Part shown: positions 1 through 64,000 of the stretch, piece after piece
Position numbering within the stretch: position 1 is the stretch's first letter
How the letters are laid out: each line of letters starts with the position of its first letter
IMG/VR virus record: IMGVR_UViG_3300007760_001422
Coordinates: 67,446-131,445 of that record
From: a virus
Direction: 5' to 3' (one strand)
Length of the DNA stretch: 64,000 bases
Program-made: the position numbers and the translations under genes
Notes under the pieces: generated by a model
What the model was told of the DNA's origin: nothing
The model's database searches: none
The model's input: the letters and a program-made list of their open reading frames with translations, nothing else

Positions 1-1
1 G

Positions 2-3000
2 GGGGCCGCGGACGGAAAGGTTTCTTTGGTTTAACTCGTTATAAACCGATTTTTCTTCACTCTCAACATCCAAAAATCCCCTAGACATCACTTCGGGGCC
101 ACCGGGGGCAGAAAATCTCTCAACAAAAATATATTTGTTGATGCTGCCACTAGTTCTTTCCGTGAGATCGTGGTCCATGACTCCAGATATAATCGTTTGA
201 TTGGGTACTGCAGAGTTGTTGACCGTAATCCCTTCAGCCTTAACAAAGAAGCGATTATTCACTGATCGGCCGGAAGTTTGAACTATTTCATAATCACGCG
301 TATAGTTTCCTAACGAAGCCGGAATATTGCGCTCAAAATCAACAGAGCCGGTGATCGTTCGAATGTTTTTTATGTTAACTGGTCTTTTGGCGGTTTCATC
401 TCTATAATACATTGCGCGAGGAGCAGCATCGTTTGCGGCGGTACCGCGTTCATCGGCATTAACGGCGCCGCCGAAGTGGGTGCTTGTTGAGCGAAGAATG
501 TTTCCGCCCGGGCCGTGGAGATAAAATCCATATGGCGCGTTTCCACCGGTGCCGCCATGCATTATAAACTGAAAAAACCATGCTTCAGGTCTATTAACCA
601 TCTGGGATGTGCCATCATTGAGCGGTATGTGTCTATGTTGGTTCCCGCCAACCCATTTTTCCGTAAAAGGGCCCTGCATTGGCACATCGTGTGATTCACC
701 AACCATATCCGAGTGAGCGTTGGTGACTTCATAAAACTTATCAGTCAGACGAGTACTATCTATACGCTGGCCATTAAAGGCATATCTTACCCATAAATTG
801 TGGTTTGAAACTGCTCCGCCGTCATTCGAGCCCGTGGCGAAAGAAGAAGATATAATATTAAATGGAATAAATGTATTTCCCTCTTCTCTGTTTGGAATTG
901 GTTTTCCGGGCAGGGCAATGTTCATTTTCATGCCCACTTTTTTGTTTTTGTTTGTTCGGAGCGCATATTCATCGGTGCAAGACTCGGCGTCCTTCAGTCG
1001 ACTTATGCCGGCTGCGTCAATACCGGAATATCTTTCATTCCACATCCGGAGGGCCCACTCGCTAGTGCCATCATATCCAGTATATTTGCCCGGTCTAAGT
1101 GTCTTCCACCAGTTTGGTTTTTTGTTGGGATCAAAATTGACGCCGCCATGAATTAATCTAGATTTTTCTATTTTTAATTTATATGGTTTTGTAAATCTTC
1201 TAACAGCATAGGTCGAGCCTCTATATGTTGTGCCTGTTTCTGTTGCTAACAATGGCCCAGAACCAGAAACAGCAGTGGTTGTTATTACACTCTGAAGACC
1301 TTTTCTGTCGCTATCGACGCCAGTATCACCAGAACCAGTAGCAGACAACGGTATGGTGGTACCATCCTTTTCGGCCCTCTCTTTCCACCACAAACAATTT
1401 TCATATTCCTTCTCGCTAGGTGGAGCGTGGCCGTATTCCCAATCATATGTAAGCTCATTGATCCCCTTGATGTGACCAATGGGATCAGATTGTTTAGATT
1501 CTAGTGTTGGAAACTTGTGATGATATTTACTTCTCTCCAGAATGTGACTTTCGATCATCGTTCTCAAGCCGTCAGAGAATTGCGCTGAAGCTGGCACCAG
1601 CTGCATCAACATATCACCTACCGCCGAATCAATCCATTTATAATAGCTTACAAACTTATCCAAATCTGGTGTGTTTTCAATTCTTTCAAAGAAAAGCTGC
1701 CTTAATTTAGCCAAACTCTTATACTCTGGTCGATATTTATTGACCGGCTCGCCTATAAGATTATTAAACTCTATTACCGAAGACATAAACTTGAGCATTT
1801 CTTCTGATATTGTTTGGTACATGCTTTTTTCAAAAGCGAATAAAAATTTATTTTCCTTCTGGTTGCGTTTAAATATTTTATCTTCGTCGCCCCGTGAACT
1901 CACCATATCGGAAGATAACAAAACTTCAGGCTTTTGTTGGCGGCCAGAATAAATATATTCTCTTTGAATGGCATCAGTCGAATTAGCCGGGAAATGATCG
2001 GCGCGCGCAAGATGTTGCCTTTTGGCTATGTCCCCCAGCCAACCATAACGATCCATTAATTCCGAAGAACCGGAGGAAACATCTGGGACTGAAAACTGTC
2101 CGGACGCGTCCGAAGTTGCAATTGTTTCAAAATCCCAATGCAGCGCCAATGTGTCCATTTGGGGGATTGAACCTGATATGTCTTTTTGAGACAAGAAGGC
2201 GCTTCTATATGGATTTAGTGTTCCATAGTTTAAAACGTCGCGCGCGTGCATTCGTAGTGTTCTATCAGAAAGATAATCAATCCAATATCTAACAGCGCCG
2301 ACCTTAACATCTGTGTAATTTACGACCGAACTACTGAATTCGGTTCTTAAAGCTCCGGCATATACTTTTTTAGGTGTTGTTAATAATTCTAGAGCTTGTG
2401 AGCGAGCAATGCTTGAAGTGAGAAAAAACTCATTATAAATTGTATCACCGACACTGTTGATTCCGGAAAAGACTAAATCATAGTCGCTTTGCACATCATC
2501 ACTACCAGAAACAACGTTGATATTTAAATCTTTTTGCGGCTTTAACCTCAAAGATATGTTCCAATTCGAGTTGTCGTAAACGTTTTTGTATACACTGCTC
2601 GTCATCAACGGCACCATCGTACCGGTTACTTTAAAATAAGCATCTTTGTCTGTATATTGAGAAGAACCCTGTATACCGGCAAAAGAAGGTCTTACGGCAA
2701 ATATGTTAAAGCTGGGTGCCGTAGATAAGGAGGACGTTGATTGTATACCAAAAAGAGAAGCGTGAGTATGCGTAAACTCTTTATATAGTGGGTTATACCT
2801 TGGAGCTTTTTTGGGAAAGAAAAACTCCGCTTCTGCTGTCATCGGGAGTCCTATTTCTTTTTGTTCGCCCTGTGAGCCAGAAATGGCGCCGCTTAAATGA
2901 TGATCGGTATCACTCTCATATTGATATATTGTACTACCATATCTATCCGGGTGGTTAAAATCAACATAATTCTTTCGAGTTGTGACCTGTCTATAAGTAT

Positions 3001-5602
3001 CTTCAAATTCAAATGTATAATTGTCGGCATAAATATTTAATCTTATCAGCTCATCATCTATTCCAAAACAACGAATTAAATTTCTAAAGGCTTTTTCTGT
3101 ACCTTTGGATTTATAAATTGTTGTTAAATTGTTATATATGTTTTGGTATATAAGATTTTTTACATTATAGATTTTGTCTTTATATATTTTATCGTCGCCG
3201 CGGCTCAAAAAATATTCAACTGCGTCAGCGTCAGCAAAGAGTTCCGATACCGAAAAACCCATCGAGGAAAGCAGCCTATCGGAAAATGGCATAGGCTTGT
3301 ATATACTGCCTGTGGCTTCCGGGGCAAAGCTTCCAGTTATAAATTTATTGTCTTTGAGGTTTGGAAGAGACTCAATTTGCATCCACAGCGTGTCAAAGTA
3401 ACTTGCCATCATTTGTGTCAAGTTCTTTAAATGAGTGGAGCCAGCACGGTTCTCTTCCTCTACTATCCATTCTGGAAACGTATTGTATAATGCGGCGTTG
3501 TTTTCATAGTCATGTTTCTTGCCTAATAAAATTTTTGTATTATACAAACTTAAAACGTCCGGATGGGTAGAGTAAATTATTGGGTCTTTATATTCCATGG
3601 GCACTTTGCCCGCCTCTACCATGGCCGATCCGGTATATCTAGAGACGCTAGAATAACCAATCCAATCACCATTGCTAATTCGGCCAGAATAGTCCAACAC
3701 CTTCATATCAATGGAGGAGGTGGCAGTTATACCTTCATTAAATTTATAATAGACCCCCAAAGATGTATTGGCATCGTCTGTATTCGTTCCTCCACCAACT
3801 TGACCAAACCAATTGGTACCCACGTCGCGGGAATTTCTAGAGGTCTTCCAAAATCTAAACTCATCAATGGAAGCTGATAGTTTTCCCCATCCGAGGTTAG
3901 CAGAGAGAGTGCCTGATGGGGGCGCTGCAAGTGCGCCAATGGTTGAAATTAAGGCACCACTTACTGGAGAGATGGGGTTTCCACCAGTATATGTATCGTT
4001 ATAATCTCCATCAAGATATAAAACTGCTTTTGGGTGATTATTGAATTTTGATACTTCCCACAAAAGACCACTAGAACCAGTGCTGTGGCTAAAGTTTATC
4101 ATGTGGCCGGAATTCGAGCCAATTTCGTCTAATATCTGATAATTTGGGCCGGCCCCGAGAGCGTTACTGCCCATCTTCCACCAATTAGATAAGTTGGCTA
4201 TTTTAGAGTGGTTTCTTAAATCCAAATAAACGCCGTTATTATACAATTCTAAAACGTCGCCGGCTTCAAGTTCTGCGTTCCAGATTGATATTTCATCCAG
4301 ATAGCCATCGAAGCCTTTTAATGCTGGTGATGTCCAGTTGCTTTCATAATAGAGGCCTCCGATATAAAAATGATCATTTATGGGCGCTGCGCCGGCCTCA
4401 TCAGTAAGATCGGTGTCGACAGCTGTTTCGCCCTTTACCACCACGCCATCAACATATACTTTATATTTTGCGCCGCCATTATCATAAACCACGAGCGTTA
4501 CATGGTGCCAGTCTCCATCAGCATAATTTGTGCTGGATATAACTGTATTGTCACCGCCAAAAATTGTATATAATCTTCCAGTAGAGGCTTGCATATATAT
4601 AATGCCGCCAGTACCAAATGCAGAGCCCAGCGCATTTGTTGCACTCAAGAATAAAGTTTCGTTTTGAGACGGTGTGTTATCTCTGCGGAACCATAAAGAT
4701 ATTGCATATTCTGGCGTTGCAGAGAGCCATGGCCAAAAATCGTGTTCCATATCGAGATATGTACTTGAGCCAGCTTCGTTGACGGAATTATCGAATTTGA
4801 TGGCACTTTCTCTTACCGTATCAAAGGATATAGCATAATGGTGCCAACTATCATCGGCAATCGAACCTGTCCCTAAATTAGAACCAAGCGAGGCAGTGGC
4901 AAAACCAGAAGTGCCCGACATATATGTAACGAGAAAGCCAGAATTTAAATCATGCGATGATGCTGTTAGCTCTACAGATAATCGACCATAATCACTGCTT
5001 GTCCAAACACTTGAGGTTGTTACAACATCAAAAATAACCTCTCGTTTTGTCTTGGCGGTATCAAATGCCGACTTTTTAAGCCAAAATTCCACAGCATTGC
5101 CAGAACTTCCACCAAATCTTAAATTTGAATCTCTATGTTTTGATAAATCATAAATATTATCTTTATGGGGGCCGCCTTTTGTAAAAATATATTCAGCCAA
5201 AGAACTGCTTCCATAATCATCAACTATTTGGCCAACGGTACCGTATGAGTTTGCAGCAAATTTAATATATCCGTTCGTTCTGGGGTATTCTTGCTCAAAC
5301 ATATATAAATCTATATAAGATGAACTATTATACCACTCCATCACCTCGTGTCGAGAACCATCATATGGATATTGATTATAAATTCTTTTTATAGCATCAT
5401 CGTAATAGCTTTCAGCCGAACCAAATTTAGCAAAATTTGCCGGATCGGAAAAGTCGACGGGCGGAACAAACCTCTCTTCGTCTTCTGTATATGATTTAAC
5501 CAGTCTTGTTGATTCTACATCTTGTGCTAATTCTTCCAAGGACGTGCTTGGTAGGTGTTTGAAGTTTTTCTTTTTTTTACCAAAATATTTTTTAATACTC
5601 AT
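2..5602 (-). CDS. Very large virion structural protein (LamG/concanavalin-like domains plus baseplate-wedge motif), 3' end runs off the window; >1867 aa
   Basis: Not in the ORF track because it has no stop in the window. Manual translation from ATG at 5602 (MSIKKYFGKKKKNFKHLPSTSLEELAQDVES...) stays open to position 2. It contains LamG motifs (AVEFWLKK, WHHYAISF, WHHVTLVV, YVDG, FDGYLDEISIWN, IDEFRFWK) and IYKSKGTEKAFRNLIRCFG (~3065-3125), which resembles the KGT motif of T4 gp7/P2 gpI-type wedge proteins. Confidence 0.85.
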   Translation of the reverse strand, partial: MSIKKYFGKKKKNFKHLPSTSLEELAQDVESTRLVKSYTEDEERFVPPVDFSDPANFAKFGSAESYYDDAIKRIYNQYPYDGSRHEVMEWYNSSSYIDLYMFEQEYPRTNGYIKFAANSYGTVGQIVDDYGSSSLAEYIFTKGGPHKDNIYDLSKHRDSNLRFGGSSGNAVEFWLKKSAFDTAKTKREVIFDVVTTSSVWTSSDYGRLSVELTASSHDLNSGFLVTYMSGTSGFATASLGSNLGTGSIADDSWHHYAISFDTVRESAIKFDNSVNEAGSSTYLDMEHDFWPWLSATPEYAISLWFRRDNTPSQNETLFLSATNALGSAFGTGGIIYMQASTGRLYTIFGGDNTVISSTNYADGDWHHVTLVVYDNGGAKYKVYVDGVVVKGETAVDTDLTDEAGAAPINDHFYIGGLYYESNWTSPALKGFDGYLDEISIWNAELEAGDVLELYNNGVYLDLRNHSKIANLSNWWKMGSNALGAGPNYQILDEIGSNSGHMINFSHSTGSSGLLWEVSKFNNHPKAVLYLDGDYNDTYTGGNPISPVSGALISTIGALAAPPSGTLSANLGWGKLSASIDEFRFWKTSRNSRDVGTNWFGQVGGGTNTDDANTSLGVYYKFNEGITATSSIDMKVLDYSGRISNGDWIGYSSVSRYTGSAMVEAGKVPMEYKDPIIYSTHPDVLSLYNTKILLGKKHDYENNAALYNTFPEWIVEEENRAGSTHLKNLTQMMASYFDTLWMQIESLPNLKDNKFITGSFAPEATGSIYKPMPFSDRLLSSMGFSVSELFADADAVEYFLSRGDDKIYKDKIYNVKNLIYQNIYNNLTTIYKSKGTEKAFRNLIRCFGIDDELIRLNIYADNYTFEFEDTYRQVTTRKNYVDFNHPDRYGSTIYQYESDTDHHLSGAISGSQGEQKEIGLPMTAEAEFFFPKKAPRYNPLYKEFTHTHASLFGIQSTSSLSTAPSFNIFAVRPSFAGIQGSSQYTDKDAYFKVTGTMVPLMTSSVYKNVYDNSNWNISLRLKPQKDLNINVVSGSDDVQSDYDLVFSGINSVGDTIYNEFFLTSSIARSQALELLTTPKKVYAGALRTEFSSSVVNYTDVKVGAVRYWIDYLSDRTLRMHARDVLNYGTLNPYRSAFLSQKDISGSIPQMDTLALHWDFETIATSDASGQFSVPDVSSGSSELMDRYGWLGDIAKRQHLARADHFPANSTDAIQREYIYSGRQQKPEVLLSSDMVSSRGDEDKIFKRNQKENKFLFAFEKSMYQTISEEMLKFMSSVIEFNNLIGEPVNKYRPEYKSLAKLRQLFFERIENTPDLDKFVSYYKWIDSAVGDMLMQLVPASAQFSDGLRTMIESHILERSKYHHKFPTLESKQSDPIGHIKGINELTYDWEYGHAPPSEKEYENCLWWKERAEKDGTTIPLSATGSGDTGVDSDRKGLQSVITTTAVSGSGPLLATETGTTYRGSTYAVRRFTKPYKLKIEKSRLIHGGVNFDPNKKPNWWKTLRPGKYTGYDGTSEWALRMWNERYSGIDAAGISRLKDAESCTDEYALRTNKNKKVGMKMNIALPGKPIPNREEGNTFIPFNIISSSFATGSNDGGAVSNHNLWVRYAFNGQRIDSTRLTDKFYEVTNAHSDMVGESHDVPMQGPFTEKWVGGNQHRHIPLNDGTSQMVNRPEAWFFQFIMHGGTGGNAPYGFYLHGPGGNILRSTSTHFGGAVNADERGTAANDAAPRAMYYRDETAKRPVNIKNIRTITGSVDFERNIPASLGNYTRDYEIVQTSGRSVNNRFFVKAEGITVNNSAVPNQTIISGVMDHDLTERTSGSINKYIFVERFSAPGGPEVMSRGFLDVESEEKSVYNELNQRNLSVRGP

Positions 5603-5604
5603 GT

Positions 5605-7173
5605 TTATTCGACTCTAAATTTAAAAACTTCTTCTTGTTCATGATATGAATTGTTTACATAATAAACAAACTTTATTCCATATTGATAATCCGCCTCAAG
5701 CATCGACAGATCTAGATCAAAATAATTTCCGGACACGTCGTGTGAAAGTTTTGTATGTTGTAAACTTCCCGTACCATATTCAATTATATCTGTTTCATCA
5801 GAAACTCTAAACAATTTGTAATAAGCATCATCAATTATTGCATTTTTAATAATGCTTGTTGCCTTTGTGTAAATAGTTGGATTCCAATCTTTTTCGCGAA
5901 CATACAGCCTAAATCTAGCTTCTTCATCCGGAGAATAAATTGGCTTTAAATTTGTTATAGAGGTCACATATTTTGGATTTGGATTAATTTCCAAGGCACC
6001 CATTTGTATGGGAACAAACGAACCAGTAAAATATGCTTTCTCCGGTGTTGGATGCACTGTACCACTAAACCACCTATCATATACAAGAGCGGCTGTTGTA
6101 TCGAGAGCAAACGAAGCACTATAGGTTCCTGTGGTAACATGGCCGCCCGTTATAACGTTGTCCAAAACTGTCAAACTGCCACTGCCAACTGGAGATAACT
6201 GGGCGCCACCTGATGCAGACGTGTATAATTTAACAAATATTTGGCCCTTTCCGGGGCCTGCAGGTGTTATCTGCGGTATATCTTTTAGTTGCCCCCTCAC
6301 ATAATTGTATAAATATAGTGTATTTAAATTGTCATTGTGATCTGCAAGAGAACTGCTTGCTATAAATTTCCCTCTATCATCTTTTGTAGACGAATCCCAC
6401 CGGGCCTCTATTGTTGGCCTTTTAAAGAAATATTCGCTTGAGCGCGCAAAGAATTTCTTTGTGTAATAAGATTTTGTGGCGCCTTGCAGGTTGTGTATTA
6501 TTGCGCCTTCGTTTGCATTTGTTGAGCTTGAAAAATATGTTTCTTGACTAGCGGTTAATAATAACTGGATACCGTAATTTTCCTTTTGCGGAAGTTTGCT
6601 CAACGGGGCGGCCTGAACAATGCTCTGACTTAACCACTGCTCCACTAAAGGAGTTATATTAACTTCTAGATCCTCTGTCCCTTTATCAAAATAAAAATCA
6701 AAAGAAGATGATGCATCCAAATGGTGATCGCCCCCTTGTGTTGTCCACAGGCCATTATCTGTGCTAGCCGACAGGGATGCAGACTCCCAGTTGCAGGCGC
6801 CCAGATCTTTATATGTTTCCATATCCAAGCCTGTACCTTCAGTCCACACACGAGAAACCGCAGCAACAGTTATTGTAAATTGTTTTGGCAATGTCTCTGT
6901 GTGTTCGGCGTTATACAACTTTAAAACAAAATCAACACTTCCAGATGCGGGAATGGCCGATGTGTTTCTATCATCAACTATAGTTGAGACCGGAAATTGA
7001 ATCAGTGCTCGGGAAAGCTCCGATGAAGCTGAATTTGCCTGTGCAAAAATTGAAAACACTTCTAATGTGTCTGCCGCACCCATGTTGGAGCCCGTTGCCC
7101 TATTAGACAAATTTGCCTTAAATGCATTAGTAATTGTAGCATCTTTTGTTGCTGTATAACGCTTTATTCCCAT
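5605..7173 (-). CDS. Putative virion structural protein (DNRLRE-like N-terminal beta domain, Ig-like C-terminus)
   Basis: 522-aa ORF, DATIT...N.G...LEV...SRALIQF pattern, Ser/Thr/Gly-rich, abuts baseplate genes. Confidence 0.6.
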   Translation of the reverse strand: MGIKRYTATKDATITNAFKANLSNRATGSNMGAADTLEVFSIFAQANSASSELSRALIQFPVSTIVDDRNTSAIPASGSVDFVLKLYNAEHTETLPKQFTITVAAVSRVWTEGTGLDMETYKDLGACNWESASLSASTDNGLWTTQGGDHHLDASSSFDFYFDKGTEDLEVNITPLVEQWLSQSIVQAAPLSKLPQKENYGIQLLLTASQETYFSSSTNANEGAIIHNLQGATKSYYTKKFFARSSEYFFKRPTIEARWDSSTKDDRGKFIASSSLADHNDNLNTLYLYNYVRGQLKDIPQITPAGPGKGQIFVKLYTSASGGAQLSPVGSGSLTVLDNVITGGHVTTGTYSASFALDTTAALVYDRWFSGTVHPTPEKAYFTGSFVPIQMGALEINPNPKYVTSITNLKPIYSPDEEARFRLYVREKDWNPTIYTKATSIIKNAIIDDAYYKLFRVSDETDIIEYGTGSLQHTKLSHDVSGNYFDLDLSMLEADYQYGIKFVYYVNNSYHEQEEVFKFRVE

Positions 7174-8975
7174 TATCTGATAACACCTTTTATATCTATG
7201 TCTGGATATTTCATTTCCAAAATTACACTCTCTGGTATTATGACCCAGCGGCCATCGGCCGTTTTGTTTTCTCTGAAGTCATAACTAAAATCGGAATACA
7301 AGCCTCCGGAGCGATCTAATATTTTAATATTTGTCACATCTATTACTCCGGGTGTCGTATTAATTATTTTTGCAATTTCATACAGCGGCAGCGCTTCGCC
7401 TATCTCCATTTTTTGAAAGAAGAGTTCATCTTGCAACCTTATATTAATATCGTTCAATAAGGTGAATTTATTTGTGCCGGTTTCTGATATTGCTTCGAAA
7501 AATATACCAAAATTCAAAATAGAGGCATCGATAATATCAACCGTATCGTTGACCATTTTATATCTATTTATCCACATTTTTAAGTTTTCTTTAAGAACCA
7601 TGTTCGGCTGCGCGAGAGAGCCATCAAAGCTTTCTGCCGCAATATACATATTCAAGTTTCTTCTTAAAGATTCGGCGTCTTGACTCACGCCGGCGCGCTT
7701 TATTGAGCCAAATCTTGCCGGCATCCGATACGCCAATGCAACATAATCTTCTCTTGTTACTGCTCTATTTTGTGTAGCATATATATCTAATATTCTTTGT
7801 CTTATTTCGCGCGTTGATGGAAGAGATATGTCACCCACAACAGGCTCTTCGTTAGAAACTTCTAGCGAGCCTATAACATAAAGGACCCAACTATCGTCTA
7901 GTGTTTGATCGGTTGGAAATTCGAATAGTGGCTCAACAACTCCAGTGATCGTATTCGCTCCCGCATTGACGGTGTTCGCTGTATTTAGTCTATATGTTAT
8001 AGTGAGGGTTGTATCTGATGGGGAAATTCCCATTTTATCCGTCGACAAAAGGTCCATCGGATCAAACGTTTCTTCTGCAGTATAGTTTTTAGCATGTGTT
8101 TTTAAAATAACTTCGGCAGGATCTGCCAAGGTCTCTGTTGTGATCTGATCATCAGAGCCATGACCAAATTGGAGATATGTAAAGTTTGTATCCTGTTCAA
8201 CTACAAATCTACGCGGTACTGGTACCGGCTTCAATATATTAGGTGCCAATTCTTTAGTGTCAGAGTCATAATTCATCACCGATGTGTGCACAATATCCTG
8301 CGAGAGATAATCGACTTCAAAAAATTCGTGACCTTCAGAGTCCGTTATGGAAACTATTTCCGCTATATTTTCAGCTTCCAACCTTAATCTTAAAAACTTT
8401 TGAAATGCGCCAACAGGAATAACCTCTATATCTATATCTCCAGAAATTACTTTTCCAAAAGACTTTATTGCGTACGCAGTGGGGGCACCAGTATCATCAT
8501 CGACAGTGGCGACAACAATTTCATTGTTTGTGTTGCTAAAATCTATATCTTCATTGAGGGTATAAATATTTCCACCCGTGGATGCAAACTTGCTTCCTGC
8601 CCTTAAAACAGGCAAATAATCAGCATCTGGGCCATGGCCGGATGCATCCGATGGCACCAATACGTATGCTGCGACTGTTCCGTGGCCGGTTCGAGCCTGT
8701 TCATATTTATACCCTTGTTGTTTACCAAGCTTAATAATGTTGTCAAATTCTACTGCGGTATCTAAAAAAGATTCATTTGCCTGATAGTCTAAATAAAATG
8801 ATAATTGATCTCCAACGTATGAAACCATGTCGATCATCATCGAACCAAACGAAGCTTCGTTAAAATCCTTATATGTATTTGGATAGTAGCGGCGCGCGTA
8901 TTGTGTTAGATCATTTTTAATTGAATTAAAATCGCGGCCCGTATATTTAATTATCTTTTTTTTGTCATCAGACAT
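7173..8975 (-). CDS. Baseplate wedge subunit (T4 gp6 / baseplate J-like)
   Basis: YTGRDFNSIKNDL...YYPNTYKDFNEASFGSMMIDMVSYVGDQLSFYLDYQANESFLDTA and YATQNRAVTREDY are characteristic of gp6-like wedges. Confidence 0.9.
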   Translation of the reverse strand: MSDDKKKIIKYTGRDFNSIKNDLTQYARRYYPNTYKDFNEASFGSMMIDMVSYVGDQLSFYLDYQANESFLDTAVEFDNIIKLGKQQGYKYEQARTGHGTVAAYVLVPSDASGHGPDADYLPVLRAGSKFASTGGNIYTLNEDIDFSNTNNEIVVATVDDDTGAPTAYAIKSFGKVISGDIDIEVIPVGAFQKFLRLRLEAENIAEIVSITDSEGHEFFEVDYLSQDIVHTSVMNYDSDTKELAPNILKPVPVPRRFVVEQDTNFTYLQFGHGSDDQITTETLADPAEVILKTHAKNYTAEETFDPMDLLSTDKMGISPSDTTLTITYRLNTANTVNAGANTITGVVEPLFEFPTDQTLDDSWVLYVIGSLEVSNEEPVVGDISLPSTREIRQRILDIYATQNRAVTREDYVALAYRMPARFGSIKRAGVSQDAESLRRNLNMYIAAESFDGSLAQPNMVLKENLKMWINRYKMVNDTVDIIDASILNFGIFFEAISETGTNKFTLLNDINIRLQDELFFQKMEIGEALPLYEIAKIINTTPGVIDVTNIKILDRSGGLYSDFSYDFRENKTADGRWVIIPESVILEMKYPDIDIKGVIR

Positions 8976-8999
8976 AGAATATTTTTCCTTTAAAAATAA

Positions 9000-9425
9000 T
9001 TAGTTTATCCCAACAGTTATATCTAAAATCTCTTGCACATCAAGTGGCTGTATTGTAAATTCCACTCTTATGCTCAAAGAGTGCATGTCTGTGCTTACCT
9101 CGTTGGGAGTCATCATACCTAGGCCCATTTCAGATGTTTCGTTTGAAAAATAAACTTCATTTATTGCCACAAACGGCATATACATCGCGACTTGCTGGTT
9201 TATTCTTTCATATATTTCTCCGTGTATCTCTTCTGTATTCTGTTGAAACAAGAATGATGCTAGCCCAACGCCAAAACTTGTATCCATAATCTTTTCGCCG
9301 GGAATTGTTAATATTAAATTTTTAAGATTTTGTGCCACATTTTCTTTTACGGTCTTTGTCATTTCATAATGACCATCATTCATGTCTAGGGATAGGGGTA
9401 ATTTTGGAGATATTCCTGTTGCCAC
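9000..9425 (-). CDS. gp25/GPW-like baseplate (sheath-initiation) protein
   Basis: QNLKNLILTIPGEKIMDTSFGVGLASFLF is the GPW_gp25 signature. GTG start with GAGG SD. Confidence 0.9.
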   Translation of the reverse strand: MATGISPKLPLSLDMNDGHYEMTKTVKENVAQNLKNLILTIPGEKIMDTSFGVGLASFLFQQNTEEIHGEIYERINQQVAMYMPFVAINEVYFSNETSEMGLGMMTPNEVSTDMHSLSIRVEFTIQPLDVQEILDITVGIN

Positions 9426-9534
9426 TGTCTAATTCCTCGCGTCTCATTTACTAATTAGAAATTAATTATTTTTTCTTTACTTAACAATGGGCCAACTTGT
9501 ATAAAATTTATTAGTTGGCGATATTTTTTAGCAG

Positions 9535-12500
9535 CTAATCCTTATTTGGTGGCGCTATTAATTTGGGTTCATCCTCACAATCATCATCCTTGGTGTCTTT
9601 GGCATCGGAGTCCGGGAATAGATCTTCTATGTAGTTGTCTATTGCATCTTCGATATCGTAATTTAATGCCAAATCAAGCGCCCACACCACTTGACCCAAT
9701 TGGGTCCAAGCGCCATTCGTGCCAAACCATGGTGCAGGGCCGCGTTTCCAATTGGGTTTCATGCCGTCGATGCATGCACCACGCTTTTCGCCATCAGGAC
9801 ACTCCCAGCCCTCAATCAATGTCGCAATGCCTTTTAATATTTCCCATGGGGTTGCCATAAATATCGCAGCAAGATTAGGAGGCATGCCGGGAATAATCGG
9901 TATCTCAAATCCCAATCCGTGTTTATCTTTTGCCGCATCGGACATATCTTTTGGATTTTGGGTTGTAACTTCATCGCGATATGTATACTCGTCACCAAAA
10001 GCATAATTCCTCAAGAGAGAAAATATTAAACTTTTTGTATTATCAAATTTTCCCACAAACGCGGCATGCGAATCAAAGTGAGATATAGAATGAAGCATCA
10101 TGGCTGCTGCTATTTTTCTAAGGGGGATGTGATCACTAAGTAATTTTGCTCTCAATGTATCTTGATCAACAAACATGGCATGCATCAAGGTATTTATGGG
10201 ATATTTTGCGTGGCAATAACCAGTCTTGGGATTGGTAAACGCCTCGAAGCCATAAGTATAGAAGTCGTTGAAATCTAAATCATGTATGGGTTGTTCTTCC
10301 GCATCTAACGGTATGGCATAGTGGATATTGCCAACGTTTGATTCATTAATATTATGATGTGCTTGTCTTGGAGTGGTCCATGTTGTGTTCTTGTTGAGAA
10401 ATTGATACATATGCATGGACAGCATTTCTTCATTCATCCAGAAGTCCACGGTACCGCCGCCACCGGTTACACGGCGCGCTTTAGAAAAGTTTTTCATTTC
10501 TTTTTCAAATTTTTCTGTTGAATTCCACATAAATTTCGTATAATATGATTTTTCAAGAAATGATATATCATTATCAACATATTGACCCCACAAGCTAGAT
10601 TCCCATTCATCAGTAGCAAGAAACCCTGATTTTGCGGAAGAGCGTAGTTCTGCAGGCTGATTTTGTTCCGGAAGGACATACACCAATCTCAAACCCCAAT
10701 CGCACGTGTTAAACAGATCAGTAAATTTAATTTTTGTTAACCAATCTTGTTTTATGTCATAAGTCCCCAAGTTTGTACCAGAACATAGGCCCCAGCCGCT
10801 ATCAACTTTAAGCTCGTTGTCGGGCACTGCAGAAAATATTTCGTGCAATTTCTGAACGCTTACCACGCCTCTATAATTTAAGCCCATCTTCTTCAGCACT
10901 TTAGTCTCCGCTATTTGGCTCCAAGCGGAGTCTCTGGGGTGGCCGCGGCGAGCCTGTTTAATAAGCTCCGCATTGGCGGTTAATTTTACTGGACCGGAAT
11001 TGGGCGCGGTCGGATCGGCGCCGGTAAGGCCGACAGGGTATTCTATGAAAGTATGCAGCAATGCCATCTGCCAAAAATCCTTTGAATGAGTCCACTCCAT
11101 GCTCGCGAACGAACCCCAAGCGTGATTTATCGCCTCTGGCGTGAATTGGCCGGGAGTTGGATTCCCGGGATAATCAATAGTTGTTTGCATCAATTCCTTA
11201 ATTGGTGCTTTTACCCCTTCAAGTCTCATATATTTTTCTAATATTAATTTTCCATTTCTCTTTTCTAATTCGCTGTATAGTTCATGGCCGCCGGGCATAT
11301 ATATATCCATCGCAGAGCCGGGTATTTCACCAATGGACTCATCAGCCGGGGTCCCGTTTCCTTCCGTAACCCAAAAGTGCATGGTGTCTTGTTCATAGCC
11401 GGTAAATATACCGCCATCGCCCACAATAGTCATGTATGGATTAAAATACATATAAGGTATATCATGCACTTTATATGATCTGTTGTGCATATAGTACGCC
11501 TGTTCAATCCCCCTAAAAACCCGGTGAGTTCCAAATGCCGTAGATAATTCGTCTTCAAGCGATTTAATCATGGCATATGTTTCTTCATTGGCTAGCTGGT
11601 GTATTGCTTCCATGGGCTCTGATGTCGTCTCAAAAACACCCCTTTCTCTATTTCGAAATTCCAATAACGATATGGCAGAATCACCAATCACTTCCATTAC
11701 CTCGTCAACCTCATGTAGCCCGTGAAAAGTATTACCTGCATTTTCAACAGATCTCCTAATCCATTCTGCAACAAAATCGGATACAATATCTTCTTTGAAA
11801 ATATCGTATGAACCAAATTCAGTTAAAAACGGCAAGCACTTAAAAAACGTTTCCGTGATCGCTGTTCGAATAATCGCCAGAGTGAGCCCTTCTAATACAA
11901 CCTGAACCACTGGATCGCGATCCCCTTTGGTTATCAGTTCTGATGTCTCTGGATCGCATGCATATTGGTTAAGTTTTTTGTACCGGTCACGCATCATATC
12001 CATAATCTGCTCTTCGTTTAAAAACGATGACTTTGGACCACAGCCATCGATTTCCTCTTGTCGGGTGGGGCCCGGTAAAAAGTCTAGTTTATTAAAATTT
12101 CTTGCAAGAAACAAAGGAGATTTTTGTATCAATTGACCAACCTCTCCAAACATGCAAAGGTTTAGTTTGGTATAAAAATCATTCTTGTCTTGGGCACCGC
12201 CCGGGAAGGAAGAATTGGGCCGGCCAAAAAACGAATCAATTATAGCTGTCGTTCCCTTGTCAATCCCGCCAACTTCCATCCATAAATTTTGGCCTAGGCG
12301 ATTGTCTATATACTCTCCAAAATCTTCTTGAAGCTTGTTCTTACCTATGTTATCTTTCTCGCTTATATTTTCATCATTATATTGATAGATGATCGATTCA
12401 TTTTCCACATCGGTCCATGGATTTTGCATAACGTAATGTGGGCTTGACACCCGTACGCCCCATGTTGGATTTTCCGTATTCGTATGTCTAAGTTGCACAG

Positions 12501-15500
12501 TGTCCCCAACATCATAATAAGTTTTTCCATTTGGGCTTTCCGCTGGAGGGAAAGAGCGTAAATTATATGTGTCTGCTTCTCCCAACATGGCCCTGTAGTC
12601 AGCGAGAAGATATTTTGAAGAGCGTACGGCTGCCATGGCAACTTCCTCGATGGTTTTGCCGCTTTTCATAGATGGCATATCGTCACCCTCTTCTGCTTGG
12701 CCTATTTTCCTAGTGGCCTTTCCCATACCTGATGCAACAACGCCGCCTGTTACAGACGGGCCAACAATGCTGCCTTGGGCAATTGATTTTTTTTGACCCT
12801 GAATACTTGAGTTATAAGACATGGATACTGCGCCCATTACTGATTCTAGAACCATGTCCAACATAAAATTCATTGGGGCCGGATTCGGCGGAAACAATTG
12901 ACAATTGTCTGGTATGTCAAGCGGCTTATTAGCAAGATCCTGTAGCTCTTTAATACGATCTCTCACCCTTTGTTTCTCTGGGCCTAAAATATCTTTTATC
13001 TCTTGTGGAGTTCCCTCTTTGAAAATTTGAGCTGTTTCTGCAGCTAAACACGCATCGTTAACAGCTTCTGGCGGAAAAGCTTGTATCTGTTCACATATTT
13101 CAGTTTGCAGATATTTTGCAAATTCGCCAAAGAAATCATTAATTTTTTGCTTACTATAAAAATATGGCTCAAACTGCGGATATTGAGCAATGATTATATT
13201 TTTAATCATTTTAAGTGTCGCCGGTGAGGCCTCCCCTTGTAACAATTCACACAATTCTATAGGGCTTGTTGCAACAGCTATATCTTCCACCATATCTTGT
13301 ACGGGCTCAATTCCGTGATCTTGAAATATTTGTGCCACTATTGGTTCACATTGGGGCCCGAGGGCCTCACACAAAGTTATATCTGGAAGTGCTTGATTTG
13401 CAAGATCGTTTTGTAGTTCCTTACACGCAAATAACAGGGCCTCCAATAGAGCCCTTATCGCTTCTGCAATTAGCTTGGTTATAATTTGCTTAAGCAATTG
13501 TTCCGCTCTCATAATTATATAGCCCATAATATCGCTCACTGAAAAGCTGGAGAATAAATCAAATTTTAAGCTAATGCTTCCGGAAAGCAAGAATTTGAGC
13601 ATCCCCAAAAGAGCCATTATAGTGTCTTTTGCGACTTTAAATTTTTTAATCAAGTGTCGACATAGCTCATCTTTTTGTACATCGGTTAATCCATCAATGG
13701 CATTCAGCAGCTGCAGCTTTGCCTTTTTGCTAGAACCCATGGAAATACGAGGAACGCTCATTGCAGCTGCATTTTGTTTTATGACGGCATCGCCCGCTAC
13801 GATTTCAAGTTCTGTGAGGGTGCCAACTGCGTCATCTAAAGCTTGTTCAATCGGCTCACCATCTTCAGTATAATTATAATCTTCACCAACTGGTCCGAAG
13901 GCGCCCTCTACATCAACGCCTATCTTATCCGCTTCTACCGCCCAGCTTTCAAGTTCGGAATTCCATTGTGAGGTCTTTACTGCCGCTAGTACTTCTTTTC
14001 TGAAGGAGTAATTGTTGATCAGATCAGTTTGTGAATCTGTTCGCATTTTGGCGCGTGATGCCTCAGCTTTGGCTCTGGCTGCTTTTGCATATGCAGTTTG
14101 CGTTTTTTTATGAATCTGTTCTAGCTCTGACACGCCGCCGGCGAGTGCATTTGCATTTGCCAATATACTGCCCATCAGGCCGCCGGCACCGGACGCTGCA
14201 TCCAAGGAATTCATGAATATGGCGAGGCTTTGACCGCCATCTGTTTTTTCCAACTCGTCTAGCACCGCCTCACAAGCCAGCCTCAATATCTCATCCCAAG
14301 AGAGAGCAAGGCCTAGGCATCTCAATAATTCATTTACAATCCCTGCTAAATCATATTTGTGTAAAAATTGCTGAAAAACGTCATCTAGGCCACTCATTGT
14401 GTCTAAAATGTTTTCTATGTCTTTAATATACCCAAGCGTATCTTTTCGGCCGCGGGCCCTTTTTGCGAGGCCTCTTTTAAATTCTTTTTTTCTTATTACT
14501 ACGTCTTCTTCGGCTTTTTGAGATTCTGTTTTTTCTGATTTAGAATCCATCTGCTTGATTAATTCATCCAGTTTACTGGTGTCTGTTTCTTTATGTGGTG
14601 CCTCTTTTGTTCGAAGGGAAATACGGACGCGGGGGACAGTTTTAATAAATAAAGCAACAAATGTTTGCCAAGATGTATCTTGAATTGCTGATTGGGTCGC
14701 AAAAAATCTTAAAATCATAAAATATGAATCTTTTATAAGCGCATTGGCTGTTCTGTCTTCGAATATATCACCCAAGCAGGATTCTCCTATCCTAAGTGCC
14801 ACAACTTCACTTCCTGATATTTCACCCTTGGTTGTCATTCTCTCAAAAGACATATATTCGGTGGTTGCAGCATCTTTAATCATTTGCATGCGCACCTCGG
14901 AAGCTATAGGATCCAGATCATCACTTTCTTGGTTAATGGCTATATATTGCACTGTGTAGTTTTCGCGAAATCCAATTTCAATTAAATCATCTTTGTTTGC
15001 CCTCCACTCAAGACCATTTATTTTTAAATGATTCTTTAATTTGGCCTTGAATGCTTTCATATTTTTTACCTCGACATTCAAGTCAACAGGTGGTTTTAAT
15101 ACAACTTCCTTCTGTTCCTCTATTAATCCTTGGTAATAGCCCATTATCACTTGTAGCGCACCCACAATAACATCATATGTCTTAGTGTTAACAACACATG
15201 TATATTTTGCCCTAGGGAGTTCAGGCATTGGAGGTGCGGGTGGTGCAAATTTTTGCCAGCCCTCATGGGGTACCCTGATCAAAAGCCCTGCTAGCACAAG
15301 ATTTTTATCATAATACCAATATTTTCTATTATTAAGATTTTTAATAATCTTCTTAAATTGTTCTTCGTTTTTTAAATAGGACTGATACATATTCAGATCT
15401 CTATCATAATAACTGTATAGAAGATATAAGCCCTTGGCTGCAAAATATGTTAATAGCTGATTACCATCAATTTCTTCCAGTTCATGTTCTTTTTCTAGAG

Positions 15501-16539
15501 CAAACCAGTCCATCAATCCATCTGGATCATTCGTACTAACATGTATACATATGTCGTTAGTTTTTGGATCTATGTATGGCTCGCACTCCGTTTTATTAAC
15601 CCATGGCGGCAAAATTGTATTTTTTAAACCCGGTGGTTGAGGGGGCGGCTCTATGTCCTTTTCCTCTTCTTTTTTACATTTAATTCCAGCAACGTTGCCG
15701 GATTTCCCGACCATTTCAACCACGCAGCCCTTGTAATCACCTTGCCACTTTTCCTGAACTGCCTTCCATTCTTCTCCCGCATACCCCTCGAACCCGGGGC
15801 GCTCACTAGCCCAATCTATCACTGCGGCAGATGCCATTAGGTGCAACCATTCTTCATACTGGGCGCCGGTCATTTTTTCGCCCTTCATATAGCCGCTTTT
15901 GATTTTGCCTTTTATTTTGTCATACGGGGCATCCTTGGCGGCGATGTCATATTCTGCGTTATAGATCTGACTGGCTTCATCCAGATCGAATCCGATGTCA
16001 GGCCATGGAATGGGATCCGGAAGCAGGATGTGATTTAAATATTTTACCTTTAATGATTCTACGTAGGCAGCTGCCTCTTTCCACTTATCTTCTGAAAATG
16101 GGGGGCCGAAAACTTTTTGTTCCTCAAATTTTGTAGTATAATTTTTTGTTGTGTCTTTGGCAACAGTGATCAGGGTTTTAATTGGAGGCTTTTTGCCATC
16201 ACCTGTAGGCTCTTTAAGAAACTCAACTTCGATTACATATTTCTGTAAATCGGAGACAAGTCCAGCTTTTAATTTGAGCAAATACTCCGCCGGCGTTGGC
16301 CTGTTTTTTACTGGGATTTCTAGCCATTCTTCTACTTTGTCATGGAAAAACAAAGAGCCCTTATTGTTGTATGTAGTCTTGTTTATACCGGCAAACGGTT
16401 CTGGCTTTTGCACGATGTCATCGTGGAGTTTGCGCAAGGCACTATTTCCAGCCATGCCGGGTGAAATTAGGTCGTGAAGGCCGGGGTTGTCTTTAACCGG
16501 CCATTTTTTACCTTTTCTATCTGTATAGACTAAAGCCAT
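9535..16539 (-). CDS. Giant hypothetical protein (2334 aa), probably virion/baseplate associated
   Basis: Long uninterrupted ORF between the gp25-like and spike genes, GGAG SD, largely helical and acidic with scattered Cys. No recognisable catalytic motif. Confidence 0.8.
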   Translation of the reverse strand: MALVYTDRKGKKWPVKDNPGLHDLISPGMAGNSALRKLHDDIVQKPEPFAGINKTTYNNKGSLFFHDKVEEWLEIPVKNRPTPAEYLLKLKAGLVSDLQKYVIEVEFLKEPTGDGKKPPIKTLITVAKDTTKNYTTKFEEQKVFGPPFSEDKWKEAAAYVESLKVKYLNHILLPDPIPWPDIGFDLDEASQIYNAEYDIAAKDAPYDKIKGKIKSGYMKGEKMTGAQYEEWLHLMASAAVIDWASERPGFEGYAGEEWKAVQEKWQGDYKGCVVEMVGKSGNVAGIKCKKEEEKDIEPPPQPPGLKNTILPPWVNKTECEPYIDPKTNDICIHVSTNDPDGLMDWFALEKEHELEEIDGNQLLTYFAAKGLYLLYSYYDRDLNMYQSYLKNEEQFKKIIKNLNNRKYWYYDKNLVLAGLLIRVPHEGWQKFAPPAPPMPELPRAKYTCVVNTKTYDVIVGALQVIMGYYQGLIEEQKEVVLKPPVDLNVEVKNMKAFKAKLKNHLKINGLEWRANKDDLIEIGFRENYTVQYIAINQESDDLDPIASEVRMQMIKDAATTEYMSFERMTTKGEISGSEVVALRIGESCLGDIFEDRTANALIKDSYFMILRFFATQSAIQDTSWQTFVALFIKTVPRVRISLRTKEAPHKETDTSKLDELIKQMDSKSEKTESQKAEEDVVIRKKEFKRGLAKRARGRKDTLGYIKDIENILDTMSGLDDVFQQFLHKYDLAGIVNELLRCLGLALSWDEILRLACEAVLDELEKTDGGQSLAIFMNSLDAASGAGGLMGSILANANALAGGVSELEQIHKKTQTAYAKAARAKAEASRAKMRTDSQTDLINNYSFRKEVLAAVKTSQWNSELESWAVEADKIGVDVEGAFGPVGEDYNYTEDGEPIEQALDDAVGTLTELEIVAGDAVIKQNAAAMSVPRISMGSSKKAKLQLLNAIDGLTDVQKDELCRHLIKKFKVAKDTIMALLGMLKFLLSGSISLKFDLFSSFSVSDIMGYIIMRAEQLLKQIITKLIAEAIRALLEALLFACKELQNDLANQALPDITLCEALGPQCEPIVAQIFQDHGIEPVQDMVEDIAVATSPIELCELLQGEASPATLKMIKNIIIAQYPQFEPYFYSKQKINDFFGEFAKYLQTEICEQIQAFPPEAVNDACLAAETAQIFKEGTPQEIKDILGPEKQRVRDRIKELQDLANKPLDIPDNCQLFPPNPAPMNFMLDMVLESVMGAVSMSYNSSIQGQKKSIAQGSIVGPSVTGGVVASGMGKATRKIGQAEEGDDMPSMKSGKTIEEVAMAAVRSSKYLLADYRAMLGEADTYNLRSFPPAESPNGKTYYDVGDTVQLRHTNTENPTWGVRVSSPHYVMQNPWTDVENESIIYQYNDENISEKDNIGKNKLQEDFGEYIDNRLGQNLWMEVGGIDKGTTAIIDSFFGRPNSSFPGGAQDKNDFYTKLNLCMFGEVGQLIQKSPLFLARNFNKLDFLPGPTRQEEIDGCGPKSSFLNEEQIMDMMRDRYKKLNQYACDPETSELITKGDRDPVVQVVLEGLTLAIIRTAITETFFKCLPFLTEFGSYDIFKEDIVSDFVAEWIRRSVENAGNTFHGLHEVDEVMEVIGDSAISLLEFRNRERGVFETTSEPMEAIHQLANEETYAMIKSLEDELSTAFGTHRVFRGIEQAYYMHNRSYKVHDIPYMYFNPYMTIVGDGGIFTGYEQDTMHFWVTEGNGTPADESIGEIPGSAMDIYMPGGHELYSELEKRNGKLILEKYMRLEGVKAPIKELMQTTIDYPGNPTPGQFTPEAINHAWGSFASMEWTHSKDFWQMALLHTFIEYPVGLTGADPTAPNSGPVKLTANAELIKQARRGHPRDSAWSQIAETKVLKKMGLNYRGVVSVQKLHEIFSAVPDNELKVDSGWGLCSGTNLGTYDIKQDWLTKIKFTDLFNTCDWGLRLVYVLPEQNQPAELRSSAKSGFLATDEWESSLWGQYVDNDISFLEKSYYTKFMWNSTEKFEKEMKNFSKARRVTGGGGTVDFWMNEEMLSMHMYQFLNKNTTWTTPRQAHHNINESNVGNIHYAIPLDAEEQPIHDLDFNDFYTYGFEAFTNPKTGYCHAKYPINTLMHAMFVDQDTLRAKLLSDHIPLRKIAAAMMLHSISHFDSHAAFVGKFDNTKSLIFSLLRNYAFGDEYTYRDEVTTQNPKDMSDAAKDKHGLGFEIPIIPGMPPNLAAIFMATPWEILKGIATLIEGWECPDGEKRGACIDGMKPNWKRGPAPWFGTNGAWTQLGQVVWALDLALNYDIEDAIDNYIEDLFPDSDAKDTKDDDCEDEPKLIAPPNKD

Positions 16540-16547
16540 TATTGCTC

Positions 16548-17702
16548 CTAATTTGTATTATTGTGTTCACTGTTAAAATAACCATCTCCCCACGCCTCAC
16601 AATAGTTGTTTTTCCAACCCAGCAAACCACCGGGTTTTGGCGATAATGAGGTGGGTTTGGGCATGCCCCTTAATACGAGAAGGTCTTTTTGTGTTTTTGT
16701 AAAATGATCTTTCATTGTCTGAACTCCAGAGATTACACATTCCATGCTTAAAGTTACCGGAATGGCAAAAAACGGAGAAAAGTGCCAATGCTTTGCTACG
16801 TTCAAATTATACTTCATTTGGTAAAGGAAGCCGTCATGGACGACGCCGGCGAGCTTATCAATCAAGTTGGCTAGCTCTATTAGTGCTTTAGATAAATCAT
16901 CACCCTTTGGGATTGGCTGCAGGCCTTCAGTCTTATTACCGGCAATAAGATCAATGCCTCCCCCGGACAGAATTTCTGTGTCACCATTTTGTGAATTTTT
17001 TGCATCAACGGGGCCATAACCACCGTCTCCGCCGGCCGTAGTGATAATTTTTATTCCCTCTCTTCCTATGAGTCGAATTTGATCCGCTTTAATTCCAATC
17101 GCTGATCTTGGATAAGTGTTACCAACAAAGCCAGACGTTAACTTAAAGTTTTCATCTATTTTGGTTTTCTGGCTTATATATATTCGGGCTGCGTCCTTTT
17201 CGAAATCAGGATCTGCATAAACGCGCTCGCCCTCTTCATTCACCCTCTGGGCGCTAGCGCCTTGCATGCCGACCACTATGTCAATGGCCGCGGCTTGGGT
17301 GTCTCCATCACCGCCATAACCAGAGGCGCGGCTTCTGGGACGATCACGGCCAAGGACTATAAAAGTATTAGTCTGTTGACCGCCTTGACCAGTAATTACT
17401 TTCTCGTTTGGTGCGTCTATACGCTTGGGCATTGGTTCGGGCATTACATTGCCCGCAACACCGGGTTCATACTGCTCTTTGTGTAGCTCTTTCATCAGCC
17501 TGTCTCTTCCGAGATCTACGGCCTTTTTGTTGATCTGCACTCTAGTGTCTTTTAACAGATCATCGAAAAAGCCCTCGCCGGAGCCTATTGTGTTGGCTAG
17601 TTTGGCATCTTCAATATCCGATTTGATCCTAGCTGCAACCTTTTTTATCTCTGCTAATCCTGTTACTTGCTGCAGATAATTTTCTTCTATTTCGTCGACC
17701 AT
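16548..17702 (-). CDS. Baseplate central spike-like protein (gp5 C-terminal / gpV-like) with HxH tip motif
   Basis: Short beta-strand repeats (IVLGRD, IDIVVG, ARIYISQKT, IGIKADQIRLIGREGIKII) followed by KHWH near the C-terminus; baseplate context. Confidence 0.6.
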   Translation of the reverse strand: MVDEIEENYLQQVTGLAEIKKVAARIKSDIEDAKLANTIGSGEGFFDDLLKDTRVQINKKAVDLGRDRLMKELHKEQYEPGVAGNVMPEPMPKRIDAPNEKVITGQGGQQTNTFIVLGRDRPRSRASGYGGDGDTQAAAIDIVVGMQGASAQRVNEEGERVYADPDFEKDAARIYISQKTKIDENFKLTSGFVGNTYPRSAIGIKADQIRLIGREGIKIITTAGGDGGYGPVDAKNSQNGDTEILSGGGIDLIAGNKTEGLQPIPKGDDLSKALIELANLIDKLAGVVHDGFLYQMKYNLNVAKHWHFSPFFAIPVTLSMECVISGVQTMKDHFTKTQKDLLVLRGMPKPTSLSPKPGGLLGWKNNYCEAWGDGYFNSEHNNTN

Positions 17703-17723
17703 GTTTCCCCTAATGTATTATTA

Positions 17724-20700
17724 CTATTTAGCATTTGGATGCAGTTTTGCTGCAGAAGCCCCGACATGACCTCTCACCAATGTCCACTCATTCCAATATG
17801 GCTTTGCCATCCTAGGACTAGCTAATCCTTTTTGAACTGCCTGTGCGGGAGGATACATCAGTGTATATGGAACTTTGCTATTCTCCACCTTTCTTTGGCC
17901 ACAACAATTCATTGAGTTTGCCTTTCCTTTTTTATTCCAACATTTTCTGGATCCTTTCTTCGGGCACTTATAACCAAACATCGCTATAGCTCGATCTCTT
18001 TTGATGGAATTATATTTCCAGCCGCCGCGTGGGCTCTTGGGCCTGTTAGCATTCCCAGCCCTCACCCAGCCTTTCCACCTGCCGAAGTAATTTGCCATAA
18101 ATGCTCGTGGGTGACAACCGCACCTAATTCTAACACATGGTTGTCGTTTTTTACTGCCGCAATTACCCATCGCGTAATTAAGATCTGGAAAACCAATCCA
18201 ACAGCCATCGGGAACTAGGTTACCGGCAGCGTCTTTTACATGGAGTAGAAATGCTGCGCATTTGCAGTCGCGGGCCTTAATTCTTCTTCTTGTGTATTTC
18301 TTGCCATTTTTTCTATAGTGTTTGGGCCATTTGCCGCCATATTTGGCGCAGCGTTTACACTTCCCGCCCTTGCTGCCCCATTTGCCGCCTCCTACATAGA
18401 GCCCTTTTTTCATGTTGGCGGCGTGGCCTAGGTTCTGTGCGTAATTTAGTTTGTGCCTATATCGACAAAGCACGTTTCTGCAGCCTCCTCCGCCTTGCTG
18501 GTGGAACAGATACATGATCAGTGGAGTGAAGGCGTGACCTTTACCAATAAGGCGCTGAGCCAAGCGAATCTTTTTGCACATTGTATGGGCCGTACGAAAA
18601 GCCTGCACATAAGGATTTAAAGCATGTTTTATATCTCTGATAAATAGAACAGAGTGATGTGGGGAGGATGGTGCCCCTTTATATTTTCTATAGCCCACCC
18701 ATGATCGATTATTAAATTGCCATAAACCACTATAACCACCAGCATTAATACAATTAACTGTTCCATGAGATTCTATATAGGCCATGGTTTTAACATGAGC
18801 AACAAACTCTTCATATGGATAGGGATAGTGTTTTTCGTAAAATTTGCACGCCTTGGCAATGGCATCTTCGGCGGCAGGGACATACGTTTTCCGTCTTGTT
18901 CCCGCGGGATATTTAAACCCACTACCTAGATTGCCATAATCAACAAATCCGGTGCTGCCGGGGTGGCACGGATCATCAACTGGTGCAATCGGTGGTGTGG
19001 CTGCTTTAATCTTTTCTTCTATCTCTTTAATCCTTTTTGTCCACTTTTTCTTTGCCGTTGATAAAAGCTTTGCTTTTGCCTTGGCGGCATCCGCTGTCAT
19101 TGCACCTTCCGAGTCGGGTGGCCATGGTTTATCCGGTGGCGCCGCGGAAGGTATTCCGGAGGCCTGTGTAGATAAGAAAAGATTAGTTATGGTTTTATCA
19201 TCTGGAGGGTGTCCTTTTTTAAGCGGCCAACCATACTTTTTTATCTCTTTGTCAACCATTCCAAGCTGTTCTTGCGCTTGTGCTAAAGTGTCTTCTAGTT
19301 TTTTCATAGCCTTATCGGCTTTTTCTTTTTCTTTTGCGGCTTTCTCGGCAGCGGCTTTGTCTGCCGCGGTCTTTTCCTCCTGCGATAACTTGGCGCCCTT
19401 GTTTTTGATCCACTCCAAATGTTTTGGTTGTTTCTCTACCGTTTCAAAAAATAAACGAATTTTTTCTGCTTTTTCGGCTTCCGCTTTCTTCTCTGGTTGT
19501 TTTTGGACCAACTCTAGAAGCGCAGCTTTGAGTTTTTCATATTTTGCCTTCTGTGCAGCTACATCTTTCACAGAGACTCCGGCACCGAAGATATTGGTCA
19601 TAGCAGCCTTGTGTACCAAGGCTATTTCATGAACTATGTAATTTGGCCACGCGATTGAATCGTTGGTGGGTTTTTTCTTATCATTTTTTGTAAAATTCAT
19701 CATTGACTCGGTTTTTAAAAGTTCCAATGCAGGGGTACCACCCAGCCCAGCGGGTTGCTGCTGGCCCAAAACACCTTTAGGCGGCGTATCAAATATCGAA
19801 CCATATGTATCTGTAATTTTCTTATCAAGGAATTCTGTTGACCATATGGCTTCAATCAAGCCACTAACTTTGTTAAATTCTTCTATGTATGTTAGTAGGG
19901 CTGCATTAACTTGCAAATTTGCAGGGTTTTCCACTTTGGGTGGAGGCAACTTTTGTGGCTTGAGGGACTTTACTCCACCTGCTTGCTTTGGCAGTGTTGA
20001 TGTGCCTTGTTTTATTTTTCCGAGCATAAGGCGCGCAATGTTGTCGACCAAAATTTTGGCTGCCCACAAAGGGGCATGGGTTCCATCATAGGCAGTCTTG
20101 CTGGCAGTTGGATATCCCTTCATCAATTCAAACGGCTCAACGTAATAAACATTTTGACTAGCCATAGACACTAGATTTTTTCTAATAGACTTATTTCTGG
20201 CGCGGCGGCTGCCATTTTTATACCACGGTGATTTTGGATTAATTAAGACGCTCATTTTGTCCCAGCCGGCGTCCGGGTTCTTCTTTAGATATCTTAAAAT
20301 TCTTTTGGATCTGCTCGGATAAGATCTTGCATATCCGCCCTTCCATAAGCCAACTCTAACACACGGCGGACAGCCAGAAAAGATTATTGTGGCTGATGGG
20401 CATAATCTTTTTATTTTGGTGCATAAAAGAGCAGCGTGTTTGCCGGCCAAGGACGCTTTTGGGCCGTTGCCGCCAAGGGTTATCATAACAAGGCCAACAT
20501 TTCTAGTCAAGTGTTTTTTGATCATTGTCCAGCCATGACCTGTTGCGAAGAATGTAACGTCCTTGCCTCCCCAACATGTTACACCGCGTTGAATTTGTTC
20601 TTGCAGCGATTGCTTCGCTGCTTCCGCTTTCCCAACCTTTTTCTTTAATTTTTTGTAAGTCTGCCTATATCTAGAGCCTTTTCTTACTACATTGGTATAC

Positions 20701-21665
20701 CCCAAGTCTTTCGCGAACTTTTTAAAATAGGCACCTATGGCCCCTTTAGCTTGGCTGTCACCCATTATAATGGCCTTTGCGTGGGTGCCTCTTGGTTGCA
20801 GCGAAACGCCGACGTGAGTTGGGTTGGCATTAACGCCGGCCAGTGCGTTGCTGCTATTATTGTTTTTCTTAAGTGTTCCGTCGACACAATCACCATTATC
20901 AAAATTGTTGCCGGCTCCGCCCGGGCCGCCGGGTCCGCCTTGAGTATGCACGGCAGGCTCTGTACTGTTAACCATGCTCACGTATATTGGGCCGCTCCAG
21001 TTGTGCTTGTCTGTATAGTCAACCCATACCAAGTCCCCGGGCTTTGGTTCCTCTAGGGTGTCCGTTTGTGCAATAAAAGTATCGTGCATATCAATTATTG
21101 GTTGGTGGGGTCCGGGAGTATGGCTCCCGTCGTCCAGTGCCGATGGTTCAGCTATGTGCGAATGCAACTCTGGTATTCTTACTTTGATTTCAACAAAGAC
21201 CGGATTATCTGATACTAGTGCAGCTACGGAACTGATCATCTTACCCAACCACGAAGTGCCTTGATTTGAGCCGCCGGCTGGTTTTTTGCCCGATTTACCC
21301 ACGTCAACACGGAGCACAACACCAACATATGGGCCCGAGCCTTTCAGTGAATCTGACTTGTATTGGTCTTCTGCTGATGATTTAGTGGCAGAAAAGAATG
21401 AATCTAATTTTGGATCAAAAGAGCGATATACTTGTGGCGGTTCAAGATTATTCAAAGAACCATATGGCCAACTAGGGCCGGCAGTCGTGGCTGTTTGGTT
21501 TTGGGGGGCGCCCGTGGTGGCCGGTTTTTTTGATTTTCCCTCTGTTTTTGTTGCAGCATCCTTTGGGGTTGCCGGTGTTTTGGGTGGCTTCGAAGGTGGT
21601 GGTGGCTTTGTCGCTGCAGGTTTTGTTGCGGGGGGCTTCCCGGGCACTATTGGCTTTGCTCCCAT
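17724..21665 (-). CDS. Multidomain tail-tip/hub protein: Pro/Lys-rich N-terminus, gp5-like OB fold, SGNH esterase, coiled coil, lysozyme-like/SLT domain, Cys/Lys-rich tail
   Basis: IKVRIPELH...PKPGDLVWVDY (OB fold). IIMGDSQ / TLGGNG / YDGTH (SGNH blocks I, III, V). MAYIESHG...YSGLWQF...W (SLT motifs I and II). Confidence 0.75.
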   Translation of the reverse strand: MGAKPIVPGKPPATKPAATKPPPPSKPPKTPATPKDAATKTEGKSKKPATTGAPQNQTATTAGPSWPYGSLNNLEPPQVYRSFDPKLDSFFSATKSSAEDQYKSDSLKGSGPYVGVVLRVDVGKSGKKPAGGSNQGTSWLGKMISSVAALVSDNPVFVEIKVRIPELHSHIAEPSALDDGSHTPGPHQPIIDMHDTFIAQTDTLEEPKPGDLVWVDYTDKHNWSGPIYVSMVNSTEPAVHTQGGPGGPGGAGNNFDNGDCVDGTLKKNNNSSNALAGVNANPTHVGVSLQPRGTHAKAIIMGDSQAKGAIGAYFKKFAKDLGYTNVVRKGSRYRQTYKKLKKKVGKAEAAKQSLQEQIQRGVTCWGGKDVTFFATGHGWTMIKKHLTRNVGLVMITLGGNGPKASLAGKHAALLCTKIKRLCPSATIIFSGCPPCVRVGLWKGGYARSYPSRSKRILRYLKKNPDAGWDKMSVLINPKSPWYKNGSRRARNKSIRKNLVSMASQNVYYVEPFELMKGYPTASKTAYDGTHAPLWAAKILVDNIARLMLGKIKQGTSTLPKQAGGVKSLKPQKLPPPKVENPANLQVNAALLTYIEEFNKVSGLIEAIWSTEFLDKKITDTYGSIFDTPPKGVLGQQQPAGLGGTPALELLKTESMMNFTKNDKKKPTNDSIAWPNYIVHEIALVHKAAMTNIFGAGVSVKDVAAQKAKYEKLKAALLELVQKQPEKKAEAEKAEKIRLFFETVEKQPKHLEWIKNKGAKLSQEEKTAADKAAAEKAAKEKEKADKAMKKLEDTLAQAQEQLGMVDKEIKKYGWPLKKGHPPDDKTITNLFLSTQASGIPSAAPPDKPWPPDSEGAMTADAAKAKAKLLSTAKKKWTKRIKEIEEKIKAATPPIAPVDDPCHPGSTGFVDYGNLGSGFKYPAGTRRKTYVPAAEDAIAKACKFYEKHYPYPYEEFVAHVKTMAYIESHGTVNCINAGGYSGLWQFNNRSWVGYRKYKGAPSSPHHSVLFIRDIKHALNPYVQAFRTAHTMCKKIRLAQRLIGKGHAFTPLIMYLFHQQGGGGCRNVLCRYRHKLNYAQNLGHAANMKKGLYVGGGKWGSKGGKCKRCAKYGGKWPKHYRKNGKKYTRRRIKARDCKCAAFLLHVKDAAGNLVPDGCWIGFPDLNYAMGNCGSKKRQPCVRIRCGCHPRAFMANYFGRWKGWVRAGNANRPKSPRGGWKYNSIKRDRAIAMFGYKCPKKGSRKCWNKKGKANSMNCCGQRKVENSKVPYTLMYPPAQAVQKGLASPRMAKPYWNEWTLVRGHVGASAAKLHPNAK

Positions 21666-21669
21666 GGTA

Positions 21670-21981
21670 CTAATTAGCCTCTTGAATTAAATCAAATATT
21701 TGGTCCCTGTCTTCTTCTGATAGTGATTTTGAAGCCGGGCCTTCTTTCTTTTGTAAAATCGATGTCACTTTCACCAACTGCTCATTTGAGCGCTGCAGCG
21801 TTTCAACATATTTTGCTGCAATTATTCCGAGGCTTTTGTGTATTTCTTCAGAAGGTGATTTTTTAAGTTCAACAACCAAATCGGCCAATAGACTATTTGT
21901 GACCGCCCTGTCATTGCGAATGTTTGTGATTGCCTCGTTGATATAAGAATTAATACCTTCGTTATCTATTCGTTGTCCCAC
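21670..21981 (-). CDS. Hypothetical protein (helical)
   Basis: 103-aa ORF overlapping the end of the sigma factor gene. Confidence 0.65.
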   Translation of the reverse strand: MGQRIDNEGINSYINEAITNIRNDRAVTNSLLADLVVELKKSPSEEIHKSLGIIAAKYVETLQRSNEQLVKVTSILQKKEGPASKSLSEEDRDQIFDLIQEAN

Positions 21982-22640
21982 TTTGTTTTAAAGTCCCTAT
22001 ATTTGATCCGTAATTTATTAAGATTGCTAACAACCTGTTTGGTGTTCAATCCTGTTATCTCACGTATATATAGATAAATAGCTTTTTTGTTGAAAATTTC
22101 AATATCTTCAGAAGAATCAAATAAAATTTTTATAGCCTCTAATACCTTTCTTTCATTTGCTTTAAGTTTCTCCGTTTCCCAAGAATTAATTTCTTCCCAC
22201 AATATTTTCCAAAATTCAAATCTTTCTCTATCATCATAATACGTATTCTTTGTAACCATATATTCTTCGTGGGCTTCTTGGTGTAACGATTCGAATTGAA
22301 TTTCCCTTTTAGTGCGAATTGCATTCTTTTTAACTTTGTGAATAAACCAATTTTTAGTTATAACACTAAAATAAGAAAATGCCTTTGGGCCCTTATTCGG
22401 ATCGAATTTGTCCAAAATGGTTGTAAGCCATATTTTGCACTCTTCTTTTAAAATATCAATATTTGGTAAATTTGTAAACTTATACGTATATACAATTTTT
22501 TCAACCATTTCATGAAAAACAGGTTCGATAAGTCGTTTATATAAATCTGTTTTTATCTTAAGATCATCCGTTGATGCATACAAAACTATTGCATCTTGAT
22601 GTTCTTTGGTAAAATAATAGTTCTTTTTTCTTTTAGCCAT
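21966..22640 (-). CDS. Phage RNA polymerase sigma factor (T4 gp55-like late sigma)
   Basis: YYFTKEHQDAI...YTYKF...LDKFDPNKGPKAFSYFSVITKNWFI matches the sigma region 2 pattern of phage late sigma factors. C-terminal HTH-like segment YIREITGLNTKQV. Confidence 0.75.
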   Translation of the reverse strand: MAKRKKNYYFTKEHQDAIVLYASTDDLKIKTDLYKRLIEPVFHEMVEKIVYTYKFTNLPNIDILKEECKIWLTTILDKFDPNKGPKAFSYFSVITKNWFIHKVKKNAIRTKREIQFESLHQEAHEEYMVTKNTYYDDRERFEFWKILWEEINSWETEKLKANERKVLEAIKILFDSSEDIEIFNKKAIYLYIREITGLNTKQVVSNLNKLRIKYRDFKTKWDNE

Positions 22641-22644
22641 TTTG

Positions 22645-22935
22645 TTACTCTTCTACTTCGTTATCTTTTTCTTGAATAAAATCATATAATTCTGCATATG
22701 CTTCTACTTCTTCAACAATTTCTTTTGAATGCTGCAGCAAAGACTGCAGTCTTTCATCTCCATAAAAAGTCTCTTGATTATAAAGTGCTTCTAGGTGAGC
22801 TGAAAAATTATTAAGTTTGTCGACAAGATCTCCGATATTTTCATCATCGGTTAATATTTTCTTCAATAACTGAACAATATACCAAATTAGAAGACCATTA
22901 GCTATAACTGATAGTATCAACAGGGTTAAGGTCAT
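22645..22935 (-). CDS. Hypothetical protein with N-terminal TM helix and coiled coil
   Basis: LTLLILSVIANGLLIWYIV hydrophobic segment. Confidence 0.65.
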   Translation of the reverse strand: MTLTLLILSVIANGLLIWYIVQLLKKILTDDENIGDLVDKLNNFSAHLEALYNQETFYGDERLQSLLQHSKEIVEEVEAYAELYDFIQEKDNEVEE

Positions 22936-23192
22936 TTTTTAATGCTCCTCTTTTTAATATTCTTCTTTTCTTTTTTCAAATCTTCTTTGGCATCTTTAAT
23001 AAAATTTTCCACAACACCACCAACAGGCAGATCTCGGGGGGCCTCTTTATTAACAGTAAAGAATGTCGATGGAATTCTTTCTAGAGTGTCTTGTTCGTTG
23101 CAATGATTACAATCTCTTATCTGCTCCGACATGGAGTGGGTTAGTTCAAACTGTTCTTCACAACTCTTACAATAATATGTATAGCACGGCAC
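22932..23192 (-). CDS. FmdB-family zinc-ribbon protein
   Basis: MPCYTYYCKSC...CNHC...LERI matches the FmdB/Zn-ribbon_8 pattern. Confidence 0.8.
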   Translation of the reverse strand: MPCYTYYCKSCEEQFELTHSMSEQIRDCNHCNEQDTLERIPSTFFTVNKEAPRDLPVGGVVENFIKDAKEDLKKEKKNIKKRSIKK

Positions 23193-23194
23193 CG

Positions 23195-23422
23195 TTATTC
23201 AACTTCTGTGCTTGGTTCTTCATACTCATCATTGGTAAATTTCAATACCGGTGGGTTCATCACCATCAGGCCAGAATCCGATACCTTAAATTTAAACCCC
23301 TTCAAAACAGGAACGATATCGCTCTGTTCCATCAGGCTTTTTTGCAACGCCATCATAACCGCCCCAACAGACTGATCTGATAGTTTTAAATCTTCTTTTT
23401 TAGGCATGTGTTTCTCCTTCAT
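23195..23422 (-). CDS. Small hypothetical protein
   Basis: 75-aa ORF in the operon; likely true start is MPKKED (~23407) after a GGAG SD. Confidence 0.6.
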   Translation of the reverse strand: MKEKHMPKKEDLKLSDQSVGAVMMALQKSLMEQSDIVPVLKGFKFKVSDSGLMVMNPPVLKFTNDEYEEPSTEVE

Positions 23423-24293
23423 TTTCTTTAAGGAAGCATCTGCTTATTCCCTCTTCTAGTGTTATCTTTGCAGACCAGCCCAATTCATTTAGTGGGGCTG
23501 TGTCTGCTTTAGAGTAAAAAATATCGCCGCTTCGTTCGTTTTTATGCATAAATTCTATATTTGGTTTTTTTCTTTGTATAATATTTTTTATAGAGTTTAA
23601 TGATACACTTTCTCCCGTTCCAATATCATAACTCTGGCCGCGTAAGGGCCCATAGTGTTCCATCATAAACATATTTGCAGACACTACATCATCGACATGA
23701 ATAAAGTCCCTGCTCTGATCGCCGTAGCCATTAATAAAAGGAATTTTATCCTTTTTTATATAATCCATCCAGTTGGATATAACTGTTGCATATGCATCGT
23801 TAGGCTTTTGATCTTCAGAGTATACATTAAAATATCTTAAACATACCGTATCCAAATTATACAATTTTGAATAAAGCTTGCATTCCATTTCAGAAATCAA
23901 TTTCTGTAGACCATATGGGCTTTCTGGTTCGCAGTCAGAGGAATTTCCATATACCGCTGCAGAGCTTGAATAAACAAATCTCTTGGCGCCAACCTTTCTT
24001 GCAAAATTTAAAAGATAACTAGTGCAAAGTACATTGTTCTCCAAGGACTCAACCGGCTTTTCTACGCTATATTGCACAGAAGGTAAGCATGCCAAATGAA
24101 AAACATAATCGGGCTTAAAGTTATAATAGTGAGGATGGAACCTCCCATCGGTATATTCTTTAAAGTCGCGAAGAATATTATGATTATGATCGCTCAAATC
24201 AATCCCTTGCACTTCGTGGCCGGCCTCTCTCAATTTTCGAGACAGTTTTGCTCCTATATAGCCCTTATGTCCGGTTACCAAACAACGACTCAT
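23400..24293 (-). CDS. NAD-dependent sugar epimerase/dehydratase (extended SDR)
   Basis: VTGHKGYIG, YSSSAAVYG, SPYGLQK (YxxxK), LRYFNVY, RDFIHVDD. Confidence 0.9.
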   Translation of the reverse strand: MSRCLVTGHKGYIGAKLSRKLREAGHEVQGIDLSDHNHNILRDFKEYTDGRFHPHYYNFKPDYVFHLACLPSVQYSVEKPVESLENNVLCTSYLLNFARKVGAKRFVYSSSAAVYGNSSDCEPESPYGLQKLISEMECKLYSKLYNLDTVCLRYFNVYSEDQKPNDAYATVISNWMDYIKKDKIPFINGYGDQSRDFIHVDDVVSANMFMMEHYGPLRGQSYDIGTGESVSLNSIKNIIQRKKPNIEFMHKNERSGDIFYSKADTAPLNELGWSAKITLEEGISRCFLKENEGETHA

Positions 24294-25258
24294 CTTTTTA
24301 TCGCCTCTAAATCTGTTTCATACATCATTCTGGCCAACATGTTTAAATCGGTTTTGGGCTCCCACCCTAAATGTTTTTTCGCCTTCGATGAATCTCCAAT
24401 CAAATATGGCACTTCATGAGGGCGAAAGAATTTAGGATCAATTTCTACATATTTTTCTGCTGGGCCTAGGTCCGCATAATCAAACACCAAGTCTAAAAAT
24501 TCTTTCACAGAGTGGGTCTTTCCGGTTGCAATTACATAATCATCTGGCCGGTCTTGCTGCAGCATGAGCCACATGGCTTCCACATAATCGCCGGCAAAGC
24601 CCCAGTCTCTTTTTGCTTCCAAATTACCCAAAAACAATTTGTCTTGGCGCCCTAGTTTTATATTTGCTGCGGCCATTGTTATTTTTCTTGTGACAAATGT
24701 TTCGCCGCGGCGGGGTGATTCATGATTAAATAAAATACCACTCGATGCATGAACTCCATACCCTTCCCTATAATTTCTTACAAGATTGTGTGCAAATACT
24801 TTTGCGCAAGCATACGGCGAAGCAGGCATAAGTTTTGAATGTTCATCAAACGGAGGCTCGGGATTATCCCCAAACATCTCTGATGAAGACGCTTGATAAA
24901 ATTTTGCATCAGGAACTATATCTTTAGCTGCATTAATCAATTTTAATGTTCCCATCACTATTCCATCTACTGTGTATTCAGGTATATCAAACGATACTCT
25001 AACATGCGATTGGCATGCTAAATTATAAATTTCATCTGGTTTATATTTTAATAACATAGACCACATACACCCGGCATCACTTAAATCAAAGTAGTGCATT
25101 TTAAAGTTTGAATTTTTATAAATATGATTGACTCTATCCGTTGTTAATAGGGAAGTTCTTCTTTTTAGTCCAACAACCCTGTAGCCCTTGTTCAAAAGAA
25201 ATTCTGCAAGGTATGAGCCGTCTTGGCCGGTTATGCCAGTAATTAAAGCTGTTTTCAA
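24290..25258 (-). CDS. gmd: GDP-mannose 4,6-dehydratase
   Basis: ALITGITGQDGSYLAE, QASSSEMFG, FNHESPRRGETFVTRKIT, RDWG. TTG start. Confidence 0.97.
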   Translation of the reverse strand: MKTALITGITGQDGSYLAEFLLNKGYRVVGLKRRTSLLTTDRVNHIYKNSNFKMHYFDLSDAGCMWSMLLKYKPDEIYNLACQSHVRVSFDIPEYTVDGIVMGTLKLINAAKDIVPDAKFYQASSSEMFGDNPEPPFDEHSKLMPASPYACAKVFAHNLVRNYREGYGVHASSGILFNHESPRRGETFVTRKITMAAANIKLGRQDKLFLGNLEAKRDWGFAGDYVEAMWLMLQQDRPDDYVIATGKTHSVKEFLDLVFDYADLGPAEKYVEIDPKFFRPHEVPYLIGDSSKAKKHLGWEPKTDLNMLARMMYETDLEAIKR

Positions 25259-26193
25259 TTTATTCCTCTAACCTCCGGATAATTAATTATAAACCATTCA
25301 CATGTATTTTTTAACGCTTCAGTGAATTCAGTATAATTTTCTTTTTCCCAGCCTAGTTCTAAAAGCTTTTTATTATCAGACGGCTTTCTATATTGGCCAG
25401 CTGGCATGTCATCTTGCCAAATGATCTCGCCGTGAAATTCAAAGATATCACAAATTATATTAGCCACCTCTTTAATCGAATACTCTTTTGTGTTTCCTAT
25501 GTTTATTGGATGTTTACCATCATACTTGTCTAACAAAAATAACAAAATTCTTGCCACATCATGTGAATAAGTAAACTCTCGCAATGGCGAACCATCTCCC
25601 CACAATTTAACACTGGTATTATTATTTTTTGCTTCATATACTTTTCTTATTATAGCTGGTAGTACATGACTGTCGTTTAAATGAAAATTATCATTTATTC
25701 CAAAAAGATTATTTGGAATGGCTGTTATAAAATTGCAACCATGCTGTTTTCTATAGGCACGAGATTGAACATCTAACATTCTTTTTGCATATGCATACCC
25801 AAAGTTTGAATAATGGGGTTCGCCGTTATGAAACTGTTCTTCTGTGAGCGGATAAGTTACCTCGTTTGGGTAAACGCATGTACTTAATAAGGAAATGACC
25901 TTTTTGGTGCCATAACGATGAGCAGCATCCAAAACGTTAGTATTGATTAGTATGTTGTCTATAAAGAAGTCTCCAACATAATCACTATTTGCTTTCACTC
26001 CTCCAACCTTTGCAGCTAAATGTATTACTTGTTTTGGTTCGTAATATGAAAACATTCTAGAAACCTCTTTCTTATCTTTAAGATCGAAGTTCTTGGTCCC
26101 AACAAAAACAGCATCGGGCACTAGTTCCCGAAGGGCTACGCCGACCATTCCAGTACCACCTGTCACTAAAATATCAACCATTTTCCCCTCCAT
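25255..26193 (-). CDS. fcl: GDP-L-fucose synthase / GDP-colitose synthase (ColC) family
   Basis: LAAKVGGVKAN, LSTCVYP, YAYAKR, SHVLPAIIRK, WGDGSPLREF. Confidence 0.9.
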   Translation of the reverse strand: MEGKMVDILVTGGTGMVGVALRELVPDAVFVGTKNFDLKDKKEVSRMFSYYEPKQVIHLAAKVGGVKANSDYVGDFFIDNILINTNVLDAAHRYGTKKVISLLSTCVYPNEVTYPLTEEQFHNGEPHYSNFGYAYAKRMLDVQSRAYRKQHGCNFITAIPNNLFGINDNFHLNDSHVLPAIIRKVYEAKNNNTSVKLWGDGSPLREFTYSHDVARILLFLLDKYDGKHPINIGNTKEYSIKEVANIICDIFEFHGEIIWQDDMPAGQYRKPSDNKKLLELGWEKENYTEFTEALKNTCEWFIINYPEVRGIN

Positions 26194-27250
26194 AAATAAC
26201 GTTAAAAATTCGTTTGGCAGCGTTGCCGTCCCATTTTTCCGGTATGTTGCCCCTTTTGTATTCCCCGCTATCTATTTGTTTAATCAGTCGTGTTATGTCG
26301 TTAACGCCATCAACAAGGGTATTGGTGCCAATTGTTACTGTGCTTGGCCTTTCTGTGTTTTTTCTATAAGTTAGGCAAGGCTTCCGAAGAAAGGTAGTTT
26401 CCTCTTGTAATCCACCAGAATCAGTTATTACAATATAACTTTTCTTCACCATATGTAAAAATTCCAAATAGCCAACTGGCTCTATAATATCCAAGTTTTT
26501 AACCGATTTAAATTCATCCCATAGATTAAATTTTTTAATATTATTAATTGTTCTATAGTGCGCAGGAAAAATTATTGGATATTCAATGCTCTTAAAGATT
26601 TCCAACACTTTCTTAAGTGCGATTTCAGTATCAACATTCGATGGCCGATGACAAGTAAAGAGAACATATTTTTTATCTGAATAATTCATTTCTATATGTT
26701 TGCTCTTTGTTTTTTCAACATTTCTAACAAGAGAGTCTATCATTGTGTTTCCGACAAAGTGTATCTTTTGTGTCGGTATGTTGGAAATAAACAAATTTGC
26801 CAACCCATTGCTTTCTGTGACGAAAAGCATGTCACTAATGCTGTCGACGAGGATCCGATTAATTTCTTCCGGCATTGTCATGTCGCCGCTGCGCAAGCCA
26901 GATTCAACGTGGGCAACTTTAATATTAAGCTTTGAGGCGGCTATGGCAGCCGCCAAAGTAGAATTTACGTCGCCATAAACAAAAACCATATCTGGTTCTT
27001 CAGAAATAAAAATTTTTTCAATTGTTTCTAAAACGCGTGCTGTTTGGGCGCCATGGGTGCCAGAGCCAACGCCCAAATTATAGTCTGGCTCTGGCATGTT
27101 CAAAGAATTAAAAAAAGTATCTGACATCTGGGGACTATAATGTTGCCCTGTATGTATCACAACTTGTTTGTCTCTTTTTGCAAGACAGTTGATCACGGGA
27201 GCGGCCTTTACAAAGTTTGGGCGGGCGCCAACAACATGAATTATTTTCAT
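26174..27250 (-). CDS. wecB: UDP-N-acetylglucosamine 2-epimerase (non-hydrolysing)
   Basis: VGARPNFVK, HTGQHY, AHVESGLRS, MPEEINR, TDSGGLQEET, TERP. Confidence 0.93.
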   Translation of the reverse strand: MKIIHVVGARPNFVKAAPVINCLAKRDKQVVIHTGQHYSPQMSDTFFNSLNMPEPDYNLGVGSGTHGAQTARVLETIEKIFISEEPDMVFVYGDVNSTLAAAIAASKLNIKVAHVESGLRSGDMTMPEEINRILVDSISDMLFVTESNGLANLFISNIPTQKIHFVGNTMIDSLVRNVEKTKSKHIEMNYSDKKYVLFTCHRPSNVDTEIALKKVLEIFKSIEYPIIFPAHYRTINNIKKFNLWDEFKSVKNLDIIEPVGYLEFLHMVKKSYIVITDSGGLQEETTFLRKPCLTYRKNTERPSTVTIGTNTLVDGVNDITRLIKQIDSGEYKRGNIPEKWDGNAAKRIFNVIYGGENG

Positions 27251-28230
27251 ATGTTATAATATTCTCTCATCCAATCAATGGTGTTGTGAACGCCCTCTTT
27301 CAAACTTACAGACGGACTGTGTTTAAGATCTCGCTCTGCTCTAGAGGCATCGACAAATTTGTGTTTGGTGGTTAAAATTTCATGTTTGTCTGCATAATTC
27401 ACCAAAGAGGGGTCGGCACCAGTTTTATTCAAAATAATCTCTGCCAAAGTTTCAATTGAATGATTCTCTTTGCTAGCTATATTATATTTTTCACCAGCTT
27501 TAAAATTATCAATAATGTTGCTAATTGTGTTAACTGCATCATAAATATACGTACTTGTTCTAGTGTGACCTTTAAAAACCGTAATTGGCCTATTGTGTAA
27601 TAAATTATAACAAAACAAACAATTAACGCTTCTGAAGGGGTGGTACCATTCTCCGGGGCCATAGGTATTGAATATTCTCACAATAACAGTATCTGTATTG
27701 TATTGGATTCTAGAATTGTGTATCTGCATCTCATTGACTCTTTTGGACATCGCATAATCATTCATTTGTATAATGGGTTCCCGATCTAGAAGATCCTCAT
27801 ACATGATTCCCTCCCAGTCTCCATATACTTCTGATGAAGAACAGTGCACCAATTTAAACCCTAGGCGCTCTTGTAATCTAATAATATTTTTTAATCCAAT
27901 GGCATTAGATTTCCACACCTTTTCATAAAAAAATTCTCCATTCCAGCGGCCGAACTCTGCTGCACAATTAAAAACAACATCTGGCTTTACATATTCTATT
28001 ACATCCTGTATCTGCCTATACTCTGATATGTCGCAGCGAAAATAATTATCATTTTCAACTTTTCCCATGCCGTGAGCATATATTTTATTCGTATGTAACA
28101 GATCGACACCAAAAACGGAATGGCCTTTTTTTATTAATACTTCTTCTAGCTTTTCCCCAACAACTCCAGCGACACCGGTTACTAAAACTCTCAATTTTAT
28201 TCCCCTCTGACTTCCTTGTTTTTGTCCCAT
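27247..28230 (-). CDS. NAD-dependent nucleotide-sugar epimerase/dehydratase
   Basis: VTGVAGVVG, SSSEVYG, YAMSK, FNTYGPGE. Likely true start is TTG at 28194. Confidence 0.88.
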   Translation of the reverse strand: MGQKQGSQRGIKLRVLVTGVAGVVGEKLEEVLIKKGHSVFGVDLLHTNKIYAHGMGKVENDNYFRCDISEYRQIQDVIEYVKPDVVFNCAAEFGRWNGEFFYEKVWKSNAIGLKNIIRLQERLGFKLVHCSSSEVYGDWEGIMYEDLLDREPIIQMNDYAMSKRVNEMQIHNSRIQYNTDTVIVRIFNTYGPGEWYHPFRSVNCLFCYNLLHNRPITVFKGHTRTSTYIYDAVNTISNIIDNFKAGEKYNIASKENHSIETLAEIILNKTGADPSLVNYADKHEILTTKHKFVDASRAERDLKHSPSVSLKEGVHNTIDWMREYYNI

Positions 28231-29015
28231 GCTGCCGAAAGCACTTTGGTGTCAACACCAAGGCGCTGCGCAAAATGAATCATTGCATTTAAATCTTTTG
28301 GAAAGCACTTGCCTCCATAGCCCATTCGCCCATCTGGTCCCGGGACACTTATGTGGGAGTCACCAACCCTGCTGTCTGATATTAGGCCCTCTACGGCCGA
28401 GTCCCATGTTGCCCCGAAATTATCACTAATTTGCCTCATTTCATTCATAAAGCTCAATTTTACAGAGAAAAAACAATTCAACAAATATTTAATAAACTCT
28501 GCAGTAACCGTATCTGTAACTGTATATTTCATTGATGAGAATCTTTTTTCATAAAGGCTTTTTAATTTTGCAGCGGATTCTTTCTCGTCACTTCCTATGA
28601 CGATCTGGGCTGCGTTTATAAAGTCCCACTTTGCTCTACGTTCAGTTAAAAACTCTGGATTCGACACAATGTTTAGGCCATGTTTTTTTGACAGTCTTCT
28701 GCAGGTTCCCGGGACAACTGTTGACTTGATAACAATTGTTTGTTTAAATGGATCAACTTTCGAACCAATCTCTTCTAAAACATTCTCTATGATTGAAAGA
28801 TCGATGGACATATCTGCTCTTGGCGGCGTGGGAACGCAAACAAAAATAAAATCTGATTGTGTTACCACCTCCTCCAAAGAGTGTGTCCGTTTGTTGGAGT
28901 CTGTGTCATATATTTTTACGTCGAAATCATATGAGTTGCTCGAACTAAATCCAAAAGATACAGCCGAACCCACAAAACCTCCACCAATTACTCCAACTCT
29001 ATAATTATTATTCAT
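28197..29015 (-). CDS. UDP-glucose/GDP-mannose dehydrogenase family protein (short form lacking the C-terminal domain)
   Basis: GGGFVG, CVPTP, IKSTVVPGT, NPEFL, GYGGKCFPKD with catalytic Cys. Confidence 0.88.
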   Translation of the reverse strand: MNNNYRVGVIGGGFVGSAVSFGFSSSNSYDFDVKIYDTDSNKRTHSLEEVVTQSDFIFVCVPTPPRADMSIDLSIIENVLEEIGSKVDPFKQTIVIKSTVVPGTCRRLSKKHGLNIVSNPEFLTERRAKWDFINAAQIVIGSDEKESAAKLKSLYEKRFSSMKYTVTDTVTAEFIKYLLNCFFSVKLSFMNEMRQISDNFGATWDSAVEGLISDSRVGDSHISVPGPDGRMGYGGKCFPKDLNAMIHFAQRLGVDTKVLSAAWDKNKEVRGE

Positions 29016-29583
29016 TTTTTCCTATCCCTTTTTGTATGCCCAAAATTTTATTAGCCCATCTTTTAGCCAATAAATTATATCCCTCGTGTGTATAATGCAC
29101 ATTGTCGATATAATATTTTTCAGTCCCAGACATATCACATGTTTCGAAATGCATCTTATTAGATAATTTTAGTATAATATCATTATATTTTTCAATAAAA
29201 TCAACATTTTTAATATATAAAGGCGTAAAACCTAGTTTTGGCAAGGTGGCCACTATAACTTCCATGCCGTGAACCCTAAGAATCGATATCATTTGTCGCA
29301 TGTTATCTTCATAAACTTCTGTGGGTATTGGTATTTTGGTGTCGTTTGTTCCTATCATCAGCAAGGCTAAATTCGCATTGCTATGGGAGTTGGCAGCTGA
29401 CCATGTACGCCTCAATAAGTCCGAACTAGTTTCTCCACTAATTCCATGATTGTGACAAAAATAAAACTCACCAGTAGCGTTTGTGAGTATCTTTCCTAGT
29501 TCAGCGGGATAAGATCTTCCATATGGATCTCTTGCCCCATATGTAATGGAGTCCCCTAAACATAAAATTTCATTCCATATCAT
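29008..29583 (-). CDS. SGNH/GDSL hydrolase (acetyl-esterase/transferase-like)
   Basis: LGDSITYG, NHGISGETS, IGTND, DNVH. Confidence 0.9.
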   Translation of the reverse strand: MIWNEILCLGDSITYGARDPYGRSYPAELGKILTNATGEFYFCHNHGISGETSSDLLRRTWSAANSHSNANLALLMIGTNDTKIPIPTEVYEDNMRQMISILRVHGMEVIVATLPKLGFTPLYIKNVDFIEKYNDIILKLSNKMHFETCDMSGTEKYYIDNVHYTHEGYNLLAKRWANKILGIQKGIGKNE

Positions 29584-29586
29584 TTT

Positions 29587-30171
29587 TTATCCTATATTTA
29601 AAACTGCGTTATATCGATGACAATCGTTTTCCTCATAAAAACAAGGAATTATACTAAAATTACGTTGCCGAAGTGCTTCTTTTGAATATACAAAATGCTC
29701 TTTTCTCGTTGCTTGTGATTTTAGATCGCCTAAAAATATTGTGTCTTTTGCCAATCTCAACATCTCATCGATTACTTCATCTGCATATTTTTTATCTGGT
29801 AAATATTGTATCACCCCAAAACAAAAAACTTTATCAAAAGTCTTATCTTTAAAAGGAAGTCGATTCGCTTCAGATACCACAACACTGTGTTCTGGGTGTA
29901 AGTTCTTGTGTTTCTTTATAAGCGGCGCAGAATAATCTACTCCATGGTAATCATATTCAGAAAACTCTCTAGATAAAAATCCGGCGCCGCAACCCACTTC
30001 TAATATCTTATCTCCTTTGTTGATGCTCATTGTCTTAATAATGTCATCAACGATGTTTGCACTATTAAATTCTATTTCCAAATGTTCATAGCCATCCAGA
30101 AAAAGCAAATCATTATTGGCACTATTTCCTTTTTCATCCCAAATATTTTTCCAAAATGATTTATTGCTCAT
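29587..30171 (-). CDS. Class I SAM-dependent methyltransferase
   Basis: ILEVGCGAG, GVDYS, LPFKDKTFD. Confidence 0.9.
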   Translation of the reverse strand: MSNKSFWKNIWDEKGNSANNDLLFLDGYEHLEIEFNSANIVDDIIKTMSINKGDKILEVGCGAGFLSREFSEYDYHGVDYSAPLIKKHKNLHPEHSVVVSEANRLPFKDKTFDKVFCFGVIQYLPDKKYADEVIDEMLRLAKDTIFLGDLKSQATRKEHFVYSKEALRQRNFSIIPCFYEENDCHRYNAVLNIG

Positions 30172-31126
30172 CTAAATATTCCCAGTCATAACTGTTTCTG
30201 TATGAAGACCATGGAATATTGGTATCACTAAAGGTATCTCTTAATTCTTCAACCGACATTGACAGGCCCTGTGTATAGCCGCCAACATCAAAGCCCCACT
30301 TATTAAAAAATCCTGCATGTGCTTCAGTTTCCCATTTGTTTCCCGTGGGCCTCATAGATCTTCTCATCGGGTGTGAATGAAAAACATTTGGTACCCAAAC
30401 ATTCACTAAATTATTTTTCAACGCCATCAAGGACCAGTCCTCATCTATTAGCATTGTATAGTTTGTCCAGTCTTCGCACTGGCCGACCTTCTTCATCGAC
30501 TTTGTACTAATCAGCATTATTGCAGACATGGGCCCGTGAATCTTCACTGGGCGCGAGGGATAATCCAATAAGTGTAAGTTTTGTTTGACCATTTCGGGCG
30601 GTGCGTTCTTGAGATGGGCCATGTTGTGCAGCTGGAACATAGCGCCCCAATTATCAAAATCCAAATGATATCCAGCCCTAAACGTGTCAGTTACTAATCT
30701 TCCCTCTTCTTTATAATAATATTCACTAGTCGAAGTAATCCAGCCAATCTCGTCTTCGTGTCCCTTGATTTCATTAATTATTTTGTTAAAGTAATCATCT
30801 GTGATAAATTCCGTGTCATCATGAGTTATTAAGATCCATTCAGTCATATCTTGATATTTATCAAAAAATTCATTGTAATCTGTTGCCCATGATTTTTCTG
30901 AAACTTTAAAGTCCAATAGCTTTTCTTTTCTTAAGAATTCTTTATTATTTGGATCATTAAATATGTTAAGCGCTGCTTGTTCCATGCCGGAATCGACCGT
31001 TAAATATATTCCATAATTACAGTTAATATTCTTTTTGGCAAACGATATTAAGCTATCTTTAAGATTATCTTCTCTAACATTGGGCCCAGAACATTTCATA
31101 AAAACAATTAAATCTAATTCAGGCAT
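30161..31126 (-). CDS. GT-A fold (GT2-like) glycosyltransferase
   Basis: WILITHDDTEF (DxD-like), IDEDWSL acid-base motif, late His motif; glycan cluster context. Confidence 0.6.
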   Translation of the reverse strand: MPELDLIVFMKCSGPNVREDNLKDSLISFAKKNINCNYGIYLTVDSGMEQAALNIFNDPNNKEFLRKEKLLDFKVSEKSWATDYNEFFDKYQDMTEWILITHDDTEFITDDYFNKIINEIKGHEDEIGWITSTSEYYYKEEGRLVTDTFRAGYHLDFDNWGAMFQLHNMAHLKNAPPEMVKQNLHLLDYPSRPVKIHGPMSAIMLISTKSMKKVGQCEDWTNYTMLIDEDWSLMALKNNLVNVWVPNVFHSHPMRRSMRPTGNKWETEAHAGFFNKWGFDVGGYTQGLSMSVEELRDTFSDTNIPWSSYRNSYDWEYLDEQ

Positions 31127-31439
31127 TTTTCACCTCGCATGCACTTTTGCCAAAATATGTTTCAGCATTAATAGACTTGTCATCGATGTATAAATCATAA
31201 TGGGGTTTACCCAATTTTAATTCATGATGTTTTGCGCCCCATTTTTTTAACTGTATTGAGGTTAAATCATACCAATCGATTTTTGTTTGGCTGCCGCGGG
31301 CAGTCCAATAAACAATTACATTTCCTTCATCGTAGAGTTTGTTTATTTTTTCAATATTTTCTCTTATTGGTTGGGCCTTTTCATACTCTCCATTTGTTAA
31401 GCCGGCTATGGTGCCATCAATATCAACATAGATAATCAT
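31119..31439 (-). CDS. Small HAD-superfamily phosphatase (capsule-biosynthesis type)
   Basis: YVDIDGT (DxDxT), WTARG, GKP, YIDDK. Confidence 0.85.
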   Translation of the reverse strand: MIIYVDIDGTIAGLTNGEYEKAQPIRENIEKINKLYDEGNVIVYWTARGSQTKIDWYDLTSIQLKKWGAKHHELKLGKPHYDLYIDDKSINAETYFGKSACEVKNA

Positions 31440-31790
31440 TTAATCTCCCTTAATTATTCTATAGCTATCTGAATCAAAATGCTCGGTGGAAAACTCAAAT
31501 AATTCTGATTTTTCTAAAGCGACCATTTGATGTCTCAATCCTGTATAGACATGAAAGTTTTCGCCGGGCTTTAATACTTTTTGATTAGCTTTTGTTATAT
31601 CATCTTCATCCGAATAATAAATCATCATTTTTCCAGACTGTAAATAAAATACTTCATCCTTAATTTTGTGATAATGCCATGAGCATCTTTTGCCGCTTTC
31701 AAAAAAAAGTAACTTACCACAATATTCTGGTTTGTTAACGATCCAAAGCTCGTGGCCCCACCCCTTGGAAACAAATTTAATATCATGCAT
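31440..31790 (-). CDS. Cupin (sugar-phosphate isomerase-like)
   Basis: KGWGHE...SWHYHKIKDEVFY...RHQM...FEFST cupin metal ligands. Confidence 0.85.
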   Translation of the reverse strand: MHDIKFVSKGWGHELWIVNKPEYCGKLLFFESGKRCSWHYHKIKDEVFYLQSGKMMIYYSDEDDITKANQKVLKPGENFHVYTGLRHQMVALEKSELFEFSTEHFDSDSYRIIKGD

Positions 31791-32643
31791 TTTTTATTCT
31801 CGCTACAAGTGTATCACACTTTCCAACATCGGCCAACTGATTTTTGTATTCTACATTTAACGCGTCAGAGTCTAGATAATTGAAAACATGATGGCCGCCC
31901 GGTTTTCCCTCTTTGAGCCACAGTAAATGATTTGATAAAGGATATCTTTGGACTTGTTTTATGTAATCTGTAGAAAACCCAGCCTTTAAAAATACTTTCT
32001 GGAGCGTGTCTGCTGAATAATAAAACAAATGACACTTCCAATAATAAAAAGCTTTGTAATCCTCACAATCATATAATGTCAAAAGAGCATCATCAACATT
32101 GGGAACTTCTACTATTATTTTTCCGCTCTCTGATAAGTGCTCGCCCAAATTCTCTAGAAGAGACGCTGGGTTTTCTACATGCTCCAACACATGAAAAAGA
32201 AAAATTACATCAAACTTTTGTTTCTTATCTATTTCTTTTAAAGAAGAGAACAGCGACAATCCCTCTATCGCGCTCAACCGCTGATTTAGTCCTTTGTCTA
32301 TTTCTATAGCTGATATTGATTTTGCATATTTTTTTGCGTATTTAAGAAAGTCTCCTGTGCCGCAGCCGAAATCTAAAATATTTTTGTTTATAATATCTTT
32401 CTTAAAATCCTTTATTCTTCTTCTGTTATCTGCGATATTTATTTTAGACCATGCGCTATAATCTCTCTTAAAAGAATTTTCTAACATCTTAGAATCTTCA
32501 TAAAATCCTTTTTTTATATGTTCAAAGCTATCTAATGTCACTAATCCGCATGCGCTGCATTTTATAACAGACAAATTGTGATCATCTCTAACTCTACCGT
32601 CAACTTTTAAAAAATTAGTAGCTTTACATAAATAACAAATCAT
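31783..32643 (-). CDS. SAM-dependent methyltransferase with N-terminal Zn knuckle
   Basis: CYLC...CSACGL, LDFGCGTG, FHVLEHV, EVPN. Confidence 0.9.
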   Translation of the reverse strand: MICYLCKATNFLKVDGRVRDDHNLSVIKCSACGLVTLDSFEHIKKGFYEDSKMLENSFKRDYSAWSKINIADNRRRIKDFKKDIINKNILDFGCGTGDFLKYAKKYAKSISAIEIDKGLNQRLSAIEGLSLFSSLKEIDKKQKFDVIFLFHVLEHVENPASLLENLGEHLSESGKIIVEVPNVDDALLTLYDCEDYKAFYYWKCHLFYYSADTLQKVFLKAGFSTDYIKQVQRYPLSNHLLWLKEGKPGGHHVFNYLDSDALNVEYKNQLADVGKCDTLVARIKNA

Positions 32644-33350
32644 TTTTTTGTTCCTGTCACCAAAAGCATCTTTTCAATAGAAAATCGTATCAACTTTCTA
32701 TCTTTCGTGTTTCGATGTTCTCGATCTTTCCACTTAAGAAAATTTGGCAAAAAAGATATCAACCAAGGGATCACCCTTAACCAACGATGTCTCCAAACAA
32801 ACGGAAGCTGATAAAAATGTTCACAATCAACTTTATCAAACCCATGAATTATAAAGGCATCTCTAAGGCTCTTTCTAGAAAATGCTCTTACGTGGGTATA
32901 GTCGTCCCAAAAAACATCCATGCAACTAACCCAATCCGGAGTCATAATAACCACAACACCGCCGGGCTTAAGAACTCTGTAAACCTCGCTTATGAAATTG
33001 TCTGTATTAAAAACATGTTCAATGACTGATTTGCTAAAAATGAAATCGAATGTATTATCATCAAAAGGAATTCTTTCTTTTTCTAGATCACACGGCTTAA
33101 ATACAATGTTATCAACATGTTCATCTCTTAAATCTATTCCATGAAGATCAAACTGGGCCATTTGACGAAAACAATTAAGCCACGTTCCCGAGCTACACCC
33201 TACATCTAAAAGCTTTTGATTTGGTGTGCCATTTGAAACAAAATAATTCGTTACAATATGTTTGGCCAGCTTTTTTGGGTATGGGTTTCCCTCGTCGGGG
33301 GGATAAATTATTTTAGCGTAATTTGTCATTATAATCCTTTTATTGTCCAA
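32640..33350 (-). CDS. Class I SAM-dependent methyltransferase
   Basis: LLDVGCSSG, SKSVIEH, RVLKPGG, DDYTH. Confidence 0.9.
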   Translation of the reverse strand: MDNKRIIMTNYAKIIYPPDEGNPYPKKLAKHIVTNYFVSNGTPNQKLLDVGCSSGTWLNCFRQMAQFDLHGIDLRDEHVDNIVFKPCDLEKERIPFDDNTFDFIFSKSVIEHVFNTDNFISEVYRVLKPGGVVVIMTPDWVSCMDVFWDDYTHVRAFSRKSLRDAFIIHGFDKVDCEHFYQLPFVWRHRWLRVIPWLISFLPNFLKWKDREHRNTKDRKLIRFSIEKMLLVTGTKK

Positions 33351-34078
33351 CCGCCATCAACATATAAATCTTGGCCGGTTATAAAACTAGATGCGTTAGA
33401 TGCTAGAAATACCGCGGCTCCAACTAGATCATCTGGTGTGCCCCAGCGGCCGAGCACTGTTTTGTTTTTTCTTTGTTTGTTTTTGTTCGGATCGTTCCAG
33501 CTTTCTTTGGTCATGTCAGTTTTTATATATCCGGGTCCGATATTATTGGCTCTAATCCCATACATGCCCAAATCATTTGCTACAGATTTGGTTAATTGTT
33601 TAAGGGCACCTTTAAAAGCAACATAGGCCGGATTATCTGGAAAAGCCAACTCGGCGTTTAAACTAGTAATATTTATTATTGTGCCACTTTTTTGTTCTTT
33701 CATGCTTCTAGCAACCAACTTAATTAATTCATACGGACCCTTTAGATTAACCTCGTAGGTTTTATTCCAATATTCATCTGGATATTCCAAGAGATCGTGT
33801 CCAAAGCTCACTCCAGCATTGTTGACTAGTATATCAATCTTCTCGTATTTTTTTAAAACAAAGTTAACTAACTTTTCTAGCGACTGTTTATCGGCAACAT
33901 CACATGTAAAATAATCTTCAACTTCTCCTTTTAAGCTTTCCGCTATAACATCCACAAAAACAACATTTGCGCCCGCATTATATAAACCCTCTGCAATTGC
34001 CCTGCCGTTACCTCGTGCGGCGCCAGTAACAATTGCCGTTTTGCCCTTCAGGGAAAAAAGGCTCTCTACATAGTTCAC
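33329..34078 (-). CDS. Short-chain dehydrogenase/reductase
   Basis: TGAARGNG, NNAG, YVAFK, NNIGPGYIKT. Confidence 0.92.
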   Translation of the reverse strand: MNYVESLFSLKGKTAIVTGAARGNGRAIAEGLYNAGANVVFVDVIAESLKGEVEDYFTCDVADKQSLEKLVNFVLKKYEKIDILVNNAGVSFGHDLLEYPDEYWNKTYEVNLKGPYELIKLVARSMKEQKSGTIINITSLNAELAFPDNPAYVAFKGALKQLTKSVANDLGMYGIRANNIGPGYIKTDMTKESWNDPNKNKQRKNKTVLGRWGTPDDLVGAAVFLASNASSFITGQDLYVDGGWTIKGL

Positions 34079-34812
34079 CTAATCAAAATCCTATTTAATC
34101 TAATCTCTTCCGAAATCATTTCTGAATTGAACTTTATTATAAACTCGACATATTCTGCCACTTCTTCTGGTCGAATAAAGGTTTTAAAATCCTGTCTTGT
34201 GTCTGTAGCTCCCATGGCTGTTTGTGTGCTTCCCGGAGAAACAGAATATACACGAGTGCCGTGTTCTTTAAGTTCATGAAACAAAGATCTGCCTAGACCC
34301 AAAAGAGCATGTTTCGAAATACAATATAAACCTGTGTCACCGGATCCGCCATAAGCTGAAGAAGAGCCAATATTAATAATACGACCCCAGCCACTTTTTA
34401 TGAAGTCGGGTGCAAACTCGCGCGATAAAATAAATGGTGCCTTAACGTTAACAGCCATACATTTTTCATAATCATCAAGATCGGTTTCTAATAATGGCTT
34501 AATTGGAAATAAGCCTGCCGAATTAACAAGAATATCTAACTTGTACGTATGTCGAATTCGTTTTATTAATTCGCGAAGATCGTCTTCTTTTGTTAAATCA
34601 GCGGCCATTGAGGCGGCGGTGTGAAAATGCCATTTCTTTTTTAGCGAAAGTTCTTTTCTTAAATCATCTATTTTTTTTTCGTTACGGCCGGTTAAAAATA
34701 CATTGCACCCAGATTCAAAAAGCTGCTTGGCTATTGCAGCGCCGATCCCTCCGGAGGCGCCTGTAATTAAGGCACTTTTCCCCTTTAAGATATCACTTTT
34801 TATTACTAACAC
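34075..34812 (-). CDS. Short-chain dehydrogenase/reductase
   Basis: TGASGGIG, NSAG, YCISK, SPGSTQT. Confidence 0.92.
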   Translation of the reverse strand: MLVIKSDILKGKSALITGASGGIGAAIAKQLFESGCNVFLTGRNEKKIDDLRKELSLKKKWHFHTAASMAADLTKEDDLRELIKRIRHTYKLDILVNSAGLFPIKPLLETDLDDYEKCMAVNVKAPFILSREFAPDFIKSGWGRIINIGSSSAYGGSGDTGLYCISKHALLGLGRSLFHELKEHGTRVYSVSPGSTQTAMGATDTRQDFKTFIRPEEVAEYVEFIIKFNSEMISEEIRLNRILIR

Positions 34813-35246
34813 AACTCCTCCACAAGCTCAAGTATATTCCCCTCCGGATCTCTGCAAAATGCAATTTTCACATTACCATCTGGGGATTTTTGTACTTTGT
34901 GGAAGAATTTAATATTCTCTCTTTTTAACCTTTCATAAAGGTTGTCTAAATTTTTAACTGTTAGTGCATAATGAGACACGCCTATTTGAATAATTTGTCT
35001 ATATTGATTCTGAAGCGGGGTATCATTTCCTTTTGGAGAGTGATATTTCAGCAGTTCCACCATGCCCCCTTCTGGAAGCTTCATTTTGGTGGTTGTCACT
35101 TGAACGTTCTTAATACCAGAAAAATTATCAATCACTTCGCCACTTTCTTCCATGGTCTTTGTAATTTCGCAGCCCAGCACATTGCAATAAAAGTTTTGCA
35201 TTTTTTCCATGTCGCAAACTGTTATACCAAGATGACGAAGCCTCAC
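34806..35246 (-). CDS. VOC/glyoxalase (epimerase-like) family protein
   Basis: RHLGITV...FY..VLG, VELLKY, SHYALTV, RDPEGNILELVE. Confidence 0.9.
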   Translation of the reverse strand: MRLRHLGITVCDMEKMQNFYCNVLGCEITKTMEESGEVIDNFSGIKNVQVTTTKMKLPEGGMVELLKYHSPKGNDTPLQNQYRQIIQIGVSHYALTVKNLDNLYERLKRENIKFFHKVQKSPDGNVKIAFCRDPEGNILELVEELC

Positions 35247-36082
35247 AGCGTATCAACCTTGCGAAGCTTGCCAGCGATTTGTTTTTCCTTATCCGTCACG
35301 ACCTTTTCGCCATTACCAAGCGCAACCTCCACAGAGCGGACATATTTCACCAAACGACGCAAGCCGCCCAATTCTAGAGAGGCCGACTGATCTGATCCAT
35401 ACATAGAACGATCTAGTGTGATATGTCTTTCTAGCGAAGTTGCTCCGAGAGCAACCGCGGCGCAACTAACTACTATTCCTGTTTCATGGCCACTATAGCC
35501 TACATCACAATTAAAAACGCTCTTAAGAGTATTAATTGTTAAAAGGTTTGCATCTTCTGGACTCATAGGATACGAACTATTGCAGTGCATGATTTCGTAG
35601 GGGCAACTTGCATCTTTAAAAATATTAATTGCTTTCTCTATTTGCTGCAACGTGCTCATGCCAGTCGAAATAAATGTATGTCGTCCTTCTTGAGCAATTG
35701 CTTCCAATAATTTACGATCCGTGAGCATCGCAGATGCAACTTTGTTATATTTTAAATCGAACTGTCGTAAAAAAAATTGACTTTCAATATCCCAAGCCGA
35801 TGCGGTCCACTCAATCTTTTTTTCTCGACAATAGTTATCTATTTCTGTATAGTCGCTAGCTGAAAATTCTAGCCCTTCTTTTTGTTGTCTATTGGTCGTC
35901 CCCCATGGGCTTTCTCTGGGTCTATCTAAATCTTCTTTCGCATATACTAGGTCTAAAGTTCTTTTTTGAAACTTTACCATATCGCAGCCCGCTTCGACTG
36001 CGCCATCAATAAGTTTTTTGGCGATATCTAGATCGCCGTTATGGTTAATGCCAATTTCGGCAATTATAAATGTTTTTTTCAT
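35243..36082 (-). CDS. neuB: Nonulosonic acid (N-acetylneuraminate-type) synthase, short form without the SAF/AFL domain
   Basis: IIAEIGINHNGD, VKFQKR, ISTGMS, HCNSSYP, GYSGHE, ERHITLDR, GSDQSASLE. Confidence 0.93.
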   Translation of the reverse strand: MKKTFIIAEIGINHNGDLDIAKKLIDGAVEAGCDMVKFQKRTLDLVYAKEDLDRPRESPWGTTNRQQKEGLEFSASDYTEIDNYCREKKIEWTASAWDIESQFFLRQFDLKYNKVASAMLTDRKLLEAIAQEGRHTFISTGMSTLQQIEKAINIFKDASCPYEIMHCNSSYPMSPEDANLLTINTLKSVFNCDVGYSGHETGIVVSCAAVALGATSLERHITLDRSMYGSDQSASLELGGLRRLVKYVRSVEVALGNGEKVVTDKEKQIAGKLRKVDTL

Positions 36083-36093
36083 TTTATTTTTTT

Positions 36094-36804
36094 TCAGTGG
36101 TTTTGTAAGTATTGCAGCAAACGATGCCCTTCGGTATTTAATTGATATTTTAAATATCCAACATCATCTGGAGAGTCAATGTCCACCACGGAATCTCCTT
36201 TCATTGCATATATTTTATCACCAAAAGTGCTTCCTTTTAATACAATTTCTTTTTTTACGATATCTATATGCCCATTTGCCCTATAGGTCTCTGGAAAGTT
36301 TTGGCGAGGAAGATTACTATAATCTTTTTTACCCTTATAATCTTCAAAAAAACCTGAACAAAGTCCGTTTTTTTCTATTTTAAAGACCTTGTATGGGGTT
36401 TCATTAATTTTATTCAAGCTTCTTAGTGCCGTTATATTTTTTCTATTTTTATAATATGTTTCTATTGCGTCGTCAATATATTCTGGTTCTCTGAGGGGGG
36501 TTGTTGGTCGCATTAAGGCCACCTCGTCAGTCTCTATGTTGTCAAAAAAATGTTTTAAAAAGCCCAAATCTCTAGAATTGTCTTTCGAATATTTGGCCGG
36601 CCTAACAAACGGCACTTCGGCTCCAAACTTAAGTGATATCGATGCTATTTCTACATCTTCGGTCGACACAATGATTCTATTAATTTTCTCACTCATCTGG
36701 CAGGCTGCTATTGTATAAGCGATAAGCGGGTATCCTTTGATGTCCATTATATTTTTTCTAGGTATGCTTTTACTGCCTCCGCGCGCCGGAATAATAGCTA
36801 TCAT
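36094..36804 (-). CDS. neuA: Acylneuraminate cytidylyltransferase (CMP-NulO synthetase)
   Basis: IIPARGGSKSIPRKNI, VSTED, RPTTPLR, VDIDSPDD. Confidence 0.93.
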   Translation of the reverse strand: MIAIIPARGGSKSIPRKNIMDIKGYPLIAYTIAACQMSEKINRIIVSTEDVEIASISLKFGAEVPFVRPAKYSKDNSRDLGFLKHFFDNIETDEVALMRPTTPLREPEYIDDAIETYYKNRKNITALRSLNKINETPYKVFKIEKNGLCSGFFEDYKGKKDYSNLPRQNFPETYRANGHIDIVKKEIVLKGSTFGDKIYAMKGDSVVDIDSPDDVGYLKYQLNTEGHRLLQYLQNH

Positions 36805-37559
36805 AATTCTAATGTATTTCTATGTTCACAACCCAACAACTCACTTATATATGAGTCCAGACGTAGTTGGTGTCCGTGGTTTTTTAAAATATAATCTTTA
36901 AAATATATTTTTTGAGGCGCCTGTTTGTGCCCGGGCTCACCGATATCTTCATTCTCTAAACCTTTGTTTGTGTGGCCCGGGCGGTGGGACGTGCTTGAGT
37001 GATTTCCTTGAGCATAAAAAGAAAAGCCAGTCACCAACAACTCCTCCACATCATGCTTTAATAGCATGGTTATGGCAGTCTGGCCTGCGTTTGGTTCCGT
37101 ACCTACTTGGCCAAATATTTCTCTATAATTATGAAGTCCGATCCAGTGGAAAGGTATATTAAATATATTAATTTTATTAAAATTCGCAACAACCGGACTA
37201 ACAATGTGGGCTGGCCAGCCTTGCCAATTATCTGGCCCTGTAGCTTTCACACATGGACAAATAACATACTTTAAATATTTAGAGATAATTGACTTTTCTA
37301 ATAATCTTTGCGCAAAAACATCAATAAACCTTGTTCCGCAATTATGAAATACTATATCTGTTTTGTTGCCATAGTCTTCTTCATAGCCTGTTGGGTGCAC
37401 TTCATTGACCCTACAAACTAAATCATATGAATCAATCTCTTTACCAGCGCCCGTGCCAATCAAGTGCGGAGAGGGGCCCACTATTGCAACCCTTTTTCCT
37501 TTTAACAGGTTTAATAATTTTTCATCTTTTTGATATTGCATCATTAATTTTTTTAACAC
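36801..37559 (-). CDS. GT29-like (eukaryote-type) sialyltransferase
   Basis: KRVAIVGPSPHLIGTGAGKEIDSYDLVCRVN...YEEDYGNKT resembles sialylmotif L. PNAGQTAITMLL...ELLVTGFSFY resembles sialylmotif S. A late His (PGH) resembles motif VS. Adjacent to neuA/neuB. Confidence 0.72.
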   Translation of the reverse strand: MLKKLMMQYQKDEKLLNLLKGKRVAIVGPSPHLIGTGAGKEIDSYDLVCRVNEVHPTGYEEDYGNKTDIVFHNCGTRFIDVFAQRLLEKSIISKYLKYVICPCVKATGPDNWQGWPAHIVSPVVANFNKINIFNIPFHWIGLHNYREIFGQVGTEPNAGQTAITMLLKHDVEELLVTGFSFYAQGNHSSTSHRPGHTNKGLENEDIGEPGHKQAPQKIYFKDYILKNHGHQLRLDSYISELLGCEHRNTLEL

Positions 37560-38394
37560 CTTCAGTTAAAGGTGTTTTCGGCTCCCAGTGTTTTAAAATA
37601 TAGGTGCTAGGTTCATATTTGAGATTCAACTGAACCGTGTCTTTTAAGTTTCCTTTTGTATATTGGCAATTGTATAATTCTGATATTACTTTAGCAACAT
37701 TTTCGATTGTTTCCCACTTAAAGCTTGAAATATGTATTTCTTCCTTCCTAGAGATACTATCATAATTTTTACTCAATTTATATAACGCTTCACAGCAATC
37801 TTCTACATATAAAAACTGTCGTGATTCTTGCCCAGAAGTAAGCATATTTATTGTACCATCGTATTTTGCCATATTAATGAAATCTGTTATTACATGTGCC
37901 CTGTCTTCTTCTACATTCATTTCGGGACCATAAACATTCCATAATTTAACATATAGTCCATTTAATGCTGCAGTATATTTTTCTCCAATTAATTTTGCAT
38001 TTCCATAGCTAGAGTGGGTCATGTCCGACATCTGTGTTGAAGTAAAAATAAATGGTTTATTATACTCTTTAATAAATTTAAATGTATTTGCTAATAATTT
38101 AACATTGTTGTTGACAAAATCAAACGTATTTTCTTTTTCCTTAAGATATTTACTTCCTCCAACATCAAAAGCTAAAAAAAACACAAAGTCTGATTGTTTT
38201 AACTTTTCTAGGAAATGCTTTTGTATTGTTTTGCAACTTTCAAGTTTTCTTAAGTCTTCTGCTGGTGTTCTTTTTAAATCATATTCTTCTACTTCGTGGC
38301 CCTCTTTTGTTAGAAATTCAACCAGAGGTGCGCCAATTTGGCCCTCGGAGCCTAAAACTAAATATTTCATTAACAGCCTTCTCCTTCTGGCCAT
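37522..38394 (-). CDS. NAD-dependent sugar epimerase/dehydratase
   Basis: LVLGSEGQIG, YGNAK, WNVYGP, RQFLYVED. Likely true start is ATG at 38370. Confidence 0.85.
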   Translation of the reverse strand: MARRRRLLMKYLVLGSEGQIGAPLVEFLTKEGHEVEEYDLKRTPAEDLRKLESCKTIQKHFLEKLKQSDFVFFLAFDVGGSKYLKEKENTFDFVNNNVKLLANTFKFIKEYNKPFIFTSTQMSDMTHSSYGNAKLIGEKYTAALNGLYVKLWNVYGPEMNVEEDRAHVITDFINMAKYDGTINMLTSGQESRQFLYVEDCCEALYKLSKNYDSISRKEEIHISSFKWETIENVAKVISELYNCQYTKGNLKDTVQLNLKYEPSTYILKHWEPKTPLTEGVKKINDAISKR

Positions 38395-39083
38395 GTCGAC
38401 GGATCTTCATTAATGTGCATGTCTTCTCTAATGCCGCCATGGCGAATTCTAGTAAATCTTATGGGGACTTTTTTAACTTTAACGCCTTGTGACTTGAGGT
38501 GTACATAAAGAGTTGATTCTGCATGTATTGTGAAGCCCTGAAGAGAATATCTCCTAATATAGTCCAATTCGCTCAAATATATATTCATATTGTTTCTATT
38601 ACCTACAGCGAATCTATCATTATAGCCGTTTCCCTGCACAATACTCCAGCAATGAAAGTCTGGTATATATAAATAATTTAAATCATAACTGTCAAAATCT
38701 TCCGGTAAAGATCGAAAGTATTCTACATCTAGGCGAGATCTTATTATTCTGTCATATTGAAAGTTGTTTTCTTTTTCATGTTGTGTCCTCATTTCGTTGC
38801 ATTTTTTCATGCCGCGCAGCATTTGCATATAACCTTGTAAACCTCCGCGTTCAATGGCTTGCTGGTGAGTTATGTCGCTTTCATCAACGTGAACATCGGG
38901 CTCTACCCTTAAATCCGTGGCGACTTTTGACATGTATTTTTCTGCTTTAAAGGAATCGTCGTTTTCTGAAATGTACATAAATATATCGCACTCCCCTAGG
39001 GGTTCTAATAAATATTTTTTGATATTTTCATGAGTGTGTTCTAATGACCTACACTGCCCCGTAAAACAAACGGCCGTCCTCAT
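38370..39083 (-). CDS. Uncharacterised glycan-cluster protein (putative glycosyltransferase-like)
   Basis: AVCFTGQCR...YDRIIRSRLD...NDRFAVG...HAE pattern, which I recognise from polysaccharide clusters and large DNA viruses. Confidence 0.55.
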   Translation of the reverse strand: MRTAVCFTGQCRSLEHTHENIKKYLLEPLGECDIFMYISENDDSFKAEKYMSKVATDLRVEPDVHVDESDITHQQAIERGGLQGYMQMLRGMKKCNEMRTQHEKENNFQYDRIIRSRLDVEYFRSLPEDFDSYDLNYLYIPDFHCWSIVQGNGYNDRFAVGNRNNMNIYLSELDYIRRYSLQGFTIHAESTLYVHLKSQGVKVKKVPIRFTRIRHGGIREDMHINEDPSTWPEGEGC

Positions 39084-40234
39084 TCGGCGCTCCTATTTAT
39101 AGCATCACAAACTAGTTCAATTTCTTCTTTTGTTATATGATGGTTGTTGGGTATATACATACCATATTCATGCACAAGCTTGGCATTTTTAAGATTTCGG
39201 CGGCCATATTTTTTAATCCACATCGGTTGCTCACTTAAAGAGCCGCAGATTAATGGCCTGTTTTCTACGTTAATACGATTTAAATTTTCTATAATTTTCT
39301 GCCTATTTGGGTGGATTATTGGATAAGCGAAATTTGAAACATAAGAACCTGCCCTTTCTGCTGGCTTCCAGTATGTGTTCTTAATAAGCTTATTATATAA
39401 CTCGTAATTTTCATTTCTTTTTGTTACGATGTCTTCTAGCTTCTTTAATTGGCCCATTCCTAAAAAGGCTTGCAGATCTGTTGCCCTAAAATTAAACCCG
39501 TAATAATAAAAAGTGTAAAGCGCATTAAAATCACTTACGTCATATTCATCTCTTAATTGTTTTATTTTATATTCTTCCAGATCCCTGTCCCAACCATGTG
39601 ATCTTAACGCCTTAAGAACATTAAACATCTCCCTATCGTTGGTACAAACCATGCCGCCCTCTATCGTAGAGATGTGATGACCAAAGTAAGTTGAAAAAGA
39701 AGACATCAAGCCAAAAGAACCTATCTTGCTCTTTTGGTGTTCCGAGCCCAATGATTCACAAGAATCCTCCAATAAAACAACCCCATTCTCGTTGCACAGC
39801 GTTTTGATTTCTTTCATGTTGGGTACAAGCCCGAGAACAGAAACTAACATCAATACTTTGGGTGATTCTTTTTCTATTAATTCTTCAAGATGCTTCAAAT
39901 CAACAGACAGATCTTCCATATTACAATCACATAATACTGGTTCCAATCCCAGCTGCACCACAGGAGCGAGATCTGTCGACCACGATAATGCAGGTACCAC
40001 AACTTTGTCACCCTTGTTGATAATTCCGCTTTCTATCATACTATAAAGCATTAATAAGTTAGCAGAAGAACCAGAATTGACAAAAACTGCATATTTAGTG
40101 CCCAAATATTTAGCCCACTCTTCTTCGTATTCTAAAGTTAGTTCACCTTTTGTCAATCTGGGATAAGTCGACAACCAGCCTATCAGTTCATCGATGTCGC
40201 CATTATCTATTGTGTCATTAACTAACTTAATCAT
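39080..40234 (-). CDS. colD: GDP-4-keto-6-deoxymannose 3-dehydratase (ColD-like, PLP-dependent, DegT family)
   Basis: SGSSANLL, PALSWST, EDSCES. STYFGHHISTIEGG has His where aminotransferases have the Schiff-base Lys. The Fe-S Cys cluster of E1/RfbH is absent. Confidence 0.75.
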   Translation of the reverse strand: MIKLVNDTIDNGDIDELIGWLSTYPRLTKGELTLEYEEEWAKYLGTKYAVFVNSGSSANLLMLYSMIESGIINKGDKVVVPALSWSTDLAPVVQLGLEPVLCDCNMEDLSVDLKHLEELIEKESPKVLMLVSVLGLVPNMKEIKTLCNENGVVLLEDSCESLGSEHQKSKIGSFGLMSSFSTYFGHHISTIEGGMVCTNDREMFNVLKALRSHGWDRDLEEYKIKQLRDEYDVSDFNALYTFYYYGFNFRATDLQAFLGMGQLKKLEDIVTKRNENYELYNKLIKNTYWKPAERAGSYVSNFAYPIIHPNRQKIIENLNRINVENRPLICGSLSEQPMWIKKYGRRNLKNAKLVHEYGMYIPNNHHITKEEIELVCDAINRSAE

Positions 40235-41366
40235 TTTTCTTTCCTTTAAAGTACTCGAATATAGATTTTATCACATAATCTTGTTGTTCTTTAGTTAACA
40301 TATAAGAAGATGGCAATGATATCCCCCTATTATAGATATTTTTGCTAACAGGGCAAACATTAACTTTAAACACACCCTTGTAGCAAGGTTGCATGTGCAG
40401 TGGGTGGAAAAATATTCTTGTGCCTATGTTTTTAGATTTTAAATATTCAATCAACTCATCTCGATAATCTGTCATAAAAGAGGTAAACCAAAAAACTGGT
40501 CTTGTCTTTGGATCAATATATACTGGTTTAAAATATTCTTTAATTGGTTCAAGCTCTTTAACATATTTGTCATGTATTTTTCGTTTCTTTTTTATTATCT
40601 TATCCAACTTATGTAATTGAGATATGCCAATCGCTGCTTGCATTTCTGTAAAACAAAAATTATACCCTATATGATCATGAATAAAAACACCTTTTCCATC
40701 TCTTCCATGGTTTTTTAATCTATAGCATGCCTTTGCCAGTTCGTCATCATCTGTTATGATAACACCACCCTCTCCACAAGTAATAGTCTTGTTTCCATAA
40801 AATGATAAAATTCCCATATCTCCATATGTGCCAACATGCTTTTTATTATAAAAAACACCAACACCTTGAGCGGCATCTTCTATAACCTTTAAAGAATATT
40901 TCGATGCCAGCTGCATTAAAATCCCCATTTCAGCACTTTGGCCATAAAGATGCACCGGCATTATTGCCTTTGTTTTATTTGTAATAAGTTTCTCTACCTT
41001 GGAGATATTAATGCAGAAAGTATCTTTTCTGACATCGCAAAAAACAGGAGTGGCGCCAGCCATTATAACTGCATTTGCAGTTGCGATAAAGGTCATATCT
41101 GGTACTATTACTTCGTCGCCCGGGCCGACGCCTATAGCCTTAAGACAGCTATACAGTGCGACTGTGCCATTTGTCATGGCAATTGCGTGTTTGGAGCCTG
41201 TAAGTTTCCTTATAAGTGCTTCAAACTCTTTTGTAAGCTCATTTTCAGTGACATAGGTAGAATCGATAACTCTTTTAAGCTGAATCAACTCTTTCTCGTC
41301 AATCCATGGCTCAATCTGCGGTATATAATCCTTCATAAGATTTTTGTTCTTTGACCAAGGAGTCAC
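40227..41366 (-). CDS. DegT/DnrJ sugar aminotransferase, GDP-perosamine synthase-like
   Basis: TFIATANAV, PVHLYG, EDAAQ, SFYGNKTITCGEGG (Lys retained), GISLPS. Likely true start is ATG at 41336. Confidence 0.85.
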   Translation of the reverse strand: MTPWSKNKNLMKDYIPQIEPWIDEKELIQLKRVIDSTYVTENELTKEFEALIRKLTGSKHAIAMTNGTVALYSCLKAIGVGPGDEVIVPDMTFIATANAVIMAGATPVFCDVRKDTFCINISKVEKLITNKTKAIMPVHLYGQSAEMGILMQLASKYSLKVIEDAAQGVGVFYNKKHVGTYGDMGILSFYGNKTITCGEGGVIITDDDELAKACYRLKNHGRDGKGVFIHDHIGYNFCFTEMQAAIGISQLHKLDKIIKKKRKIHDKYVKELEPIKEYFKPVYIDPKTRPVFWFTSFMTDYRDELIEYLKSKNIGTRIFFHPLHMQPCYKGVFKVNVCPVSKNIYNRGISLPSSYMLTKEQQDYVIKSIFEYFKGKKND

Positions 41367-41697
41367 AATGATTGTTTATTTTATTTTTAATTAAAAACCT
41401 TTGATCATTCAACTTTGCATCAAGCCTTGCGTGCTGAACAAAGGTTTCATCAAAATCTTTGTTTTTTTCTTTTAGTCGGATGACATCTTCAGTGTCCCAT
41501 AATTTTTCATTGACTTCTTTTAGCTGTTCAATATATTCTTTAGGTACTTCTACTGCACCTTCTTTTAGGGCGTCACTCAAAAGTAAAAGTTCTGTCTCTA
41601 TATGTTGTAGCTTTGCTTTATTTTTTATTTTTTCTTGTTTAATTTTTAGGATGGTGATCTTATCTACCACTTCTCCAACTGATACATCAATTTTCAT
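41311..41697 (-). CDS. Small helical protein, DUF6165-like
   Basis: VSVGEVVDKITILKIK...VNEKLWDTEDVIR...NDQRFLIKNKIN...EQKSY. Confidence 0.7.
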   Translation of the reverse strand: MKIDVSVGEVVDKITILKIKQEKIKNKAKLQHIETELLLLSDALKEGAVEVPKEYIEQLKEVNEKLWDTEDVIRLKEKNKDFDETFVQHARLDAKLNDQRFLIKNKINNHCDSLVKEQKSYEGLYTAD

Positions 41698-42583
41698 AAA
41701 CGCTCTTTATACTCTCTATGTGTGTCTTTGCTCGTAAAAAGTTTTCTACATTGCTAAAATCAAAATCCATGTTTTTGATGCGATTAAAGAACGTATCATT
41801 TATTTGCTCCCACGAATCAACAAAGATTCCCGGAAGTTTATAATATTCAAAAACCTTTTTAATCGTTGAATCCTTCATTATTGGTACGCTTCCAACTAAT
41901 AAAGACTCATAGTTTCTATGCGTGTCTGGACCCGAGCCCTCCAAACAAATTATAAATTTATAACAATCCATGGTCTTTAAATATTTTTCAATAACCATTT
42001 TTTCACTTTGCGATGTTACAAAGCTCAAATTGTTTAAATACTTCAAAGACTCTGCTCTATTTGGATTTGTATTGACAGTGTGATATGGCAGGAAAACAAG
42101 CTCTTCCTTATCTTCAATTTGTTTTCTTTCTAGTCTACACCTATTGAGCACTGCTTGATTGCCGCCGACGCGGGCTGGTTCTTCAAAACCAATTGGCAAA
42201 GGAACAATTTTTTCATTTTCAATATCGGGGGGGTTTGTGCAATACCATTTTTTAAGTTTTGGGTTGTTAAGGATTTCCTTATAAGCATCTCCCCCATCTC
42301 TTCCAATATGAAAAGAGGAATTACCAGTAACAAGACTAAAATTACAATCAATCATCGGCATGTAGCCCTGTCTAAACGTATCATTAACTATAAAGTCTGT
42401 TTTCACAAAGATAACATCGTTCTGTTCCACATCTAAAGGATCAAACGGTTCGTGTTCGTGTAGCCTTTTTACTCCCCACCCTTCGTAAAATTTCTCTGAC
42501 GCGTCTAGAGCGTGGTTTGTTGCTAGCGGCAAAAAATTATAACATATTAAAAAGTCATTATTTACCATGTCACTTCTTTCCAC
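41687..42583 (-). CDS. Exostosin/GT47-like glycosyltransferase
   Basis: C-terminal YKFIICLEGSGPDTHRNYESLLVGSVPI matches the exostosin-type nucleotide-binding motif. Confidence 0.6.
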   Translation of the reverse strand: MERSDMVNNDFLICYNFLPLATNHALDASEKFYEGWGVKRLHEHEPFDPLDVEQNDVIFVKTDFIVNDTFRQGYMPMIDCNFSLVTGNSSFHIGRDGGDAYKEILNNPKLKKWYCTNPPDIENEKIVPLPIGFEEPARVGGNQAVLNRCRLERKQIEDKEELVFLPYHTVNTNPNRAESLKYLNNLSFVTSQSEKMVIEKYLKTMDCYKFIICLEGSGPDTHRNYESLLVGSVPIMKDSTIKKVFEYYKLPGIFVDSWEQINDTFFNRIKNMDFDFSNVENFLRAKTHIESIKSVYEN

Positions 42584-43956
42584 TCTTTCTGTGTACTGTT
42601 TCCTAAATAGGATGATGCGCCATCTCTAAAATTATGAAAATAAAGCTTTCCTTTGGTGTCCAAGGTTTCTACCAGCGATCTAAAACAACTTTCCATACAA
42701 TGTATTTGTTTTGCATTTTCTAACAACTCGCAAAAATGAAATAAATTTTCACTCATATCATTTCTTATTATCTTTACGTCTTCAGAACAAAATTCTTTGA
42801 TTTTCTCTTCGGTTATCTCAAAACCACGGGCGGAATCATCATGTACAAAAACATATTCTTGCCCTTCTGGATTTAGTTTTTTCAACAATCTGTTTTCTTC
42901 TGCAGGTTCTCTTTCGAAATGAAATCTATTAAACCGTTCCTTATAATTTAAACCAACTTGTTTATAAAATATTTCTGCACAACCCATTTTAAGTTCTTTT
43001 TCTTTTCCCCATGGATAATTCTCATGGCCGATGCGGAGAAATTTTACATATTTGTCTTGTGAAGCTTTTTCCATATATTCTTTAATTTCTTCGTATTCAT
43101 TGGCTCCGGGGATTTCTATTACTTCTATTTTAGGCTCATCGCGATACATAAATTCAATTAAGGAGAAATATTTCTTCTTGGCAAATACGTGCACCTTATC
43201 GAACCTATAATCGTTTAAATATAACCTAGTCATTCCATTACAATCAATATGATCCCCCAAGCCTAGGTGGGTGTGCAAATAAAGCTCATTAGAAGAGGCA
43301 TTAATTACCCGTTCGAGAGCCTGATCGTGCTCTTCCACTGGATTGTCGTTTTCATCAAAAACGCGGCCAACAAAATCTAACCCTTCTCGCTTGGAGGGAA
43401 ACCCTCTACCAAAAAAGAACTCGTCATGGATCATAACGTCTTCTGGAGAGATAATTGGTTGTATCACATTCATAAAAAATTCATAATCTGTGCCATATTT
43501 ATCTACAGCCCCATGTCCTTCTATTAATTTTTTTATGTTCGGAATAGTGCCTTTTTTGGCACCCCACATGCCGCCTAAAATCGGAAACTGATGATAAGGG
43601 TGGTCCCTCATGATGTGGAATGTTAGGTCACTAGCCTCCCATTCATCTACTGCATGGCGCTCTCTTAAACTAATTCTAGAATCTGTGTCTCTAGAAATAA
43701 AGATATCGACATCTTCTTCAGATGCCGGCTCGAACCTCCAAAACATTGATTTCCAGTCACCTATTTCATTCTTTTTAACAACCTCCACATTCTCAAATTC
43801 TTCCAATTGTGTAATTATATTAACAGGGACGGTAGCATCAACATAAAATCTGCACTTCCATTCCGGATATATCTCTTGTGCTAATTTTGCATTTTTAATG
43901 GCACCTACAGTATATTTTGGATCGACACCCCATAGTGAAAAAGTTATTAATTTCAT
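42562..43956 (-). CDS. Two-domain putative glycosyltransferase
   Basis: N-domain FSLWG...YTVGAIKN...MFWRF...SRDTDSR...MRDHPYH...ILGGMWG. C-domain HLGLGDHIDCNG...IHCMESCF (GT-B-like GLGD). Confidence 0.6.
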   Translation of the reverse strand: MKLITFSLWGVDPKYTVGAIKNAKLAQEIYPEWKCRFYVDATVPVNIITQLEEFENVEVVKKNEIGDWKSMFWRFEPASEEDVDIFISRDTDSRISLRERHAVDEWEASDLTFHIMRDHPYHQFPILGGMWGAKKGTIPNIKKLIEGHGAVDKYGTDYEFFMNVIQPIISPEDVMIHDEFFFGRGFPSKREGLDFVGRVFDENDNPVEEHDQALERVINASSNELYLHTHLGLGDHIDCNGMTRLYLNDYRFDKVHVFAKKKYFSLIEFMYRDEPKIEVIEIPGANEYEEIKEYMEKASQDKYVKFLRIGHENYPWGKEKELKMGCAEIFYKQVGLNYKERFNRFHFEREPAEENRLLKKLNPEGQEYVFVHDDSARGFEITEEKIKEFCSEDVKIIRNDMSENLFHFCELLENAKQIHCMESCFRSLVETLDTKGKLYFHNFRDGASSYLGNSTQKEWKEVTW

Positions 43957-45926
43957 GCTGCTACATGCTCCACTGATTTAGATGAGTATTCATTAAACAC
44001 TTTCTTCTCCTCTTCCTGTTTCCAATCAAAATTTTCTGGATTTGTTGAAATCCCTGTCGGATTAAAATAATATAATCCTAAAATCTTATCGATCTTTTTA
44101 AACACTGAACCTTTCGAGGCGGCGCGCAGCCACATCTCCCAGTCCCCTGCTGAACGATATGAGGTATCGAAAAAGCCAAATTTTTCATGAACCGTTTTTC
44201 TCCACATTGGATTGCTATGTGGCATGTTTACCATTTTTAGTTTATCATATGAAAACTGTGGGAAATTATATCTTTTCCCATTCGAACTATTTTTATCAAA
44301 CGTTTCATTTGGCTGATCTGTGATGAAGAGATCTGCGTAAACCAATTCAACTTCTGGGTTCATATAAAGTTCTTTTGCGTGTAGTTCTAAACTATTGATG
44401 GCCTTTCGATCATCTAAATTCGCATTTGTAAAATATTCGCCGCTAGCTAATTTTAGCCCAACATTCCACGCCCCATAAATACCCGGGTCTTCATCCAACT
44501 TTTCATAAATTATGTTGTCATATTTTTCCATGTACCTTTTGATAACCGTCTCTTCGTTGCCGGGCGAATTTGCATTAACTAAAATTAATTCACACTTATC
44601 AAAAATGGTTTGTTGCGTGATATCTTCTAAAAATGATTCTATGTACTCATCTCCGTCATAAACGGAAGTAACTATAGAAATTTTAGGTAAATCTTTTTTG
44701 TCAACTTTGGTAAGGGTAGAACCATGAACAATTTCTGCAAACTTTTTGTATTGTATCTCGTTCGTAAATGTTTTAACTAAATATTTCTGCAAATCTTTAG
44801 CTTGTTTTTTAAAACGACCATGGTCTTTGTAAATTTCTCTTAATTTCATTTTATAGCTACCCTGTTTTGGATAACACCACATGGAATCTGCTTGTATTAC
44901 GCCATCCCAGACTGCCTCTGGTTGGACCGGAGAAAGATCATATTCTACTTTTGCGAAACAAGGTCTATTTTTAATTTTTCCAGAGTTCGTCTTTTTCGGC
45001 ATATATAAGAAATCAACATGACCGCTCCAAGCGGGAGCAACCACTGGTAACCCATAATAAGCTGCTTCAAACAATGGAAGTCCAAAACCTTCTCCATGGG
45101 CTAATGATACTAATGCTTTGATTTTTGGATGACAATATAGTCCCGCCATTTCTTCCTCGGTCATATCACCGTGCATCAGATATAATTTGCACTTTCTATC
45201 CTTATACTCGGGTGCTTTTAGAAGATTTTTTAATCTTCCTTCTGTGTGAACCAAGTCCATATTGGAATTGTTGCGCGTATTTAGTTTAACAACCAGACCA
45301 ACTTCACGGTCAATAAATTCTTCCAAGAACCATCTAATTGTATTATCAATATTTTTTCTAGGGCCCCATTGAGCCACCACCAAAAAATTAAAGTCTGTTT
45401 TTAAATCTATAGAAATATCTGACGGCTCGTATTTTCTGACCGGGTAACCAACTACTTCAATTGGAGTTCCGCAGCTAAGTCTTACATGTTGGCCATCCGG
45501 GCCAGTGGCGTCATAATATGTATTTTTATATGATTTTTTAGAATGTTCAGAAATTGTGACAATTTTATCCACCAACATTCCCTTTTCAATCCAAACGGGG
45601 GCAATTTTAGTTGTTTCTATTCCCGCAGTGACGCCTATATTTTCAGGTGCTAATTTTTCCCATTCGTTTGGTATTGTAACCTGCACCGACGTGTCATATC
45701 CTAGGCCGTTTTGATTACGAGCAATATGCTTTCTTAAAAGCTCATCGATATAACGCCTCTCTTCATCATCTTTAAAGATCCAGCCAGTTTGACCCCAATT
45801 TGTATTGATCAGATAAACATCAAATTGTTCTTCATATTCTTTTAATGCTCTTAAGACGAATCTAGTGTGTTCGCCGTAGCCGCTTCTAGACAAAGCAGGC
45901 CCTCGAACTAAAACAGTTTTTTTCAT
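43953..45926 (-). CDS. GT4-GT2 fusion glycosyltransferase
   Basis: GEGFGLPLFEAA (GT4) followed by ISIVTSVY...NANLDDR...SAGDWEMWLR (GT2). Confidence 0.88.
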   Translation of the reverse strand: MKKTVLVRGPALSRSGYGEHTRFVLRALKEYEEQFDVYLINTNWGQTGWIFKDDEERRYIDELLRKHIARNQNGLGYDTSVQVTIPNEWEKLAPENIGVTAGIETTKIAPVWIEKGMLVDKIVTISEHSKKSYKNTYYDATGPDGQHVRLSCGTPIEVVGYPVRKYEPSDISIDLKTDFNFLVVAQWGPRKNIDNTIRWFLEEFIDREVGLVVKLNTRNNSNMDLVHTEGRLKNLLKAPEYKDRKCKLYLMHGDMTEEEMAGLYCHPKIKALVSLAHGEGFGLPLFEAAYYGLPVVAPAWSGHVDFLYMPKKTNSGKIKNRPCFAKVEYDLSPVQPEAVWDGVIQADSMWCYPKQGSYKMKLREIYKDHGRFKKQAKDLQKYLVKTFTNEIQYKKFAEIVHGSTLTKVDKKDLPKISIVTSVYDGDEYIESFLEDITQQTIFDKCELILVNANSPGNEETVIKRYMEKYDNIIYEKLDEDPGIYGAWNVGLKLASGEYFTNANLDDRKAINSLELHAKELYMNPEVELVYADLFITDQPNETFDKNSSNGKRYNFPQFSYDKLKMVNMPHSNPMWRKTVHEKFGFFDTSYRSAGDWEMWLRAASKGSVFKKIDKILGLYYFNPTGISTNPENFDWKQEEEKKVFNEYSSKSVEHVAA

Positions 45927-47185
45927 GCTACTTCCTTAAAATGCCAAGCTTGGTAATTCTTTCTTTCAGACCAAGAGCCGTGTTCTTCATATACTTTGAG
46001 AAGGATTTCTTCCCAACTTTTACAAAAGTTTTCATAATTATAATTTTTCATGACATGCTCCCTTCCAAGCTGGCCCAGCTTTTCGCGCTCTTCGCTTGTC
46101 ATATTATAGATTTCTAATAATCCATTGACCACTGATTCTTCTGATAGCCTGTCTTCATATATCCACGGTATTTCTTGGGAGCCAATTATCGCTTTAGAAT
46201 CGGGCTCTAAACCAATACCAAAATACTTTTCTCCATCAGTGACTTGTTCCTGCAGACCGCCAGTCATATTGACCATTATTGGTGTTCCACAAGCCAAAGA
46301 TTCAAAGGTCGCCAGCCCAAAACCTTCAGCGTCAGATATATTAATCGTGCAATCTGCCATATTATAAATCATCGCCAAATGTTCCATGGGTAATTTTTCT
46401 CTAGATAAAAGCACCTGACCGTCTGAAAGCTTTAAAAAATCCAATATTGCTACCAGATCTTGGCCGTTATGATCTTTGGGTTCAGTGTGCATGATCAAAC
46501 ATGCCTTGTCGTGCCCAACAATGTCTAAAAACTTTTTAAACCAAAATATTAAACTGCCCGATTGTTTTCGGCGTGCATTTCTATTGTTCCAAACAAAAAC
46601 CACCTTATCAGAATTTTCTGGGCCCAAGTGTTCGTTTCTAAAGTTTTCAACATCTTCTTTTGGGTACGGCTTATAAACATCTGTATTGACAGAATGTGGC
46701 AAATAAACAGATTTAACGTCTGGTGATACTTTTTGAACTATATCATGTGTTACTTTCGATATACAAGCAATCAAGTCGTTGCTGTCATAAAAGGGTTTAT
46801 TGAAATGTGGAGGGGGATAATTGTCCCAAACATGATAATATACCATTGGCATAAGTGGTCTAATTTCATTTTCCATACCCCATAACCAGCCCCAAAATCT
46901 TGGATCGGTCATAAACCACAGCATATCCGGCTTTTGAGTTCGAATCGCAGAACGAATCATGTCAGGGTTTCCATATCCATCAACAGGATATATTAGCCAA
47001 TCTTCTCCCCACTCATCAGTTTGAACAGGTGTATAATCATTATGTTTTACTGCGCCAGCAAAGCTTATAAAGCTAAATTTCCCTGTTTTAAGTAGAGCAT
47101 CAATCATGTATCTACTTTGTGTTCCAACGCCAGACGGTGATAGTGGGTGATCACTCAACGTTAATATTTTAATCTTTTTATCCAC
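45923..47185 (-). CDS. GT4 family glycosyltransferase
   Basis: SGVGTQ, NNRNARRK, AEGFGLATFESLACGTP. GTG start. Confidence 0.9.
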   Translation of the reverse strand: MDKKIKILTLSDHPLSPSGVGTQSRYMIDALLKTGKFSFISFAGAVKHNDYTPVQTDEWGEDWLIYPVDGYGNPDMIRSAIRTQKPDMLWFMTDPRFWGWLWGMENEIRPLMPMVYYHVWDNYPPPHFNKPFYDSNDLIACISKVTHDIVQKVSPDVKSVYLPHSVNTDVYKPYPKEDVENFRNEHLGPENSDKVVFVWNNRNARRKQSGSLIFWFKKFLDIVGHDKACLIMHTEPKDHNGQDLVAILDFLKLSDGQVLLSREKLPMEHLAMIYNMADCTINISDAEGFGLATFESLACGTPIMVNMTGGLQEQVTDGEKYFGIGLEPDSKAIIGSQEIPWIYEDRLSEESVVNGLLEIYNMTSEEREKLGQLGREHVMKNYNYENFCKSWEEILLKVYEEHGSWSERKNYQAWHFKEVA

Positions 47186-47194
47186 GGATACCTC

Positions 47195-47980
47195 TTATGT
47201 GCAATGTTGGGTGTTGAAAAAATCACACCCAGTACAGGATAACCTGTTTTTTATATATCTTTTTTCATTAATATTATAAAGCGCTTTTTCCAATAATTTA
47301 ATAGCATTTTGTGTTTTTATTTTTCCGCTCGAAACTCTGAATAATTCTGCGTTGTTTTTCTTTGCCGTTCTCTTAAGAAGTGCAAAATGAGTTTCTATCT
47401 TGTCTGGATCTATGCCATGTTTTATCGCAAAGAACTTTTTATAAAGAGTTAGCTGATATGTTGTTATTTTCTCTGTTTTTCTTTTTGCGTCCCAGCCCCA
47501 AGAACAACTTTTCCAATCAATAATGTGATATTTTCCATCTTTGGTTTTTAGGACCAAATCTATATACCCTTTAAAATCGTGATGATTGGTGTTGCTGTCA
47601 ATTAAATCCCCAATTGGTTCATAAATTTTTTCTTCAACGGCGACGACCTCGTATTCATCAAAATAATCTTCTAGTGCTGGTAAAATATATTTAGTTAAGG
47701 GTGTGCCCTGTTCTCGCATACTATTGACTAGCCCTTCTCGTATGGGCACGTCAGAGGGTAGTGTTTTAATTTCTTGTGCAAACCTCTCTAAAAAGTATTC
47801 TGGGGCTTCTTCTTCTTTTATGACTGCTTGCACTAGTGCCTCACACACACTGTGAATGGCAGTTCCAAAGGCTGTAAATTCATTGCCTTTAAAGCCCTTA
47901 ATTTTTTCGATATTATTTAATTTGTGGTACCAAGAACACTTGTTCCAATTTTTTAGTTCTGAAAAGGATATATGGGGCAT
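47195..47980 (-). CDS. PD-(D/E)XK exonuclease, Cas4/RecB/AddB-like with Fe-S Cys ligands
   Basis: SFSEL..W.KC, GTAIH, KGYIDL, IIDWKS, QLTLY, C-terminal CTGC...C. Confidence 0.88.
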   Translation of the reverse strand: MPHISFSELKNWNKCSWYHKLNNIEKIKGFKGNEFTAFGTAIHSVCEALVQAVIKEEEAPEYFLERFAQEIKTLPSDVPIREGLVNSMREQGTPLTKYILPALEDYFDEYEVVAVEEKIYEPIGDLIDSNTNHHDFKGYIDLVLKTKDGKYHIIDWKSCSWGWDAKRKTEKITTYQLTLYKKFFAIKHGIDPDKIETHFALLKRTAKKNNAELFRVSSGKIKTQNAIKLLEKALYNINEKRYIKNRLSCTGCDFFNTQHCT

Positions 47981-47991
47981 ACTTACCTCTA

Positions 47992-48351
47992 CTATTTTTT
48001 ATTAGTCTTCTTTGCAGTATACCTTACTTTTTTCTCGTTGTCAACGTTTTTTTTATCTTCTACTTCCTTTTTTGGCTCCGGAGCTTTTTTTGTGGCTTTT
48101 GGGGGCCCCACGCGGAAGACCCACGTGCCAACGTTGGCGTTGTATTTTCTTCTATTGTTAACCGTTGTATCTTTTACTGTTTGCTTTACTTGAATATTTT
48201 TCTCTTTTAAAAGGTCGATTATATTATCTGTACCAAACACTTGGCGGCCTAGGCTTTTATTCTCATCATAAAAGGGGAGGCTCAACTCGACTGTAACCGT
48301 GCCTTCTTCTTTGTTGTGTGTTATAACACTATATTTCTCCAACAAACTCAT
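47992..48351 (-). CDS. Hypothetical protein, Lys-rich C-terminus
   Basis: 119-aa ORF overlapping the upstream stop codon. Confidence 0.6.
   Translation of the reverse strand: MSLLEKYSVITHNKEEGTVTVELSLPFYDENKSLGRQVFGTDNIIDLLKEKNIQVKQTVKDTTVNNRRKYNANVGTWVFRVGPPKATKKAPEPKKEVEDKKNVDNEKKVRYTAKKTNKK
48016..48044 (-). promoter_or_regulatory. Host sigma70-type promoter
   Basis: Minus strand reads TTGACA-17 nt-TATACT, 35 nt upstream of the nuclease start (47980) and its GAGG SD. Confidence 0.75.
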
Positions 48352-49049
48352 ATTTCGTATTCTCCTATATCTTCTTTATTGTAATTAGCTATTTGTTCAA
48401 TTTTATTAAATATTTGTGGACTTATTTTCTTAAGATAGAAGGGATCTCTAATAAAATACTCTTCAAAACCATTTGCAAAATATTCTCTCAAAGAAGTTAT
48501 TCCATAAGGAGACACAAACAACCCTGTAGAGATATTGGCTAATTTTTCATACCCAATGCTTTTATATAAAAACTCATCAAATTCTTCTGAATATTCGATG
48601 TTCAACATGTCATCTAAATATATCCCGTATGTTTCTGTTTTCAAAAGGCTGTATAGCCTTTTTCTTTTTCCCAGAAACTCCCCCTCTATCATCCCATCAG
48701 AATACAACTCATTCCAAAACGGCTCTTCTATAGAATGTGCCAATTCATGTACGACATCATCAATCAAATCCAGTTCGTCTGATTGGTGATTTGTTACATA
48801 TATTGCGCCGTCTTTATATAATGCATTAATGTTCCTTTCGTGAAATTCTTCAAAATCCCCAATATAAACCGTTTCTACATTATCAAACATATGTGATGGA
48901 ATCTTTTGTTCTATATAATTGATTACTTTTTTTAAATTAATTTTTTCAATAAAAGAATCCTTGATAAACATGTATACCTTATTGTGAATCATGAATTCTT
49001 TTGCATTTTTTTGAGTTTTTTGTGAGGATTCTTTAATATAGGTCTTCAT
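48348..49049 (-). CDS. Putative zincin metallopeptidase-like protein
   Basis: VVHELAHSIE (HExxH) with downstream REYFA. Confidence 0.6.
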   Translation of the reverse strand: MKTYIKESSQKTQKNAKEFMIHNKVYMFIKDSFIEKINLKKVINYIEQKIPSHMFDNVETVYIGDFEEFHERNINALYKDGAIYVTNHQSDELDLIDDVVHELAHSIEEPFWNELYSDGMIEGEFLGKRKRLYSLLKTETYGIYLDDMLNIEYSEEFDEFLYKSIGYEKLANISTGLFVSPYGITSLREYFANGFEEYFIRDPFYLKKISPQIFNKIEQIANYNKEDIGEYEI

Positions 49050-49353
49050 GTGATTTGGGCATTGTTTTTGCTACTACAATATTCGAATTTTCTTCAGGAT
49101 CCACATTATCATAAACATCGTTCATGGCCTGTTGGTAGCCTCGGATAAAGTTTTCTTCGGCAACCGGCAATAAAAATTCAGGAAATTCCCTTGCAACAAC
49201 TTCAATTATCATCTCCAATGTTACTTCATTATTTTCTGGATTTAGTGTCTCTCCAACATATTCCACGAGCCAATTTTTTAAATCTGTGTCTGGCTCTACT
49301 GTCTGTTGAAGTTCTGGGTTTTCATTATGAAAATCGCACATCTCTTCTGTCAT
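49033..49353 (-). CDS. Hypothetical protein
   Basis: 106-aa ORF with AGGAG SD. Confidence 0.65.
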   Translation of the reverse strand: MTEEMCDFHNENPELQQTVEPDTDLKNWLVEYVGETLNPENNEVTLEMIIEVVAREFPEFLLPVAEENFIRGYQQAMNDVYDNVDPEENSNIVVAKTMPKSHEDLY

Positions 49354-49396
49354 TTTATTTCTCCTTGTAAGAGGTTAACATAATTATTGCATATTT

Positions 49397-50728
49397 TTAA
49401 AGAATTTTTGAAGCCAAAGTTGCAACCTTTGAGCGTTCGCCCTTGATAAGCGTAATATGCCCAGCAAGATCATATTCTTTAAACTTTTCTATAGCATAAG
49501 TTAAACCATTCGTTGTTTCGTCAATATATACATTATCGATCTGCTCTATATCTCCGGTTAATATTATTTTAGTGTCCTCTCCAACTCTTGTTATAATTGT
49601 TTTTAATTCATGAGTTGTTAAATTTTGTGCCTCATCAACAATAATAAATGCATTTGATATAGAACGACCTCTTATATAGGTTAATGCTTCAATTTCAATT
49701 GTTCCATTGTCGACATACATTTGGACTGTTTCGCGATCATTGCCCATTAAAAATTGGAGATTGTCTTGTATCGGTGCGATCCATGGCGCCATTTTTTCTT
49801 CCATGGAGCCCGGTAAAAACCCTATGTCGCGGCCCATGGGTTGAATTGGGCGTGATACTATTAATCTTTTGTATCTTCTTGTTTTGCTATCTCCAGAATC
49901 CATAATTTGTGCTAGGGCCGCGGCCAATGCTAATAGGGTTTTACCCGAGCCGGCCTTGCCTATTAAAGACAGAACTTGAACATCTGGATCCATTAGAAGA
50001 TCTGCAGCAAAGGCTTGTTCTTTGTTTCTCGGGGACACACCCCAAATTCCTTTTTTATTAAAAGCGCCATTTACTTTTACTAGGGCCTTTTTATAATCAA
50101 CAAATTTGGCTAACGCAGTTTTTTTCTCATTCGAGTTTGAAACCAGCATTATAAATTGATTTGGATATGCAATAAGATCTTCTTTTTCTAATACAATTTC
50201 CTTTCCTTCATAAAATTGATCAATTGTCTGTTCATCCACTAGGTGGGTTGTAAATCCAGTATATATAGACTCTGTGTCTTTAACCAATTGATTGATCTGG
50301 TAATCTTCTGATGGCAGACCAATTGCATCGCACTTAACTCGCATGTTGATATCATTTGAAACAACAATAACCTTTTTTGAAGGCTCTTTTTCTTTTGTGG
50401 TTAAGGCCGTAGCTATAATTTGATTATCCGGGATGGTAATGTCATAATCTTTTGGTACAAGCTCTGATTTAAAAGATCTGGCATATGCGTAGCCTTTCCC
50501 TTTGCCGAGCTTGACTCCTTTGTTTAAATTCCCTTGAGATCTCAAGGAATCTAAAATTCTTATTATTTGTCGAGCGTTAGTACCAACGCCATCTTGGCGC
50601 CCCTTGTGCCTATCGATTTCTTCTAATACTTTAAGAGGGATAATTATATCATTGTTTTTAAAGGAATAAATCGACATTGCGTCAGATAAGTACACACTAG
50701 TGTCTAAAATATAATTTTTTTTCGTCAT
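49397..50728 (-). CDS. phoH: PIN-PhoH (PhoH2-type) ATPase/RNase
   Basis: PIN domain YILDTSV...EEID...DNQI...SNDINMR. PhoH domain GKAGSGKT, GFLPG, YIRGRS, DEAQN, GDIEQID, ERS. Confidence 0.95.
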   Translation of the reverse strand: MTKKNYILDTSVYLSDAMSIYSFKNNDIIIPLKVLEEIDRHKGRQDGVGTNARQIIRILDSLRSQGNLNKGVKLGKGKGYAYARSFKSELVPKDYDITIPDNQIIATALTTKEKEPSKKVIVVSNDINMRVKCDAIGLPSEDYQINQLVKDTESIYTGFTTHLVDEQTIDQFYEGKEIVLEKEDLIAYPNQFIMLVSNSNEKKTALAKFVDYKKALVKVNGAFNKKGIWGVSPRNKEQAFAADLLMDPDVQVLSLIGKAGSGKTLLALAAALAQIMDSGDSKTRRYKRLIVSRPIQPMGRDIGFLPGSMEEKMAPWIAPIQDNLQFLMGNDRETVQMYVDNGTIEIEALTYIRGRSISNAFIIVDEAQNLTTHELKTIITRVGEDTKIILTGDIEQIDNVYIDETTNGLTYAIEKFKEYDLAGHITLIKGERSKVATLASKIL

Positions 50729-50744
50729 AGAATACCGTTATATT

Positions 50745-50753
50745 ATAAATAGT
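50745..50753 (-). promoter_or_regulatory. Putative phage late-promoter motif (ACTATTTAT); one example of a recurring (C/A)TA(A/T/C)TTA element
   Basis: Related motifs lie shortly upstream of starts at 8996, 9450, 21669, 49380, 50822(+), 53542, 56390, 59195 and 63710. Confidence 0.5.
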
Positions 50754-50848
50754 TAACCGCTTTTTAAATTAAACAAAATATTTTTTTTCTCTATTATAAA
50801 AAGAACATAAGTTCTTTTCTCATAATTACTATTAGAGGTAACGCATAA

Positions 50849-51694
50849 ATGATTAAAATAACTCATGCTTCCATAATTCTACTACTACTCTTACTTAGTT
50901 CCTGCGCACATAATAATGTAAAAGGAAATACTTTTTTACCTATAGAAAGTTTTATTTCTATTGATAAGGTTTTAAAAATCAAAACATGTCATGAAGTAAC
51001 CGTTAAAGATTCTTCTGAAAAAGGCACAGAAACCAAAATTAAGAAAAAAGTATCAATCGATTGCAAAAATAAATCTTATAGTTCATATGCCTCTGCTTTT
51101 ATTGTTGGTAAAAACGACGTTGGGAGCTTTGCAATTACAGCTGCACATGTTTGCGATGATTCCGAGGCCAGAAAGGCTTTTCCGCAATCCAAAGTGTCTT
51201 CTAAATATACCATAACTACATTGGATGGAAATCCGCATAATGCAGTGGTGTTAAAATATAATAGAAAAGTCGATATATGTATGATATTTGTTGAAGGTCT
51301 TGTTTCTATAGAGCCGGTTAAATTAGCTTCTGATGGGCCAGAAATTGGTGATAAAATATATAATATTGCCGGGCCAAACGGCATTAGTGGTCGCAGAATG
51401 GTACCAATCTTTGAAGGTAGATATAGTGGTATACACCCCAGTTATCCTGCGGCACTCTATTCTCTTCCAGCTGCACCCGGGAGTTCAGGCTCTATGATTT
51501 TGAATAGCGACGGAAAATTAATAGGTATCGTACATAGTGTGTACGTTAGATTTCATCATCTTAGTTTATCTGTTACGTTTACAGATTTAAAAAACTTTAT
51601 CTTAAGTAATCTTAGTAAATATAAGAACTACGCAATGGCAGCAGAAAATGTATATATATCCAATTTAGGCACCGGGGCATGGCCAAAATATTAG
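50849..51694 (+). CDS. Trypsin-like (S1) serine protease with lipoprotein signal
   Basis: LLLLLLSSC lipobox-like signal; catalytic triad in TAAHV, VDI and PGSSGS. Confidence 0.85.
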   Translation: MIKITHASIILLLLLLSSCAHNNVKGNTFLPIESFISIDKVLKIKTCHEVTVKDSSEKGTETKIKKKVSIDCKNKSYSSYASAFIVGKNDVGSFAITAAHVCDDSEARKAFPQSKVSSKYTITTLDGNPHNAVVLKYNRKVDICMIFVEGLVSIEPVKLASDGPEIGDKIYNIAGPNGISGRRMVPIFEGRYSGIHPSYPAALYSLPAAPGSSGSMILNSDGKLIGIVHSVYVRFHHLSLSVTFTDLKNFILSNLSKYKNYAMAAENVYISNLGTGAWPKY

Positions 51695-52026
51695 CGAGTC
51701 CATATTAAATTTCCATTTATTGTCCGGACACTTTTTAAAAAACGATATGCATTTAGCGCTAGCATAACTCTATCTGCTTCAACCCAATCTTGAATTTCGT
51801 CTTCTGTAAAGGTCGTCAATGCGTTACAAAAAACCTTAACAAGTCTGCTAGCCTCTTCTAAACTATATTTTTTTATTTCATAGGAACCCTGCAAAGCAAC
51901 TTTATCACCAACGTACAAATCAATATTAAGTCTCCTATTTAAAAGCGAATCTTTAGCTAGAATAGTAATATTATTAGGTCTACATATATATTTATATACC
52001 CCTTTTCCAGTTGTACGTATGCCCAT
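51691..52026 (-). CDS. Hypothetical protein
   Basis: 111-aa ORF with GGGG SD. Confidence 0.55.
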   Translation of the reverse strand: MGIRTTGKGVYKYICRPNNITILAKDSLLNRRLNIDLYVGDKVALQGSYEIKKYSLEEASRLVKVFCNALTTFTEDEIQDWVEADRVMLALNAYRFLKSVRTINGNLIWTR

Positions 52027-52037
52027 GTGTGTCCCCT

Positions 52038-53099
52038 TTAGATGTTATTATACAAATAATTATCAAACAAGCCCATATATTCTATATATTTTTTTCCATG
52101 AATCGAATATAAGGCGGCTGCAACACTACTCAATAAAGAATTTCCATCCTGCGGGGTGAAACAAAAGCCAGTCACGGTAGTTTTGCCATTATTTCTTCCC
52201 GTATGGAGGGTGGGCAGAGAAACTACCGTATGGTTAAATATTCTACCATAATATCCATGATCTCGCCCAAACGAAAATACTTTATTTGAAAGATTTTTAT
52301 GTGTCGTTGCAATAAATTTATTGCTCTCAAGCTTTTCTATTATATCATTATCGGTCGCATATTTTTTAATATGCATATTAAACCTGATAGTGTGCATATA
52401 TTGAGTATTCACTTTGAGAGCACTCGAAAAAAGATTCGGATGTTCATACAGGGTAGCAAATAAATCATACGCATCTTTTGCATGATGCGTGCCAAAAGAA
52501 TAATTCTTATGAATCCCAACTTCTGGTGATGCTATAAAGCTTCCATTTTGGCTAATATCATTGGCGCGCCGAATACAAGTGAAGTCTCCATAGTGAAGGT
52601 CCGTTATCGTAGGGCATATAGTCTTGACGAGGGAGGAAATATTATGAGTATTACAACTAACTACCTGAATAAATCGTGAATCGGATTCAATTAGCGCATT
52701 GTCATTGATTCCATGGGCATATGGTATACCAAAACCCTTTTCGCTTCCTTGCGCTATAAAGCATTTATTTTTGTGTTTTTCTGAAAGAGGCAAATAGTGT
52801 TCTTCTTTAGCTGCATTTCCTGCGGGAGTACAATCAATAATGACATCACACAGTTCTAGAGCCGCCTCATAATTTAAAACCGGCTCGTGTCCTAGTGTTT
52901 GAAATTCTTCAACTTTCTCTGGATCAACAACTAAACTTGCGCCGCGGCTAATCATACTATTAACTTTCGCAATTTCGTCGACTAGTGGCGTACGCTTGTG
53001 AAAGAAAACACCGATATTTAATTTCTTTTTAAAATCTGCCAGTAAGCCGATCAATGGTTCCCCAATTGTACCGGTACCTATAATTAATACATTCTTCAT
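52038..53099 (-). CDS. Archaeal-type (class II) glyceraldehyde-3-phosphate dehydrogenase-like protein
   Basis: IGTGTIG, DCTP.G, QGSEK, VVSCNTH (archaeal GAPDH catalytic VSCNT), IRRAND, HHAKD, MH. Confidence 0.75.
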   Translation of the reverse strand: MKNVLIIGTGTIGEPLIGLLADFKKKLNIGVFFHKRTPLVDEIAKVNSMISRGASLVVDPEKVEEFQTLGHEPVLNYEAALELCDVIIDCTPAGNAAKEEHYLPLSEKHKNKCFIAQGSEKGFGIPYAHGINDNALIESDSRFIQVVSCNTHNISSLVKTICPTITDLHYGDFTCIRRANDISQNGSFIASPEVGIHKNYSFGTHHAKDAYDLFATLYEHPNLFSSALKVNTQYMHTIRFNMHIKKYATDNDIIEKLESNKFIATTHKNLSNKVFSFGRDHGYYGRIFNHTVVSLPTLHTGRNNGKTTVTGFCFTPQDGNSLLSSVAAALYSIHGKKYIEYMGLFDNYLYNNI

Positions 53100-53105
53100 T
53101 TTGCC

Positions 53106-53537
53106 TCATATTGTGTAATCAAACATTGTCTCACCATTCAAATGACAAATTTCATGTTGTACACATACACATTCTAACATACTTTTAGGACCAAATATCA
53201 TATTTTCTTCAATATTTTCTGCATATACTAATATTTCTTTATATCTCTTGGTTATAACCACTTGATTGGGGAAAGAAAGGCATGCTTCGTTGAAATTAAT
53301 GGTTTCCGGGGACGTATTAGTAAAAGTGGGGTTCATAAACCAAATCGGCCTTGTAACGTTGATGACGCATACGCGCTTGTTAATTCCTATTTGATTTGCC
53401 GCCAAGCCCACACCATCGGTTGATTTTTTTAAGACATCAAAAAGTAAATTTGCTATAGATTCTGCCTCTTCGTACGAGGCAACAGGCTCGCATTTTATTT
53501 TAAGATAAGAGACATCAGTTATAATATTAACTGGCAT
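53106..53537 (-). CDS. def: Peptide deformylase
   Basis: GVGLAANQIG, EACLS, QHEICHLNG (motifs 1-3). Confidence 0.93.
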   Translation of the reverse strand: MPVNIITDVSYLKIKCEPVASYEEAESIANLLFDVLKKSTDGVGLAANQIGINKRVCVINVTRPIWFMNPTFTNTSPETINFNEACLSFPNQVVITKRYKEILVYAENIEENMIFGPKSMLECVCVQHEICHLNGETMFDYTI

Positions 53538-53546
53538 ACGGACTAA

Positions 53547-53762
53547 TTAGTAATTATTTTCTCTTTTGGCCACTTCTTCTGGTGTGATGAAATCTAAAAT
53601 TTTGTTTTTATTCTTCTTACTTCGAAGAGTAATAAATTGCTTTTTAGTCCACATGAGATAGTTCATCTTTTCAACATAAAAAAGACTGTTTTTGTACTCT
53701 ACTAGTGTTCCAATATATATTCTCTTACCCTTCTTGTCTAGAGCGAACCTTTTTGTTAACAT
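53547..53762 (-). CDS. Small hypothetical protein
   Basis: 71-aa ORF in the operon. Confidence 0.5.
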   Translation of the reverse strand: MLTKRFALDKKGKRIYIGTLVEYKNSLFYVEKMNYLMWTKKQFITLRSKKNKNKILDFITPEEVAKRENNY

Positions 53763-54045
53763 TTTTTTCTTTTTTTCGCTTTTGTCCTTTAACGGATGCA
53801 GGCATCCAAGTTTTTATTTTGAACAAAGCGCCTCCTTTTCCACATCTCCTAATTTTAACGAGCATACCTTCATATTTTTCATTACTTGGGCCGCTAGTTG
53901 CTAGCGCTAATAATTTTTCCTTTTCTTTGGCAGCTTCTTCATATGTAGAAAACGTTTTGCCATCTTTCCATATTTTTGTTGTTTCTTTTAATTCATCCAT
54001 TAGCACTCTACCAATACACGCAAGGTTTGTCGACACTTGTAGCAC
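53725..54045 (-). CDS. Hypothetical basic protein
   Basis: ORF track; likely true start is MDELKE at 53999. Confidence 0.55.
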   Translation of the reverse strand: MLQVSTNLACIGRVLMDELKETTKIWKDGKTFSTYEEAAKEKEKLLALATSGPSNEKYEGMLVKIRRCGKGGALFKIKTWMPASVKGQKRKKEKNVNKKVRSRQEG

Positions 54046-54422
54046 GTTACAACATACAGGCCGGCCAGTAAGGCAGCTAACAAAAGACCACTGGGTGCTA
54101 GAAAAACATGAAAAGCAACTATATTAAGGACTATGGGTGCCAACACGACCAATACTAGGGGTGTATAACGCTTTGTAAGCAACAAAACGCCGCATACCAC
54201 CTCAACAAGCTTAAGGAACGGAAAGAAATAGCCTGCAGCTGCCAATCCGGCTAAAAAATCTGCGCCGGCATCAGAGACGGGCGGGGTTTCGAAAAAATTG
54301 AAAAACCCATTTAGACCAAACACAAGAAAAATAATCCCCAACACTAGTGGGGCGGCTTTGCTCAAATTTGTAATTGCTGATTCGAATAATTTATTCATTA
54401 TTATCTCCTTTTTAAAGATCAT
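54000..54422 (-). CDS. DoxX-like membrane protein
   Basis: LGIIFLVFGLNGFFNF...GYFFPFLKLVEVVCGVLLL...APIVLNIVAFH, four TM helices. Likely true start ~54398 after AAGGAG. Confidence 0.82.
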   Translation of the reverse strand: MIFKKEIIMNKLFESAITNLSKAAPLVLGIIFLVFGLNGFFNFFETPPVSDAGADFLAGLAAAGYFFPFLKLVEVVCGVLLLTKRYTPLVLVVLAPIVLNIVAFHVFLAPSGLLLAALLAGLYVVTCYKCRQTLRVLVEC

Positions 54423-54472
54423 TATATATTTAAATTGATTATTTTTTAAGATTTAAAGATGGTGTGTAACGA

Positions 54473-54935
54473 TGGAGGCGTCGGGGTTCGAACCCGAGTC
54501 CAAAATAATTACGTCATACTGCTTTTTAACAAGAATAGACAGCCCGCCTCCTTGACTGTCGGCCACCCGGTGCGCACGCGACTTAGTCGGGGAATCCATT
54601 TACCAAATAATTTCGCTATGGGTATGACTCATAGGGTCATTAAGTATAGCCTAGACCTTGGCTGGCCATGAATGTTGCCCAGCCGATTTTAATGCCTTCT
54701 TTACGGCCACAGCTGAACTAGGTTATTCGAACCCTTAAAAACTAATATATGATATCGTATATACTACCGAATTAACTTTTTTAATAAAGTGTTAATGACT
54801 TCAGATTATGCCGCAATGGCGTAATCAATTTCAACGTTATCGTTGGCATTTATAAAATTTAAGTTTTTTTATTGTGCTACTTTCACAATCTTGTACAAAA
54901 TGATTTCATTACTCTGTCGAAGCCATTTCGCCCCC
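54473..54935 (-). ncRNA. ssrA: tmRNA, ~463 nt, tag peptide ANDNVEIDYAIAA* (54806-54847)
   Basis: 5' GGGGGCG pairs with 3' CGCCUCC(A), including the G3:U alanine determinant. D-loop GAAAUGGCUUCGAC. T-arm UCGGG-UUCGAAC-CCCGA. Helix 2 CAGAGUAAU/AUUAUUUUG and ACAAG/CUUGU. Tag ORF follows AUAAAU. CCA is not encoded. Confidence 0.95.
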
Positions 54936-55109
54936 ATATCAAAGAACATATACCGCAAAGGTGTTGATTCTTCACATCAACAATGCTAGGCTCCTTTTAA
55001 TTGAGTTACCTCTTCACGAGAGCCATTGAAGATCTAATTGTTAATCCATATTATATTTAAATCCATTCTAATTTTAGCCTTTGCAATTTTAGAATGTACT
55101 ATCTTTTAT

Positions 55110-55140
55110 TTATATTATATGATTATATATCATGTGTCAA
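55110..55140 (-). promoter_or_regulatory. Possible sigma70 promoter for the tmRNA region
   Basis: TTGACA (55135-55140) followed 16-18 nt later by AT-rich -10 candidates (AATAAT/TAATAT); the -10 is imperfect. Confidence 0.4.
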
Positions 55141-55459
55141 GCTTTTTTACATATTTTTTTACGTATTTTCGAAAATCCTTTGGTGAAAGGCCTAACATGG
55201 CAGCTGCCTCTTTTTTGGTTCGGGCCGCAGACAAAGCATATGTAAGTAATGCTTCATTAACAAATTGTTTAACTGAATAAAATATTGGCATGCCATATAA
55301 TTTAGCGCCAAATAGTCGACTGGATATTTCTAATTTTAAAGCTATTATTTCTTCGAAGCTTAAAGAAGCTAGCATAATTTCGAATTCATCATTAATTTTG
55401 TGATCTTTTTTTAAAGTATTAGCAATATTATAATTTTCTATAGAGTCTTTTTGTTTCAT
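55130..55459 (-). CDS. Fis-like HTH DNA-binding protein
   Basis: C-terminal ALLTYALSAARTKKEAAAMLGLSPKDFRKYVKKY resembles the Fis/HTH_8 motif. Confidence 0.65.
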   Translation of the reverse strand: MKQKDSIENYNIANTLKKDHKINDEFEIMLASLSFEEIIALKLEISSRLFGAKLYGMPIFYSVKQFVNEALLTYALSAARTKKEAAAMLGLSPKDFRKYVKKYVKKLDT

Positions 55460-55545
55460 ATAGTTATTATAGTATGATTACTTAAAATAATTTAAGTCTT
55501 AAAATTTTGAAAATTTGATCATATAATGGGTAGGGATGGCGGAGG

Positions 55546-56358
55546 TTATAAACCTAATTCCGTAGCTGCTTCATTTTCACCCTCTTCAGTATCATATTCC
55601 TGCGTTGCTTCTTCGGCTGCTTCTGCTTCTTTTTCCGCTTCATATGCATCTGTTGTTGGTTCTTTTAACGATGTCTTAAGCTCGTCCTCAAATTTATCAA
55701 AATACAGTTTAACATTTGTTAACAAATAATCATAAAATAATTCGCGATCTTCGTCATCAGCTAGGCTTTCATAAGCATCTAAAACACTTTTTTCTACTTT
55801 ATTGTAGGTTTGCAGAGCAAAATTGCGGCCGGTTGTATCTTCCCCTTGGATGGTGAATTCGTCCTCTTCTTCGGGCTCTTCAGGTTCAACATCTTGTTGT
55901 CTTACGGGGATAAATTTATCTTCATCTCGTACGTCAATCTCAATATCTTCTTTTATAGCAGCCACTGCAGGCGCTTCAGAATCTGTGCGCCTTAGAGCGT
56001 TATCTGGCGCTAATGAATTCATAATTGCCCTTAAAACATGAGAACGAAATGATCTTCTTTGTTCATCGTTAGAGGTTAGAGCTTTATAGTCATCTTCTAT
56101 AACAGGGATAATTTTTTTGAGCAAATCTCCCAATATATTAATTCCAGTATTTTGATGAGGTACTTCTGCAGCAACGTCTGTGCTGGCCTCTTTTATTAGG
56201 AGCCGAATATAGTGTCGTAATTTTTGTTCTTCGAGCTTTGTTTTGATATTGGCCTTCTCTTTTCTTTCCTTAATCATACGAATAGATTTTCTTACCAAAG
56301 TGCGTAATTTTTTCTCTTCTTCTAATTCTTGCAAGAATTTCTCTCTTTCTAGTTGCAT
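55546..56358 (-). CDS. Hypothetical acidic/coiled-coil protein, possibly head-associated
   Basis: 270-aa ORF with AGGAG SD and an upstream CTATTTA motif. Confidence 0.7.
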   Translation of the reverse strand: MQLEREKFLQELEEEKKLRTLVRKSIRMIKERKEKANIKTKLEEQKLRHYIRLLIKEASTDVAAEVPHQNTGINILGDLLKKIIPVIEDDYKALTSNDEQRRSFRSHVLRAIMNSLAPDNALRRTDSEAPAVAAIKEDIEIDVRDEDKFIPVRQQDVEPEEPEEEDEFTIQGEDTTGRNFALQTYNKVEKSVLDAYESLADDEDRELFYDYLLTNVKLYFDKFEDELKTSLKEPTTDAYEAEKEAEAAEEATQEYDTEEGENEAATELGL

Positions 56359-58736
56359 GAAGCCTCTCCTTGAGAATTAACGTTATGTAGTAAATAGTTT
56401 AATACTTCATCAATTAACTCTTCATTTTCGCCATCTTCTCTAATTAGTGTATCTTTTTTATTATTTTTTTTGCCATGTGCGCCCTCTACACTCCCTGCGG
56501 CCATGGCAGAAATTTCTTCGATCTCTTCAGCATCTTCATTAACAACCTCTTGATCGATTTTGTTTTTAATTTTTTTGGTAATCGTTACTTCCTGATCGAC
56601 CTTGTTTTTAAACTTTTTAGCATTAGAAACATCGACGCCAGTACTGCTTGTCTTCTTTTTCTTTTTCTTGTTGTTCCATTCTCCGGTGGGGGCCTCATCG
56701 CGCATGCCAACGCGCGGTTCAACAGTGGCCTCTTCTTGTAATGCTTCTTCAATTATCCGCAGAAATATGCTCGCATAATGCGTATTCTCCTTGAGAGAAC
56801 CATTGAGTTCTTTTAAAACGGCTTCTGGATCCACACCAGCTGGTATAAAATCCTTAAACATAAGTTCAGCAATATCATTAGACGCTGCAACCGCTGCCAA
56901 GTATCTCATGTCCCCTGCATGTAAATCTCGCGGATCTTTTTTCGAATCCAAGACGCTGGGCAAGTTGCTTTTTATCTCTTCGTTCGAATTCAACAATTGC
57001 ATGTATTCTATGCTGTGTTTAGCTTCTACAGGCGCTACATATAACATTGGATCTAAAATGTTAACATCCTCGCGAGCATACTTTTCCACATTGCCGGCAA
57101 ATCTTTTAATGTCACCACCTTTCGCACTAGCTCCCAAGATAATATTGGCATTTTTTGGCGCCAATTCGCTAGCATATACATATGCAGCCTCTACCGGTGA
57201 AGCGGTCGGGGATTTTTTTGCTATACCGGGCTTGTATAGATCCCAAATGTTTTGTGATTGTTTATAGGTAACTTCTGCTTGCTGTTGTTTTCTAGAGATT
57301 GGAGATATATATACAACAACTTCATCAACTTCTGGTATATTTGAATAGTGCTCAATCATATCTAGATGACCCCGATGTGGCGGCTTGAACGCTCCGGGCA
57401 ATATTACAATTGTGGGACCGCGCAATTCATCAACATCTACGTCGCTCTCAATCTCTTTTATTGTGTCGGCCTCTGCTTTATCCTCTGAATTTGTTGCAAT
57501 TGGGGCGCCTTTTCTTCCATATCTGAACAATCCTAGGATTTGATTAATTGGCGCGAAATTCCCAGTAAATTTGTACATAGTATCGCCATATTGAAAAACA
57601 AAACCCTCAACAACTGTCGTTACGTTATCGTGATTTTTAAGCTTTTCTAATTGTCGTACTAAAATTTTATGTGCTTCTTCTTTGTCCGGACCATCATATT
57701 TTTGAATTTCTAGAATTGCTCTTTCCACCTCTTTCTTCAATCGCTCTAGTTCTTTATCATTGTTTAGTACATAGGCACTCTTAAGGCCCTTTAGAAGTTC
57801 AACCGCGAATTCATGAATTGCTATTTCAATAGGCCACATAATGTCCTGTATATAATTTTTTCCAGAGTTAACAAAGCGTTTGATTTCATTTTTAACTTCT
57901 GCGGGATACCCTTTATAAATTTGAGTAAGAGATTTATATTGACTTTTACCTTCTGAATCTTTTTTTTGTAGGATTCTATCGACAACTTCTTGTTTTATGG
58001 CTCCATCTAAAAATGCCAACTTTTCTTCAGCGATTTTCAATAAATGATTATTTAAAAATTCTTCTATGGTCATATTTCCGGCAAAACCGGTTTTTTGTAT
58101 TTTCTGAAGGGCGATGTTTAAATCATAGTCATCACCTAAACGATTTAATTCTAAAAAAGCAGTTCTTCGAAGGGAAAAATCATGTTCTTGCGTTGCCTCT
58201 TCGAAGCGGCTAATTGCGCTGTCAAGAAATTTAGCAGCTTTGTGTGATTCTTCTGTAGATATCACCTCCAACTTATTGGTCTCTGGTATATATCTTTTGT
58301 GGCCGCTGTGATGTATTGATATCACGTTGGCATCATAATTGATCACATTTCCGGCGCCGGGCCCTTGAATTTCTGCGTTGTAAAAGATTGTTCCTTGTGG
58401 ATCAAATATGATATTTTTCTCTTCTTCGCTTAGACTGCCGATGGCGGCCTCATAGGCCTGAAAGGCTTTTAAATATATTTCTTTTACTCTAGTACCACCT
58501 TGAAACTCTCTATTGACCAAATCTTTAAAGGTCATTCCTCCGCGAGACATGTCACCCTTATTGCGGGCTGCTCGGGGTTGGCCACCAACATATCCAAGAT
58601 ATATATTATAGCCATCTGTTTTTTCTGTGCCAATCAGTTCTCCGCTTGAAGCCGACTTGAGGATTTTTTTAATCTTATTAAAGGTCAAAGATCGATCATC
58701 ATACAGATGATTCAAATGTCCAGCTACACCACCCAC
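56349..58736 (-). CDS. Fusion of a ligase-like (KxDG) nucleotidyltransferase domain and a HIGH-type cytidylyltransferase domain
   Basis: GHLNHLYD...TEKTDG...NAEI...VEGFVF...YKFTG (covalent nucleotidyltransferase motifs I, III, IV, V), then PGAFKPPHRGH (HxGH). GTG start. Confidence 0.7.
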   Translation of the reverse strand: MGGVAGHLNHLYDDRSLTFNKIKKILKSASSGELIGTEKTDGYNIYLGYVGGQPRAARNKGDMSRGGMTFKDLVNREFQGGTRVKEIYLKAFQAYEAAIGSLSEEEKNIIFDPQGTIFYNAEIQGPGAGNVINYDANVISIHHSGHKRYIPETNKLEVISTEESHKAAKFLDSAISRFEEATQEHDFSLRRTAFLELNRLGDDYDLNIALQKIQKTGFAGNMTIEEFLNNHLLKIAEEKLAFLDGAIKQEVVDRILQKKDSEGKSQYKSLTQIYKGYPAEVKNEIKRFVNSGKNYIQDIMWPIEIAIHEFAVELLKGLKSAYVLNNDKELERLKKEVERAILEIQKYDGPDKEEAHKILVRQLEKLKNHDNVTTVVEGFVFQYGDTMYKFTGNFAPINQILGLFRYGRKGAPIATNSEDKAEADTIKEIESDVDVDELRGPTIVILPGAFKPPHRGHLDMIEHYSNIPEVDEVVVYISPISRKQQQAEVTYKQSQNIWDLYKPGIAKKSPTASPVEAAYVYASELAPKNANIILGASAKGGDIKRFAGNVEKYAREDVNILDPMLYVAPVEAKHSIEYMQLLNSNEEIKSNLPSVLDSKKDPRDLHAGDMRYLAAVAASNDIAELMFKDFIPAGVDPEAVLKELNGSLKENTHYASIFLRIIEEALQEEATVEPRVGMRDEAPTGEWNNKKKKKKTSSTGVDVSNAKKFKNKVDQEVTITKKIKNKIDQEVVNEDAEEIEEISAMAAGSVEGAHGKKNNKKDTLIREDGENEELIDEVLNYLLHNVNSQGEASCN
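56545..56618. repeat. Imperfect 42-nt tandem duplication within the CDS (KKFKNKVDQEV / KKIKNKIDQEV)
   Basis: acctcttgatcgattttgtttttaatttttt versus acttcctgatcgaccttgtttttaaacttttt. Confidence 0.7.
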
Positions 58737-58984
58737 TATTTGCCCTCTTCTAAAATTTTAACTTGTTCTTCTAGAACTAAAACCCTTTCTTCTAATTTTC
58801 TTGTCAACTTTTTTATTTCACGCAAGTGCTGCTTTGCAATTGAAATTCTACCAAAATCAGAATTTGTTCTTGTTTTGATGCTATTCAGCACCTCTCCAAG
58901 CAATTGAATATAGTTTTTTACGGTGGGGCCCTGTTGAGCCTCTCCTAGTAAAAAACGTTTAGTTATTTCATCGTAATCTATCAT
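58736..58984 (-). CDS. Small coiled-coil hypothetical protein
   Basis: 82-aa ORF with heptads LEERVLVLEEQVKILEE. Confidence 0.65.
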   Translation of the reverse strand: MIDYDEITKRFLLGEAQQGPTVKNYIQLLGEVLNSIKTRTNSDFGRISIAKQHLREIKKLTRKLEERVLVLEEQVKILEEGK

Positions 58985-58998
58985 TATAAAATTCTTTA

Positions 58999-59175
58999 TT
59001 ATTCTTTTTCGGTTTTGTCTTTTTTGCTATTAAAAATATTAAATTTTGCTTTCTTTGGCGCCTCTTTCTTGGCGGGTTCTTTCTTCTTGGGCGGCGCCGC
59101 AGCTGCAGCTGCCTCTGTGGGCTTGACTTCCCATTCTCCTAAACCAACTTTTCTCATACGTCGTTTTCTAGCCAT
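58999..59175 (-). CDS. Small Lys/Ala/Pro-rich basic protein (58 aa), below the ORF track cut-off
   Basis: MARKRRMRKVGLGEWEVKPTEAAAAAAPPKKKEPAKKEAPKKAKFNIFNSKKDKTEKE*; AAGGAGA SD; fills the gap between its neighbours. Confidence 0.7.
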   Translation of the reverse strand: MARKRRMRKVGLGEWEVKPTEAAAAAAPPKKKEPAKKEAPKKAKFNIFNSKKDKTEKE

Positions 59176-59213
59176 TGTAAATGTCTCCTTTCTAATAAGT
59201 AGTTATTCTAACT

Positions 59214-59585
59214 TCATTTAGGCCTAGCCTTGGAGATTTCTCCATAAACTATTTGCTTTTTATTATTATTCTTTTTGTGTTGTTTTAAACGATACTTGGT
59301 TTTTGTCTCATCAAAAAGTAATGTTGAATTTTCACCCCATTGTTCTTTCTCTAACAGCGCTTTAAGTTTCGACTCGGAAATATTTATTGTTTTAATACCA
59401 ATATCTTCTAAAGTATAGCCGTGGGCCCACATTAAATCTTCTAGGATGTTGTGTTCTTTTAAAAGATCGGCTATCTCCTCTGCCGGCAAACACCAGTCGG
59501 GAGAAAAAAACATTACCTGCCCGGGCCAAAAGGGGCCGACCGTGCCTTTTGGTCCATTAAAATAATAAACTTTATATTGTAACAT
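59214..59585 (-). CDS. Hypothetical protein
   Basis: 123-aa ORF with AAGGA SD. Confidence 0.6.
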   Translation of the reverse strand: MLQYKVYYFNGPKGTVGPFWPGQVMFFSPDWCLPAEEIADLLKEHNILEDLMWAHGYTLEDIGIKTINISESKLKALLEKEQWGENSTLLFDETKTKYRLKQHKKNNNKKQIVYGEISKARPK

Positions 59586-59596
59586 ATTAAATTCCT

Positions 59597-60955
59597 TTAT
59601 TTCTCTTTCGACATATCACTGGGATCGTTACCTTTTGACGAAACCACGTACGCTTTTTCATGGCCTCTTAAATTTTTAATGGTTCGAACACCTAATGAAA
59701 AAGGTATTTGTTCAACAGGATTATGATTGGGCATATTTTCAGAATTTTTAGTGATATATTGTTTTGAATATTCATTGTAATTGTCGATAATCCACCCATG
59801 AGAACCAGCATCGAAATTATGATAACCCCCACCAGCATCAGCGACTCGGATAACTTCCTCCGCCTCTTCTACCGGCCCCCATAACGGAGGCGCTGATGGC
59901 GTTGCAAAATCATAAGCCCCAACCGCAGGAGGGTTGGCTCTAGTTGTACCGGCGTAATCTGTTGTAATACCGGCAATTGCTAATCCTATGCCCTTAAGAG
60001 GGCTAGAACAATCTGCTGCGGAAGCAGCATCTTCGCACCATTTAAAATCTGTAGCTATCGGAGTCGAAGGGTGATCATCCAAACTCTCAAATAAAGCTGA
60101 ATTGTTTCCACTAGTAACTGACACATTGCTTGAAGTGTTTCCCGAACGAACTGCGGCGGTGCCCCAACTTCCGGAAGTCCAACAATTAGATACAAGACCG
60201 GCGCTGGCGCCGGTGTCGATTCCATATGATGGGTTTGAGTTTGCGCGGTTTTTAACAGCAACACAATTCTTTACTGTGCCGTTTGTTATTTTTATGATAG
60301 CGGTTGTAGAAGATAAGTCTGCCATCTTATGGTTAATAACGGCAGTACAGAAAGAGGCCGATGCATAATCACCGTATTGCGCATAAAAAATAGCATTACC
60401 AGTCCTAGTATTAACACCAATACAATTTTCGGCATTGATAAAAGTTTTTCCATATCCGCCTAGATAATAATCAGTATTACCAGAACCAGATACAAAACAA
60501 GATTCAACAGTTTTTCTATTATCTTCACTATCAGCTAGCGCAATGATGCCCGGTGAATTGACAACGGTACCACAACTTAATACGGTACAATAATTAATAT
60601 CCGCCCCGGGCCCCCAGAGCACCTCTATACCGGCATAACCGCAACCAACAACTTCGAAACCTTGAATTGTTAACTCGGTACCACCGTCCGCACCTCCAAG
60701 ATTTAATAATTTTATACCTTTTCTACTGGAGCTTCCTTTAATAACGGGGTGGGTTGTGTGACTACCAGAGGTTATTGGGCCTGTTATTTTTGCACCAGAC
60801 CCATCAAACCCAAAGAGATTTGCTCTTACATTAAGATTAACTTGTTCTTGATAAACGCCCGGATATACATGAATATCATCGCCATGGCTAGCCGCGCTGA
60901 CCGCGGCCCCGATTGTTGCGTGAGTTTTTCCTGATCCTACTGTTATAGTTGCCAT
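59597..60955 (-). CDS. Right-handed beta-helix (pectate-lyase/tailspike-like) protein
   Basis: TIGAAVSAASHGDDIHVYPGVYQEQV cap, repeated I/V-x-N-C rungs, SPLKGIG...TDYAGTTR...AVGAYD C-terminal motif. Confidence 0.75.
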   Translation of the reverse strand: MATITVGSGKTHATIGAAVSAASHGDDIHVYPGVYQEQVNLNVRANLFGFDGSGAKITGPITSGSHTTHPVIKGSSSRKGIKLLNLGGADGGTELTIQGFEVVGCGYAGIEVLWGPGADINYCTVLSCGTVVNSPGIIALADSEDNRKTVESCFVSGSGNTDYYLGGYGKTFINAENCIGVNTRTGNAIFYAQYGDYASASFCTAVINHKMADLSSTTAIIKITNGTVKNCVAVKNRANSNPSYGIDTGASAGLVSNCWTSGSWGTAAVRSGNTSSNVSVTSGNNSALFESLDDHPSTPIATDFKWCEDAASAADCSSPLKGIGLAIAGITTDYAGTTRANPPAVGAYDFATPSAPPLWGPVEEAEEVIRVADAGGGYHNFDAGSHGWIIDNYNEYSKQYITKNSENMPNHNPVEQIPFSLGVRTIKNLRGHEKAYVVSSKGNDPSDMSKEK

Positions 60956-60971
60956 AAGTTGTTTCCATTAT

Positions 60972-62231
60972 TTACTTGGTCCACTTGCGCTTAAGTGATT
61001 CATAAACAGAACTGTTCCACCATTCACTCAAATTTTGCTTATCTCTTCCTTCACGAGTTGTAGCTACCTCGTGCTGATCGTCTCGTTTATAGGGTGCATA
61101 GTCAAAATCCGACTCTTCGGGATATGGCATGTCAGGAATCTGCTGATCAAGTTCGAAGTTTGACCCCCCGTCATCGGCCGATATCGGCTCTAAAACATTC
61201 GTCGGGAGTTCATCGACGCCCGGGATCTCTGGCCCTGCGAATTCGACATCAGTGTCATCCACGGGCAATTCTTCAGAGTAAGATGAGTCGTGCATATATG
61301 GTTCTGTTTCATCCACTCCTTCAATATCTTCAACAGGTGTCTCTTCTAATTTACTTTGGCTGGGATTGGCGAGTTGTTGCAAAATTTGTTTTGCCTCTTC
61401 TTCAGAAAATCCGCTTTGAACCAATTTTTCCATTTCGCTTTTAGCGGTAATATTTTCACCCTGCTCTTCTGCCAATTTATTAAAATTGTTATATATTTCT
61501 TCTTCTTTTAAAAAGTTTGTTATCGTCTCTTGAATACTTTTTTTCAATTGATTCATTTCGTATACTTCTTTCTTTTCTCCCTCGTGCTCCTCTCTGTTGT
61601 CTGCACTTTGTGGGGGCACTTGACCCATTTCATCCTCGGTTTCTTCAGTTTCCTCATCAGTGTATTCATCTGATTCTAATTCGCTGAACCAATCGCCGGC
61701 ATGATGGTTAGGCCCTCCCTCTACTAAATTAAATCTTTTCATAACTTTTTTAAATATTAAATTATTTTTCCATTCCTGAAGTGACATATCACCATTTCTC
61801 CTATCGTTATAATTAGTCGTTTTCACATTATCTTCCCAATCGCGAAAGCATAAATTTCCTTTTTCATATGCTTCTCTTTCCATTTCTCTTAAAAAATCGT
61901 CTTTTTGGGCATATCCTTCTTCTGTTTTTATTTCTCTTCCACCAAAATCACCCCTTAAATTTTGTGAATGATGCACCAGTTCATGAGATATAGATCTTAA
62001 AATATCTTTTACATGTCTTCCATCAACATAAACCACTATGTTATGATTTGTTGGATCATAATATGCTGTTTTTCCCAAGGGATTTTGTGCATTTTCTTGA
62101 TTTGAATTAAAATTTATGACTGGTGGCTTGTGAAAACCCATCCTCTCTTGTGCAAAAGGGAGAAAACTCTTAAGTAAAGAAATTAGTTCCGGTAGTTCCC
62201 TGTTCGAATTATTTTTAATGTCGCATTGCAT
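60972..62231 (-). CDS. Zincin-like N-terminal domain (HExxH) with acidic low-complexity C-terminus
   Basis: GKTAYYDP...DILRSISHELVHHSQ...MEREAY. Confidence 0.7.
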   Translation of the reverse strand: MQCDIKNNSNRELPELISLLKSFLPFAQERMGFHKPPVINFNSNQENAQNPLGKTAYYDPTNHNIVVYVDGRHVKDILRSISHELVHHSQNLRGDFGGREIKTEEGYAQKDDFLREMEREAYEKGNLCFRDWEDNVKTTNYNDRRNGDMSLQEWKNNLIFKKVMKRFNLVEGGPNHHAGDWFSELESDEYTDEETEETEDEMGQVPPQSADNREEHEGEKKEVYEMNQLKKSIQETITNFLKEEEIYNNFNKLAEEQGENITAKSEMEKLVQSGFSEEEAKQILQQLANPSQSKLEETPVEDIEGVDETEPYMHDSSYSEELPVDDTDVEFAGPEIPGVDELPTNVLEPISADDGGSNFELDQQIPDMPYPEESDFDYAPYKRDDQHEVATTREGRDKQNLSEWWNSSVYESLKRKWTK

Positions 62232-63691
62232 TATTTGCGGCGCCTACGGCTCTGTCCTTTTTTAAGTCGAGCCTCTGCATCGCCGGTCATGACTAGCCCA
62301 TAATTTTGCAGCTGTCTGACTATCCTGCTGGTGCGCTTTTCGTCCCCTCGAACAAAGTTTTTAAGGTGCTTGTTAATAATTGCAGTTGCGTCATCTTTCG
62401 TAAGCTTCTTTTTTCTTGCTAAAAACGTTTCTAAAGCATCATCAACCATATTTCTTAACTCTTTACTGTTTTGAAGGCCTTTAACCTTTGCAGTGCGACC
62501 GATATCGGTCAATACTGAACCATCTACCGTGAAATATGGATCAACTTTCTTGGCGCCCTTCTTTAATTGGTTAACCATGTTTGTATAAGTCATGTTTAAC
62601 GGCTTTTTCTGCGTCCTTTGGGTACCGGGGCCATTTGGAGAGGAAAACTGCTTGTGTAGGCCATCAGAAGACGGCTCTGTGTTCCTTCCGGTGACTCCTT
62701 GATCTTGGGCTCGCGAGAAGCGATCCTTTGCTAATTTTTGCGATCCGTATTTTGGCGTAATCCGTATAACCTTAAGCCCATCATCATCTAATCGCCCTAG
62801 AGAAACAGCAGTTGTAGCGGCGCCTGATTTTTTTATCACATCGGTAGCTTTTGCAGCAGTACCTCCTCCATCGGCCAATTGCTGGAACAAGTTGTTTGTT
62901 TGGCTCTGATCTAAATTATTGTTGTTAATAAATTGATTTAAATTAGTAACATCAATTCCTTGAGATTGTGCTTGTCTTGCGCCTTGTACAACAATATTAG
63001 GACTAACTGTAATATTATTTTCTTGTTTCATTGCTGCTATTAATGCGATTATGTCTTTCATCGATGCTCCACCGCCGGCAGGTTCGCCTTCGCCCTTGTC
63101 AGCGGCCTTTTCTACGTCAGTGGGCGGTTTTTTATCTATGGGGCCGCCGCCCTTACCAATTAATTGTAAAAAATCAAAAGGTCTTTTAGTTTTAATAACC
63201 TTTAATACAAATAAATCATTTCTTATATCTTTATTGTACCCCATTCTGTTTGCCCACTGATTGTAGCTGGCAATTTCTTTATCAGATGGTATTCTGGAAG
63301 AAAAATCTGGTCTTTCTCCAGCAGCAAAGCCATGTTGTGGATCTTTTGGATCCAATTGTCCCGCTTGTTGATATTTTTGAATTGTCCCTTTGATATCCGC
63401 AGCAGTAACAAATTGACTCCTGTCGTTTGCGGCAATTGCCTCGCCCTTTGGTGGTAATCCGGGCATCGATGCTGTATCACTATCACTATCTGCACCGGCC
63501 TCATCTGCCGAGACTCCAGTGTCTCCGCTGGCTGACTTTGCAAAAGAACCTTTAAAAGCATCCGCTGGGTGTGGGCCTCCAACCTCACCAGTTGTACTCG
63601 GAACATCTTTTCTTTTCAATTTATCTTGTTCGGAGATAACTTTGCTTACTATGTTTGTTAATTGTTCTTTTGTAATGTTCATATTGGTCAC
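62231..63691 (-). CDS. Hypothetical low-complexity protein, probably virion/head-associated
   Basis: 486-aa ORF with GAGGG SD and an upstream CTATTTA motif; N-terminus ITKEQLTNIVSKVISEQ. Confidence 0.65.
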   Translation of the reverse strand: MTNMNITKEQLTNIVSKVISEQDKLKRKDVPSTTGEVGGPHPADAFKGSFAKSASGDTGVSADEAGADSDSDTASMPGLPPKGEAIAANDRSQFVTAADIKGTIQKYQQAGQLDPKDPQHGFAAGERPDFSSRIPSDKEIASYNQWANRMGYNKDIRNDLFVLKVIKTKRPFDFLQLIGKGGGPIDKKPPTDVEKAADKGEGEPAGGGASMKDIIALIAAMKQENNITVSPNIVVQGARQAQSQGIDVTNLNQFINNNNLDQSQTNNLFQQLADGGGTAAKATDVIKKSGAATTAVSLGRLDDDGLKVIRITPKYGSQKLAKDRFSRAQDQGVTGRNTEPSSDGLHKQFSSPNGPGTQRTQKKPLNMTYTNMVNQLKKGAKKVDPYFTVDGSVLTDIGRTAKVKGLQNSKELRNMVDDALETFLARKKKLTKDDATAIINKHLKNFVRGDEKRTSRIVRQLQNYGLVMTGDAEARLKKGQSRRRRK

Positions 63692-63766
63692 AATTCCCTC
63701 GTTGTGATAATAAATAGTATAAATTTTAGCTTTATGCCACTATGGCTTAAAATTCAAATGGGAGTT

Positions 63767-64000
63767 TCATTTATAGGTTTTCCTAAATATTTCTGCGCCA
63801 ACGACACCATAATCGCTAGGACCATACTCTACTAAATAGTCGCCAGTTTCACCTTGTAATAGATCTTCTGACCAAGACACTTTCACTTGAAACGGTTCAG
63901 CCATTTCTTTAGCAAATACAGGGATATTCTTTTTAGCGGCTAATCCCGGCTCAAGAACATCATAAGTTTCTGCAAACTTTTCTGCGGGTATTGGCCAGTT
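63767..64000 (-). CDS. PGDYG-like domain protein, 3' fragment (5' end beyond the window)
   Basis: Manual translation: NWPIPAEKFAETYD...VFAKEMAEPFQVKVSWSEDLLQGETGDYLVEYGPSDYGVVGAEIFRKTYK*. Confidence 0.65.
   Translation of the reverse strand, partial: NWPIPAEKFAETYDVLEPGLAAKKNIPVFAKEMAEPFQVKVSWSEDLLQGETGDYLVEYGPSDYGVVGAEIFRKTYK

Follow-up and report, generated by a model that had tools for sequence, protein, structure and literature searches.

A block of 12 genes at positions 29587–37559 of the window (the 64,000-nucleotide stretch analysed here), from the record of an uncultured marine tailed phage, can with moderate confidence be read as a single phosphate-route pathway for a CMP-activated 3-deoxy-2-ulosonic (sialic-acid-like) sugar. 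What is observed is that these gene families occur in the block, that they are tightly linked and conserved in related phages, and that the NeuB clade is linked to phosphatases and isomerases. The predicted scheme, from its substrate through each catalytic step to the order of tailoring, would begin with cupin-catalysed isomerization of a central ketose phosphate into an aldose phosphate of manno configuration, followed by its condensation with PEP by a NeuB lacking the SAF domain, removal of the terminal phosphate from the resulting ulosonate phosphate by a small HAD enzyme, and attachment of CMP by a NeuA-like enzyme. Two SDRs, a VOC protein and methyltransferases, whose roles we infer, would then change the stereochemistry or oxidation state of the sugar and O-methylate it. 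Finally, a GT29-like enzyme, possibly together with a GT-A glycosyltransferase, would pass the sugar to an acceptor, perhaps a glycan on the host surface or a protein of the virion. The substrate could be either mannose 6-phosphate, leading to a nine-carbon acid of the KDN type, or D-glycero-D-manno-heptose 7-phosphate, leading to a ten-carbon acid.

Gene content and conservation of the block

The 12 ORFs lie head to tail on the minus strand and fill the interval; adjacent ORFs overlap by 4–22 nt or are separated by gaps of ≤11 nt, and the genes are translationally coupled. They include every gene named in the original prediction, plus one that it did not list, a GT-A (GT2-like) glycosyltransferase of 321 aa (30161–31126). 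This ORF has no Pfam or NCBIfam match, an atlas feature score of 0.98 to viral clusters, partly Glycos_transf_2, and TM values of 0.65–0.74 to GT2 families among the structure rows. The same glycan island also carries Gmd, Fcl, WecB and two DegT genes, the latter just outside the block at 39080–41366 with best matches to RfbH and, below cut-off, to LegC/PseC. Extended SDRs lie near the block at 37522–38394 and 27247–28230.

A core of NeuB, NeuA, VOC, SDR2, SDR1, MT3, cupin and HAD genes is contiguous in the related viral locus L004 at 51–76% identity (blastp), and locus L003 carries all of it except SDR2; NeuA adjoins NeuB in L002–L004. In L003 and L004, the HAD gene (55–58% identical) adjoins the cupin gene, SDR1 is 63–65% identical and VOC is 49–51% identical, with VOC present too in L010 and L019. 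SDR2 is 51% identical in L004, which also holds a homologue of the GT-A gene (34%). The three class-I SAM methyltransferases are distributed differently. MT3 (32640–33350, 236 aa; Methyltransf_23, 4.1e-17) is kept in L004 (56%), L003 (36%), L019, L008 and L010 and belongs to the conserved core. Homologues of MT2 (31783–32643, 286 aa; Methyltransf_23, 1.4e-24) are 43–44% identical and adjoin short NeuB genes in L006 and L010. MT1 (29587–30171, 194 aa; Methyltransf_11, 1.4e-14), with no homologue in viral loci L002–L004 (blastp, E ≤ 1e-5), is a variable accessory gene.

The SAF-less NeuB and its partners

The NeuB-family synthase (35243–36082, 279 aa; PF03102, 2.2e-71) is non-canonical, as originally predicted: its NeuB domain occupies residues 24–260, Pfam matched no SAF domain in it, and it scores below the cut-offs of both the NeuB and PseI equivalogs. 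In a 51-row tree, whose clade labels are depositors' or PGAP annotation and whose rows include no characterised KDN-9-P synthase, it falls in a 34-row clade of short NeuBs (support 100/99), and a 20-row subclade (100/99) joins it with bacterial NeuBs encoded near HAD or SIS genes. A separate 10-row clade (100/100) is made up of genes annotated as neuB, pseI or sialic acid synthase, and the window's NeuB is grouped with no annotated Neu, Leg or Pse synthase. No characterised enzyme of the short-NeuB clade was found in the searchable literature. Equivalents of E25, K53, Q55, K129, S132, S154, Y186, S213, H215, E234, H236 and D247 are kept, which covers the metal ligands and most of the residues that contact substrate, and the protein is therefore probably an active enzyme, judging from its sequence. 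It has Met in place of E134 and lacks R314; the available part of PMC8208679 calls E134 catalytic and the SAF arginine R314 essential, and handles SAF-less NeuBs only statistically.

Bacterial relatives link short NeuBs to phosphatases and isomerases. A KdsC-type HAD phosphatase lies beside or near the short NeuB at 11 of 16 bacterial loci and a GmhA-like SIS_2 isomerase at 9 of 16, with one or the other at 14 of 16. Phosphatase and isomerase are fused (HAD+SIS) in L005 and L013 on the basis of Pfam and NCBIfam, and a fusion is likewise inferred for L011 and L014, where a single ORF was matched by both local searches. The isomerases are GmhA-like at 182–189 bits, below cut-off, and the KdsC-type partner in L013 also matches the KDN-9-phosphatase model, again below cut-off (72.7 bits). 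Fusions to NeuB itself, among 10 fused representatives inspected, include CTP_transf_3+HAD+NeuB (P0136), HAD+NeuB (P0148), NeuB+GT29 (P0158) and NeuB+CTP_transf_3 (P0165 and P0175), placing a HAD phosphatase in 2 of the 10. The marine virus AG-345-L05 encodes a short NeuB 42% identical to that of the window, with a homologue of the window's small HAD (48% identical) directly after it. Because its NeuB relatives are linked to phosphatases and isomerases by adjacency and fusion, the phosphate route at the core of the original prediction is supported by context (11/16 loci, one further virus and 2/10 fusions); KDN as its product is not established.

Substrate and alternative readings

The candidate phosphatase of the block is a minimal, capless HAD protein of 106 aa (31119–31439) that is not KdsC-type. 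All four HAD motifs can be read in its sequence (D6-x-D8-x-T10, T46, K78 and D86-D87), and its family matches are weak (HAD_PNKP, 19.6 bits, below cut-off; TIGR01689, 6.9e-9; PDB 9iqw, 2e-8). The metal-binding cupin beside it (31440–31790, 116 aa; Cupin_2, 1.6e-6, 28.1 bits versus a cut-off of 27.2) has H39, H41, E46 and H87 invariant across 32 sequences. Its model (pLDDT 92.8) has as best Foldseek match a D-lyxose isomerase with bound fructose or mannose (E 1.7e-8), reaches TM 0.76/0.80 with a 110-aa phosphomannose isomerase, and is accompanied by weak phmmer matches to L-ribose and D-lyxose isomerases; the cupin thus resembles lyxose/mannose-type aldose-ketose isomerases and is a putative member of that functional group.

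The closest homologues of both proteins lie close together in heptose clusters of T4-like cyanophages (P-SSM2 genes 309–313 and Bellamy gp212–217; 62–69% identity for the cupin, 46–60% for the HAD). The neighbouring genes best match HddA (279 bits), the two HldE domains (148 and 106 bits) and HldD (210 bits), each with a score under its cut-off, and no GmhA-type isomerase was found in the genomes of the phages bearing these clusters. Because the homologues sit in heptose clusters lacking GmhA, the substrate could, by analogy, be heptose 7-phosphate as readily as mannose 6-phosphate.

A KDN product, formed from mannose 6-phosphate that the cupin would make from fructose 6-phosphate and then epimerised and O-methylated, is possible but doubtful. 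It would accord with the cupin's top matches in structure and sequence, which bind mannose or fructose and include the 110-aa phosphomannose isomerase, with the KDN-9-phosphatase match in L013 and with the absence of amino-sugar genes inside the conserved core. However, the HddA, HldE and HldD matches place the closest cupin and HAD homologues in heptose rather than mannose clusters, in phages lacking a GmhA-type isomerase; the isomerase of the bacterial relatives is GmhA-like; and the cupin has no match to the Pfam phosphomannose-isomerase family at E ≤ 0.01. The cupin and HAD homologues and the GmhA-like partners point at least as strongly to heptose 7-phosphate as to a KDN precursor.

The Kdo pathway comprises the isomerase KdsD, the synthase KdsA, the phosphatase KdsC and the cytidylyltransferase KdsB. 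The proposed phosphate route would share this four-step logic of ketose-phosphate isomerase, PEP-dependent synthase, HAD phosphatase and CMP activation, and KdsC-family phosphatases occur with the bacterial relatives of the window's NeuB. Unlike in the Kdo pathway, the synthase is a NeuB-family protein and not KdsA, the place of KdsD would be taken by a cupin (in the relatives, by a GmhA-like SIS), and the product presumably has more than eight carbons. For a NeuB-type synthase that takes a sugar phosphate, the precedent is the CMP-KDN route of KDN-9-P synthase, phosphatase and CMP-KDN synthetase, which the accessible text of PMC6200933 describes as established in B. thetaiotaomicron (synthase BT1714, phosphatase BT1713) and Prymnesium parvum. 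There too, a NeuB-family synthase uses PEP and a sugar phosphate, followed by a HAD phosphatase and a CTP_transf_3 cytidylyltransferase, and amino-sugar precursor genes are not needed. In contrast, the window's synthase belongs to the SAF-less clade without E134 and R314 equivalents, its phosphatase is of another HAD subfamily, the block adds a cupin isomerase and six tailoring genes, and the substrate may be a heptose phosphate.

The cupin–HAD pair could be unrelated to NeuB here, because the cyanophage pair serves a different pathway without NeuB, as in Bellamy and P-SSM2. Cupin and HAD would then be a remnant of, or helper for, nucleotide-heptose synthesis that uses a host kinase and nucleotidyltransferase, while NeuB and NeuA would turn a host-supplied free sugar into a nonulosonic acid. 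We consider this arrangement improbable. Five genes separate the pair from NeuB, phage glycan islands are mosaic, as the Gmd, Fcl, WecB and DegT genes of this one illustrate, and the L003 record carries a PfkB-type kinase ~8 kb from its cupin–HAD pair. However, in three related phage records the pair occurs together with NeuB and NeuA, and in two of them (G000 and G002) the sequence examined contains neither a GHMP nor a PfkB kinase. The bacterial relatives and fusions independently tie short NeuB to phosphatase and isomerase, and the HAD directly follows NeuB in AG-345-L05. The cyanophage clusters also differ in that they carry genes for a heptose kinase and a nucleotidyltransferase, joined in P-SSM2 by one for a 6-epimerase, and lack NeuB, whereas the window has NeuB and NeuA. 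No GmhA-type SIS, GHMP or PfkB kinase or NTP_transferase was found in the 131-kb record (~49% complete), leaving NeuA (36094–36804, 236 aa; CTP_transf_3, 3.3e-20) as the sole nucleotidyltransferase available to partner the pair. Absences from so incomplete a record are weak evidence.

It is very unlikely that nearby DegT and extended SDR genes make a legionaminic- or pseudaminic-type 5,7-diamino acid, with NeuB acting last on an unphosphorylated sugar: the DegT at 40227–41366, 2.7 kb beyond the block, best matches LegC (315 bits) and PseC (297 bits), and NeuA best matches PseF in NCBIfam (119 bits versus a cut-off of 205.7), but all three scores are below cut-off, the DegT adjoining the module in L004 is an RfbH equivalog (456 versus 423 bits) that marks a dideoxyhexose gene, and the window's NeuB is not a member of the annotated neuB/pseI clade. 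Profile searches found no NeuC, PseG or NeuD/LegH-type N-acetyltransferase gene in the ~49% complete record, and the 2-epimerase at 26174–27250 is WecB-type (wecB, 332 bits versus a cut-off of 210; NeuC, 72 versus 236), as the original prediction had it; its further claim that no Leg/Pse set is present was essentially right, with the qualification of the sub-cut-off DegT.

Tailoring and transfer

SDR1 (33329–34078, 249 aa; adh_short_C2, 2.9e-64) and SDR2 (34075–34812, 245 aa; adh_short, 2e-46) are classical SDRs. The best PDB matches of SDR1 are gluconate 5-dehydrogenases and a putative hexonate dehydrogenase, and its similarity to gluconate-5-dehydrogenase and KduD is consistent with redox tailoring of the sugar acid; those of SDR2 are generic. 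The VOC/glyoxalase-fold protein (34806–35246, 146 aa; Glyoxalase, 1.8e-17) weakly matches glyoxalase I and methylmalonyl-CoA epimerase and may act as an epimerase or isomerase next to a carbonyl. The premise that SDRs can act on CMP-nonulosonic acids has precedent, prophages included, in the available portions of PMC12053666 and PMC13656337, which describe nonulosonic-acid retailoring, with proposed C8 oxidation and reduction, by EpaA/EpaB of an Acinetobacter baumannii prophage and ElaA/ElaC of a capsule locus. Those systems, like the window, have mobile or locus-borne oxidoreductases that include adh_short_C2 SDRs; unlike them, the window lacks an aldo-keto-reductase fusion and has VOC and methyltransferase genes. 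No Ela protein is among the 60 best PDB matches listed for SDR1 or SDR2.

The GT29-like transferase (36801–37559, 252 aa) was correctly called, both by Pfam (PF00777, 1.4e-12, 48 bits versus a cut-off of 23, spanning profile positions 49–118 only) and by fold: its model (pLDDT 94.7) has ST8SiaIII, ST6Gal1, ST6GalNAc2 and a mammalian sialyltransferase as top Foldseek matches, followed by Cst-II. Like the bacterial GT29-like sialyltransferases of Petit et al. (2018, PMC5811610), it is soluble, without a eukaryotic transmembrane stem, and encoded in prokaryote-type DNA. Unlike them, it is phage-encoded (the words 'phage' and 'virus' are absent from PMC5811610) and short, with a Pfam match to the sialylmotif-L region only. 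Its donor is probably not Neu5Ac. The kind of pathway proposed here is widespread.

Gene content and setting of the block

The block comprises 12 ORFs arranged head to tail on the minus strand (29587-37559), with neighbours overlapping by 4-22 nt or separated by no more than 11 nt. Pfam and NCBIfam searches confirmed every gene named in the original prediction: three class-I methyltransferases (MT1, 29587-30171; MT2, 31783-32643; MT3, 32640-33350), a 106-aa HAD protein (31119-31439), a 116-aa cupin (31440-31790), two classical SDRs (SDR1, 33329-34078; SDR2, 34075-34812), a VOC protein (34806-35246), a 279-aa NeuB without the SAF domain (35243-36082), a CTP_transf_3 cytidylyltransferase (NeuA, 36094-36804) and a GT29-like protein (36801-37559). 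A twelfth ORF (30161-31126), absent from that list, has no family match and is GT-A/GT2-like glycosyltransferase by protein atlas. The nearby 2-epimerase (26174-27250) is of the WecB type and not NeuC, as had been proposed, scoring 332 bits against the wecB model (cut-off 210) and 72 bits against the NeuC model (cut-off 236).

Gene content is conserved in related phages. Three viral contigs encode NeuBs 71-76% identical to that of the window. In L004, NeuB, NeuA, VOC, SDR2, SDR1, MT3, cupin and HAD form a single contiguous run at 51-76% identity, L003 has the same core minus SDR2, with an additional class-III aminotransferase, B12-binding radical SAM enzyme and GT10-like gene, and L002 matches the window gene for gene as far as NeuB, where the contig ends. 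GT29, MT1 and MT2 vary among these phages; in L004 an MptE-like (Maf-type) protein lies ahead of NeuB, at the place of GT29. Also upstream of NeuB, L004 encodes an RfbH-type DegT enzyme (456 bits, cut-off 423) and a dTDP-glucose-dehydratase-like SDR, which belong to dideoxyhexose synthesis and not to legionaminic or pseudaminic acid synthesis. At the DNA level, the 8-kb block had no megablast match among 50,697 phage records.

The block lies within a ~24-kb glycan island (23400-47185), which further encodes Gmd (456 bits, over cut-off) and an Fcl-like reductase, several glycosyltransferases, extended SDRs, a 272-aa NDP-sugar dehydrogenase, two DegT enzymes, an SGNH hydrolase and DUF7796 and DUF6165 proteins. 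Because Gmd, which passes its equivalog cut-off, and the Fcl-like reductase (24290-26193) occur together with an RfbH/ColD-like DegT enzyme (39080-40234), further products of the island may include GDP-fucose or a 3,6-dideoxyhexose, for example colitose. The NDP-sugar dehydrogenase (28197-29015), whose gene adjoins those of WecB and an extended SDR, lacks the C-terminal UDP-binding domain while keeping the central and N-terminal ones, and may be truncated or a short variant. The DUF7796 protein (38370-39083) has the N-terminal motif MxxAxCFxGQxR, which also opens two unannotated proteins of the heptose cluster of cyanophage Bellamy (locus L024, 3948-4700 and 8788-9543), suggesting a common uncharacterised family of glycan enzymes in marine phages.

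The virus record spans 131,445 bases, of which the window is the second half (67446-131445), and has an estimated completeness of 49%. It belongs to a tailed phage: PHROGs matches in the first half include the major head protein (6.8e-67), portal (4.4e-75), large terminase (1.7e-54) and tail-fibre/baseplate proteins, and the terminase shares only 46% identity with its counterpart in Flavobacterium phage immuto, 43% with the one in Microcystis phage Mel-JY01 and 34% with those in T4-like cyanophages. Among 10 flanking window proteins, a baseplate wedge subunit was the sole PHROGs match. Three giant ORFs around its gene (2-5602, >1867 aa and open-ended; 9535-16539, 2334 aa; 17724-21665, 1313 aa) presumably encode tail-fibre or baseplate proteins. 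Downstream of the island lie a 443-aa PIN-PhoH fusion (49397-50728) and a 233-aa ORF (48348-49049) with a weak Pfam match, below cut-off, to the anthrax lethal-factor N/C domain family (22.1 bits, E 1.4e-4), probably reflecting a distant metalloprotease-like fold.

The short NeuB and its relatives

The window NeuB passes PF03102 (240.5 bits against a cut-off of 22.1, residues 24-260) and fails the Neu5Ac and Pse synthase equivalogs NeuB_NnaB (TIGR03569; 259.4 against 399.65 bits) and PseI (TIGR03586; 187.7 against 340.25 bits). It stops 19 residues past the NeuB domain and has no C-terminal SAF domain, and R314 is thereby absent. Its nearest solved relative is 6ncs, a 290-aa 'sialic acid synthetase'. 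Aligned to Neisseria meningitidis NeuB (1xuu), it keeps all 12 contact residues (E25, K53, Q55, K129, S132, S154, Y186, S213, H215, E234, H236 and D247), comprising both metal histidines and ten other contacts. Presumably these residues serve the metal, PEP and sugar contacts that we assigned partly from the 1XUZ literature. The 150 nearest NeuB representatives included 136 that align at both ends, 104 of them short and 30 with a C-terminal extension long enough for SAF; each of the 12 residues is kept in at least 95 of the 104 short forms. The equivalent of E134 is Met119 in the window NeuB. At this column the five commonest residues of the short forms (M, S, L, C and K; 86/104) are all non-acidic, and Asp is found in 19/30 long forms; the F112 column is Trp in 94/104 short forms. 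PMC8208679 describes E134 as catalytic and R314 as essential, puts SAF-less forms at ~30% of bacterial NeuBs, and mentions them from environmental organisms only, with no function given. Our literature search found no paper characterising a SAF-less NeuB or assigning a substrate to these proteins.

Short, SAF-less NeuB genes are very common. An exhaustive search (E ≤ 1e-3) retrieved 18,038 representative relatives of the window NeuB. Clusters with ≥72% identity to it number at least 120 and come entirely from genome or metagenome collections, some of them Tara. In a midpoint-rooted maximum-likelihood tree of 51 rows, labelled by annotations and not by experiments, every short form falls within a 34-row clade (support 100/99), and a 10-row clade (100/100) holds genes annotated as neuB, pseI or sialic acid synthase, several of which adjoin neuC or pseH. 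A 20-row subclade (100/99) groups the window NeuB with short forms from Azospirillum, Pelagibacteraceae, Lachnospiraceae, Acidobacteriota, Myxococcales and Magnetococcales. The phylogenetic comparison called for in the original prediction thus places the protein apart from the annotated neuB/pseI clade, in a tree that contains no characterised KDN-9-P synthase to represent the KDN clade. The window NeuB is therefore one of a large and distinct clade of short forms.

Isomerase and phosphatase partners of the short NeuB

Short NeuBs are associated with phosphatases and isomerases. In 16 bacterial loci, fifteen found through the window NeuB plus an Azospirillum thermophilum plasmid locus (NeuB 56% identity), 11 have a KdsC-type HAD adjacent to the short NeuB or close by, and nine have a GmhA-like SIS_2 protein within ~2 kb of it; 14 have at least one of the two, the exceptions being L018 and the truncated L019. 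HAD and SIS are fused into a single protein in L005 and L013, and we infer the same fusion in L011 and L014 because local searches with HAD and SIS both match one ORF. The L013 fusion scores 89.6 bits for KdsC, 72.7 for KDN-9-phosphatase and 182-189 for GmhA in NCBIfam, all somewhat under cut-off, and stands between an MptE-like transferase and the short NeuB, which is followed by a cytidylyltransferase. Judged by its gene order, L013 would take a ketose phosphate all the way to a transferred CMP-sugar in one compact and complete route. Ten fused NeuB representatives were also examined, joining NeuB to a cytidylyltransferase and HAD (P0136), to HAD (P0148), to GT29 (P0158) or to a cytidylyltransferase (P0165 and P0175), and in the other five, where SAF is present, to a cytidylyltransferase, a xylose-isomerase-like TIM barrel or a methyltransferase. 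A profile of the window cupin detected no NeuB-cupin fusion among the 150 nearest NeuB representatives. A phosphorylated route had already been argued for some bacterial synthases from a Leptospira fusion by Ricaldi et al. (PMC3438082). We found no description of a NeuB/GmhA/KdsC cassette in the literature.

Four bacterial loci (L005, 11886-13631; L011, 5666-7447; L015, 11454-13283; L016, 11457-13286) have, after the short NeuB-HAD pair, an acetolactate-synthase-like ThDP enzyme of ~580-610 aa, which is found in viral L003 (3004-4797) as well. It may add a two-carbon branch or decarboxylate a keto acid, and some short NeuBs may therefore feed other products. On the plasmid of A. thermophilum, a cultured bacterium (L020, 1-28831), a canonical legionaminic-type cluster faces a cassette in which the short NeuB is followed by a 361-aa protein annotated 'HAD hydrolase family protein', then by a TylF-type O-methyltransferase and finally a PhyH dioxygenase. 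On the far side of an IS21 element are SDRs, together with a TIM-barrel protein, a radical SAM enzyme and another cytidylyltransferase.

KdsC-type partners occur in these bacterial relatives and not in the window phage, where the candidates are the cupin and the small HAD. In the cupin the His-His-Glu-His metal site is intact and does not vary across 32 sequences. The model of the protein (pLDDT 92.8) most resembles D-lyxose isomerases solved with fructose or mannose (Foldseek). Near-equal scores were obtained for cupins with other functions, namely a 110-aa phosphomannose isomerase, oxalate decarboxylase, CapF and KdgF; on this modelled fold the protein may instead have a KdgF-like or CapF-like role. 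The cupin has no match to the Pfam phosphomannose-isomerase family. The 'MPI' of cyanophage S-SCSM1 (PMC9602691) was considered as its identity; none of the 25 cupin-homologue records listed comes from S-SCSM1, and their labels differ. The HAD retains motifs I-IV in translation (D6, D8, T10, T46, K78 and D86-D87) with weak scores in every library. Its only family matches are TIGR01689 (35.7 bits) and the BT0820 family (21.8 bits), and it does not qualify as a KdsC-family KDN-9-P phosphatase. No paper was found on its best structural relative, PDB 9iqw.

Unexpectedly, T4-like cyanophages encode close homologues of both proteins (cupin, 62-69% identity; HAD, 46-60%) among heptose genes. In P-SSM2, five neighbouring genes encode a nucleotidyltransferase, a PfkB kinase, the HAD, the cupin and an epimerase, and for three of them the top NCBIfam matches are ADP-glyceromanno-heptose 6-epimerase (210 bits) and the two HldE domains, I (148 bits) and II (106 bits). 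Bellamy pairs the cupin and HAD with a GHMP kinase resembling HddA (279 bits) and a transferase resembling HddC (62.5 bits). All these heptose-gene scores lie under curated cut-offs, each still being the top match. A GmhA-type SIS protein was found in none of five records searched, including the complete P-SSM2 and Bellamy genomes, and neither of these two genomes has a NeuB. The simplest reading of the gene content is that in cyanophage nucleotide-heptose synthesis the cupin would serve as isomerase, like GmhA, and the HAD as phosphatase, like GmhB, whereupon the P-SSM2 five-gene set reads as a complete ADP-heptose pathway without GmhA. Depositors label the HAD homologue 'phosphoheptose isomerase' and the cupin homologue 'cysteine dioxygenase' (P-SSM2 locus L025, 7983-8664; Bellamy locus L024, 8001-8309 and 10544-10894). 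Both labels look wrong by fold and context: the cupin is the better candidate isomerase, and the HAD the better candidate heptose bisphosphate phosphatase.

The block differs from these nucleotide-heptose pathways in that the kinase and nucleotidyltransferase adjoining the cupin-HAD homologues of Bellamy and P-SSM2 are absent from the window's record: its 131 kb gave no match to GHMP kinase, PfkB kinase, NTP_transferase or SIS_2, and hence no candidate heptose 7-phosphate kinase or nucleotidyltransferase. The L004 record likewise has no GHMP kinase, PfkB kinase or SIS_2, but the L003 record carries a PfkB-type kinase ~8 kb from its cupin-HAD pair, which counts against the pattern; all three records are fragments. 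In another virus, AG-345-L05, a homologue of the window HAD comes immediately after a short NeuB with 42% identity. Upstream are a DegT enzyme and a likely cytidylyltransferase, and no cupin occurs within the 24 kb read.

A proposed phosphate route and its possible products

The block most likely follows the four-step logic of Kdo and KDN synthesis, with an isomerase, a PEP-dependent synthase, a phosphatase and CMP activation, followed by tailoring and transfer. The data show the gene families, how closely they are linked, their conservation, and the association of the NeuB clade with phosphatases and isomerases; from these we infer the catalytic steps for the cupin, short NeuB, HAD, NeuA and remaining enzymes in that order. 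Two sugar phosphates are candidate substrates. Mannose 6-phosphate, leading to KDN, has biochemical precedent (PMC6200933) and suits the mannose/fructose-type relatives of the cupin. D-glycero-D-manno-heptose 7-phosphate, the homologue of mannose 6-phosphate with one more carbon and a like terminal phosphate, would lead to a ten-carbon acid. It agrees with the heptose clusters in which the cupin-HAD homologues lie and with the partners of bacterial relatives being GmhA-like. In the heptose version, which we advance tentatively and regard as rather doubtful, the cupin would stand in for GmhA and make D-glycero-D-manno-heptose 7-phosphate from sedoheptulose 7-phosphate, the SAF-less NeuB would add PEP, and the HAD, the same phosphatase that would fill the GmhB role in cyanophage heptose clusters, would remove the terminal phosphate, giving a CMP-activated ten-carbon 3-deoxy-ulosonic acid. 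No paper was found under names for such an acid. Unassigned CMP-linked ten-carbon ulosonic acids seen by mass spectrometry in Magnetospirillum are described in a 2026 preprint (bioRxiv 10.64898/2026.04.20.719630). Legionaminic or pseudaminic acid synthesis finds little place here, as the set of 4,6-dehydratase, aminotransferase, N-acetyltransferase and hydrolysing 2-epimerase or PseG is lacking: LegC and PseC matches are under cut-off, NeuD/LegH and PseG have no match in the ~49% complete record, and its sole 2-epimerase is the WecB-type enzyme.

The Kdo/KDN-like route would continue with tailoring. SDR1 resembles gluconate-5-dehydrogenases and KduD, which are enzymes of keto-deoxy sugar acids, and a plausible scheme would start with oxidation, pass through VOC-type epimerisation beside the carbonyl and end in reduction and O-methylation. 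There is precedent for oxidoreductases, in some cases prophage-borne, that tailor nonulosonic acids (PMC12053666 and PMC13656337). Among the 60 best PDB matches of 375 for SDR1 and of 236 for SDR2, a search for Ela/Epa-type enzymes found only generic gluconate-5-dehydrogenase, FabG-like and similar entries, so no specific Ela/Epa link can be claimed. For transfer, the original prediction gave the phage its own sialyltransferase, and this stands at the level of family and fold: the GT29-like protein matches PF00777 (48 bits against a cut-off of 23), aligned over profile positions 49-118 only, and each listed Foldseek match of its model (pLDDT 94.7), down to rank 24, is a GT29 enzyme or an entry titled 'glycosyltransferase in complex with inhibitor' (probability 1.0, TM 0.46-0.57). 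The closest are mammalian ST8SiaIII, ST6Gal1, ST6GalNAc2 and a further mammalian sialyltransferase, then Cst-II. G28-P29-S30, G178 and F181-Y182 are invariant and H211 near-invariant, in a protein with only 46 relatives, none informatively named. Bacterial GT29-like enzymes are known, in a paper that does not mention phages (PMC5811610).

We found no phage-borne ulosonic acid synthesis module of this kind in the literature. The new clue from the window is that the isomerase and phosphatase candidates are the same two proteins that would complete cyanophage heptose pathways. If the heptose version is true, the same chemistry would apply to many bacterial NeuB/GmhA-like/KdsC-like cassettes, and the product would belong to a sugar class without described biosynthesis. 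Confirmation of the route would correct the depositors' labels on the cyanophage homologues and set a third family of phosphate-route sugar-acid pathways, whose product may have ten carbons, next to those of Kdo and KDN. Marine phages would then be known to carry complete machinery for placing such sugars on a surface, with a bearing on phage-host recognition and superinfection exclusion.
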